Positions 1-20,856 of a stretch of DNA of 20,856 nt are shown here, piece by piece. The position numbers and the translations under genes are program-made. The stretch comes from Promethearchaeota archaeon Loki_b32. GTDB taxonomy: Archaea > Asgardarchaeota > Lokiarchaeia > Sigyniarchaeales > SOKP01. Where the stretch lies: positions 1-20,856 of the forward strand of contig NJBH01000051.1 in NCBI GenBank assembly GCA_005223125.1, given 5' to 3'. Positions within the stretch are counted from its first letter, which is position 1. Each line of letters begins with the position of its first letter. The notes beneath the pieces were generated by a model. It saw only the letters and a program-made list of their open reading frames with translations. It did no database searches and was not told the DNA's origin.

Positions 1-340
1 CGTATTTTCTAGATATTACTCTTTCTTTATGGAGATCTAACTTTCCACCAACCATTAATAGAGGAATTTTTTTTTTTTCATTAGATAATTTGTCTTTGAA
101 TAATGTTAACCATTTTTCTACGTTTTTTATACTGGAATAATTAGTGATATCATACATAAAAATACCTCCTGATATGCCCTTTATAAAAATGGGGAAAATA
201 AATTGAAATTGAGGATCACTTCTAAGATTCCAAATTTGAAGGATAATTTTAGAAGAATTTATTGTTAAATTTTTAATCGCAATATCTATGCATACTGGTG
301 GTTTTACTTTCTTTTTTTGAATACCTGCTTGGGTTAGTTT
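1..340 (-). pseudogene. Rab/Ras-like small GTPase remnant (N-terminal G1 missing, G3 degenerate; runs off window start)
   Basis: Not in the ORF track. Manual minus-strand translation: ...PVCIDIAIKNLTINSSKIILQIWNLRSDPQFQFIFPIFIKGISGGIFMYDITNYSSIKNVEKWLTLFKDKLSNEKKKIPLLMVGGKLDLHKERVISRKY. This follows the Rab pattern (KLQIWD..GQERF, YDIT, IP..LVGNKxDL..R.VS). An in-frame TAA lies at 343-341 and no GxxxxGK[ST] was found upstream. Confidence 0.8.
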
Positions 341-939
341 TTAAGGCTTTAAGGCTTTATAACCCAGCCTTTTCAATTTTCTCCATCACAACACGAGGAA
401 AGACTAATACCCTCGAGCGGTCGGATTATCTCGAAAACACTGAAAAAATATTTGAGGAATATAACAAACAAACGCTTATACGTTTTAAACAAGCAAAAGG
501 AGATGTTAGGTCTATTAAAGCTATTAATAAATATTGCACTATGCCTAACGCTATGTGGAAAAGCCCCAGAATTGCGGCGGTTCAGTCCGACTTACTCTCA
601 GAGCTCTGGGATGGCAGGGATGCCCATACTGGCAAGCCATTAAGTACTGTTGTAAGGCATCACTATACCATTATTTATTGGGACGGAAATAAGGTAGGTT
701 ATATAAAATATGACTGTAGACTGGTAGCCCTTGTACCTTTGTCTCAGTCATCCCATCTTATGATGCTGACCTCATCAGCGAAGGCGATTAGAGAATATGA
801 GGCAAATTTTAAAAGAGTAATGGAAAATTTGATGAACGGGATATGGGATGTCCCAACTTGGTGGAAGAGGGAAAATCCTAAGGCTCTTAAATCTTTTGAG
901 GAAAATTTACTGAGGCTCGGATATGTAAAGCCTACGTAA
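298..939 (+). CDS. HNH-like nuclease domain protein, probably an N-terminally truncated fragment (possible toxin C-terminus)
   Basis: Motif GRDAHTGKPL..VRHH...KYDCRLVALVPLSQSSH resembles the HNH beta-beta-alpha-Me pattern (HH...NLVxLxxxxH). The GTG start at 298 overlaps the antisense GTPase remnant, so the true start is uncertain (first in-frame ATG at 541). Confidence 0.5.
   Translation: MVLLSFFEYLLGLVFKALRLYNPAFSIFSITTRGKTNTLERSDYLENTEKIFEEYNKQTLIRFKQAKGDVRSIKAINKYCTMPNAMWKSPRIAAVQSDLLSELWDGRDAHTGKPLSTVVRHHYTIIYWDGNKVGYIKYDCRLVALVPLSQSSHLMMLTSSAKAIREYEANFKRVMENLMNGIWDVPTWWKRENPKALKSFEENLLRLGYVKPT
342..357. repeat. 8-bp tandem duplication TAAGGCTT x2 at the GTPase truncation point
   Basis: ttaaggctttaaggcttta read directly; it coincides with the end of GTPase similarity. 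Confidence 0.5.
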
Positions 940-959
940 TAAAGATTACAAATTCCCCC

Positions 960-998
960 ACACTTAATATTTAAATAAGTGTTTTTTCTTTTCTTTTA
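960..998 (+). terminator. stem-loop ACACTTA-N9-TAAGTGT followed by T-rich tract
   Basis: 7-bp perfect inverted repeat (960-966/976-982) followed by TTTTTCTTTTCTTTT, just after the stop of 298..939. The loop region also contains TTTAAATA, a possible TATA box for 1039. Confidence 0.4.
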
Positions 999-1038
999 TA
1001 ATAAAAGACAAGATGTAAGTGTAATAAGAAAATAAAGT

Positions 1039-2178
1039 ATGTCAGACTTCAGCTATTATTTGGTGGAACCGTGCGAGCTTGTCACCATCGTGTATGGTTC
1101 AGATGGTATCACTGAACTTGGTGGGTATTCATTTAGAGGATACATAAAAGGTATGGATCATTTCTTTCGAATCTCTGATCTTTTTGCCTTTGAAATGAGT
1201 TATTTAGGTCAAGTTGAACTCCACGAGAAAAATATAGTTTTTGAAACCTTTTCTAATGTCTTACGAAGTAGTTTTTATTGGGAGATAGAAAAAGGATTAG
1301 CAAGGACTCTTGAGGACGTCGTTAATCGATATATTGAAGAATTAAAGCAATATAAATTTATGACTCAAAGACTACATCCATTTTTACCAAAATCAAGTAT
1401 TACTACTTCCGCTGATCTTAAAGAAGTTGAAATAACCATCGACCGCATTTTCAAATGGATACAGAAAATGCGCCAACACCATATTATTTTTTATGAGCGT
1501 GTCTTACAGGAATATACTGCTCGACAAGACCAGTATAACCAGCGTTTGCGGGAATATTTAGAAAATAATGATAATAAAGAGAAATCCGTGAGTAAATCTG
1601 TCGAGTTTTCCATCGATTCTGTCTTATCTGAACTTGGAATTGATTCTGAGAATCACAGTAATGACGGATTACCTAAGACGCATTACGACATTCACAGCCA
1701 ATCTTGGTATCTTAAAGATTTAATGAAGCTTGAGAATCCTGACATCGAGAGATATACCAAGAGTTATGAGGAGCTCCCTCGTTATCGTACTGGTGAGATA
1801 CATACACATCCAGAAGGTTTGAGAGCCTTTTTTGAGCTGTTCTTCGTCTTTAAGGATGAAATGAGCCTTATATTACCTGACAATCCCGATGAGAGCTTTT
1901 TCGAAAAGGTCTTAACGGTTCTCATCCGAGATTTTATTAACGATTTTAAACGGAAGGGCGACTTGGAGGATATAATTGTCGAATACATCGAGGAACTCGA
2001 GAAGTTTGAATTCCTTTCCCTTTCAAAAGAACAATTTTTCGACAAACTTTCCAAAATGATTTATGACCTTCGAACTCGACGTATTGCTTTCTATGAAGCT
2101 GTGCTTGAGGATTATTTGGCGAATAAGGAAAAATATGATAAAAACATGGAAATAAAAACATTGAAATATATACCATAA
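1039..2178 (+). CDS. acidic helical hypothetical protein with internal domain duplication (possible immunity protein)
   Basis: 379 aa ORF with two similar halves: G..xFF....F..EMS...FE...LED.V..YIEEL....F...I..MR...I.FYE.VL..Y......Y. Confidence 0.75.
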   Translation: MSDFSYYLVEPCELVTIVYGSDGITELGGYSFRGYIKGMDHFFRISDLFAFEMSYLGQVELHEKNIVFETFSNVLRSSFYWEIEKGLARTLEDVVNRYIEELKQYKFMTQRLHPFLPKSSITTSADLKEVEITIDRIFKWIQKMRQHHIIFYERVLQEYTARQDQYNQRLREYLENNDNKEKSVSKSVEFSIDSVLSELGIDSENHSNDGLPKTHYDIHSQSWYLKDLMKLENPDIERYTKSYEELPRYRTGEIHTHPEGLRAFFELFFVFKDEMSLILPDNPDESFFEKVLTVLIRDFINDFKRKGDLEDIIVEYIEELEKFEFLSLSKEQFFDKLSKMIYDLRTRRIAFYEAVLEDYLANKEKYDKNMEIKTLKYIP

Positions 2179-2376
2179 ATGTAGTAACTCTACTTTTTCA
2201 GTATGTTTAGATTTTCAATTTCAATTTTTATCCTGTCTATTTCTTTTAATAAATATAAGTAGAGGAAGGGTGATAAACATATATTGTATATCAGTACATT
2301 ACCAAAAATCAAAAATTCCGTGTTTTAGGTATAATCTCACATTATTTTTAGTATTTCATACATAGTAGGGACCAAG

Positions 2377-2467
2377 AATTCAAAGAGTTCAAAAATTATG
2401 ATCATAGTTCAACTATAGTTCAAACTACATCTGAACTTTATGTAACAAAACTATATATTGAACTTCA
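2377..2467 (+). promoter_or_regulatory. promoter A: A(G/C)TTCA-like box array + TATA (AACTATATAT 2449-2458)
   Basis: AGTTCA at 2386, 2406 and 2417; ACTACA 2424; ACTTTA 2435; 8 nt gap to TATA; ACTTCA 2462. Same spacing as promoters B-D. Confidence 0.65.
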
Positions 2468-2477
2468 TCTTCATTTT

Positions 2478-2509
2478 AATTAAACAAAACAACAATTAAA
2501 CAAAACAAC
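2478..2509 (+). repeat. perfect 16-bp tandem repeat AATTAAACAAAACAAC x2 in the 5' leader
   Basis: Copies at 2478-2493 and 2494-2509, followed by a partial AAAACAG. Confidence 0.85.
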
Positions 2510-2549
2510 AAAACAGAAAAAAGAATAATGAAAAAGGAGTGAAAAAAAC

Positions 2550-2819
2550 ATGGCTCAAGCAATAAGAAATAAGGATGTAAGAAAAAATTGTGTTGATGTC
2601 GAACATATTATTACAGAAGGTTTGATAAAACCCGAGAGGGAAGAGATTCGGGAAATAGTGGAGCCAAATCAATCTAGCGAGCTTAGCAAAAAGCTCTTAA
2701 AGTTTCATTCAAAATCTAAATATAATGCAAAATATCATCAAGAGTTAATTCCTTTTGAACGGGTTAAATACAAATTAACTTACAGGACTTACAGGAATTA
2801 TGCAATTAATTTAAATTAG
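2550..2819 (+). CDS. small hypothetical protein (89 aa), paralog of 12613..12822
   Basis: RBS GGAGTGA upstream. Shares PE.EE..E.VE, KK.LKF, AK.HQE.I and K......YR with 12613..12822. Confidence 0.8.
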   Translation: MAQAIRNKDVRKNCVDVEHIITEGLIKPEREEIREIVEPNQSSELSKKLLKFHSKSKYNAKYHQELIPFERVKYKLTYRTYRNYAINLN

Positions 2820-2862
2820 TAAAAAATAAAAAGAAAAAAAATGAAAAAGTGAGGTAAAAAAA

Positions 2863-2940
2863 ATGAGAAAAATGCGAGAAGCAATAATTATAATTAAAAA
2901 TGGTATTGTGAACTATAATCTAACTTATCTTAATCAATAA
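2863..2940 (+). CDS. micropeptide, 25 aa MRKMREAIIIIKNGIVNYNLTYLNQ
   Basis: RBS GAGGT at 2851-2855, ATG 2863, TAA 2938-2940, then a T-tract. Same position and similar composition as 12851..12940. Confidence 0.65.
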   Translation: MRKMREAIIIIKNGIVNYNLTYLNQ

Positions 2941-3022
2941 ATATTTTTTTTATTTTTATGAAAGACAAGCTACTGAGTAATTTACGATAATCAATCATTA
3001 TTATATCATCTCGAAAATAAAT

Positions 3023-3093
3023 CTTTTCCATTTCCGTATTAGAACGTAATGTGAGAAAATGGGGCGAGATTTTTACTCGCCCTAATTACATTA
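3023..3093 (+). other. conserved intergenic element copy 1 (CTTTTCCATTTCC + GGGCGAG-ATTTTTA-CTCGCCC hairpin)
   Basis: Stem 3062-3068/3076-3082; related copies at 7544-7595 and 12963-13013. Confidence 0.75.
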
Positions 3094-3121
3094 AAAATAA
3101 TAATTTAAATGGTGAAAATGT

Positions 3122-3301
3122 ATGGGTTTAGAAAAAATAAATTTTGTAGGTAGGTGCCATTGTCCAGAATGCAATGGTTTGTATATTATAATAGACAATG
3201 AAATTATTTCTTGTCCTGTATGTGAATTAAATTCACATGGAAATGTCTCAAAAATGTACGAAGAGGAAGCAGGAAAAGAAGTAGTTCAATATCAAGTTTA
3301 A
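3122..3301 (+). CDS. zinc-ribbon microprotein (59 aa; CPEC...CPVC)
   Basis: RBS GGTGA at 3111-3115. Translation MGLEKINFVGRCHCPECNGLYIIIDNEIISCPVCELNSHGNVSKMYEEEAGKEVVQYQV; below the ORF-track cut-off. Confidence 0.75.
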   Translation: MGLEKINFVGRCHCPECNGLYIIIDNEIISCPVCELNSHGNVSKMYEEEAGKEVVQYQV

Positions 3302-3348
3302 AGTTCAATGAAAGTTCATTTAGTTAATCTATATATAAAACAAGTTAT
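3283..3348 (+). promoter_or_regulatory. promoter B: AGTTCA box array + TATA (ATCTATATAT 3327-3336)
   Basis: AGTTCA 3283, AGTTTA 3295, AGTTCA 3302, AGTTCA 3313; 8 nt gap to TATA. Confidence 0.7.
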
Positions 3349-3392
3349 TTAAAATTAATAAAAAAAAGAATCTGTAAAATAGGTAATTAAAA

Positions 3393-4703
3393 ATGGAACA
3401 AACTCCAACGAAAAGGAATTTCAGGCATTATATGTATTTCTTATTTGGACAACAATTTTCAATGCTGGGATCAATGATAGTGGGTTTTGTAATTACATTC
3501 TGGCTCACTATAGAAACCGGTAGCACTGTGATCCTTTCAATTTCGGTGTTTTTGATGTTTCTACCGCAAATTATTATAACGCCATTCTCTGGTGTTATCG
3601 CTGACAGGTGGAATAAGAAGGCTATTATTGCCTTTACAGATTCGATGCAAGCAGGGGTAACCTTTTTACTATTTGTATTTTTTCTTTTTGACTTTCAAAA
3701 CATTTGGTTAATATTAGGTGTAAACACATTTAGGGCATCATTATATGCATTTCAATATCCTACAGTACAATCTCTCATTCCAACAATGGTTCCGAAGGAA
3801 AAATTAAGTAGGATAAATGGTATAAATTTCTTATTTTCAGGAGTAATTTTTAGTATAGGTCCATTGCTCGCAGCAACACTTTTAGCATTTTTTACAATTA
3901 ACCAAATTTTCTTTGTTGACATTATAACTTTTTTAATTGCTCTCGTCCCATTTCTGTTAATAAAAATACCTAAAGTACATCGAGTTACAGAAGAAGCTGC
4001 TAAGAAGTCAATGTTTAAGGATTTCAAAACAGGGTTATTAACAATCAAGATGATTCCAGGCTTGTTTGCTATGATTGCATTTGCGATGATATGGAATTTC
4101 ATTAGTAGACCCTGGGCAGTGTTGCTACCATACTTTATATTAATTACACATGAGGGAACGGCTTTCTCTTTAGCATTGTTAATGACTTCATCTCAAGCTG
4201 GAAATATTCTTGGATCACTTATTTGTTCAGTTAAGAAAAATTGGAAACACAAAATAAAACTGAACATAATTGGCTCATCAATATTTTTCATATGTCAAAT
4301 ACCTGCGATTCTTGCACCTAAAGGGAATTTCATTCTCATGATGATAGTTCTTTTTCCCGCATGGGTACTATTTCCAATTACAGTTTCCACATATTTAACT
4401 ATTTTGCAAACAGTTGTTTCTAAAGATAAAATTGGCAGAATTATGTCAATTGATCACATGATTTCAATGGCGATAGCTCCAATTGGAGCGCTTATTGCGG
4501 GACCATTAGCAGAAACCATTGGTATAATCAATTTGTTTTTTATTTTTGCGATTGTGGGTATGATATTTCCTTATATCATTTGGTTTTTCACAAAAATCAG
4601 ACAGCTTGAAATCATCGAAAGAGAAATTATCATGAAAACAGAGGAAGTTGTTGAATTAGAAGAAACTCCAGAAATTATTCAAGTTATTGAACCAATTGAA
4701 TAA
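3393..4703 (+). CDS. MFS transporter (DHA3/MefA-like exporter type)
   Basis: About 12 hydrophobic segments; GQQFSMLGS N-terminus; MFS motif A GVIADRWNKK; PTMVPKEKLSRING; GRIMS..H....AIAPIGALIAGPL. Confidence 0.92.
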   Translation: MEQTPTKRNFRHYMYFLFGQQFSMLGSMIVGFVITFWLTIETGSTVILSISVFLMFLPQIIITPFSGVIADRWNKKAIIAFTDSMQAGVTFLLFVFFLFDFQNIWLILGVNTFRASLYAFQYPTVQSLIPTMVPKEKLSRINGINFLFSGVIFSIGPLLAATLLAFFTINQIFFVDIITFLIALVPFLLIKIPKVHRVTEEAAKKSMFKDFKTGLLTIKMIPGLFAMIAFAMIWNFISRPWAVLLPYFILITHEGTAFSLALLMTSSQAGNILGSLICSVKKNWKHKIKLNIIGSSIFFICQIPAILAPKGNFILMMIVLFPAWVLFPITVSTYLTILQTVVSKDKIGRIMSIDHMISMAIAPIGALIAGPLAETIGIINLFFIFAIVGMIFPYIIWFFTKIRQLEIIEREIIMKTEEVVELEETPEIIQVIEPIE

Positions 4704-4801
4704 ATTTTTTTTTCTCTTTTATTTATAATCTCTTTTTAAAAAAATTTTCCAATTCGCCATAGAGCATTTATTTAAATAGATGATACTTCATTCCTTAAAT
4801 A

Positions 4802-5890
4802 ATGGAAGAATTTACTATTAATGAGTATCTTAGCTTAAGACTTGAAGACGAAACGACAAATATCTATGTAAACAACAAAAAAATCTTGCGATGTAAATAC
4901 ATTCTAATCGATATTCCTATTGAAACCTTAGACAATGATGAATTTGAATCTATTGATGAATATATTGATGAGTATAAAAAAGTTGAAGCAGAAACAAAAG
5001 AGAAAGCAAAAAAGCTTCCACCTGATGTGGAGTTCTGGGGTCATTGCTCCAACCTTCACTATTGGCACTTACAGCAATATGATACAAATATTATTCATCA
5101 CGAATTAGCGTTTCCCTTACTAAAAGCTCTTACCAAAGCAGGAGACCTAATAGCTAAAGCAAGGTTTAAAGATGAGATCGCGAAATGATTTGGAAGCGGA
5201 TATCCCTCAGTCATGAAATTCTTAGAAAAAGAAGGATACTTAGAGTACCTAAATGAAGGAGAGCTTATATTATGTGTAAAAGACGCACTCGAGAAGAGTT
5301 TAAGAAAATTGGATCATAAGGCTGTAGATTGGTTAATAATGTATTACGGAAATAAACTTAAAACACATTTCGGAAGGGAGGAATACCTAAATATTCTTTT
5401 AAACAAAAACGAGGCAGAAATCATCATCGAATTAGGAAAAATTATTGGTAAAGATATCATAATTGAAGAATATAGAATTGATAGACTACATATTTCAGGT
5501 CTTTCAGAAGAGTATAGAGATACTAAAAGAAACCCATTTACAGAGTACTCAATCGAAGTAGAAGATAAATTTGTCGTAAGGCTTAATTTGTCAGATTGTG
5601 GTCTAAATTCTTTTCCTAAAATTATAACTGAATTAATAAAATTAGAAACTCTAATTTTAAATGGAAATGAATTAAAAGAAATATCAAAATCAATTTTAGA
5701 CATGAAATATTTAAGATTTGTATCCATAGCTCGTTGTGGAATTCAAAACATCCCAAATTGGTTTAAAAACTTAAAACTTTTAAAAGGAATATATCTTTTA
5801 GAAGGAATAAATCTATCAGGCAATCCGTTAAATGAAAGAAGTAAAGAATTAATAAAAAATTTTAAAAATATTGAATACTGGGTAAATTAA
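4802..5890 (+). pseudogene. Lokiarchaeia-type leucine-rich repeat protein interrupted by an in-frame TGA at 5186-5188
   Basis: ORFs 4802..5188 and 5213..5890 are in the same frame: KDEIAK*FGSGYPSVMKFL. N-terminal EFTINEYLSLRLE...EFWGHCSNL...LAFPLLKAL domain; C-terminal LRRs (LNLSDCGLNSFP, LETLILNGNELKEIS, INLSGNPL). Confidence 0.85.
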
Positions 5891-6153
5891 TCAATCCATC
5901 CCTTTTCCCTATACTTATTAACCAAATAAGGATTGTCCAGTAAATCGACATAGTTAGGCCTAATATACTTGTCTAAATCGGAGCTATATATGATCAAAGT
6001 ACCTCCACCCCAGATAAGGTCCCATTCCTCATTCATTAGGTCAATAAAATCCTCTGTACTCATTTCAATTTCCTCCCCGAGAATAGTTGGATGCACCGTG
6101 CTAACATAATAGTTATTAAATACGAAGTTACCGAAATCCCAGAAATTGTCCAA
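5887..6153 (-). pseudogene. probable gene fragment (88 aa, TTG start, no RBS)
   Basis: Protein-like sequence in a visibly more GC-rich patch. The frame is open up to a stop at 6201-6199 with no ATG upstream of 6153. Its stop overlaps the LRR stop (TTAA). Confidence 0.35.
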
Positions 6154-6278
6154 GTTGCTAGGACTGTAGAGTAAGTTTTTTTTAATTTTTTTTATTCTTT
6201 AATTTTTTTTAAGTAATTTATAATTAATTTGAAGCCTTTTTCACTAAATCTCATTCTATAGGTAATAAATATTCTATA

Positions 6279-6381
6279 ACTTCAATTTCAGTTTCCAGTT
6301 CACTTCAAGTTCAATTATCAAATCTATTTATGTAATAAAATCTAATCTTTGATCAGAAAAGAACTTGGCATGGAAAGTTCG
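6279..6381 (+). promoter_or_regulatory. promoter C: A(G/C)TTCA box array + TATA (ATCTATTTAT 6322-6331)
   Basis: ACTTCA 6279, AGTTTC 6290, AGTTCA 6297, AGTTCA 6308; 8 nt gap to TATA; downstream GAACT 6361 and AGTTCG 6376. Confidence 0.7.
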
Positions 6382-6423
6382 AACAATAAATATTAAACGA
6401 AATCACTAAAATAGGTATATTAA

Positions 6424-7383
6424 ATGACAGAAAGACCAGAAACAGAAAAGGCTTTAATAGATAGTTTGAACTTAAAAGCTTCTGAGATAGCGGATTCGAA
6501 ATTTAAACTAATAGATAGAGTTATTCTAGATTTTGCACCAGAAATAGCATATATATACCAGATTCGGGAGGATAAATCAGAAGAACAACAGATAAAAACA
6601 GGACGTCTTCATGAAAATCGCATTTTAGGAATTTTTTTAAAATTTTATTTAGAAGGCAAAAAAAAAATTACCACAGGAGACGTTGAGGAGGAATATAGGC
6701 TATATTTTAGAGAGATTGCACGATCAACTACATCAACTTATTTAAACATGCTTAAAAATGAATCTATTTTATCCACAGAAAAAGATGGGAGAAAAGCTTA
6801 TTATTTTTTACATGAAGATCCCCCACTAGGGATCAAACCTTTTTGGTTTACACGAATTTTTTGTATAGTTCCTGTTTATTTTAATAGAGCGATGACTTTT
6901 TCTCATTTATACATTAATCCTGAAAAAGCCATACAGGATTACGTTAATCAATACGGAGGTAAAGATAAAAAAATTTTAGTAAAAAATTTCAAATTTATTA
7001 TAGGGCTAATATTATTAAATATTTTTAAAAATCGAAGTTCGAAGTGTATACTTTGTCAATTTAGTAAAAGGGAAATATATGAGAAATTGGAAGAAATAAT
7101 TAGTATTGCAATTAAAGATAGAACTGATGTTTTACCCGAGGATCTGGTGAATAATGTAATAAACAAGTATTCAGAAATACCAACGCTCAATGAAACTGAT
7201 AACGATATTATGGAAGAAATCACTACTCACATGTCAAGATATGCTGATATTTACAAAAGAGATATTGAATTTCAGGTTATGTTATCAGTTCGACGGCAAG
7301 ATTTACGGTTAAAACAAAAAAGGGCTTTAGAGGGAGATATGTTATCAGTTTTAATTGAGGAAAAAATCGAGAGAGGTGTATGA
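6424..7383 (+). CDS. winged-helix transcriptional regulator with uncharacterised C-terminal domain
   Basis: RILGIFLKFYLEGKKKITTGDVEEEY...IARSTTSTYLNMLKNESILSTEKDGRKAYYFL is a wHTH with wing; a CILC motif occurs later. Confidence 0.75.
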   Translation: MTERPETEKALIDSLNLKASEIADSKFKLIDRVILDFAPEIAYIYQIREDKSEEQQIKTGRLHENRILGIFLKFYLEGKKKITTGDVEEEYRLYFREIARSTTSTYLNMLKNESILSTEKDGRKAYYFLHEDPPLGIKPFWFTRIFCIVPVYFNRAMTFSHLYINPEKAIQDYVNQYGGKDKKILVKNFKFIIGLILLNIFKNRSSKCILCQFSKREIYEKLEEIISIAIKDRTDVLPEDLVNNVINKYSEIPTLNETDNDIMEEITTHMSRYADIYKRDIEFQVMLSVRRQDLRLKQKRALEGDMLSVLIEEKIERGV

Positions 7384-7526
7384 AAATTAATAAGATTAAA
7401 TTAAATTGTATGATATGTGGGAAGGAAATCAAATTAAATTTTAATTCTATTACGGCGATATGTAAGAAATGTCAGAAAACCCGTGAGAAAACCCTTATTT
7501 ATGAACCATTTTTCCTATCAGAATAA
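7380..7526 (+). CDS. zinc-ribbon microprotein (48 aa; CMICG...CKKC)
   Basis: RBS GAGGTG and ATGA overlap with the stop of 6424..7383. Translation MKINKIKLNCMICGKEIKLNFNSITAICKKCQKTREKTLIYEPFFLSE. Confidence 0.8.
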   Translation: MKINKIKLNCMICGKEIKLNFNSITAICKKCQKTREKTLIYEPFFLSE

Positions 7527-7543
7527 TAATTTAATTTATTTTA

Positions 7544-7595
7544 CTTTTTCATTTCCAAATTATAAGAGAGAGATTTTTACTCGCCTTTAAGTTTT
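7544..7595 (+). other. conserved intergenic element copy 2 (degenerate 5' arm)
   Basis: CTTTTTCATTTCCAAATTATAAGAGAGAGATTTTTACTCGCCTTTAAGTTTT; shares GAGATTTTTACTCGCC exactly with copy 1. Confidence 0.7.
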
Positions 7596-7686
7596 ACAAA
7601 AAAACTATTAGTTATTTTGATTTTTCATGATTTTGAATTTCTCAAATTAGAGCAAACTCTACTTAGAAGAAAATATAATTTATGTT

Positions 7687-7777
7687 AAGTTGTGAAATTT
7701 TTTACACTATAATTATGTTTAAATACTCTATTAGATTTTATATTCTTAGAAAGTTGTGAAAAAAAAATACACAACTT
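7687..7777 (+). promoter_or_regulatory. two operator-like dyads flanking the thioredoxin TATA box
   Basis: Perfect AAGTTGTG-N11-CACAACTT at 7751-7777; imperfect AAGTTGTG-N10-CACTATAA at 7687-7712; TTTAAATA at 7718-7725 between them. Confidence 0.7.
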
Positions 7778-7806
7778 ATTTAAGAATTTTAAAATGTGAA
7801 AAACGA

Positions 7807-8211
7807 ATGCAAGAAGTAGATGAGAAATTAGAAATGTTGAGAAGTAAAAAAGCTGAAGCTTTATTAAAACATCAAAAAATGCCAGAGAGTGTTATAAAGG
7901 TAAACTCTGTAGAAGAATTTAACAAAATCTTAAAAGATTACCCTGATAAAATAATTATTATAGATTTTTGGGCAGTTTGGTGTGGCCCTTGCATGTTCTT
8001 CGCTCCAATTTTCAAAAAACTTCATGAAGAATTTCAAAACGACTTTATATTTCTTAAGGTTAATGTTGATGAAAACCCTTCCGTAGCAATGAAATACCAG
8101 ATAACCGGAATCCCAACAACGTTATTCATTAAAAATGGAGAAATTGTAAATAAGATTGTTGGAGCCATGAATTATGATGGAATGAAAAAAGTATTAGTAA
8201 AGTTAAAGTAA
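7807..8211 (+). CDS. trxA: thioredoxin
   Basis: DFWAVWCGPC active site and ITGIPT cis-Pro loop. ATG 7807 (MQEVDEKLEMLRSKK, archaeal-type N-terminal helix) is preferred over GTG 7756, which lies inside the operator palindrome. Confidence 0.95.
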   Translation: MQEVDEKLEMLRSKKAEALLKHQKMPESVIKVNSVEEFNKILKDYPDKIIIIDFWAVWCGPCMFFAPIFKKLHEEFQNDFIFLKVNVDENPSVAMKYQITGIPTTLFIKNGEIVNKIVGAMNYDGMKKVLVKLK

Positions 8212-8274
8212 TAAACTCGTTAAACTAGTTCTTTTTTTATTTATATTCTTTTTATAATTTTAAGGTAATGATTA

Positions 8275-8739
8275 ATGGAAGTAATAGAAAAACAATTAAA
8301 AGAATTTGAATTAATAGATGGATTATTGGAGAAAAAAGAAATCTTTTCTAGTGAACGATTATTCAAATGTATTTTAGGTTTAAATAAAACAGAATCGAAG
8401 GTACTTGGATATATGTTAAAAAATAAAGATGTAAGAACATCTGAAATTGCAAATGCATTAAAGATGGATAGAAGCTCAATTCAAAGAGCTGTTCAAGGTT
8501 TATCTGAGTTAAAACTCATTGATCGTAAATCAATGTCGATGAAAGATTATACTGCTACAAAAGAACTAAAAGATGCCAAAAAACAAGGGTATCTCTATGT
8601 TTATAATGCAAAGAACATGGAATCCATAAAAATTCAATTAAAAAAACTGTTAGATAAATGGTACAATTCAATGTTAAAATACATTAAAAATCTTGAAAAT
8701 CTCTGCGAATGTTGTGGTTTCAAATTTGAACCATGTTAA
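8275..8739 (+). CDS. HTH transcriptional regulator (TrmB/COG3355-like) with Cys-rich C-terminus
   Basis: FKCILGLNKTESKVL...SEIANALKMDRSSIQRAVQGLSELKLIDR...GYLYVY; C-terminal CECCGFKFEPC. Confidence 0.85.
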   Translation: MEVIEKQLKEFELIDGLLEKKEIFSSERLFKCILGLNKTESKVLGYMLKNKDVRTSEIANALKMDRSSIQRAVQGLSELKLIDRKSMSMKDYTATKELKDAKKQGYLYVYNAKNMESIKIQLKKLLDKWYNSMLKYIKNLENLCECCGFKFEPC

Positions 8740-8775
8740 ACATTTTGATAGATATAAGAAAAAATTAGTCATAAG

Positions 8776-9447
8776 TTAGAACATATAAATTACGTTAAAA
8801 GGGAGATTTTCCAATATTTCTTTAAGATCTTCTTTAAATTCTTTCGAAACAGGTTCAAAACCATCTAAAGTATAATTACTGACAGAATAATGATCTGGCA
8901 TGACTTCTAATAAGAATTCTTTTAATTTTTCCACATTTTTAATGTTATCATTAATACCCTTCAAAAACATTGTATAGATCCCTAATTTACCATTAAAATT
9001 TTTGCTAAATTCTATAATTCCTTCTAATACATCCATTGAGTTTATGGATTCAGGACATTTATTAATTTTTGAAAACTGAAAGTTATTAACGCTATTGAGA
9101 TTGATGGCAACCAAGTCACATCCATAAAAAATATTTCGAACGTCTTCATCTTGAAAGATTCCACAATTTAAATAAATACCAATTTTTTGTTTTGGATATA
9201 CCGCCTTAATCATTTTTGTAATTAGTTTAAATTTTGAAGGGTTTATGGTGTTGGTTATTCCCTTAAACCAAATTAAACTTGGAATCCCTCGAACTTTAAT
9301 ACAATCTCTAATTTCATTAAAAATTTCTTCAGTAATGTTAATCAAGTCTGAATCTTCAGAACTAGAGCTGAAATCAACTGATAAAAGAGTTCCAAAATTA
9401 AAATTAAACTCAAACGCTTTTACGTATCTGTAATCCATTAAGATCAC
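8776..9447 (-). CDS. radical-SAM-like partial TIM barrel lacking CxxxCxxC (COG0731-like C-terminal part)
   Basis: IGIYLNCGIF, DLVAINLNSV...FSKINKC and GKLGIYTMFLKGINDN..NVEKLKEFL..VMPD resemble the radical SAM core. No three-Cys motif is present. Located 14 nt downstream of the TPR gene. Confidence 0.6.
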   Translation of the reverse strand: MILMDYRYVKAFEFNFNFGTLLSVDFSSSSEDSDLINITEEIFNEIRDCIKVRGIPSLIWFKGITNTINPSKFKLITKMIKAVYPKQKIGIYLNCGIFQDEDVRNIFYGCDLVAINLNSVNNFQFSKINKCPESINSMDVLEGIIEFSKNFNGKLGIYTMFLKGINDNIKNVEKLKEFLLEVMPDHYSVSNYTLDGFEPVSKEFKEDLKEILENLPFNVIYMF

Positions 9448-9461
9448 ATTCTGTATTTGGA

Positions 9462-12425
9462 TTATTCAATATCTTTCGATTCTCCTAGTAATGCCTTAAC
9501 TTCAGAAATCAATTTCTCTACTTTAGGTAGGTATTTAGATGTATGACTAGGATGCATCTTTTCAGTCAATTTTTTCCCTCGTTCATAATATTCAAGCGCT
9601 TTTTCAATCTTTTCAAGTTTTTTAAAACATTCTCCCATTTTTAAGCAAGTTTCAAAAGCAAACCATCCTGAAGGTTCGAGATTCAAAGCTTCTCTAAATT
9701 TTTCAAGAGCATTTTCGTACTCTTCAAAAATCATTAATATTTCACCGTATGTATCATAAGAATTTCCATATTTAGGATTAAGACTTATTAGATATTCAGC
9801 AGTTTCAATGGCTTCCTCTCTTCTTCTTAAATGCCCTAACATATATGCTTTATTGTTTATAATATTAGTATCTCGTGGAAATAATTTAAGTGCTTCATCA
9901 GTAGTTTTTAAACCTTCATCATATTGTTGTTGATGGACCTGAATATACGATTTTAGTAAGAGAAGATTTCTTTTTAAAGTGGGGTGGCTTTCTAACAATT
10001 CATGAATTAAATCCAAAGCTTCATCTTCTCTCTTGGAAGTTAATAGAAAGTAAGCTTTCCTAGCATATAGAGGATGTAGTGTTGGAACCAACTCAATTGC
10101 ACTATCAACAGAGTCAATAGATTCATCGTATTTTTTAAGCCCATTTAAAATGTGTGCTTGCAATAGAAGATACTTTATTTTATTATATTTAATAGGCTCA
10201 AAAGAGATTGTAAGCTTTATTAATTCAATAAATATATCAATATTTGGCTCTTTAAATGTAAATTTATAAATTAAATTATAACCAAGTACTAAAGCTTTAG
10301 TGAGAAATGAAATGGGATGATCAGGATAAAGTGTTAAAACGAGATTAGCAATTTCTAAAGATTTATCAAATTTACCACGTGCTAAATAGGAGTAAGTTAA
10401 AATGAAATACGCAATTGTATCAATTCTGGGATTCTTTTTAAAATTATTGATATCAATTCCTCCTGTAATTACTCTCTTCGCTTCTTTATATTTATTGATC
10501 AGACAATAGTATAAACTTTTCAAAAGCAGAATATCTTGATCAGTTGGATTCAATATGGTTAATTGATTTATTACCTCTAAAGGTTTATTATAATCCTTTA
10601 CTAGTGACATCCAATGAGAAATATATACTATGTATTTTGCTTTTAATAGTGCGGTATTATCAGGATATTGAGATAATAAATCCTCAATATCATCAAGTAC
10701 TTTATCTCCTTGATATACCCTAATTAAAATTTGAGCTTTTTGGCATGTTAAGAGAACATTTGGTGTTATCTCTAATGCCTCCTCTATAATTTCTAAAGAT
10801 TTCTCATAATTATCCATTGAAAAGTAAGTTATTGATTGGAATAAGTATCCTATGAAATCATTTGGATATTTTTGAATAATTTCATTAGTAATTTTAACTG
10901 ATTCAATTAAATCATTTTCTGCTGTCGCTATAATATCTTTTAAAATTAATTGATTAATGGTTTTTAACTTAGTATTACTATTCTGATATAGCTCCTTTGC
11001 TTTAGAAACTTTATTCCCATTTAAATTTTTTACAACTTTATTATAGATATCTAATTTATTCAAATTGTATGTCTTCTGAATTTCATTTGTATTCAAGAAA
11101 TTTAATTTGGATAGAAACATAATATCTAAAGCATTGAAGATATTGGGCTCCAAAGCATAATAATACTCATCCTCCTCTCCAGCTATTGGTAGGCTTGAAG
11201 GTTCAAAAGTTTGGAATTCTTCCTTAATATTCTGCCAAACAAAACCTTCTAATTTTGCTTCACTATCAACTAATTTTTTCTCAGTCTCAATTTTATATGC
11301 TAAATATCTAATGTACCCAGGTAAGAATGTTTTTAATGAAGGTTTCAGATGTTCATTGAATAGGTTACCACAAATATCATCTAAGATTTTATCTAATAGC
11401 AATTCTACATCTATCGTCGTAGTTTCATGAAATTTATTTAAATATGTTAATTTTATAATATGTTTTTCTACAATCGCCTTAAGAACTTTCTCAACTGTCT
11501 CATTCTTTTGAAAATAATAAGTTCCCCCTTGCTCATCCTTCATAATAAAGAATTTAATGTCAAAAAATTCATTGTCTACTATCTCTCTTATATAATAATC
11601 TAATGTAGTTCTATCAATCTTGTACTTCAACGAGAAGTCTTTGGTTGAAATAAACTCAGGATATTGAGCAGGATGATTAATCGAAAGGAACAATAAAATT
11701 TTATTAAAGTCCTCCTCATCTTTTAGCATCGCTTCCACTTTAGAATAAGACAACTTCAAGATATGATCAAGATATTGATATTTTAATTCATCATCCTCTA
11801 TTTTATATTTCTTAAAGAATCTACTAGTTTTTTCTGTAATTTCTTCAATTCTCTTGCTTTCCTGTTCCAAAATAGACTGACGATCCAAATCATAGGATTT
11901 CAATATTCTAAGATATTCTGTCTTTCCTAACGGTGTTATTATATATTCTTTATTATCTCTTGAAATAAATCCCCCATCTATTAATGAATTTAAATTATTT
12001 GATAAAGAGGATTGATTAATTAACAGCGGTTCTTGTTTAAAGTCTGACCATTTACATGAATAATTATTATAGAGCATCCATAAAATCCAATGATCATAAT
12101 TCCTAAATTTGAGAATTGTTTTTGGTGGAAATTTCAATCTCCTCTGCCCGGATTTTCTATCATAGACTAACTCACTATACCGATCTCGCCCTTGTGGAGT
12201 AATTCGATATTTCCCCTTTTCAGGCTTCTCAATATAATCTTTATTCAAAAGTTTTTTTAAATTGCCTGATAAAGTTGATTCACTTATTTCAGCAGTAAAA
12301 GCGGACCACTCACAAATATTATTGTTGCTGAGCATCCATAATATTACATATTCAAAATCAGTTTTCCCCATAATGGGGTTTAATATCTCTCCAGGAGGAT
12401 ATAAGACTCCCTCTGATCTACTCAT
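9462..12425 (-). CDS. tandem winged-helix + TPR-repeat protein (987 aa)
   Basis: Two N-terminal wHTH repeats (ILWML.NN..C.WS.F....I..S.LS.NL..L.....I......Y.ITP.G...Y) and a possible third HTH (FSLKYKIDRTTLDYYIREI). The C-terminal half is TPRs, e.g. NSYDTYGEILMIFEEYENALEKFREALNLEP. Confidence 0.88.
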   Translation of the reverse strand: MSRSEGVLYPPGEILNPIMGKTDFEYVILWMLSNNNICEWSAFTAEISESTLSGNLKKLLNKDYIEKPEKGKYRITPQGRDRYSELVYDRKSGQRRLKFPPKTILKFRNYDHWILWMLYNNYSCKWSDFKQEPLLINQSSLSNNLNSLIDGGFISRDNKEYIITPLGKTEYLRILKSYDLDRQSILEQESKRIEEITEKTSRFFKKYKIEDDELKYQYLDHILKLSYSKVEAMLKDEEDFNKILLFLSINHPAQYPEFISTKDFSLKYKIDRTTLDYYIREIVDNEFFDIKFFIMKDEQGGTYYFQKNETVEKVLKAIVEKHIIKLTYLNKFHETTTIDVELLLDKILDDICGNLFNEHLKPSLKTFLPGYIRYLAYKIETEKKLVDSEAKLEGFVWQNIKEEFQTFEPSSLPIAGEEDEYYYALEPNIFNALDIMFLSKLNFLNTNEIQKTYNLNKLDIYNKVVKNLNGNKVSKAKELYQNSNTKLKTINQLILKDIIATAENDLIESVKITNEIIQKYPNDFIGYLFQSITYFSMDNYEKSLEIIEEALEITPNVLLTCQKAQILIRVYQGDKVLDDIEDLLSQYPDNTALLKAKYIVYISHWMSLVKDYNKPLEVINQLTILNPTDQDILLLKSLYYCLINKYKEAKRVITGGIDINNFKKNPRIDTIAYFILTYSYLARGKFDKSLEIANLVLTLYPDHPISFLTKALVLGYNLIYKFTFKEPNIDIFIELIKLTISFEPIKYNKIKYLLLQAHILNGLKKYDESIDSVDSAIELVPTLHPLYARKAYFLLTSKREDEALDLIHELLESHPTLKRNLLLLKSYIQVHQQQYDEGLKTTDEALKLFPRDTNIINNKAYMLGHLRRREEAIETAEYLISLNPKYGNSYDTYGEILMIFEEYENALEKFREALNLEPSGWFAFETCLKMGECFKKLEKIEKALEYYERGKKLTEKMHPSHTSKYLPKVEKLISEVKALLGESKDIE

Positions 12426-12471
12426 AATGAATCACGGTTTCTTCTATAAGATCTTATTTTATATTTATATT

Positions 12472-12559
12472 AGTTCACTATCCTTTTAAGCTTTTCACTT
12501 CGGAGTAAAGTATGAACTTCACATGAAGTGCGAAGTGCGAATCTATATAATGGAGTTCG
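12472..12559 (+). promoter_or_regulatory. promoter D (divergent region): box array + TATA (ATCTATATAA 12541-12550)
   Basis: AGTTCA 12472, ACTTCG 12497, ACTTCA 12516, AGTGCG 12527; 8 nt gap to TATA; AGTTCG 12554. Confidence 0.65.
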
Positions 12560-12612
12560 ATCTATCTTTTCTTAAGAAAAAATAAAAAAAAATAGAAAAG
12601 TGATAAAAGAAT

Positions 12613-12822
12613 ATGGAACAAGTTTTTGAAAAAGAACCCTTTTATATTGTACTTCCTGAAATTGAGGAAAAAGCAGAAAAAGTTGAGGAGAAACCAAAAG
12701 AGATCAAAAAGAAACTTAAATTTAGGAAACACGCCAAGCAGCATCAAGAGAGAATCGATATTAATAAAATAAGGAATAAAATGAATGCAAGCCGATACAG
12801 AGCAACTCTCTACAATCGATAA
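12613..12822 (+). CDS. small hypothetical protein (69 aa), paralog of 2550..2819
   Basis: Acidic N-half, basic C-half; shared motifs PEIEEKAEKVE, KKKLKF, HAKQHQERI and RYR. Confidence 0.8.
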   Translation: MEQVFEKEPFYIVLPEIEEKAEKVEEKPKEIKKKLKFRKHAKQHQERIDINKIRNKMNASRYRATLYNR

Positions 12823-12850
12823 TTAAAATTTAAGTTGGAGGTTGTTAAAA

Positions 12851-12940
12851 ATGCGTGTTAAACGAATGAAGAAAAAGATGAGGTTAATAATAATTACGAA
12901 TGATAAGGGAAGATATCATTCGCGATATATAACTTATTAA
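12851..12940 (+). CDS. micropeptide, 29 aa MRVKRMKKKMRLIIITNDKGRYHSRYITY
   Basis: Strong RBS GGAGGT at 12837-12842, ATG 12851, TAA 12938-12940, then a T-tract. Counterpart of 2863..2940. Confidence 0.7.
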   Translation: MRVKRMKKKMRLIIITNDKGRYHSRYITY

Positions 12941-12962
12941 AATTTTTTTTTACGATTATTTT

Positions 12963-13013
12963 CTTTTCCATTCCTAAATTAAGGGGTGAGATTTTTTCTC
13001 ACCCTCTAATTTA
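12963..13013 (+). other. conserved intergenic element copy 3 (CTTTTCCATTCC + GGGTGAG-ATTTTTT-CTCACCC hairpin)
   Basis: Stem 12984-12990/12998-13004, extended by TAAATTA (12975-12981)/TAATTTA (13007-13013). C-G to T-A compensatory change relative to copy 1. Confidence 0.75.
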
Positions 13014-13160
13014 ATGGCAATTATCATCTTCCTATCCCGAAATTACCTAAATATTTTTGATATTAAAAAACATAGTCAAATAATAATTCATTTTTTTTTG
13101 TATACTTTTAAGTAAGCAGCAAAAAAATGATAAAAAAAAGTTAATTTTAATTATTTAATT

Positions 13161-13529
13161 TTATTTTGCTGATTCATCTTCTTCCATAAGGTCTAATCTG
13201 TTTCCTTCAGTATCTTTAAAGATTGCATAATATCCCACTCTAGGGATGGGACTTTTAGGTTTGATGATCTTTCCTCCATTTTCTTCTATCTTTTTAATTA
13301 TGTCATCCACTGATTTCACAGTAATATAATTTGTAATTGCGTCTTCCTTATTCTCTCTTTTCTGTAATCCCCCATTAATTCCTGGTTCATCTTCGTCACC
13401 AGCACTTATAAGCCAATATTCTAATGGACCTTCCCATTTTTCAATTTTCCACTTGAACACATTCTCATAAAAACTCTTTGCTCGCAGTGGATCATCGGCA
13501 TTAATTTCAAAATGATTTATTTTAGGCAT
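13161..13529 (-). CDS. VOC family (glyoxalase/bleomycin resistance-like) protein
   Basis: HFEINADDPLRAKSFYENVFKW...GINGGL...YITVKSVD...GGKII.PK.PIP.VGYYAIFKDTEGN. Confidence 0.92.
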   Translation of the reverse strand: MPKINHFEINADDPLRAKSFYENVFKWKIEKWEGPLEYWLISAGDEDEPGINGGLQKRENKEDAITNYITVKSVDDIIKKIEENGGKIIKPKSPIPRVGYYAIFKDTEGNRLDLMEEDESAK

Positions 13530-13690
13530 ATTTTCACCTTTATTCCATTAATTTCTTGAATTAAATTATTTACAAAGAATATAAATTTTCTAGGGTGAGA
13601 ATTTAATATTTCAGAATATATTTAAGGATAAAGAGTCTGAAATTTTTTTTGAAAATTATAAATTTATACTACTGATCATTTAAGTTAACT

Positions 13691-14755
13691 ATGAATTACT
13701 ACACAAAGGAGGCTTTAATATCTGCAACTGGAAATACTACAAAGCTAAATCAATTGAAAAGGGATGATTCGACTGCTATCATTTCAGAATATGGTGGACG
13801 GGTTTTAGGAGTTTTCCCAACAGAGAAGTGTTATAGCTTATTATGGATAAATCCAAACATTAAAAATATAATATCAACTAGAAACAGGGCGATTGGAGGA
13901 GATAGGTATTGGTTAAGCCCAGAAAGAGACTTTTTCTATAAAAATCCCGAAAGTTTCTCAAATTGGATTTGCCAACCTTCACTTGATCCTGCTAATTATG
14001 AGATCCTTGATACTGATGAGATTTCCTGTACAATTTCAAGCAATTTATTTGTTCAGAATATGAGAACAAAACAAGGATACCAAGGAGAAATTACACGACA
14101 GTTTAAATTAATAAGGGAACCATATAATACAGGATTATCTTATTGTGGAGTAGAGTTTTTAGATGATTGTATTCTTTATAGACCTAATCTAAATGTAAAT
14201 GGATGGAGTTTGGCCACAATTATTAGTTGTGGTCGAGAAAATCCTGGAACAGTATTAATACCTACTAAAGTTAAACCTAAACCACTGTCCTACTTTAAAA
14301 TCATACCAAAAGATCGTCTAAAGGTTGAAGAAAACTATGTGGCATTTAAGATTGATGTAGATGATATATATAAGTTAGCAATTCGACCTGAGGATATAGA
14401 TTTTTCAAGACCATCCAAAATAGGTTATGTCCTAAAAATGTCGGATAGTGACGAATATGGATTTTTAGTCAAACTTTCTGATGATATTCCAAAAACTCAG
14501 AATGAATGCTTTGATATTGCTAGAGATCATCCCGATTCTGAAATAGGAGTTATTCAATCATATAATTCAGAATCACCAGAAAAGCCCTTTTTGAACTACG
14601 GAGAGATTGAGCTTCAACTAAACAAATTTGAAACAATAGATAATGCATCTCATGGGAAGGCGAAGCATCAACTTTTTGGATATATTGGGGCAAAAGACGA
14701 TATAATTGGTGCTATTGAAAAATATTTAGGAATCGAAAATCCCTTTTTATTTTAA
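13691..14755 (+). CDS. hypothetical protein, DUF6786-like / galactose-mutarotase-like beta-sandwich
   Basis: YGGRVLG..., LLWIN, GGDRYWLSPE, IQSYN and YGEIELQ motifs, recognised from memory only. Confidence 0.55.
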   Translation: MNYYTKEALISATGNTTKLNQLKRDDSTAIISEYGGRVLGVFPTEKCYSLLWINPNIKNIISTRNRAIGGDRYWLSPERDFFYKNPESFSNWICQPSLDPANYEILDTDEISCTISSNLFVQNMRTKQGYQGEITRQFKLIREPYNTGLSYCGVEFLDDCILYRPNLNVNGWSLATIISCGRENPGTVLIPTKVKPKPLSYFKIIPKDRLKVEENYVAFKIDVDDIYKLAIRPEDIDFSRPSKIGYVLKMSDSDEYGFLVKLSDDIPKTQNECFDIARDHPDSEIGVIQSYNSESPEKPFLNYGEIELQLNKFETIDNASHGKAKHQLFGYIGAKDDIIGAIEKYLGIENPFLF

Positions 14756-14759
14756 TTTT

Positions 14760-15131
14760 TCAATCTCCAGTTGGTCTTATAGTATCTTGTTCTATGACTA
14801 AAAGAGATGTGCGAGTAGGAGCTCTTGTTCTATGCATTACACCTTTTGGAACAGTAAAACCTTGTTTAGGTTTTAACTCAATCAATTTCTCTTCCAAATC
14901 AATTAAGAGTAATCCTTCGATAACGAAAAAGAATTCATCTTCTTTTTCATGTTTATGCCAATGAAATTCACCTTCAATAACAGCTAATCTGATCACAGAA
15001 TTATTAACATTACAAAGTGATATATTCTGCCATTTCTTAGTACATTTATTTATTAATTTTGGAATGTCAATAATCTCCAAAGGTTGATACTTTATTTCTA
15101 AATCAATTGAATATTTATCTTGGTCATTCAT
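14760..15131 (-). CDS. cupin domain protein
   Basis: GEFHWHKHEKEDEFFFVIEG and VPKGVMHRTRA are cupin motifs 1 and 2. Confidence 0.92.
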   Translation of the reverse strand: MNDQDKYSIDLEIKYQPLEIIDIPKLINKCTKKWQNISLCNVNNSVIRLAVIEGEFHWHKHEKEDEFFFVIEGLLLIDLEEKLIELKPKQGFTVPKGVMHRTRAPTRTSLLVIEQDTIRPTGD

Positions 15132-15268
15132 TTTTCATTCTTTAAAATATTGTTTATTGATAACGGAATTTTTATAATTCTATGGATTAGAATTTTATTT
15201 AAAATTTAAAATTAATAATTTTATCACCTTTTAGATAAATAAAAAAGAGACAATGAATATCGAATAAA

Positions 15269-17203
15269 TTAAAGTTTTAGCTTACTTCTCCAAAAATTCA
15301 ACTTACTTCTTAATTCATCTTTTTCAATATTATTTAATATATTTCTATTACTTTTAAGTGGTGAGATGCCCATTCTTATTTGCCTTAAAACAGCACTGAA
15401 TCCTTTTCTCTCAAGGAGATCATCTTGTAATTTCTCTAAAAGTAATGCTATATGTTCTCCGGGTATTGTATCAATCTTACTCAAAATATTATCGAATTGG
15501 GTTGATAAATAACCATCCGAGGATAATACAGCTTCAGGTTGAATATCTGGTTGCATTTTTATGGGTTCAATTGTAGGCTTTATTGTATGCTCAATTGGTT
15601 TCGGAGTAATTGGAACTGTTTTGGAAGGTTGTTGTTCAGGTTCTTTAGGTACAATTGGGGTTATAGGTTTTTGATACTGAGATTGTAGAGGACTAACTTC
15701 AGGAGCTTGCTTTATGGCGTGCGTAATTTCAACTTGTTCGTATTTTTTACTTTGAATCCATACGTCTTCTAAAACAGCGGCAAACAATTTTACATGTTCT
15801 TCTAGTACTGATCCCATTCCAGCTATTTCAATTTCGCCTTCTACTGTCTTTGACACAACACAAACTACGACTTCTTCGAAATCTTTATTTATTGACCATA
15901 AATTTTCTCTGGGATAATGCCTTATTGTCATATTTGGATAATCTGCTACTTGTCTAAATCTTCCCTGATCCTCTGAACTAGTTAAATCGAAATTAGTCGA
16001 TATCCTAATATTAATATGTTTTTTTAATCTTGATAATGCCAATAAGTCAATATCTTCTAATTTAGGAGCTACAATGTGAACTCGCATTTTTACTCTTGAC
16101 AATGATTCATTTATCTGTGCCATGATCCCTTCAGTGCTTCTTACAAACCATACATCTTTAAAGCTTAACAGTGAGGCTTCTTTTGAGCGCTCCCAAAATT
16201 CATTCATTGTAAGCTCAGCACTTTCTAATTGATTGATAATATTGTTGATTATGTCATCTTGTATTGATTCAAAGATTTCTTTTTTGAATAGGTCTTTTAA
16301 TTCATTAATTCCATTAATTATATCATTAGAAATCCCTGAAACTCTGCTTTCTAAATCTTCTAATGTATTTACCATACCACTTTCAATATCTGTAAAAATA
16401 GTACCTAAGTCTGTGCTTATCTCACCCGCAGTATCAGTAATGCTGCCTAATTGATTTATAACTTGATCTAACATGTTTTGAGTTGTTTGTACAAATTTAT
16501 CCTTGAAGTATTTTGTCACTTCACTGAATTGTTCTGTAATCACTTTAGATACAATTTTTTCAGCCATACTGCTTAAAGCACCAATCCTGAATTGTTTTTC
16601 GAATCTGGTGGCTATTTCCGATTTTATCAATTGTAATTGTGACTCCATAGCTTCAAATTCTTTAGTTATATCCGCAGGAACTATTTCTTTTAAGTTAAAA
16701 ATAAAGCTTTTAACATCTTGAAATCTTTTAACCTGATCCAGTTCTTTATCAAATCGTTCAAATTGAGTTTTTATTTGAGCAGGTAATTTGGTTTTCATTA
16801 TTTGGAGATAAGTTTTGTAATCATCCAATTTTCTAAGTTTATCAGAATGTTGTTCTAATGAATCAAATTTCTCTTGGATTTTCTTAGGTGCAATTTGCTT
16901 AAAAGTTTTAATAGTTTCCTTGAACTGGTGTATTTGACTCACAAGTGCTGCATATGGAGGTAAAGCTTCATAAATTGGTGTCATTCCAGGGATTTGTTTA
17001 AGAAGACCTTTTTGAAATAAATTATCGGCAACCTCAGCAGCTCTATCTTCAGTGATACCAGTAAGCAATGCAATTTCACCGATCATTACGGGACCTCTTC
17101 CTGTTATTTTATAATATGTACTAACTTCATCATGCGCTAAGCCAATAAGTTCTAGAACATGTTTTGTTGCAGAATCTTCTTCGCCTGACAAATCGAACAT
17201 CAC
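15269..17203 (-). CDS. TrmB-like protein: N-terminal wHTH, long helical insert, TrmB/PLD-like effector domain, Pro-rich linker, C-terminal helical domain
   Basis: LELIGLAHDEVSTYYKITGRGPVMIGEIALLTGI...LFQKGLLKQIPGMTPIYEALPP is a TrmB wHTH. VWFVRSTEGIMAQINESLSRVKMRVHIVAP resembles the start of the TrmB effector domain. Confidence 0.75.
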   Translation of the reverse strand: MMFDLSGEEDSATKHVLELIGLAHDEVSTYYKITGRGPVMIGEIALLTGITEDRAAEVADNLFQKGLLKQIPGMTPIYEALPPYAALVSQIHQFKETIKTFKQIAPKKIQEKFDSLEQHSDKLRKLDDYKTYLQIMKTKLPAQIKTQFERFDKELDQVKRFQDVKSFIFNLKEIVPADITKEFEAMESQLQLIKSEIATRFEKQFRIGALSSMAEKIVSKVITEQFSEVTKYFKDKFVQTTQNMLDQVINQLGSITDTAGEISTDLGTIFTDIESGMVNTLEDLESRVSGISNDIINGINELKDLFKKEIFESIQDDIINNIINQLESAELTMNEFWERSKEASLLSFKDVWFVRSTEGIMAQINESLSRVKMRVHIVAPKLEDIDLLALSRLKKHINIRISTNFDLTSSEDQGRFRQVADYPNMTIRHYPRENLWSINKDFEEVVVCVVSKTVEGEIEIAGMGSVLEEHVKLFAAVLEDVWIQSKKYEQVEITHAIKQAPEVSPLQSQYQKPITPIVPKEPEQQPSKTVPITPKPIEHTIKPTIEPIKMQPDIQPEAVLSSDGYLSTQFDNILSKIDTIPGEHIALLLEKLQDDLLERKGFSAVLRQIRMGISPLKSNRNILNNIEKDELRSKLNFWRSKLKL

Positions 17204-17209
17204 ATCCTT

Positions 17210-18337
17210 TTATTTTTTATAAGTTTTTTCAAGAAACTCTAAATGCTTGATTGCTACAGTTTTCTTTATATTTCCATCCATTCGTTCTTTTCGAATTTTT
17301 TCAATTAAATATTCGGGATAAAATGTATGAGCAACAATATCAGTCAATAACATCACCCATACAGTATCTTTATTATCCTTTATCAACTTAATAATCTGTT
17401 CATTTTCTAAATTTTTTAAGAAACTTCCTACTTCATCTACACTTTGCCCAGGAGCTTTAGGAATTTTATTTAACGGATATGCTCTTTCTCTAAATAATGT
17501 AATAAAATCATAATTGTCTGGATTCATTATAGTTTGAGCAATTTTTAGATTATCTTCAAGATTAGGCTTGTAATCTTTAAAAAATTGAGTGACCTCTTCA
17601 AGATATGCAGATGCAATTTCTGGAGTTGGAAAATTTTTCTTAGCATCTTCTACTAACTTAGCTACAGGTGTTCTAAAAATAGTAAAATCAGATAGGAGAA
17701 AAAGTGTTATATCAGTATCGCCCTCAACCCAATCTTGCATTATTAAACCAGTTTTTATAAAAGGATCCAAAACATATTCGATATTTGGAACTATTTTATT
17801 TAACTTCTCTTCTATAATCCCTTGTAGTTCTCTCCTAAATAAAGGTTTTTCTTGTAAGGCTTCTAATATAGTTCGTGCTTTTTCGCTACAGTATATTTGT
17901 GCTAATCTTTGCTCTTTTGACAAATTTTTCAATCGATCCAAAAGAATTAAAGTATTTTTCAGGTAGAGTCGTATTTTTTTTACAATTTCATAACTTTGTG
18001 ATACATCAGTGCTCATCTGTCTTAAGTAATTTAATATTTCATCATCGATTTCTTTTAGTACAGTTTCACCAAACATTTCTGGGTCTTCCCCTAATTCTAA
18101 CATCAAATTTATCATTACTGGCATATCAGAATCCAAACCAGTAAAATAACTTGAAACGTTAGAACGCGCTTTTTCTAATCGCACTAATACATTTCCAGCT
18201 TCTCCCGCACCTGTAATATGAGCATAAAAGATTCGCATCATATCATCTAAATCAATCTGAAGATCTTCTGGATAACTTAGTTTGACAACTAATCCTTGGT
18301 CTTCTGTCCATTCAGTTATAATAAAACCATGTGGCAT
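17210..18337 (-). CDS. longin/uDENN-like N-terminal domain + winged-helix-like repeats
   Basis: N-terminus GFIITEWTEDQGLVVKLSYPED fits the uDENN/longin beta1-beta2 hairpin pattern. ARTILEALQEKPLFRRELQ...LDPFIKTGLI and FLKNLENEQIIKLIKDNKDTVWVML look like wHTH. Confidence 0.6.
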   Translation of the reverse strand: MPHGFIITEWTEDQGLVVKLSYPEDLQIDLDDMMRIFYAHITGAGEAGNVLVRLEKARSNVSSYFTGLDSDMPVMINLMLELGEDPEMFGETVLKEIDDEILNYLRQMSTDVSQSYEIVKKIRLYLKNTLILLDRLKNLSKEQRLAQIYCSEKARTILEALQEKPLFRRELQGIIEEKLNKIVPNIEYVLDPFIKTGLIMQDWVEGDTDITLFLLSDFTIFRTPVAKLVEDAKKNFPTPEIASAYLEEVTQFFKDYKPNLEDNLKIAQTIMNPDNYDFITLFRERAYPLNKIPKAPGQSVDEVGSFLKNLENEQIIKLIKDNKDTVWVMLLTDIVAHTFYPEYLIEKIRKERMDGNIKKTVAIKHLEFLEKTYKK

Positions 18338-20005
18338 TTATAATTGTTCCTCCTTATTATTTGATATTTTTTCAATTTTTTCAACTTGATCATCTTGAGT
18401 ACTCTCAAGTACTAAAATATTCTTACTTTTATTAAAATTATGCTTGATAATATCCTCTCTTTTATTAACTAATATTGATTTTTTTATTTTTCCTTTTTTA
18501 ACTCCTTTCTTTAATTTTCTTATTTTTCTTACCAATGGAGGATATTTAAAATGAATTTGATAAAAACTAAAAACGGTAATAATACCAATAATTCCTGCAG
18601 TTAAGGTATAAACAAGCCAACTCCAATCAGGACCTTTTTCTATTGGTTCATCTGGTTCGATAATAATATAAGATATGTCGAGAGAGACATCATCAATTGC
18701 AATAGTTATGTTTTGATCCAATACAAAATCATCCGCAAGATACACTTGAAGTGATAAATTAACATCATCTGTAATTAAATTTGAAACATCAAAACCACCA
18801 ACTTTAGCTTCCTGAAGGGATGTGGTGGCAGTACTTAATTTGATAGGTTCTGTGTGTTTATTATTATTAATTAGAACCCTTATTTCGGAATTAGGAGATA
18901 ATGAAGTATTCCATAATTGTTCAATTTTATAATTAAAATTAAGAGTGGCATTTTGAACTATAACGGGATATTCACTTAGATCGCTGATTTTATCACAATT
19001 TTGTTTCCAGGAGATAGAAGTAAATCGGTTAATATTTTTCTCATACTGGAATGTAAGATTACAGGATTTAATGAGTAGTGAATAATATGTATCTCTATCT
19101 GCTTCACCATAATTATCTTCAACATCAATATCAATCCCTAGAAAAATTGTGAAATTATAATTATCAAAATCTAACACCTTGCTCAAATAGAATTTCAATA
19201 CTTCTTTTGGTACAGGAGTCATATAAGTGTTTCCAATAGAATTTTCCACACCATCACTCGGAGAATTATCACCGGCAGGAAGATCTCCAAATCCCAAATT
19301 ACGAGGAATATAACGAGCTACTTCATTTCTATCTTCTTGTTCTATATCTGAAAGAAGGACATAGAAAGTTACATGATCATATTCTGCTGCGGTTGGATTA
19401 GTTCCAGTTAAATTATCAAGAGGAGTTTCTACATTTGTATTTGCAGTTCCATTGAATAATGCTGATATCTGTGCTGAAGTAATAGAGTAATCACTCATAT
19501 CATGCGGCATTGTGATAATTCTTCTCCATAATACACTTGGTCGATTACGAGTTTGATTGCCCATTACACCATATATATTTGGAGTTGAAGATTCCCAATA
19601 TTCATGCGATGCGTTACAGCCATATTGATTAATTTCAAATAAGTCAGGGTAAATGGAATCACCAGGTTTCTTTGTTGGAGTCCAATCTGAAGCACTTGGA
19701 GTGCCTGAAATGTTCGAAAAAGTCCAATATTCTCCAATGATTTTAAAATTTGCTTGATTCCCACTGATCTTTCCATCAACATCTGTAACATCTCCTTCAG
19801 ATTCCATAAACCAAAAATCTTGAGACCCGAAACCTGAATTATTTACCCATTGTATCTCTCCGGGAATTTCCGCAGCTAAGTGAAGAGTATTTTGTTTCAA
19901 GTTATTAATAAACAATGTTGTAGTATTTATTGAAATATTTATAAAAATGAGAGTAAAGATGAATGTAAAAATTAATAAGGAATATTTTAATTTTTGTTTA
20001 TTCAT
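18338..20005 (-). CDS. single-pass cell-surface protein (signal peptide, beta-rich N-glycosylatable ectodomain, TM helix, basic tail)
   Basis: N-terminal MNKQKLKYSLLIFTFIFTLIFI; many N-x-S/T sequons; TM WSWLVYTLTAGIIGIITVFSFY followed by HFKYPPLVRKIRKLKK. Confidence 0.85.
   Translation of the reverse strand: MNKQKLKYSLLIFTFIFTLIFINISINTTTLFINNLKQNTLHLAAEIPGEIQWVNNSGFGSQDFWFMESEGDVTDVDGKISGNQANFKIIGEYWTFSNISGTPSASDWTPTKKPGDSIYPDLFEINQYGCNASHEYWESSTPNIYGVMGNQTRNRPSVLWRRIITMPHDMSDYSITSAQISALFNGTANTNVETPLDNLTGTNPTAAEYDHVTFYVLLSDIEQEDRNEVARYIPRNLGFGDLPAGDNSPSDGVENSIGNTYMTPVPKEVLKFYLSKVLDFDNYNFTIFLGIDIDVEDNYGEADRDTYYSLLIKSCNLTFQYEKNINRFTSISWKQNCDKISDLSEYPVIVQNATLNFNYKIEQLWNTSLSPNSEIRVLINNNKHTEPIKLSTATTSLQEAKVGGFDVSNLITDDVNLSLQVYLADDFVLDQNITIAIDDVSLDISYIIIEPDEPIEKGPDWSWLVYTLTAGIIGIITVFSFYQIHFKYPPLVRKIRKLKKGVKKGKIKKSILVNKREDIIKHNFNKSKNILVLESTQDDQVEKIEKISNNKEEQL
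18641..19077. repeat. direct repeat copy 1 (partner 20355-20791, offset 1714)
   Basis: Includes a 106-bp identical block (18921-19026 = 20635-20740) and a 97-bp block with one mismatch (18720-18816). Confidence 0.9.
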
Positions 20006-20855
20006 TATTATCCTCCTTATTTTGTGATTCTACATTACTTCCAATATTATCTTCCTTAAGATTTGCTTTCATTGTTTTAGTTTTACTATATGCTTCTGAA
20101 TCTTTTAATTGAGGCTGTCCATAATCAATAATTTCTAATTCATTTTGGATATTAGATTTAATGAGCTCTTCTCTATTATTTAATAAAATTGGTTTAACTT
20201 TTCTTCCCTTTCTTATTTTCTTTTTCAAATTTCTTATTTTTCTAACCATTGGTGGGTACTTGAAATGTAATTGATATGAGCCAAAAACAACAATAATACC
20301 ACCAATAGCAGCAATTAAAGTGTAAACTAACCAGCTCATATCTGTTCCTGGTGTTATTGGTTCATCTGGTTCGATAATAACATAAGAAATATCAAGAGAG
20401 ACATCATCAATTGAAACAGATATGTTTTGATCTAATACAAAATCATCCGCAAGATACACTTGAAGTGATAAATTAACGTCATCTGTAATTAAATTTGAAA
20501 CATCAAAACCACCAACTTTAGCTTCCTGAAAGGAAGTAGTAGCAGTACTTAATTTGACAGTTTCTGTATGTTTATTATCATTAATTAAAATCCTAATCTC
20601 AGAATTTGGAGATAATGAAGTATTCCATAATTGATCAATTTTATAATTAAAATTAAGAGTGGCATTTTGAACTATAACGGGATATTCACTTAGATCGCTG
20701 ATTTTATCACAATTTTGTTTCCAGGAGATAGAAGTAAATCTGTTTATCTTTTTCTCATAATCGAATGAAAGATTACAGGATTTAATGAGTAAATAATACC
20801 ATGTGTCAATCTCAGCATTAGCATAATTATCTTCATTATAAATATCGATACCTAG
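19998..20855 (-). CDS. paralogous single-pass cell-surface protein, 5' end outside the window
   Basis: The frame stays open to the window edge (LGIDIYNEDNYANAEIDTWYYLLIKSCNLSFD...) and aligns with 18338..20005, so the track start at 20459 is internal. Confidence 0.85.
   Translation of the reverse strand, partial: LGIDIYNEDNYANAEIDTWYYLLIKSCNLSFDYEKKINRFTSISWKQNCDKISDLSEYPVIVQNATLNFNYKIDQLWNTSLSPNSEIRILINDNKHTETVKLSTATTSFQEAKVGGFDVSNLITDDVNLSLQVYLADDFVLDQNISVSIDDVSLDISYVIIEPDEPITPGTDMSWLVYTLIAAIGGIIVVFGSYQLHFKYPPMVRKIRNLKKKIRKGRKVKPILLNNREELIKSNIQNELEIIDYGQPQLKDSEAYSKTKTMKANLKEDNIGSNVESQNKEDNNE
20355..20791. repeat. direct repeat copy 2 (partner 18641-19077)
   Basis: Direct alignment by eye of the two paralogous coding segments. 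Confidence 0.9.
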
Positions 20856-20856
20856 A

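Follow-up and report, generated by a model that had tools for sequence, protein, structure and literature searches.

Regulators of the RRNPP(A) type that are paired with SHP or LCP peptides (Rgg/SHP, RopB/SIP, NprR/NprX and AimR/AimP) have been described in Firmicutes and phages. According to published criteria, such a receptor has 250-500 aa, contains TPRs and is adjacent to a 10-100-aa protein that has a ribosome-binding site and a Sec signal or SHP-like propeptide (PMC10075063). We have analyzed a window of 20,856 nucleotides (the whole stretch of DNA under study, from contig NJBH01000051.1 of Promethearchaeota archaeon Loki_b32), in which a 987-aa regulator (9462..12425, - strand) shares with these receptors an N-terminal DNA-binding region with a TPR array, a divergent adjacent peptide gene controlled from what appears to be the regulator's operator, and an expansion into paralogues with distinct peptides. 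The TPRs and the adjacent small protein with its ribosome-binding site agree with the published criteria, but the size of the receptor, the missing Sec or SHP-like propeptide and the missing homology to the RRNPP fold do not. Moreover, regulators of this kind span 630-1000 aa and work with archaeal TATA promoters; RRNPP receptors have a single HTH and 5 or 9 repeats (PMC12700828), where these regulators have three winged helices and as many as about 15 repeats. The peptides also differ from those of RRNPP systems in being basic, hydrophilic and devoid of a secretion signal, and their genes sit in multi-gene cassettes that also encode 70-90-aa proteins and zinc ribbons and include an RNA hairpin.

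In the AF2 model (pLDDT 84.7), the regulator consists of two winged helices (residues 24-87 and 110-175), a third unit of winged-helix type (237-306), a helical linker and a TPR solenoid covering about residues 460-980; Pfam TPR_1/2/8/14 also score above cut-off in the protein. The sequence-only reading had counted two wHTH domains in tandem, a number raised to three by the AF2 secondary structure. The best 50 Foldseek matches are generic TPR solenoids (OGT, APC/C, Tom70, CTPR) with no RRNPP structure among them, no RRNPP entry is present in the best 60 profile matches, and the N-terminal half returned only generic winged-helix clusters from the ESM Atlas, at 0.90 or less. Conserved Asn, Lys and Asp residues are observed in the last TPR repeats, at positions where the TPR consensus commonly carries them, a point that speaks against the explanation favored below. 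The paralogues range from 630 to 1045 aa, and their recognition helices are near-invariant. We consider this regulator family to be undescribed and lineage-specific within one Asgard family.

The pairing of regulator and cassette is found in 56 of the 68 genomes of one Asgard family and in none of the 232 other Asgard genomes sampled. In counts where related genomes are not independent of one another, a divergent microprotein gene lies at most 2.2 kb away, and usually 150-250 nt from the start, in 38 of the 45 regulators longer than 940 aa and in 28 of the 34 regulators of 780-900 aa; the adjacent small protein is the first divergent gene in 33/45 and 25/34 of them, respectively. In the window, 188 nt separate the start of the small protein SP-D from that of the regulator. 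When the linkage is approached from the side of the small protein (SP), all of the distant SPs with upstream DNA face a regulator (3/3). Viewed from either side, the divergent arrangement of cassette and wHTH-TPR homologues, which had been proposed for checking, is conserved. In addition, many 630-aa paralogues face other micro-ORFs of 23-30 aa. The arrangement has exceptions: several 987-type copies face the gene regC and not an SP, and the SP or the micropeptide (MP) is singly lost in places. Cassette A faces in relatives its own 836-aa paralogue, with promoter A common to both, and the gene of this paralogue has been relocated to contig C65 in the Loki_b32 genome. Altogether, the comparative evidence shows two things: every long paralogue has a divergent cassette of translated microproteins as its partner, and the promoter code described below exists and co-occurs with the regulator.

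Two paralogous cassettes of a small protein and a micropeptide had been claimed for the window, and both are borne out. SP-A (2550..2819, + strand), an 89-aa protein of an undescribed family with an acidic N-terminus, a variable linker, a NAKY-H/L-EE motif and an aromatic tail, is 29% identical to the 69-aa SP-D (12613..12822, +; pN/pS 0.41) and recognized by the same HMM. The micropeptides that follow them are also homologous, basic and preceded by a Shine-Dalgarno sequence, MP-A (2863..2940, +) having 25 aa with an IIII-K-N-G core and MP-D (12851..12940, +) 29 aa of the RLIIITN..HSRYITY type. With a pN/pS of 0.33 against 1.15 and 0.86 in the shifted frames and an excess of third-position changes for MP-D, and a weak signal for MP-A (0.59), the micro-ORFs noticed earlier are real coding sequences under purifying selection. 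The unit of cassette A ends with ZnB (3122..3301, +; pN/pS 0.62, against about 1.0 when the frame is shifted), a 59-aa CxxC..CxxC zinc-ribbon microprotein which lies upstream of promoter B and therefore belongs to unit A, contrary to its earlier assignment. Cassette D has a conserved convergent neighbor, a glyoxalase/VOC protein (13161..13529, -).

The SP-D model shows a disordered N-terminus and a C-terminal helix without autonomous globular fold (pTM 0.29), and we would describe SP as a non-globular, helix-bearing chain, typical of a protein that folds on a partner. SP N-termini are acidic, and the family has no usable match in Pfam or the ESM Atlas; homology between SP and MP is unsupported (probability 0.7%). 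The window SPs and MPs have a longest apolar run of 3-5 residues and a GRAVY of -0.06 to -1.31, and among 53 MP-like peptides this run does not exceed 6 residues and the median GRAVY is -0.65. In place of an SHP-like hydrophobic stretch, the micropeptides show only an aliphatic strand of 4-5 residues, with a negative GRAVY. The strongly basic MPs and zinc ribbons have a median net charge of +4 and +7, respectively, and occur in tandem arrays of several types. A C-terminal Phe, Tyr or Trp ends 82 of 122 SP representatives and 30 of 53 MPs, against a background of 11-16%. A proteasome-gating HbYX tail was considered and rejected, since the Tyr is not penultimate. Each regulator clade has its own divergent SP tails and MP sequences, and SP is found only where the regulator is found among the genomes searched.

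The four + strand units carry promoters A (2424..2457), B (3302..3335), C (6297..6330) and D (12497..12549), and the motif claimed to be common to them turned out to be an operator ending at a fixed 10 nt upstream of a TATA box of the CTATA[T/A][A/T] type (2450, 3328, 6323 and 12542, respectively). Promoter D, back-to-back with the regulator start, contains a pseudo-palindromic operator ACTTC-N4-GAAGT and extra half-sites, and promoter A is a degenerate version with two half-sites 11 nt apart; the strict pattern is exact in B, C and D and has two mismatches in A. An operator matrix trained only on other genomes was scanned over the 4.1-Mb genome, of which A, B, C and D rank 10th, 9th, 13th and 1st among all positions; A, B and C score singly within the range of the best shuffled matches, and four of the top 13 positions fall within 10.6 kb. 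The combined operator and TATA code has 10 occurrences in the Loki_b32 genome and none in the control, the count for genome G000 being partly circular because the strict pattern was built after some of its sites had been seen. The code is present in 10/10 genomes of the genus (controls 0), and in 1/14 genomes of a sister family without the regulator (reversed controls 3).

Two other regulators of the cluster could also be considered as operator binders, namely the 319-aa regC (6424..7383, +), which has one winged helix, is itself a regulon member and is not required for the operator, and a TrmB/Lrs14-like wHTH protein with a Cys-rich tail (8275..8739, +), a conserved cluster member like the thioredoxin (WCGPC; 7807..8211, +) upstream of it. 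However, regC was not found in the five g13 genomes searched, and the g13 genomes examined carry the box, which disfavors either protein as the sole binder. In G183 (100% complete), where neither regC nor a TrmB-like gene was found, a single regulator is retained together with a single SP, a single MP and a single strict box. As a genus without the other cluster regulators keeps these four elements, the TPR protein is the likely operator binder, and the box position together with the minimal genomes suggests that it likely acts as an activator.

The sequence-only reading was limited to the window; the single promoter code it described stands, but it missed a genome-wide regulon of detoxification and efflux genes as well as intact radical-SAM proteins elsewhere. 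Promoter B probably drives an MFS exporter (3393..4703, +; 436 aa) of the Mef/H+-antiporter (DHA3-like) type; its match to TIGR00900 (E 4e-62) falls short of the cut-off. In two genera the code marks dispersed efflux, aldehyde/electrophile-detoxifying and redox genes, among them MFS exporters, aldo-keto and flavin reductases, AOR, AhpD, GNAT and metallo-lactamases. Sixty further sites precede TIGR04076 (8), MFS (8), flavin reductase (6), aldo-keto reductase (4), metallo-lactamase (4), AOR (3), EFR1 ferredoxin (3), ATC-hydrolase-like/DJ-1 (3) and AhpD/CMD (2) genes. An unlinked MFS gene has the box in 18 of 27 orthologues, compared with 0.2% of upstream regions; the box of a C43 hydrolase is kept in only 1/18 orthologues, so this target is either recent or spurious. 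The expanded regulon co-occurs with regC in g1 and g14, so the detoxification sites could be read by regC, and g13 has no strict target other than the cassette. A parallel can be drawn with bacterial regulons of intrinsic resistance and stress, such as WhiB7 and MarA/SoxS/Rob, in which one activator family drives dispersed efflux pumps, acetyltransferases, reductases and hydrolases. The regulator architecture is unrelated to theirs, and here microprotein cassettes are the conserved core target.

The stop codon of regC is overlapped by ZnC (7380..7526, +), a basic 48-aa zinc-ribbon microprotein whose orthologues have a pN/pS of 0.20-0.46 and whose homologues normally follow MP-D. A relationship with RNA polymerase subunit P (Rpo12) was rejected for ZnC, hhalign giving a probability of 12.9% over 11 columns with the genome's own RpoP, and the cassette microproteins match no Pfam family. 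Directly downstream of the regulator, and in its transcription unit opposite to the peptides, lies a 220-aa radical-SAM-fold protein (8776..9438, -) that has lost, like its clade, an 18-residue loop with the CX3CX2C motif and is predicted to be catalytically disabled. The motif is kept, sometimes in two copies, in 9/38 homologues and is intact in other clades. The homologues have 220-238 aa, form a bare barrel with weak matches to non-RiPP families only, and are absent next to the 836-type and g13 modules.

The best explanation, put forward tentatively, would be an activator family whose own microproteins tune it intracellularly. The activator, with its three winged helices and TPRs, would bind half-sites one helical turn apart directly upstream of BRE/TATA, and the cassette products would stay in the cytoplasm, as suggested by their short apolar runs, their negative GRAVY and the acidic SP N-termini. 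SP and/or MP would then dock via the conserved C-terminal segment and its free aromatic terminus into the cognate TPR solenoid, this docking and the cytoplasmic location being the least certain points of the proposal, and giving an intracellular feedback that would tune or reset a chemical-stress response, and the co-transcribed radical-SAM-fold protein without Fe-S loop could plausibly be a co-sensor. Peptide sensing is what we infer here, and a mirror-distance test, with a rho of 0.34 between SP-tail distance and the DNA-binding half and of 0.32 with the TPR half, saw no TPR-specific co-evolution between SP tail and regulator. With the cassette as only strict target in g13, feedback alone would serve no purpose in this genus if weaker targets are lacking, and this favors an effector role. 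One could assume on this basis, as a possible but rather doubtful alternative, that the microproteins are the regulator's output: the TPRs and the radical-SAM-fold partner would sense a small molecule or another protein, and the induced SP, MP and zinc ribbons would act on ribosome, RNA polymerase, chromatin or proteases under chemical stress. The basic arrays and the small-molecule detoxification set among the other targets are in line with it. It is also consistent with the archaeal C(P)XCG microproteins of Haloferax volcanii and Brz of Halobacterium, of the same 32-60-aa CxxC..CxxC format, to which probable regulatory or stress roles are ascribed (PMC6562870, PMC2253796), the one-domain zinc-finger microproteins affecting stress adaptation, biofilm and swarming (PMC6562870); the present basic family is undescribed and part of a regulated cassette. 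However, effectors of conserved machinery should stay conserved, yet SP tails and MPs diverge per clade, and the lack of any match to subunit P or Pfam and the restriction of SP to regulator-bearing genomes also argue against such an output.

On the other hand, the microproteins could travel between cells. SP or MP would be exported without classical signal, for instance by the Mef-type MFS, then trimmed to a C-terminal peptide, re-imported and bound by the TPRs for density-dependent control, so that paralogous receptors would each read a clade-specific, leaderless, aromatic-ended peptide in an independently evolved Asgard communication that governs the genes of detoxification and efflux; we hold this to be unlikely. 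Supporting this idea, the peptide gene is divergent and under the receptor's operator as in Rgg/SHP groups I-II (PMC13361665), the paralogues have expanded with clade-specific peptides and right-anchored aromatic C-termini, MFS exporters belong to the regulon, an M3 oligopeptidase adjoins short paralogues and one M32 carboxypeptidase gene carries a box. Three family-5 peptide-binding proteins are encoded in the Loki_b32 genome, but such importers are also common in control genomes without this signaling. Leaderless signals exist in Firmicutes, but they are 8-10 aa long and, like SHPs, highly hydrophobic (PMC10518010), and those of the RopB/LCP kind lie divergent from a RopB-clan receptor, whereas MPs measure 20-32 aa in our survey of ORFs of at least 10 aa and are basic and hydrophilic. 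RRNPP propeptides carry a basic and long hydrophobic signal (PMC10075063) that no SP or MP has. Zinc-ribbon microproteins suit the cytoplasm, no MFS gene follows the cassette in G183, G079 or G166, and what the targets provide is private detoxification, not secreted public goods. The SHP/RRNPP export model proposed earlier is not supported, for want of a signal h-region, hydrophobic composition or RRNPP match among the best 50 from Foldseek, and with a receptor of twice the RRNPP size. A cluster of RiPP type, in which the radical-SAM enzyme would modify a Tyr/Phe/His-rich SP or MP, the product would leave through the MFS and self-protection would come from GNAT, hydrolase and efflux genes as in Rgg/SHP-controlled RaS-RiPP loci, seems very improbable. 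The regulator, small peptides, radical-SAM gene and exporter do reproduce the gene content of streptococcal, streptide-type RaS-RiPP loci (PMC13361665), and some homologues keep CX3CX2C. Here, however, the enzyme is short and co-oriented with the regulator instead of sharing a transcript with precursor and transporter, minimal modules lack it, its Fe-S loop is lost in a clade where the peptides stay conserved, and no leader/core pattern is common to SP and MP.

Little has been described of transcriptional regulation in Asgard archaea, and the papers searched contain no description of this module, Asgard TPR/peptide signaling, Lokiarchaeota small-protein regulators or archaeal peptide quorum sensing. 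One locus offers here a complete and testable unit, in which a regulator family comes with its operator and a genome-wide regulon, next to three microprotein families and an RNA element that are all undescribed. In the plainest reading, abundant Lokiarchaeia of sediments have here a chemical-stress regulon. Binding of the microproteins to the TPR solenoid would make the system an archaeal counterpart, by convergence, of peptide-gated HTH-TPR switches, with recognition of a free C-terminus as in many eukaryotic TPR proteins; if they also travel between cells, peptide signaling would exist in the archaeal lineage closest to eukaryotes.

The RNA element is found in the three units for which a common 3' stem-loop had been reported. 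Its hairpin occurs three times in the whole genome, always in the window (3062, 7566 and 12984). Element A (3023..3083, +) combines a pyrimidine motif, CTTTTCCAT(T/C)C, with the hairpin GGGCGAG-loop-CTCGCCC, and element D (12963..13012, +), which closes cassette D on its 3' side, the same kind of motif with a 16-bp hairpin; element C (7544..7590, +) is degenerate, its hairpin folding at -4.6 kcal/mol where those of A and D reach about -20. No Rfam match to the 3' element was obtained in the window at E up to 1. A DNA operator was rejected, as the loop length varies and G-U pairs outnumber A-C pairs on the sense strand (24 versus 9); the pyrimidine motif is not supported as an antisense start codon, the ATG being lost in some copies, and as an antisense guide, its complements being scattered. 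Most likely, the 3' hairpin stabilizes or terminates short transcripts.

The window, which is the entire 20.9-kb contig C19 of a 4.13-Mb genome (30% GC), carries a real and undescribed regulator-microprotein system of a peptide-associated HTH-TPR type; our literature searches brought up no paper on it. The sequence-only reading was right about the positions of the four + strand units with a common operator, of the three hairpins, of the two cassettes of a small protein (SP) and a micropeptide (MP), and of the zinc-ribbon, MFS and wHTH genes. That reading had also described a tandem wHTH-TPR gene at 9462..12425 (-). The TPR part stands, but the number of winged helices does not: the AlphaFold2 model of this 987-aa regulator (pLDDT 84.7) displays winged helices at residues 24-87 and 110-175, a third winged-helix-type unit at 237-306, then a helical linker, with a TPR solenoid spanning residues 460-980 approximately. 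Among the top 50 structure (Foldseek) and top 60 profile hits of the regulator there were generic solenoids only, such as OGT, APC/C subunits and Tom70. Its close homologues come nearly all from records titled Promethearchaeota or Promethearchaeia (Lokiarchaeia). The N-terminal 405 residues were detected in 56 of the 68 genomes of the family, often in multiple copies; a sample of 232 other Asgard genomes contained none. One genome of a neighbouring family carries a regulator copy and its SP. Paralogues form classes of about 990, 840 and 635 aa distinguished by TPR number, with near-invariant recognition helices between classes and a more variable TPR half.

The pairing of regulator and cassette is well established. 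A divergent microprotein gene faces 38 of the 45 longest regulators and 28 of 34 mid-length ones, and a search begun from distant SPs led back to a regulator in the 3/3 cases with upstream DNA. Among short regulators, such a gene was recognized by HMM in 7/37, and many face other SD-preceded micro-ORFs of 23-30 aa, sometimes three in tandem. All these counts were drawn from related genomes, which are non-independent samples. The orthologues outline an ancestral cluster: an 836-aa paralogue; a boxed unit (box, operator plus TATA) of SP, MP, hairpin and zinc ribbon ZnB; a boxed MFS gene; boxed regC, a one-winged-helix protein of 319 aa (6424..7383 (+) in the window); thioredoxin and TrmB-like genes; a radical-SAM-like gene with the 987-aa paralogue; a boxed unit of SP, MP, two zinc ribbons and hairpin; and a glyoxalase. 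In the window, cassette A stands without its 836-aa partner, which now lies on contig C65, boxed but lacking a cassette.

The micro-ORFs, as the earlier reading supposed, are genes by their substitution patterns. The pN/pS ratio is 0.33 for MP-D (29 aa) and 0.41 for SP-D (69 aa), and the two zinc ribbons have values of 0.20 and 0.46, against 0.75-1.15 in shifted frames; the signal is weaker for MP-A (25 aa; 0.59 versus 0.65-0.73). Shine-Dalgarno-like motifs precede nearly all of them. An SP profile run against 1.8 billion proteins gave 122 clusters at 50% identity, all of 51-108 aa and without a Pfam family, showing an acidic start, a variable linker, a NAKY-type motif and a clade-specific tail. 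The last residue is F, Y or W in 82/122 SPs and 30/53 MP-like peptides (background 11-16%). The predicted SP fold is a disordered N-terminus plus helices, with no globular core. A third SP gene of this genome (C37:18983-19237), in the vicinity of a 635-aa paralogue and of a gene for a Rab-like GTPase, is broken in a poly-A run and is a pseudogene or an assembly error. An orphan MP-like 25-aa ORF at C70:564-641 (-) has no regulator in its neighbourhood; in L021 and L088, peptides resembling it come after SP. In genome G003 (L034:14686-14769), a deletion joined the first SP-D residues in frame to the MP-D core, and the 27-aa fused ORF is kept. Around the 635- and 830-aa paralogues there are several genes for Rab-like small GTPases, one for an M3 oligoendopeptidase, and tandem arrays of up to three SP paralogues (L046, L047, L050, L098, L125-L131, C37:15000-31000).

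The operator is also well established. A position matrix for operator plus TATA, trained on other genomes only, places promoter D 1st, B 9th, A 10th and C 13th genome-wide, which bears out a single promoter code on the four units. This genome has 10 occurrences of the strict pattern ASTTC-N6-ASTKC-N10-TATA, a partly circular count since the pattern was designed after some sites had been seen; the matrix scan and the orthologue footprints are not circular. Within the same genus 10/10 genomes have the pattern, as do 7/11 in g14 and 4/5 in g13, and reversed controls gave almost nothing; in the sister family, which lacks the regulator, 1/14 genomes has it. The box is retained in 18/27 orthologues of an unlinked MFS gene, against a background of 0.2%, and in the three true orthologues of a second operon, MFS + GNAT. 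Families recurring downstream of 60 further sites include TIGR04076, MFS, flavin reductase, aldo-keto reductase, metallo-lactamase and aldehyde:ferredoxin oxidoreductase, besides EFR1 ferredoxin, ATC-hydrolase-like + DJ-1, AhpD/CMD, methyltransferase, one M32 peptidase and more micropeptides. This established genome-wide regulon reads, judging from family names, as one for chemical stress, detoxification and efflux.

The most economical binder of the box would be the TPR protein, because regC has no match in the five g13 genomes searched and the TrmB-like gene none in G183 (100% complete), yet in G183 a single regulator, SP, MP and strict box lie side by side. What these genomes conserve as the core target is the cassette; extra sites with one mismatch allowed are at about control level. 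In archaea, a fixed site just upstream of TATA points to activation, and this placement of the box suggests that the regulator acts as an activator. A direct-repeat variant at detoxification genes in genera g1 and g14 may be read by regC. A regC paralogue (67% identical; C49:17214-18155) adjoins a gene resembling those of acyl-CoA ligases and lacks an upstream box.

The 3' element, whose three genomic copies all lie within the window, is an RNA hairpin, because among 22 copies one stem position is C-G, T-A or G-C, the loop varies, and the sense strand has 24 G-U versus 9 A-C pairs. It is preceded by a conserved pyrimidine motif and has no Rfam match. The A-type element of L034, L031 and L017 has a second CGAGT copy 5' of the hairpin, a potential competitor for pairing with the 3' arm, and after the pyrimidine motif there is another, short stem; the element is a possible switch.

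What could the microproteins do? We favour, tentatively, docking of SP and/or MP on their cognate TPR inside the cell, because pairing is one-to-one through duplications, tails are clade-specific, aromatic ends are right-anchored and SP would fold on a partner. Somewhat less probable is that they are effectors, an idea to which the g13 modules and their basic charge lend support. Export as pheromones would suit the gene layout, the MFS pumps, the peptidases and the family-5 importers, but SP and MP have no signal h-region and are hydrophilic (apolar runs of at most 6 residues, negative GRAVY), and we consider it unlikely. A RiPP pathway is more improbable still. A mirror-distance comparison did not separate these readings.

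The earlier reading had likened the system to an RRNPP peptide circuit. Set against the five RRNPP criteria of PMC10075063, TPR content and peptide adjacency agree, but receptor length and propeptide signal do not. The system also differs from the RRNPPA core of 5 or 9 repeats (PMC12700828), and its microproteins are unlike SHPs (PMC13361665) and leaderless peptides (PMC10518010). It falls outside RRNPP, though it may work in a similar manner.

Directly 3' of the regulator, a 220-aa radical-SAM-fold protein lacks the 18-residue loop bearing CX3CX2C, yet is conserved; the motif is kept in 9/38 homologues, those adjoining the 846-aa class. The window's protein is a pseudo-enzyme, plausibly a co-sensor. 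At the position of the relatives' 836-aa regulator, 298-2178 (+) holds two ORFs of 213 and 379 aa, the first probably cut off where the contig ends; they may be mobile genes whose arrival rearranged the cluster. In G005 (L032:1247-4027) a pair homologous to them, of 529 and 364 aa, adjoins the thioredoxin gene; where tested, neither pair matched Pfam, NCBIfam or PADLOC. Between the MFS gene and regC, 128-aa and 225-aa ORFs (4802-5890 (+)), the second with leucine-rich repeats, look like one split, inserted LRR gene, seen elsewhere as a 24-aa remnant in one other cluster copy (L031:5839). Finally, 13691-15131 and 15269-18337 encode a DUF6786 protein, a cupin and two paired genes of 644 and 375 aa, which several genomes also have beside the cluster; contig C21 carries a cupin paralogue with a strict box.

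Follow-up and report, generated by a model that had tools for sequence, protein, structure and literature searches.

Four promoters in a 20,856-nt stretch of DNA (the window) from Promethearchaeota archaeon Loki_b32 carry a box motif with a spacing that is non-random, far beyond chance. The unit is A[G/C]TTCA-N5-A[G/C]TTCA, with half-sites one helical turn apart, and it ends exactly 8 nt before a TATA-like word, A(T/A)CTATWWA. Based on sequence, the layout probably marks the docking site of a large, uncharacterised winged-helix protein family that is encoded beside several of the sites. The window lies on contig NJBH01000051.1 of assembly GCA_005223125.1, and the host (GTDB lineage Asgardarchaeota; Lokiarchaeia; Sigyniarchaeales; SOKP01) has a 4.13 Mb genome with 30% G+C. 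In the literature searched, we found no description of the box motif or of the tandem winged-helix/TPR family, and no transcription-factor regulon or promoter map for Asgard archaea.

Phased boxes at four promoters of the window

All four promoters are on the forward strand, and in each the TATA-like element follows box 2 at N8. Promoter A has an exact AGTTCA-N5-AGTTCA pair upstream (2406..2422, boxes at 2406 and 2417), additional boxes at 2386 (AGTTCA) and 2376 (AATTCA), and a degenerate TATA-proximal pair (2424..2440; ACTACA at 2424, ACTTTA at 2435). Its TATA-like element, AACTATATAT (2449..2458), has a predicted start at ~2482 and is followed by a downstream box at 2462-2467. The gene under promoter A (2550..2819, +) encodes an 89-aa protein for which no family match was found. 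A promoter similar to A, ACTACA-tctga-ACT..., with a longer TATA gap, faces an 844-aa paralog of the candidate regulator in another genome (locus L025).

Promoter B (3283..3318) has boxes AGTTCA at 3283, AGTTTA at 3295, and AGTTCA at 3302 and 3313, with a spacing of 12, 7 and 11; the proximal pair is an exact AGTTCA-N5-AGTTCA. The TATA-like element ATCTATATAT (3327..3336; predicted start ~3360) precedes a gene for a 436-aa MFS transporter (3393..4703, +; MFS_1, E 8e-25). Promoter C (6279..6313) is spaced 11, 7 and 11, with ACTTCA at 6279, AGTTTC at 6290 and, again as an exact proximal pair, AGTTCA at 6297 and 6308. It has the top position weight matrix score, from a matrix whose training sites include promoter C itself. 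Its TATA-like element is ATCTATTTAT (6322..6331; predicted start ~6355), and the gene under it (6424..7383, +) encodes a 319-aa protein with one weak winged-helix match.

Promoter D (12497..12532) has boxes ACTTCG at 12497, ACTTCA at 12516 and AGTGCG at 12527, and a weak box AGTATG at 12509. It is the poorest direct-repeat fit of the four, with AGTGCG as box 2 and an alternative reading as a dyad, ACTTCA-CA-TGAAGT. The box-to-TATA phasing is kept in 13 orthologous loci. The TATA-like element ATCTATATAA (12541-12550; predicted start ~12574) is followed by a downstream box at 12554-12559, which is an exact AGTTCA in three orthologous loci. The box region begins 72 nt from the start of a divergent gene for a candidate regulator (9462..12425, -). 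Under promoter D is a gene for a 69-aa protein (12613..12822, +); no family match was found for it, and it weakly resembles the 89-aa protein of promoter A (E 0.003).

Reading the sequence confirmed the boxes and TATA-like elements that a preliminary description had assigned to these four promoters. It also confirmed second pairs 7 and 18-19 nt further upstream, present in A, B and C and weak in D, and a box 13 nt past the TATA start in A (ACTTCA at 2462) and D (AGTTCG at 12554).

Statistics, placement and conservation of the layout

Similarity among these promoters might be accidental, the DNA being AT-rich, or reflect a promoter cassette that was duplicated recently. A/T-rich and TATA-like words are frequent in a genome with so little G+C, which contains 1555 copies of A[TA]CTAT[AT][AT]A. 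Statistics on repeat and spacing contradict chance. We scanned intergenic DNA for direct repeats of every hexamer at distances of 6-23, and AGTTCA at a distance of 11 ranked first among all hexamers, with 7 observed and 0.092 expected (Poisson P 1e-11). When all 1555 TATA-like words were used as anchors and up to two mismatches were allowed in the double box, a gap of 8 had the double box 8 times and every other gap from 0 to 29 had it 0-1 times. The full layout, box-N5-box-N8-A(T/A)CTATWWA, occurs 10 times; the 9 matches counted in intergenic DNA compare with an average of ~0.03 over 30 third-order Markov simulations, so the pattern is not as frequent in random intergenic DNA. Of 41 genomes of the genus, 38 contain the layout, with 251 matches in total, compared with 15 for the reversed pattern used as a control; with N7 in place of N8 the count drops to background (8 matches, and 16 for the control). 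Duplication is contradicted by spacers and flanks that are unrelated between sites of the host genome, and conservation of the layout across two genera speaks against both sources. We assign them a negligible probability and consider a chance or cassette-copy origin ruled out by the spacing controls, the simulations and the dissimilar flanks. The earlier proposal is supported in that the repeats are direct, phased and set at a constant position immediately before the TATA-like element.

The four promoters, to which the preliminary description was confined, all belong to the set, and the regulon is larger: we count ~14 promoters in the host genome, most of them on other contigs. All 14 sites are intergenic. 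A co-directional gene starts 80-160 nt after box 1 at 11 or more of the 14, and at 352 nt for one further site. Known upstream activator sites (EarA, TFB-RF1 and Ptr2 type) lie upstream of BRE/TATA and are promoter-oriented; the same placement was found here, with an 8-nt gap from box 2 to the TATA-like element at every site and at least 12 of 14 sites facing a co-directional gene. A second unit is often present 18-19 nt upstream of the first.

Two positions outside the search pattern are also conserved, T at +47 (46/59 sites) and A at +58 (49/59), and 11 of the 13 full-layout sites of the host genome retain both. With TATA centred near -27, they match the expected locations of a promoter-proximal element and an initiator. 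Activator-dependent archaeal promoters usually have a weak BRE or TATA; we attempted to derive a BRE or general promoter consensus for the host organism and obtained none. Orthologous promoters that recur in the genus include those of the MFS transporter, an M32 carboxypeptidase and a flavin reductase-like gene. The layout is also found in one sister genus, and the motif is at background level in 19 genomes of families f2-f4. Together, the sequence data support the view that the box layout defines a co-regulated promoter set.

A tandem winged-helix family as candidate binder

The gene at 9462..12425 (-) encodes a 987-aa protein with two predicted tandem MarR/PadR-like winged-helix domains (residues ~17-93 and ~104-180). 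These are followed by a long helix, a third winged-helix-like domain, a helical region and, from residue ~476, TPR. Its DNA-binding matches in Pfam are HTH_34, HTH_45 and MarR-type only, and Pfam gave no match to an NTPase family, BTAD or an AraC-type HTH. The predicted structure aligns to BldR (Z 10.5, rmsd 1.9 A over 76 residues) and to a MarR-DNA complex (Z 9.9), and residues 17-93 and 104-180 each align to MarR/PadR structures (Z 9.4-10.5). Just four copies of the N-terminal module occur in the 4.13 Mb, the three paralogs being on contigs C65 and C37. None of the four has a Walker A motif ([AG]xxxxGK[ST]). Their DNA-binding modules are closely similar, and their own promoters carry box variants.

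Sites and regulator genes are adjacent more often than expected. Three of the 14 sites are <100 nt from one of the four regulator gene starts (expected 0.005, P 3e-8), the fourth regulator gene has AGTTCC-N5-AGTTTC upstream, and the adjacency recurs in many genomes of the genus. A search of 11 f2/f4 genomes with the query used here recovered no regulator. Regulator genes in genera g11, g12 and g13 retain box-N5-box-N8-TATA with other box words: ACTTCG/AGTTCG, ACYCCC/AGTMYT, and AGTTTC twice.

Regulator-adjacent promoters show a persistent difference between box 1 and box 2, which fits two non-identical domains better than a homodimer. Among 13 loci in the clade of the 987-aa protein, 12 have AGTNCG as box 2 and one has ATTTCG. 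The recognition helix of domain 2 is INQSSLS-K-NL with an AGTTCA-like box 2 and INQSSLS-N/S-NL with AGTNCG, and that of domain 1 is STLS-I-YL where box 1 is A[CG]TCCN. This covariation of helix and box is weak because it reflects one or two independent evolutionary events. Genomes lacking the 844-aa-type paralog still carry many sites, and no particular paralog could be matched to the canonical AGTTCA pairs.

The boxes might instead extend the core promoter and be recognised by one specific TFB or TBP paralog, given their fixed TATA distance and a TATA-like word that is unusually uniform in the set. We find this highly improbable. TFB bound to BRE does not usually reach as far as the boxes, which recur at an 11-bp period in arrays that can hold four or more copies, and a different regulator gene next to the site goes with different box words but the same TATA-like word.

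It is also conceivable that another protein binds, either the 319-aa winged-helix protein as a head-to-tail oligomer or some other factor, and that the winged-helix/TPR genes are merely targets. No site in the window scores higher than that of the 319-aa gene. The protein is consistently associated with the motif, its family occurs in 37/41 genus genomes, and in at least six loci its gene lies divergent to that of a 987-aa-type regulator. Its paralog at C49:17214, however, has no upstream boxes, and the single winged-helix match of the protein is weak. Box words co-vary across genera with the adjacent tandem winged-helix gene, and the box 1/box 2 difference fits two non-identical domains in one chain. 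We judge a different binder to be quite unlikely. The preliminary description had put forward the winged-helix domains of both 9462..12425 and 6424..7383 for binding assays; the comparative evidence favours the family of the former, and the latter behaves as a conserved target. Its proposal that one activator binds these promoters stands for a shared, phased promoter set and is less secure for a single factor, since four paralogs have similar DNA-binding modules.

Proposed mode of action and related systems

On balance we lean towards a mechanism in which each box of a pair is occupied by one winged helix of a docked tandem winged-helix/TPR paralog, which acts on TBP/TFB and is probably an activator. 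One regulator molecule would read one box-pair unit, with the N-terminal winged helix on the distal box and the second on the TATA-proximal box. The remainder of the protein would then face the 8-nt stretch expected to hold BRE (the TFB recognition element) and TFB, and may aid TBP/TFB assembly, thus acting as an activator. The TPR array may be the signal-sensing or partner-binding part. Two units 18-19 bp apart would be on different helix faces and so fall outside the model of one protein per unit.

Archaeal activators usually bind upstream of BRE/TATA and repressors within or downstream of the core promoter (PMC5937170). From this positional rule, the position of the boxes and the strict N8 spacing, the factor is probably an activator, and the invariant spacing argues for stereospecific contact with basal factors. 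The alternative that the tandem winged-helix/TPR proteins bind and mainly repress, crowding the TFB recognition position until a signal releases them, seems unlikely to us. Box 2 ends only 8 nt before TATA, abutting or covering the normal place of BRE, where a bound protein might get in the way of TFB rather than bring it in. The candidate is closest in fold to MarR/PadR-type domains, most of which belong to repressors. In promoters A and D a box lies past TATA but ahead of the predicted start, where repressors typically bind (PMC5937170), and it could add repression. Steric block needs no base-pair-exact spacing, yet N8 has 251 matches in the genus and N7 has 8; the arrays extend upstream, away from the core promoter, and the downstream box is missing from most cargo promoters (exact in 4/59 sites).

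The proposed activator shares features with several known families. Both of its N-terminal domains have the winged-helix fold of MarR/PadR proteins, which are single-domain homodimers on palindromes, whereas the candidate has two tandem domains and direct-repeat sites. In MarA, SoxS and Rob of the AraC family, one polypeptide uses two helix-turn-helix units to bind successive major grooves in an asymmetric site of ~20 bp, and activation requires a particular position and orientation with respect to the core promoter. The candidate likewise would have two DNA-reading units in one chain, but of another fold family, and these bacterial proteins are without TPR. RRNPP receptors of Bacillota (Rgg/SHP, PlcR/PapR) combine one XRE-type HTH with a TPR sensor that binds a cognate small peptide, and act on palindromic sites; the regulator gene is divergent from a small-gene cassette with an operator promoter, and an exporter-type gene is in the regulon. 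The candidate also has a DNA-binding end with TPR, a divergent small-gene cassette and an MFS gene in the regulon, but with two winged helices instead of an XRE-type HTH and direct repeats instead of palindromes.

The RRNPP likeness raises the idea that the TPR arrays are receptors for molecules encoded by the small-gene cassettes of promoters A and D, which would make an archaeal counterpart of bacterial peptide-pheromone signalling built from unrelated parts. We hold this to be decidedly improbable, and a role of these products as ligands or exports is conjecture. The boxes would then be the DNA code of an Asgard-specific signal-response circuit and would serve to turn on the cassettes together with an MFS exporter, a second regulator and a set of hydrolase, peptidase and redox genes.

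As to the docking of tandem winged-helix/TPR proteins that we favour, the nearest archaeal parallels are EarA of Methanococcus (PMC5512572) and TFB-RF1 of Pyrococcus (PMC5937170), helix-turn-helix-type regulators that help basal factors from small elements directly upstream of BRE/TATA. They are small single-domain proteins with one or few known targets, whereas the candidates are 640-990 aa with ~14 promoters, a spacing exact to the base pair and a proposed activation. AfsR, a large SARP of Streptomyces, binds direct repeats in adjacent major grooves on one DNA face, a fixed 8 nt upstream of a core promoter element (PMC11301090). Both systems have a winged-helix DNA-binding end and a C-terminal TPR array, and direct repeats with an 11-bp period and a fixed 8-nt distance to a core promoter element were found here too. 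AfsR is bacterial and works in a sigma-factor -10/-35 system, whereas the proposed partner here is TBP/TFB. AfsR combines an OmpR-type domain with BTAD and a STAND ATPase, whereas MarR/PadR-like folds and no BTAD match were found for the candidate, and STAND regulators (AfsR, MalT, GutR) carry a central NTPase with the Walker A motif that the candidate paralogs lack. In AfsR two protomers supply the two DNA-binding domains, whereas the candidate has both winged helices in one chain; the AfsR repeats serve activation, which for the candidate we only infer. The comparison is one of analogy, not homology.

The promoter grammar is precise and testable, consisting of a box pair, an 8-nt gap, a TATA-like element and a predicted start. 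With it comes a shortlist of four candidate binders and ~14 target genes, all showing conservation in some 40 genomes. The small size of the N-terminal module would allow it to be expressed and tested on 17-bp probes without culturing the organism. Should one chain indeed read two half-sites and touch TBP/TFB at a constant distance, archaea would have an analogue of SARP/AfsR-type activation that works on eukaryote-like basal machinery.

A shared promoter layout in the window and its genome

Promoters A (near 2406-2458), B (3283-3336), C (6279-6331) and D (12497-12559) share one layout, box 1-N5-box 2-N8 followed by a TATA-like word, A(T/A)CTATWWA, with AGTTCA as the typical box. The boxes, spacers and TATA-like decamers that a preliminary description assigned to them are all in place, as are the second pairs it described upstream (-7 and -18/-19 from box 1) and the extra box 13 nt past the TATA start in A and D. 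The Loki_b32 genome comprises 4.13 Mb in 71 contigs (29.9% G+C), and the window is its complete contig C19 (20,856 bases). The organism is a Lokiarchaeia-type Asgard archaeon. Close homologues of the window proteins carry names from Lokiarchaeia/Promethearchaeota metagenome bins, and the genome encodes Ras/Arf-type GTPases.

The layout is more than chance by four independent controls. The full pattern occurs 9 times in the intergenic DNA of this genome, against a mean of 0.03 when that DNA was simulated thirty times with a third-order Markov model. A whole-genome scan for hexamer repeats was swamped by coding periodicities, so the scan was redone on intergenic DNA only (650 kb; every hexamer, direct repeats, distances 6-23). 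There, AGTTCA at distance 11 is the most significant direct repeat (7 observed, 0.092 expected, P 1e-11); exact AGTTCA-N5-AGTTCA occurs 7 times in the genome, always in intergenic DNA and 3 times inside the window. When all 1555 A[TA]CTAT[AT][AT]A words in the genome are used as anchors, the 8-nt gap has 8 double boxes with at most 2 mismatches, and every other gap from 0 to 29 has 0-1. Across the genus there are 251 pattern matches (at most 2 mismatches) in 38 of 41 genomes versus 15 for a reversed control, the related genomes being non-independent samples; N7 in place of N8 gives 8 matches versus 16 in the control. The sites are not copies of each other; N5 spacers, N8 spacers and flanks are unrelated among them. 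A position weight matrix built from 11 sites was overfitted, finding its own training sites only (scores 30-42, next best 17.5), and served only as a site list.

The runner-up among the over-represented intergenic repeats is TGATCA at a 10-bp distance (6 observed, 0.065 expected); these repeats may mark sites of another regulator.

Gene calls were made with a longest-ORF heuristic written for this analysis. Within the window, A belongs to an 89-aa protein gene, B to an MFS transporter, C to a 319-aa winged-helix protein and D to a 69-aa protein gene. On other contigs we find an alpha/beta hydrolase (C43:1394), a flavin reductase-like protein (C69:748), a cupin (C21:193167), a second MFS transporter (C4:43833), a 102-aa protein with a metallo-beta-lactamase-fold protein (C47:40377), an ATC-hydrolase-like protein (C65:8787), an M32 carboxypeptidase (C5:17078), a 402-aa protein (C37:78530), a G+C-rich leader followed 352 nt downstream by a Ras-type GTPase gene (C37:20619), and an 836-aa regulator itself (C65:11453; gap 7 as anchored, through an A run). 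Near-identical box strings recur across the genus at several promoters, for example those of the C4-type MFS transporter, the carboxypeptidase and the flavin reductase-like gene.

Two of these promoters have further features. That of the carboxypeptidase (C5:17045-17078, fetched locus L008) combines an exact AGTTCA pair with a deviating TATA-like word, TTCTTTTAA, and the entire string is kept in most genus genomes. The G+C-rich stretch 3' of the C37:20619 promoter contains a long hairpin (gggagagctcggttgtt ... aacaatacgggctctc; L007:3830-3960, C37 ~20430-20560, minus strand) and has conserved counterparts 3' of the corresponding promoter in three further genomes (L034, L037, L038). Searched against Rfam, the stretch had no credible counterpart; it may be a leader or a small RNA.

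Promoter anatomy and predicted starts

The anatomy was examined at 59 distinct sites from Loki_b32 and fetched loci of relatives. Counted from box 1, additional exact boxes are most frequent at -19 (7 sites), -18 (8), -7 (4) and +38 (4). If one mismatch is tolerated, a box at -18/-19 is present in 24 of the 59 sites, so the second pair is recurrent yet not universal. Outside the search pattern, position +47 is T in 46 of 59 sites and +58 is A in 49 of 59; the 13 full-layout sites of Loki_b32, which precede different genes, have both in 11 cases. Archaeal promoters have an initiator with TATA centred near -27 and a promoter-proximal element near -11. With the TATA core centre near +30, the +58 A (after T or C) fits an initiator and the +47 T a promoter-proximal element, and from this geometry we predict transcription starts near 2482, 3360, 6355 and 12574.

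The 7-mers with the strongest enrichment in divergent over convergent intergenic DNA include CTATATA and CTATTTA (about 2-fold), which agrees with the word being a general variant of TATA. Generic CTATWWA words gave a consensus that lacked a BRE signal, and they show no preferred orientation (539 forward, 578 reverse); in this AT-rich genome they are mostly noise. Strand-specific 8-mer enrichment in upstream regions gave no clear promoter word, and the 11 tRNAs detected are too few for a promoter consensus from their upstream regions. That number is itself low for 4.13 Mb (Aragorn, default settings), and many tRNA genes of this genome are probably split or intron-bearing.

Promoter D, previously described as a direct-repeat promoter like the others, is a real member with its phasing to TATA kept, but the direct-repeat reading is forced. 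A better description is ACTTCG followed, in this order, by ACTTCA-CA-TGAAGT, GCGAAGTGCGA and TATA. The phasing of box 1 and box 2 to TATA is kept in 13 of 13 orthologous loci, as is the +13 box, an exact AGTTCA in three of them. At 12513-12540 the dyad overlaps a tandem GAAGTGC GAAGTGC, and both are kept in the orthologous loci. As the regulator's own divergent promoter, D may be read in both directions.

A candidate regulator family

The candidate regulator is a 987-aa protein (9462-12425, minus strand) with a duplicated N-terminus and a long TPR array; it has three paralogs, at C65:8864-11374, C37:20702-22624 and C37:29217-31133. An AlphaFold model of residues 1-420 (28 sequences, mean pLDDT 82) contains winged helix 1 (~24-91), winged helix 2 (~110-175), a long helix (182-206), after it a third winged-helix-like domain (~237-306), and a helical region. 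Domains 1 and 2 each align with MarR/PadR-type DNA-binding domains (Z about 10), including BldR 3f3x (Z 10.5, rmsd 1.9 Å over 76 residues) and the MarR-operator complex 5h3r (Z 9.9). A Foldseek search of the PDB with the 420-residue model had no hit reaching E <= 0.001; the hits were weak, either multi-winged-helix (RPC62) or single-domain, and no full-length structural relative was found. A PDB sequence search returned generic TPR matches only, and no Walker A motif was found in the four regulator paralogs. In public records the family is called just 'tetratricopeptide repeat protein' or 'hypothetical', and full-text searches gave nothing on Asgard promoters, the box motif or the regulator family; a cold-seep quorum-sensing paper (PMC12781772) has no bearing on the box/regulator finding.

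The third domain is part of a 200-residue region that is conserved in all paralogs (LLFLSxNHPxQYP ... YYFQ ... FLPxYIxYLAY) and has no family match. A 223-aa protein encoded 14 nt downstream of the regulator gene (8776-9447, minus strand) has a sub-threshold radical-SAM match (24 bits, cut-off 29.5).

Loki_b32 carries just four copies of the N-terminal module. Of the 14 sites, 3 are no more than 100 nt from the start of one of the four regulator genes (expected 0.005, P 3e-8), and AGTTCC-N5-AGTTTC precedes the fourth gene. All 18 genus genomes searched contain the family (3-11 matches per genome), and motif sites adjoin many of these genes. The motif is at background in 19 searched genomes of three other families (f2, f3 and f4), and this query detected no regulator in the 11 f2/f4 genomes it was run on; the one f3 genome has the regulator and a different box arrangement. 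In three other genera (g11-g13), regulator genes face promoters with the same box-N5-box-N8-TATA layout and other box words (ACTTCG/AGTTCG, ACYCCC/AGTMYT, AGTTTC/AGTTTC, AGTTCG/AGTTCC). Variation of the box words from one adjacent regulator to another, with the TATA-like word unchanged, is expected if that regulator reads the boxes. In genome G012 the regulator gene lies behind a promoter with four ACTTCA boxes (spacing 11, 7 and 11) followed by N8 and a TATA-like word; that this genome has no pattern match is due to the search pattern.

In promoters beside regulator genes, box 1 and box 2 consistently differ from one another. In the 987-aa clade (13 loci) box 1 is ACTTCA-like; 12 loci have AGTNCG as box 2 and one has ATTTCG. 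The 640-aa clade and some of the 840-aa clades have A[CG]TCCN as box 1 and A[GC]TTCN as box 2. Winged helix 2 has an almost constant recognition helix (INQSSLS-K-NL, with N or S replacing K in the 987-aa clade). That of winged helix 1 is more variable, S-I-Y-L occurring with a TCC box 1 and S-G-N-L or S-K-Y-L with a TTC box 1. The pattern points to domain 1 as the reader of the distal box and domain 2 as that of the proximal one; the correlation comes from one or two evolutionary events and is treated as a lead only. The rest of the protein would then lie against the 8-nt stretch where BRE/TFB belong. Presence and absence across genomes gave no clean pattern by which the canonical AGTTCA pairs could be assigned to one paralog.

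The main alternative binder is the 319-aa protein under promoter C (6424-7383, plus strand), a conserved target gene product with a weak winged-helix match. At no fewer than six loci of other genomes it is the divergent partner of a 987-aa-type regulator, in place of the small-protein cassette, and its paralog in Loki_b32 has no boxes upstream.

Sign of regulation

Archaeal activators usually bind upstream of BRE/TATA, and factors that bind within the promoter or downstream repress (PMC5937170); EarA is an example of an upstream-binding activator (PMC5512572). Here the box arrays extend upstream, and the distance to TATA is constant to the base pair over ~250 sites, which is typical of a stereospecific contact and would not be needed for steric hindrance. 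Against activation, box 2 is so near TATA that a bound factor could crowd TFB, and the extra box of promoters A and D is at a repressor-type position. The preliminary description had proposed one activator on direct repeats; provided that the regulator family binds the boxes, we lean towards activation. The closest mechanistic parallel is AfsR/SARP (PMC11301090), AfsR likewise having a winged-helix end and TPR.

Follow-up and report, generated by a model that had tools for sequence, protein, structure and literature searches.

Two small charged proteins encoded 10 kb apart in the genome of Promethearchaeota archaeon Loki_b32, a member of the Lokiarchaeia, are distant homologues, and the short operons that encode them derive from a module that was duplicated together with a large, divergently transcribed regulator carrying two wHTH domains and a TPR solenoid. 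The window (the whole stretch of 20,856 nucleotides analyzed; coordinates without a contig name refer to it) is very AT-rich and belongs to a 4.13 Mb genome of 71 contigs with 29.9% G+C. A first-pass annotation had proposed two diverged paralogous cassettes here, A and B, each with a small gene followed by a micro-ORF. That proposal held, and four observations are added to it: the duplicated unit includes the divergent wHTH-TPR gene, cassette A has lost that neighbor in this genome, a broken third copy of the small-protein gene is present on another contig, and the micro-ORF is common in the module without being universal.

Proteins A and B belong to one small-protein family

Both reading frames were present as described, that of protein A (89 aa) at 2550-2819 and that of its paralogue, protein B (69 aa), at 12613-12822, both on the plus strand; these ORF calls are accompanied by 33 database relatives for A and 24 for B. 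The acidic N-half and basic C-half claimed for both proteins were borne out by net charges of -3/-2 (A being weakly acidic) vs +9. Across the family, the N-half is variable and acidic, and the conserved basic C-terminus has a helix-break-helix form with an AKxHQExI motif. A and B are hydrophilic (GRAVY -0.9 and -1.3, respectively) with hydrophobic runs of three residues or fewer. When the two micro-ORF peptides described below were scanned together with them, the longest hydrophobic run per product was 3-5 residues, and no 15-residue stretch averaged above 1.03 on the Kyte-Doolittle scale. As none of the four has a hydrophobic stretch of more than five residues, they lack signal peptides and membrane helices. 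Low-confidence AF2 models place helices at residues 42-66 and 69-88 of A (pLDDT 69.6, pTM 0.25) and at residues 15-48 and 50-68 of B (pLDDT 64, pTM 0.25). In both models the helix break directly follows the shared motif and the N-half is poorly ordered. The A and B products are cytosolic, charged, and helical. We considered whether the Qxx(I/L) motif might be a PIP box and rejected this, as the aromatic pair is absent from the family alignment (A4, inspected by eye).

Compared by BLASTP alone, A and B gave a marginal match (E 0.003 across 24 residues). Both are rich in lysine and glutamate, and G+C makes up 30% of the genome. These facts would suit an explanation in which the ORFs are not genes or their likeness arose by chance from composition. 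The tests run have essentially refuted that explanation. The Smith-Waterman score of A against B was 75 (z 6.7 over global shuffles), and none of 2000 such shuffles reached it. Shuffles that kept local composition in blocks of 8-35 residues gave z values of 5.2-6.7, with at most 0.03% of 4000 reaching the A/B score, indicating that the acidic-N/basic-C layout is not the cause of the similarity. The alignment thus withstood the composition-preserving shuffles that the first-pass annotation had named as its check (z about 5 and above). A comparison of the A profile with the B profile by hhalign gave E 2.4e-5 and a probability of 76% over 26 C-terminal columns, and one locus (G010:C373) was matched by both profiles. 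Sequences that bridge the two types were found in genus-mates (L033, L037, and others), where a B-like N-terminus is joined to an A-like C-terminal motif. With these intermediates included, alignment A4 is colinear for all types from a conserved M-x-Q start to a C-terminal Tyr. The dozens of conserved orthologues and their common flanking architecture argue in the same direction. As the first-pass annotation had remarked, DNA identity between the two cassettes is low; its claim that the layout has been retained under selection agrees with the conserved orthologues, the coding-like micro-ORFs, and the promoter phasing common to both cassettes. On these sequence grounds, we consider A and B to be distant homologues within one colinear family and regard their homology as established.

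When 1.84 billion representative proteins were searched with a profile, 67 clusters (50% identity) were returned, all composed of stand-alone proteins of 42-108 aa. Among whole genomes, 78 of the 126 in the same GTDB family had a match (43/49 in the own genus and 28/40, 4/5, and 2/7 in three others), and the 24 genomes from other families of the class gave one weak match. Genomes with the family carry one to three copies. Nearly all genomes found to carry the small-protein family belong to a single GTDB family of the Lokiarchaeia. The database relatives of A and B come from Lokiarchaeia/Promethearchaeota metagenome assemblies, where every one named by its source is called 'hypothetical', and a search for loci related to a second alignment (A2) likewise returned names of Promethearchaeota MAGs only.

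The family had been reported as unrecognized, and so it remained. No Pfam or NCBIfam family matches the small proteins, PHROGs gave no significant match (best E 0.02-0.04), nor did a profile search of the PDB (best E 0.035), Foldseek with the A model (pTM 0.25) returned no PDB match, and the best ESM Atlas score (0.88, to unnamed clusters) fell below the lead threshold. A description of the family was also not found in the literature.

A third paralogue is located on contig C37 of the same genome (G000 C37:18986-19237, minus strand; L002), with no micro-ORF downstream. It has an in-frame TGA, one base from TTA, at a position where the intact orthologues shown in alignment A4 have Leu, and is therefore either a pseudogene or an assembly error. 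The same two facts led us to judge selenocysteine at this codon unlikely. The broken gene is separated by 1.5 kb from a TPR paralogue, an interval that holds a gene for a Ras/Rab-like small GTPase (C37:19710-20267).

A conserved micro-ORF frequently follows the small-protein gene

As the first-pass annotation had described, each small-protein gene is followed by a micro-ORF with a ribosome-binding site, a T-tract, and a hairpin (all on the plus strand), and all of these elements were present at both A and B. After a 43-nt spacer, micro-ORF A (2863-2940) encodes a conserved 25-aa peptide having a basic head, an Ile run, and a Tyr-spaced tail. Its Shine-Dalgarno-like site (2851-2855) has equivalents before the orthologous micro-ORFs, and its stop codon is directly followed by T-tracts (2944-2957), a T8 (2944-2951) and then a T5. 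The spacer after B is 28 nt, and micro-ORF B (12851-12940; 29 aa counted from the ATG) has a Shine-Dalgarno-like site at 12837-12842, a strongly conserved C-terminal heptad, and a T9 tract at 12943-12951. A T-tract follows each orthologous micro-ORF and is likely to be an archaeal terminator. The peptides fall into three subtypes, all with a basic head, a run of 3-4 Ile residues, and a polar Tyr-containing tail, and all encoded between a strong ribosome-binding site and a T-tract.

Differences among orthologues were counted by codon position (1/2/3) as 99/103/214 for the B-type and 38/62/88 for the A-type, and invariant residues are encoded by varying synonymous codons. This third-position excess together with the synonymous codons at invariant residues indicates coding selection on the micro-ORFs. 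It also bears on the idea that the micro-ORF is a leader, in which ribosome pausing on the Ile run by the T-tract would tune termination or read-through into downstream genes (the zinc-finger ORFs, the 59-aa zinc ribbon, and the MFS gene discussed below). The invariant 3-4 Ile codons do end 10-20 codons before a stop that abuts the T-tract, and same-strand genes follow in A-type loci. We nevertheless think a leader very unlikely: residues beyond the Ile run, such as those of the B-type C-terminal heptad, are conserved with synonymous change, cassette B has no same-strand gene downstream, and solo copies of the micro-ORF exist. To our knowledge, leader-peptide attenuation has not been established in archaea.

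A micro-ORF was found in 9/10 A-type loci of the own genus, 6-7/7 core B-type loci, 2/6 intermediate loci, and 3/20 loci of other genera in the same GTDB family. These counts and the solo copy indicate that the micro-ORF is a frequent accessory rather than an invariant core component. The micro-ORF synteny foreseen by the first-pass annotation therefore holds mostly within the genus and breaks down in the other genera. The solo copy in this genome (C70:564-641, minus strand) encodes the third peptide subtype behind an A-rich leader of its own and likewise has its own T-tract. No small-protein gene precedes it, and the repeated boxes flanking it are of a different kind (TACACAC-like).

The small-protein gene is linked to a divergent double-wHTH-TPR regulator

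The divergent partner of cassette B is a gene on the minus strand (9462-12425) encoding a 987-aa protein with Pfam matches to two wHTH domains and, at residues of about 476-951, to TPR_2 (E 1.7e-21) and many other TPR models. The intergenic region shared by this gene and cassette B is 187 nt. In relatives, the small-protein gene similarly lies ~150-230 nt from a divergent paralogue of the double-wHTH-TPR gene. Such a neighbor was present at 29/43 loci assessed: at 8/11 A- and C-type loci of the own genus, at 11/12 of the assessable B-type and intermediate loci (where the orthologues are 75-85% identical), and at 10/20 loci in other genera, two more of which have the gene within 1.3 kb.

A tree of the N-terminal 400 residues of the TPR proteins resolved three groups with SH-aLRT values of 97-100: a grade of A-linked sequences, a B-linked clade, and a clade whose members go with the third peptide subtype. 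As these groups track the small-protein and peptide subtypes, all three components diverged together and the module was duplicated as a whole, on our reading before the genus radiated. Its parts have since been maintained by vertical descent.

In this genome, cassette A now lies behind unrelated genes. An A-linked wHTH-TPR orthologue was observed on another contig (C65:8975-11374, minus strand), where it has kept its half of the intergenic region with a pentamer-box array (11375-11520) but has no A gene alongside. A regulator with boxes and without a small-protein gene indicates that a rearrangement split module A here. Three relatives (L005, L008, and L011) also have an A-type gene with no adjacent TPR gene.

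A separate observation concerns six loci of another genus (L058, L059, L061, L062, L065, and L069), in which one subfamily of the small protein was never TPR-linked in our sample. It is regularly found ~0.5 kb from a divergent gene for a 57-60 aa protein with many CxxC pairs, which may be an alternative partner of this subfamily.

A phased box promoter precedes both cassettes

Both small genes had been said to lie behind a box promoter, and the same phasing (box-N6-box-N8-TATA) was indeed found at A and B. Promoter A (2424-2457, plus strand) consists of two degenerate pentamer boxes and a TATA-like element, spaced by N6 and N8; it lies 126 nt upstream of the ATG as found with a loose regex pattern, and its phasing is kept in orthologous intergenic regions. 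Promoter B (12497-12551, plus strand), which lies in the 187 nt between cassette B and the TPR gene, combines a TATA-like element with pentamer boxes in both inverted and direct orientation. An intergenic array of direct and inverted pentamer boxes just before a TATA-like element is conserved across genera.

The window holds four copies of the phased pattern (2424-2457, 3302-3335, 6297-6330, and 12516-12549), preceding A, an MFS gene, a gene for a 319-aa wHTH protein (6424-7383), and B. Nine copies were found genome-wide, all 84-160 nt before an ORF, and none in shuffled genomes; those outside the window are at C4:43833, C21:193167, C43:1394, C47:40377, and C65:8787. The ORFs behind the nine promoters include two MFS-type transporters and the gene that immediately follows the C65 TPR paralogue. 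This set of nine looks like a small regulon.

The operons end in a structured 3' element

The T-tract of each operon is followed by a 3' element consisting of a conserved 20-nt box, common to A and B, and a GC-rich hairpin (families D8 and D12). Element A (3022-3082, plus strand) has its box at 3022-3041 and a hairpin with a 7-bp GC stem at 3062-3082. In element B (12962-13004, plus strand), the box at 12962-12981 precedes an 8-bp hairpin at 12984-13004 that differs from hairpin A by a compensated C-G to T-A change. The element marks the operon end of both module types; in 14 loci the complementarity of the stem is kept, although its sequence is wholly different between lineages. Within this genome, the element occurs in the window only, as two full copies and a degenerate third (7543-7585). 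A strict regex found no other copy in the genome, which rules out a genome-wide repeat or MITE. Rfam at its gathering threshold gave no match in the window, leaving the 3' element without a family.

Several small genes were observed around these elements. Relatives (L026-L038) have one or two copies of a 35-50 aa CxxCG...CxxC microprotein after their cassettes. The window has a single copy of this microprotein family, a 48-aa zinc-finger ORF (7380-7526) that overlaps the stop codon of the gene for the 319-aa wHTH protein, with the degenerate 3' box and hairpin behind it. A 59-aa zinc-ribbon ORF (3122-3301) lies immediately after the A hairpin and is found in the same place, before the MFS gene, in at least seven relatives. 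An MFS_3-type transporter gene is located downstream of A in 9/10 A-type loci. Elsewhere in the window, two adjacent ORFs on the minus strand (one of 555 aa, the other of 285+ aa and running past the window end) contain a 300-nt direct repeat of 76% identity (18437-18736 and 20151-20450). These ORFs are tandem paralogues without a Pfam match, and hence Pfam assigns them no function.

A proposed regulatory circuit

We propose that the module encodes a cytosolic circuit of regulator and small protein, a reading we hold tentatively and at a little below an even chance. It builds on the observed homology, coding conservation, promoter and 3' architecture, TPR linkage, and parallel divergence. The putative operon would start at the phased pentamer-box promoter, encode the small protein first and then a peptide of 22-30 aa, with one or two CxxC zinc-finger microproteins in relatives, and end at the T-tract and the box-plus-hairpin 3' element. 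The ancestral unit would have comprised this operon and the divergently transcribed double-wHTH-TPR regulator, and would have been duplicated whole. The wHTH-TPR protein is predicted to bind the boxes of the shared intergenic region and thereby control the operon. The small protein and/or the peptide might in turn act intracellularly on the TPR solenoid as ligand, co-factor, or antagonist, and such an action of the products on their regulator would close a feedback circuit. Note that linkage and parallel divergence are also expected from vertical inheritance of neighboring genes and hence are no proof of interaction. A also persists intact in this genome without an adjacent TPR gene, which speaks against the circuit, as do the three relatives with the same arrangement, the subfamily that was never TPR-linked, and the low confidence of both structure models. 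Moreover, as the box promoter drives genes unrelated to the module, the factor that binds the boxes could be another wHTH protein such as that of 319 aa.

A bolder form of the proposal is that of an archaeal receptor-ligand circuit in which the giant double-wHTH-TPR factor senses the divergently encoded small protein or micro-peptide. Sensing could be intracellular or could follow export by the linked MFS transporter, and the duplicated receptor/ligand pairs would be orthogonal channels. We think this form unlikely, if by no means negligible.

The small basic proteins might instead be effectors that bind nucleic acid (chromatin, RNA, or the 3' hairpin) and thus be regulon targets that do not touch the TPR regulator. 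The +9 charge and predicted helices of the C-half, the co-encoded basic zinc-finger microproteins, and the conserved structured element at the operon end would all fit such a role, as would the finding that the weak PDB profile matches (E 0.035-1.7) are all to extended ribosome- or RNA-associated proteins. However, those matches are not significant and are probably compositional, and Foldseek against the PDB found no known nucleic-acid-binding fold. The persistence of TPR paralogues beside the gene through duplication would also be left unexplained. We therefore consider nucleic-acid-binding effectors an unlikely alternative, though one to be taken seriously.

Gene regulation has hardly been explored in the Asgard archaea, most of whose small proteins lack annotation. 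The present analysis defines a new family of small proteins together with a conserved micro-peptide, the recurrent and duplicating partnership between the small protein and a large regulator of the wHTH-TPR type, a compact code used by about nine promoters of this genome, and a 3' RNA-like element. The module is self-contained and experimentally tractable, with an operator, a regulator, and candidate ligands that can be tested. Should the TPR domain read the small products, the logic of peptide-sensing TPR regulators would extend from the Bacillota to the Archaea. We found no description of archaeal RRNPP-like systems in the literature. If the receptor-ligand circuit does exist, Archaea would gain their first described TPR regulator system that senses peptides, and would do so in the lineage nearest to eukaryotes.

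Comparison with known systems

The closest known sequences are 'hypothetical proteins' of Lokiarchaeota/Promethearchaeota MAGs in NCBI, which are direct orthologues of 44-88% identity; none has a name, domain, or function attached. Archaeal micro-proteins, such as the CxxC proteins of Haloferax volcanii, are thought to bind larger partners. Like the archaeal zinc-finger micro-proteins, which annotation often misses, the members of the A/B family are very small, basic, and stand-alone, and relatives of the module physically include CxxC microproteins. In contrast, the A/B family lacks a cysteine motif and has no detectable homology to a described micro-protein family.

In layout, the module resembles the RRNPP systems. 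Their signature has five points, namely a small propeptide, its secretion, receptor size, TPRs, and adjacency of the two genes (PMC10075063). The propeptide is of 10-100 aa, the receptor is of 250-500 aa, and secretion uses either a Sec signal peptide or, for an SHP-type hydrophobic peptide, PptAB (PMC10075063). The products of the module (89, 69, 25, and 29 aa) fall within the propeptide size range, the 987-aa protein has the TPRs (TPR_2 E 1.7e-21), and the genes are adjacent (187 nt apart at B, and neighbors at 29/43 loci), cassette A of this genome being an exception. The hydrophobicity scan of the four products gave no indication of secretion, and the receptor length of 987 aa is far from 250-500 aa. 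Given these two departures and a DNA-binding part of another class, the module is not a member of the RRNPP group and would share with it at most a similar principle.

These data also weigh on the possibility of true RRNPP-like signaling between cells, in which either the peptide from the micro-ORF or part of the small protein would be exported, for example by the MFS transporter encoded after A-type cassettes, and sensed by the TPR receptor. A receptor with TPRs and DNA-binding domains beside a small ORF (across a 187-nt gap), the tracking of receptor clades by peptide subtypes, and the MFS_3-type transporter in 9/10 A-type loci would be expected of such signaling. However, the products have neither a signal peptide nor an SHP-like hydrophobic tail, the receptor is too long, no importer was seen nearby, and the MFS gene is under its own box promoter. 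In addition, most modules outside the genus have no micro-ORF, the constant partner being the 70-90 aa protein. Cell-cell signaling of this type is therefore quite unlikely.

The RRNPP(A) pairs (Rgg/SHP, PlcR/PapR, PrgX, and AimR/AimP) are those of Bacillota and their phages, and sequence homology is not part of their likeness to the module, which is one of layout only. As in those pairs, a cytoplasmic regulator made of a DNA-binding domain and a TPR solenoid is encoded beside a small ORF, which in RRNPP systems is of 10-100 aa and divergent in some subfamilies. Likewise, the subtypes of receptor and small ORF diversify together, and pairs multiply by duplication. The differences are that the module is archaeal, that its DNA-binding part has two winged helices rather than an XRE-type HTH, that its receptor, at about 990 aa, exceeds the 250-500 aa range, that a Sec signal and an SHP-like hydrophobic tail are missing from both small products, and that its constant partner is a charged helical protein of 70-90 aa. 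Judged by its gene layout, the module may be best seen as a variation on the theme of a TPR regulator plus an adjacent small ORF, built with a new family of small proteins.

Follow-up and report, generated by a model that had tools for sequence, protein, structure and literature searches.

A Conserved Box and Hairpin Behind Tiny Genes of Promethearchaeota archaeon Loki_b32 as a Probable Antisense RNA Module for a Peptide-Uptake mRNA

Introduction

In the contig of Promethearchaeota archaeon Loki_b32 that was analyzed here (NJBH01000051.1:1-20856; "the window" denotes this whole stretch of 20,856 nucleotides), a short box, CTTTTYCATT(T)CC, followed by a GC-rich hairpin occurs three times behind tiny genes, which raises the question of what such an element is and what it could act on. 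An earlier note on the sequence had considered a structured 3' tail, a small RNA, a U-rich loop bound by an Sm/Lsm-like protein, and a DNA dyad operator. To our knowledge, little is known about post-transcriptional control in Asgard archaea, and in a limited literature search we found no report of a regulatory RNA from this group, including the arrangement of seed and hairpin described below.

Three Copies of the Element in the Window

A pattern search located the three copies at 3023-3083, 7544-7586, and 12963-13004, as the earlier note had placed them. The hairpin pattern GGGYGAG-N7-CTCRCCC, which had been given for all of them, matches copies 1 (3062-3082) and 3 (12984-13004) with 0 mismatches, where none is expected from 100 shuffles, whereas copy 2 (7566-7586) has 3 mismatches. 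The box alone occurs at chance level (7 matches versus 4.9 expected), and the combination of box and hairpin is confined to this contig within the 4.13 Mb genome. The features of the three loci are as follows:

2863..2940, + strand: 25-aa micro-gene before copy 1, conserved across the genus
2944..2957, + strand: T8-A-T5 run upstream of copy 1, immediately behind the 25-aa micro-gene; a canonical terminator signal in archaea
3021..3045, + strand: putative antisense seed of copy 1 (long form), AUCUUUUCCAUUUCCGUAUUAGAAC, comprising the box (3023-3035) and 10 nt
3061..3083, + strand: hairpin of copy 1, stem 3062-3068 / 3076-3082, loop AUUUUUA
3122..3301, + strand: 59-aa four-Cys zinc-ribbon gene, Shine-Dalgarno sequence and start about 35 nt after the copy 1 hairpin
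3393-4703: MFS gene, following the 59-aa zinc-ribbon gene
7380..7526, + strand: 48-aa zinc-ribbon gene before copy 2
7537..7563, + strand: putative antisense seed of copy 2, box 7544-7556
7566..7586, + strand: decayed hairpin of copy 2, 5' arm GAGAGAG, 3' arm CTCGCCT
12851..12940, + strand: 29-aa micro-gene before copy 3, paralogue of 2863-2940
12943..12951, + strand: T9 run before the short-form box, with a constant spacing of about 11 nt
12958..12984, + strand: putative antisense seed of copy 3 (short form), box 12963-12974
12976..13012, + strand: extended hairpin of copy 3, core 12984-12990 / 12998-13004, stem lengthened by the flanks AAAUUAAG / CUCUAAUUU

Having lost its 5' arm, the copy 2 hairpin has a dG of -3.6 kcal/mol compared to -15 to -20 for copies 1 and 3 (copy 3, -20.4 on the + strand versus -19.3 on the - strand), and in copy 1 nucleotides 3055-3059 (AAAAU) may form a pseudoknot with the hairpin loop. 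Copy 2 had been thought to stand behind a non-homologous gene. In other genomes the short element is preceded by zinc-ribbon genes of 32-46 aa, and the 48-aa gene of copy 2 is a homologue of these; judging by this homology, copy 2 and its gene are a translocated duplicate and not of independent origin. Two supposed further traces were treated as chance, as the orthologous site of the "remnant" at 4745-4758 lacks it in three other genomes and the half-site at 13592-13600 has no partner arm on reading the sequence. Pfam searches with the tiny proteins returned generic zinc-ribbon noise only. The tiny gene and the box are separated in most genomes by a T8-10 run, which in archaea is a strong signal for termination; thus, the box would be transcribed only by read-through or from its own promoter, and no such promoter was identified. 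The window also encodes several wHTH regulators, and the micro-gene operons adjoin wHTH-TPR regulators.

The Element Is Conserved Within One Genus

By a covariance-model search of Asgard genomes, the element was found in 21 of the 54 genomes of the genus and in 0 of 99 other genomes of the order. Most element-bearing genomes have a single long and a single short form on the same contig, at a distance of 7-15 kb and in conserved synteny. In an alignment of 32 homologues (21 genomes, syntenic sites), conservation of the box columns is 90% or higher. With 2-3 copies per genome at orthologous positions the element is not mobile, which argues against a MITE or IS end. With the Rfam 15 covariance models the element had no match, although E values up to 10 were admitted. 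A pattern search of the genome collection outside the genus returned only the same MAGs and chance matches in GC-rich bacteria, and a metagenome scan yielded one contig, which resembles G003.

The Hairpin Folds as a Sense-Strand RNA

The C-G/T-A exchange between copies 1 and 3, which had been noticed earlier, proved to be real, as among 32 homologues 97% of the cells are paired and both sides have changed at 4 of the 7 pairs, a degree of covariation that was matched by 0 of 500 shuffles. G.U pairs had been proposed as a sign of an RNA rather than of a DNA dyad. In the 32 homologues there are 10 G.U cells, all of them (10/10) with the G on the 5' arm and hence on the + strand only, and unpaired cells number at most 5. 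In 26 of the 32 elements the + strand folds more stably than the - strand. For the short form the alifold energy is -13.0 on the + strand versus -5.4 on the - strand, and RNAalifold predicts 13 bp, at one of which G.U is the most frequent pair. Since the stem covaries and the G.U pairs fit the + strand only, the element folds as a sense-strand RNA. These data support the suggested RNA role, be it as a structured 3' tail or as a small RNA, and they speak against the DNA dyad operator, as the short-form arms change in sequence with the pairing kept, in addition to the strand preference of G.U pairs and folding energy.

The 7-nt U-rich loop is conserved within this genome only and varies across the genus, where ACUCUGA is the commonest loop of the long elements and others include CCUUUUA, GCUCCAA, and UUUCACU. 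There is no conservation of an oligo-U loop across the genus, and the suggestion of an Sm/Lsm-like protein bound to it therefore does not hold. Perfect GC-rich 7-bp hairpins are very rare in this AT-rich genome (18 in total), and the 4 intergenic ones comprise 2 of the elements described here and 2 tRNA-arm-like sequences, which speaks against a generic terminator. A riboswitch was rejected, as loop and spacer are the least conserved parts of the homologue alignment, so that there is no conserved unpaired ligand pocket, and Rfam gave no match.

The Box Is Antisense to the Start of a Peptide-Uptake Gene

Antisense complementarity connects the box and the following approximately 10 nt with the translation start of a solute-binding gene of the Opp/Dpp type, which lies on another contig (Pfam SBP_bac_5, 4.9e-44) and has genes for an Opp-type permease and an oligo_HPY ATPase downstream of it. 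Copy 1 pairs over 23 contiguous bp, from about -7 to +15 of the SBP_bac_5 mRNA (G000:C11:41924), with a dG of -30.1 and a z of -8.1 against 500 shuffles. Copies 2 and 3 each form a duplex of 24 bp with 2 mismatches with this start region (dG -20.6 and -21.2, respectively), that of copy 3 spanning about -6 to +18. Each of the 32 elements that were tested (21 genomes) pairs over 17-36 bp with the start region of its own genome (mean dG -26), whereby the start codon is always covered and in some lineages the Shine-Dalgarno sequence as well. In diverged long forms half of the box is missing and the match has shifted onto the Shine-Dalgarno sequence and the AUG. No local hairpin is supported over the seed; in the short forms the extended stem also takes up the last approximately 8 nt of the match.

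The target motif is present in 44 of the 54 genomes of the genus, namely in 25 of 25 element-bearing ones and in 19 without a hairpin element. The target start region hardly varies at the DNA level, even where the paralogues compared share 35% protein identity, which points to selection on the nucleotide sequence. Departures from the perfect complement are A>G in 20 of 218 cases versus T>C in 8 of 507, and this excess fits a + strand RNA because only A>G keeps a wobble pair. Compensatory change is scarce because the target start is so invariant: elements pair only slightly better with their own translation initiation region than with foreign ones (12/18, p = 0.08), and single cases of a compensatory type are G013 versus G028 at the Shine-Dalgarno flank and GAAAT in G065. 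The complement of the 13-nt box also occurs by chance in purine-rich coding sequence, and in a genome scan by duplex energy alone the SBP start was not the unique best match, a ranking which does not discriminate because long interrupted duplexes in coding DNA score equally.

The same box is found outside the element. In at least 14 genomes of the genus a hairpin-less antisense box of 24-26 nt follows the TFB stop codon and precedes a T7-9 run, and some of these genomes have no hairpin element. Every independent box context is oriented so as to give an antisense transcript. In G014, G015, G016, and G020 the TFB-type box is kept and the target motif was not found.

Several other functions of the box were considered and rejected. 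A minus-strand micro-ORF starting at the box (GGAAATGGAAAAG read as MEK...) has no conserved frame, and G068 and G009 have lost its ATG. Pairing of the box with the start of the 59-aa gene is MFE-predicted in many sequences, but the box is unchanged where this start has no AUGG and is also present in short forms without such a gene. The likeness of the box to the unit 2 promoter, which would make it an initiator or promoter-proximal element of the regulon promoters, is not conserved in orthologues. The T-run is a poor TBP site, and its spacing as a TATA box would be inconsistent between the forms. Motifs of C/D-box, H/ACA, tRNA-like, BHB, K-turn, origin-recognition-box, or triplex type were absent on inspection, with Rfam and ARAGORN negative.

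Proposed Function and Alternative Explanations

Taken together with the complementarity, the element is probably a base-pairing RNA module, in which a seed and a protective hairpin mask the start codon of a peptide-uptake mRNA. Thus, an RNA role as suggested in the earlier note stands, whereas the box, which is the most conserved part, is better explained by the antisense match than by any reading proposed there. The element would be the functional end of a regulatory RNA that is transcribed in the direction of the preceding tiny genes. Its seed, that is, the box and the approximately 10 nt after it, is single-stranded and has a complement of 20-30 nt in the SBP_bac_5 translation initiation region, and the GC-rich hairpin most likely serves to delimit the seed RNA on its 3' side or to shield it there from 3'-to-5' decay. 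By masking the start codon, the pairing would lead to less peptide-binding protein or trigger decay of the SBP mRNA. In the short form the seed would be the tail of a micro-gene/zinc-ribbon operon, in the long form it would lie at the junction of the micro-gene and the zinc-ribbon/MFS genes, possibly folded into a small pseudoknot, and the hairpin-less seed would be part of the TFB mRNA 3' UTR. Whereas conservation, sense-strand fold, and complementarity in every genome tested are seen in the sequences, production of a stable RNA and repression of its target are inferred.

The constant position behind tiny genes and a T-run might also mean that the U-rich box and the hairpin do no more than terminate or attenuate transcription or stabilize the upstream tiny-gene mRNA against 3' decay, with the complementarity to the transporter being functionless. 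No GTTCA-box promoter intervenes between the micro-gene and the zinc-ribbon/MFS genes that flank the long form, hairpins behind peptide genes are known from bacterial operons, and there is an analogy with prgQ-IRS1 (PMC8265641). The GC-rich 7-9-bp stem, the short loop, and the U-rich sequence UUUAAUUU that follows the hairpin in the short form resemble a Rho-independent terminator. However, the T-run already precedes the element, UUUAAUUU is base-paired into the extended stem, a run of U4 or longer occurs within 15 nt after the hairpin in only 8 of the 24 long forms, and archaeal terminators are U-tracts that need no hairpin (PMC8716108). We regard this explanation as unlikely, since it accounts neither for the near-invariance of a 13-25 nt sequence that is no U-tract, CCAUUUCCAUAUUGAA, nor for a match of 20-30 nt to the start codon region of one gene family in every genome, nor for the same sequence in the TFB 3' UTR. 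Quite unlikely, too, is that the long form, with its hairpin or pseudoknot about 20 nt before the Shine-Dalgarno sequence, is a 5' cis-leader of the 59-aa zinc-ribbon/MFS genes that is bound by a protein, for instance the zinc-ribbon protein, and of which the short form is a derived copy; such a role could coexist with an antisense role. The spacing to the Shine-Dalgarno sequence and the ATG is constant in 20 genomes, and a 4-bp loop-to-upstream helix of H-type geometry is 81% paired versus 73% in shuffles and 30-56% in slid controls and shows a GAGU/ACUC to GAGC/GCUC exchange. On the other hand, the short form has no conserved downstream gene, element and zinc-ribbon gene are separated in G025, and loop and spacer show little of the conservation that a pocket for a ligand or a protein would have. 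The TATA-like box upstream of the box (TTATATCATC / TTTTATCAACTC), which would suit a leader, stands at a variable distance of 8 to 38 nt from it, and a second small hairpin or TCCAnnnTGGA palindrome after the box was rejected (mean z -0.08, below -1 in only 3 of 24).

The shared sequence could also be read as DNA, namely as a 25-bp protein-binding site that lies at the transporter gene start and, inverted, at the element loci, with the hairpin as a separate entity. The direct repeat that forms its core, GGAAATGGAAAAG, could be recognized by a tandem winged-helix protein, wHTH regulators are encoded in the window, and the target start is conserved at the DNA level also in the genomes without a hairpin element. 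Yet the sites lie in 3' regions directly before terminators, they have the antisense orientation in all independent contexts, the different sub-windows of the match that are kept by different lineages always include the start codon, the preference for A>G over T>C depends on the strand, in keeping with wobble pairing, and the regulon's own promoter boxes (GTTCA repeats) differ, which makes such a site very unlikely in our view. It would be highly improbable for the boxes to be decaying, non-functional inverted fragments of solute-binding gene 5' ends, even though this gene family is large (up to 11 paralogues in one genome), rearrangements occur, with the target operon split by an IS element in this genome, and copy 2 is visibly decaying: 32 elements from 21 genomes keep the box at syntenic sites, homology stops by about +26 of the coding sequence, and the association with a covarying hairpin or a T-run is constant.

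Comparison With Known Systems and Possible Significance

The bacterial small RNAs GcvB and DapZ act as repressors of opp/dpp and further mRNAs for ABC-transporter binding proteins, whereby DapZ is made at the 3' end of the dapB mRNA (PMC4474525, PMC9438474). Like them, the proposed antisense module would combine a single-stranded seed for the translation start of peptide/amino-acid transporter binding-protein mRNAs with a subsequent stable 3' hairpin at the 3' end of a protein-coding transcription unit, and a conserved site could serve several paralogous targets. It differs in having no sequence or Rfam relationship to either, in its archaeal host, and in a seed that is present in several host transcripts, including the TFB 3' UTR, with no chaperone known; its near-perfect match of 20-30 nt is much longer than typical bacterial seeds. 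In Methanosarcina mazei, an unstructured region of sRNA162 pairs with a trans-encoded mRNA and masks the ribosome binding site (PMC3510493), a mode of pairing that is also predicted here for an archaeal RNA, although sRNA162 is a free-standing sRNA gene of a methanogen with another target and has neither a conserved GC hairpin module nor a micro-gene operon. The inverted-repeat RNA structures prgQ-IRS1/IRS2 of pCF10 mark transcript ends and may stabilize short transcripts and limit downstream genes (PMC8265641). They share with the present loci a tiny peptide gene beside a peptide-sensing regulator, followed by an inverted-repeat RNA, and, as proposed here, RNA-RNA pairing in control, but are bacterial, countertranscript-controlled terminators without an antisense match to a peptide-uptake gene.

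The element offers a concrete pair to test, with a defined seed, a target at the start of an oligopeptide-binding gene, and a structure. It ties an unexplained micro-gene/regulator/exporter locus to peptide uptake and bears on whether this locus is a peptide-signaling system, and in a setting of plain U-tract terminators it would be uncommon for a strong GC hairpin to serve as a dedicated RNA cap. It also suggests that in those archaea that are most closely related to eukaryotes regulatory seeds reside in mRNA tails, among them the tail of the mRNA for a basal transcription factor. It is conceivable, albeit doubtful, that micro-gene operons and the TFB mRNA carry interchangeable antisense tails that tune oligopeptide import at the RNA level. 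If so, an Asgard feedback loop would link tiny-peptide production and peptide uptake by mRNA-mRNA pairing, a logic that resembles the Opp-dependent peptide signaling of Gram-positive bacteria, and in reverse an abundant transporter mRNA could titrate or destabilize the TFB and micro-gene transcripts. Apart from these tails, one copy of the box lies on C49 in no clear gene context and may be due to chance.

Copies and Distribution of the Element

The window comprises the entire contig C19 (20,856 bp) of the 4.13-Mb Loki_b32 assembly (genome G000, 30% GC), and the three copies of a box, CTTTTYCATT(T)CC, with a GC-rich hairpin, GGGYGAG-N7-CTCRCCC, that the earlier note had reported there are all present as described. 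A pattern search of the window found the hairpin without mismatches at 3062-3082 (copy 1) and 12984-13004 (copy 3) and with three mismatches at 7566-7586 (copy 2); shuffled sequences are expected to give none. The count of the box by itself in the window is not above chance. Copies 1 and 3 fold at a predicted -15.4 and -20.4 kcal/mol, respectively. In copy 2 the 5' arm is gone, and little of the fold remains (-3.6 kcal/mol). No further box-plus-hairpin copies occur elsewhere in the assembly.

A pattern search of relatives yielded homologues within the same genus, which take two forms. In the long form (copy 1, 3023-3083), the box is followed by a spacer of ~25 nt, the hairpin, ~30 A-rich nt, a Shine-Dalgarno (SD) site and then a 59-aa zinc-ribbon gene. 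In the short form (copy 3, 12963-13004), 8 nt separate box and hairpin, and the stem is lengthened by the hairpin flanks. The covariance-model search proposed in the earlier note was carried out with a model built from ten sequences; 21 of the 54 genus genomes gave a hit, and the 99 genomes searched in 23 further genera of the order gave none. Most positive genomes carry a single copy of each form, and wherever the two were assembled together, 7-15 kb of the same contig separate them. In G013, G004, G028, and G075, the zinc-ribbon gene is preceded by a more diverged long form, and G071 has an additional long copy. On contig C10 of G071, two short elements 350 nt apart (L030:1148-1210 and 1501-1563) share the contig with a long one, and in G007 (C185, L022) a second box, CTTTTCCATTACC, without a hairpin, follows the short element at a distance of ~25 nt; these cases show that local duplication of the module occurs. 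A long element of G025 (C61:7323-7404, L035:1501-1582) stands as an orphan: its 9-bp stem is intact, no micro-gene is recognisable upstream, and no zinc-ribbon gene follows; the zinc-ribbon gene of this genome lies 10 kb away and is itself without the element.

The order of the genes around the element is conserved across the compared genomes:

Unit 1: promoter, 89-aa ORF, 25-aa micro-gene, T-run, long element, 59-aa zinc-ribbon gene, MFS gene
Unit 2 (divergent from a wHTH-TPR gene): promoter, 69-aa ORF, 29-aa micro-gene, two zinc-ribbon mini-genes, T-run, short element

In G000, the zinc-ribbon genes of unit 2 have been lost, and a zinc-ribbon gene with the decaying copy 2 (7544-7586) is placed behind the wHTH gene (6424-7383) instead. 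Since its sites are syntenic, the element is an orthologous feature under selection, not a mobile repeat or a known MITE or IS end, an origin that the earlier note had named as one that would refute its reading.

The 25-29-aa micro-genes (window 2863-2940 and 12851-12940; orthologues in L071-L073) are conserved genus-wide, with a basic start, an Ile run, N/S-G-T, and Y-N..Y as protein features. Conservation across the genus extends to the zinc-ribbon mini-genes (32-46 aa, CxxC...CxxC) and to the 59-aa zinc-ribbon gene with its four Cys, and no Pfam family was found for any of these genes. At window 6424-7526, the wHTH gene encodes 319 aa in G000 versus 203-284 aa in three relatives and overlaps (ATGA) a 48-aa zinc-ribbon gene, seemingly a part of unit 2 that was translocated. 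Elsewhere in the window, a 300-nt direct repeat of 76% identity (18437-18736 and 20151-20450) lies inside the adjacent minus-strand ORFs 18338-20005 and 19998-20855, which are tandem paralogues without a Pfam family.

The Hairpin Folds as RNA

In the alignment of 32 homologues, which was fitted to the covariance model and is somewhat biased toward the structure, 97.3% of the cells of the 7-bp stem are paired. Both-sided changes occur in four of the seven stem pairs, and the observed values were reached by none of 500 shuffles, which supports the claimed covariation of the stem. G.U pairs, suggested beforehand as a sign of RNA over a DNA dyad, fill ten cells, all with the G on the 5' arm, so that they would be mismatches if read from the other strand. 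The fold of the + strand is more stable than that of the - strand in 26 of the 32 elements, and for the short forms RNAalifold gave -13.0 on the + and -5.4 on the - strand, with 13 predicted pairs and G.U as the commonest pair at one position. Taken together, the G.U orientation, the strand energies, and the RNAalifold result indicate a hairpin that folds in RNA of the same sense as the adjacent genes. The U-rich loop, which had been described as conserved, is not so across the homologues, and a role as a protein site is thereby ruled out.

In the long forms, four nucleotides located 2 nt upstream of the stem are complementary to the first four loop nucleotides, which is classical H-type pseudoknot geometry. 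The pairing of this helix reaches 81% of cells; shuffles give 73% and slid controls 30-56%. A GAGU/ACUC to GAGC/GCUC exchange is found in the same register. An H-type pseudoknot is predicted as a possible feature of the long forms. For an additional small hairpin just after the box, there was no support.

Complementarity to the Start of an Oligopeptide-Binding Protein Gene

Among the gene starts of G000, the sole perfect complement of the box is at C11:41924, at the translation start of a 607-aa Opp/Dpp-type solute-binding protein (Pfam SBP_bac_5, 4.9e-44). Downstream of this gene, past an IS insertion, lie genes for two Opp-type permeases and for an ATPase carrying an oligopeptide/dipeptide C-terminal domain. 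The intervening region (C11:43890-45920; L240:7894-9921, minus strand) holds an ORF for a DDE transposase together with a fragment of Mu-transposase-C, so that the Opp-type operon is split by an insertion element in G000. Copy 1 is predicted to form a duplex of 23 contiguous bp with the target, from about -7 to +15 (dG -30.1, z -8.1 versus shuffles), and copies 3 and 2 duplexes of 24 bp with two mismatches each (dG -21.2 and -20.6, respectively). This complementarity explains why the conserved sequence exceeds the 13-nt box (CCAUAUUGAAU in long forms).

The start region of the target family, AGTGAAYTYAAT-ATGGAAATGGAAAAGAAAAATTTAGC, is near-invariant in DNA even among paralogues with 35-55% protein identity, and the near-identical stretch (G000:C11:41880-41960 and paralogues) comprises the SD, the spacer, and the first nine codons (MEMEKKNLA). 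Such near-identity of DNA between paralogues of 35% protein identity argues for selection on the nucleotide sequence itself. The target motif is present in 44 of 54 genomes of the genus, with no match for a reversed control pattern, and in all 25 element-bearing genomes. All 32 elements from 21 genomes can pair, by prediction, over 17-36 bp with the start region of their own genome (mean dG -26), whereby the start codon is covered in every case. In the diverged long forms the first half of the box is gone, and the match has moved upstream to -14 to +8, where it covers the SD and the AUG. Departures from the perfect complement comprise A>G at 20 of 218 positions and T>C at 8 of 507, counts which are not phylogenetically independent; since A>G alone of these two changes retains a wobble pair, the excess fits an RNA of the + strand. 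Single compensatory cases are seen between G013 and G028 beside the SD, and in G065. Pairing was better with the own than with a foreign target in 12 of 18 comparisons (p = 0.08), a trend within the limits that the near-invariant target sets to such tests, covariation tests included.

A Box Without Hairpin Behind the TFB Gene

The same antisense sequence occurs without a hairpin behind a TFB gene (Pfam TFIIB and zinc ribbon), past its stop codon, and a T7-9 run follows it directly. In G000 this is:

C4:~14566-14606 (L194:767-807), minus strand: TFB-tail box, 14 nt past the stop codon, T9 run directly after

Its predicted duplex with the target spans 23 bp (dG -25.4). At least 14 genomes of the genus, several of them without the hairpin element, keep the box behind their TFB orthologue, and it is partly present or variant in others. 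G018 has a target variant with a single ATGGAA, which its TFB box matches. G019 and G022 share this target variant; the box of G019 fits less well, and a search for one in G022 found none. In four genomes the TFB-type box is kept and the target is not detectable. The TFB-tail box is an independent occurrence of the proposed seed (box plus ~10 nt) at the end of a 3' UTR, oriented to yield antisense RNA, and this suggests a basal transcription factor mRNA with a regulatory 3' UTR seed. In most genomes, a conserved G-rich block, TTAAGGGTTGAGGGGGCGCAATCTCTTAAT, lies ~10-35 nt past the T-run of the TFB tail (L226-L239) and could mark where an RNA gene, of either strand, ends.

Possible Mode of Action

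We consider it fairly probable that the element is a base-pairing RNA module, in which a seed and a protective hairpin serve to mask the start codon of the target. The seed would reside on the sense transcripts of TFB and the micro-gene units and pair with the start of the oligopeptide-binding-protein mRNA, the duplex would block ribosome access or induce mRNA decay, and the hairpin would protect or define the RNA end beside the seed. Many polymerases should be halted at the T-run upstream of the box, and no promoter for the element could be placed. The proposed mode of action is like that of bacterial GcvB and DapZ (PMC4474525, PMC9438474) and of sRNA162, an archaeal RNA by which a ribosome binding site is masked (PMC3510493). 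An Rfam search with the element gave no match, so that it is not a member of these families. No report of the element or of an Asgard base-pairing regulatory RNA was found in literature searches not aimed specifically at Asgard regulatory RNAs.

Other explanations are given lower weight. A cis-acting leader of the zinc-ribbon/MFS genes would suit the position of the long form, and it may coexist with an antisense role; behind the short form no gene is conserved. A shared DNA-binding motif would fit the near-invariant DNA of the target start region and is set against the strand-specific A>G excess. Relics of gene fragments would fit the match to a coding start and are set against the synteny of the element. 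A purely structural 3' end or attenuator would suit an element next to a T-run; the predicted pairing reaches the target start codon in all 32 elements, and archaeal terminators in Term-seq work are U-tracts without a hairpin (PMC8716108). GC-rich hairpins are not a general device of the G000 genome: the 4.13 Mb contain 18 perfect ones (7 bp, at least 5 G/C, loop 3-9), of which four are intergenic, two being this element and two resembling tRNA arms. Mirror-repeat controls gave 62 matches compared to these 18, which suggests that stable hairpins are avoided in this genome.
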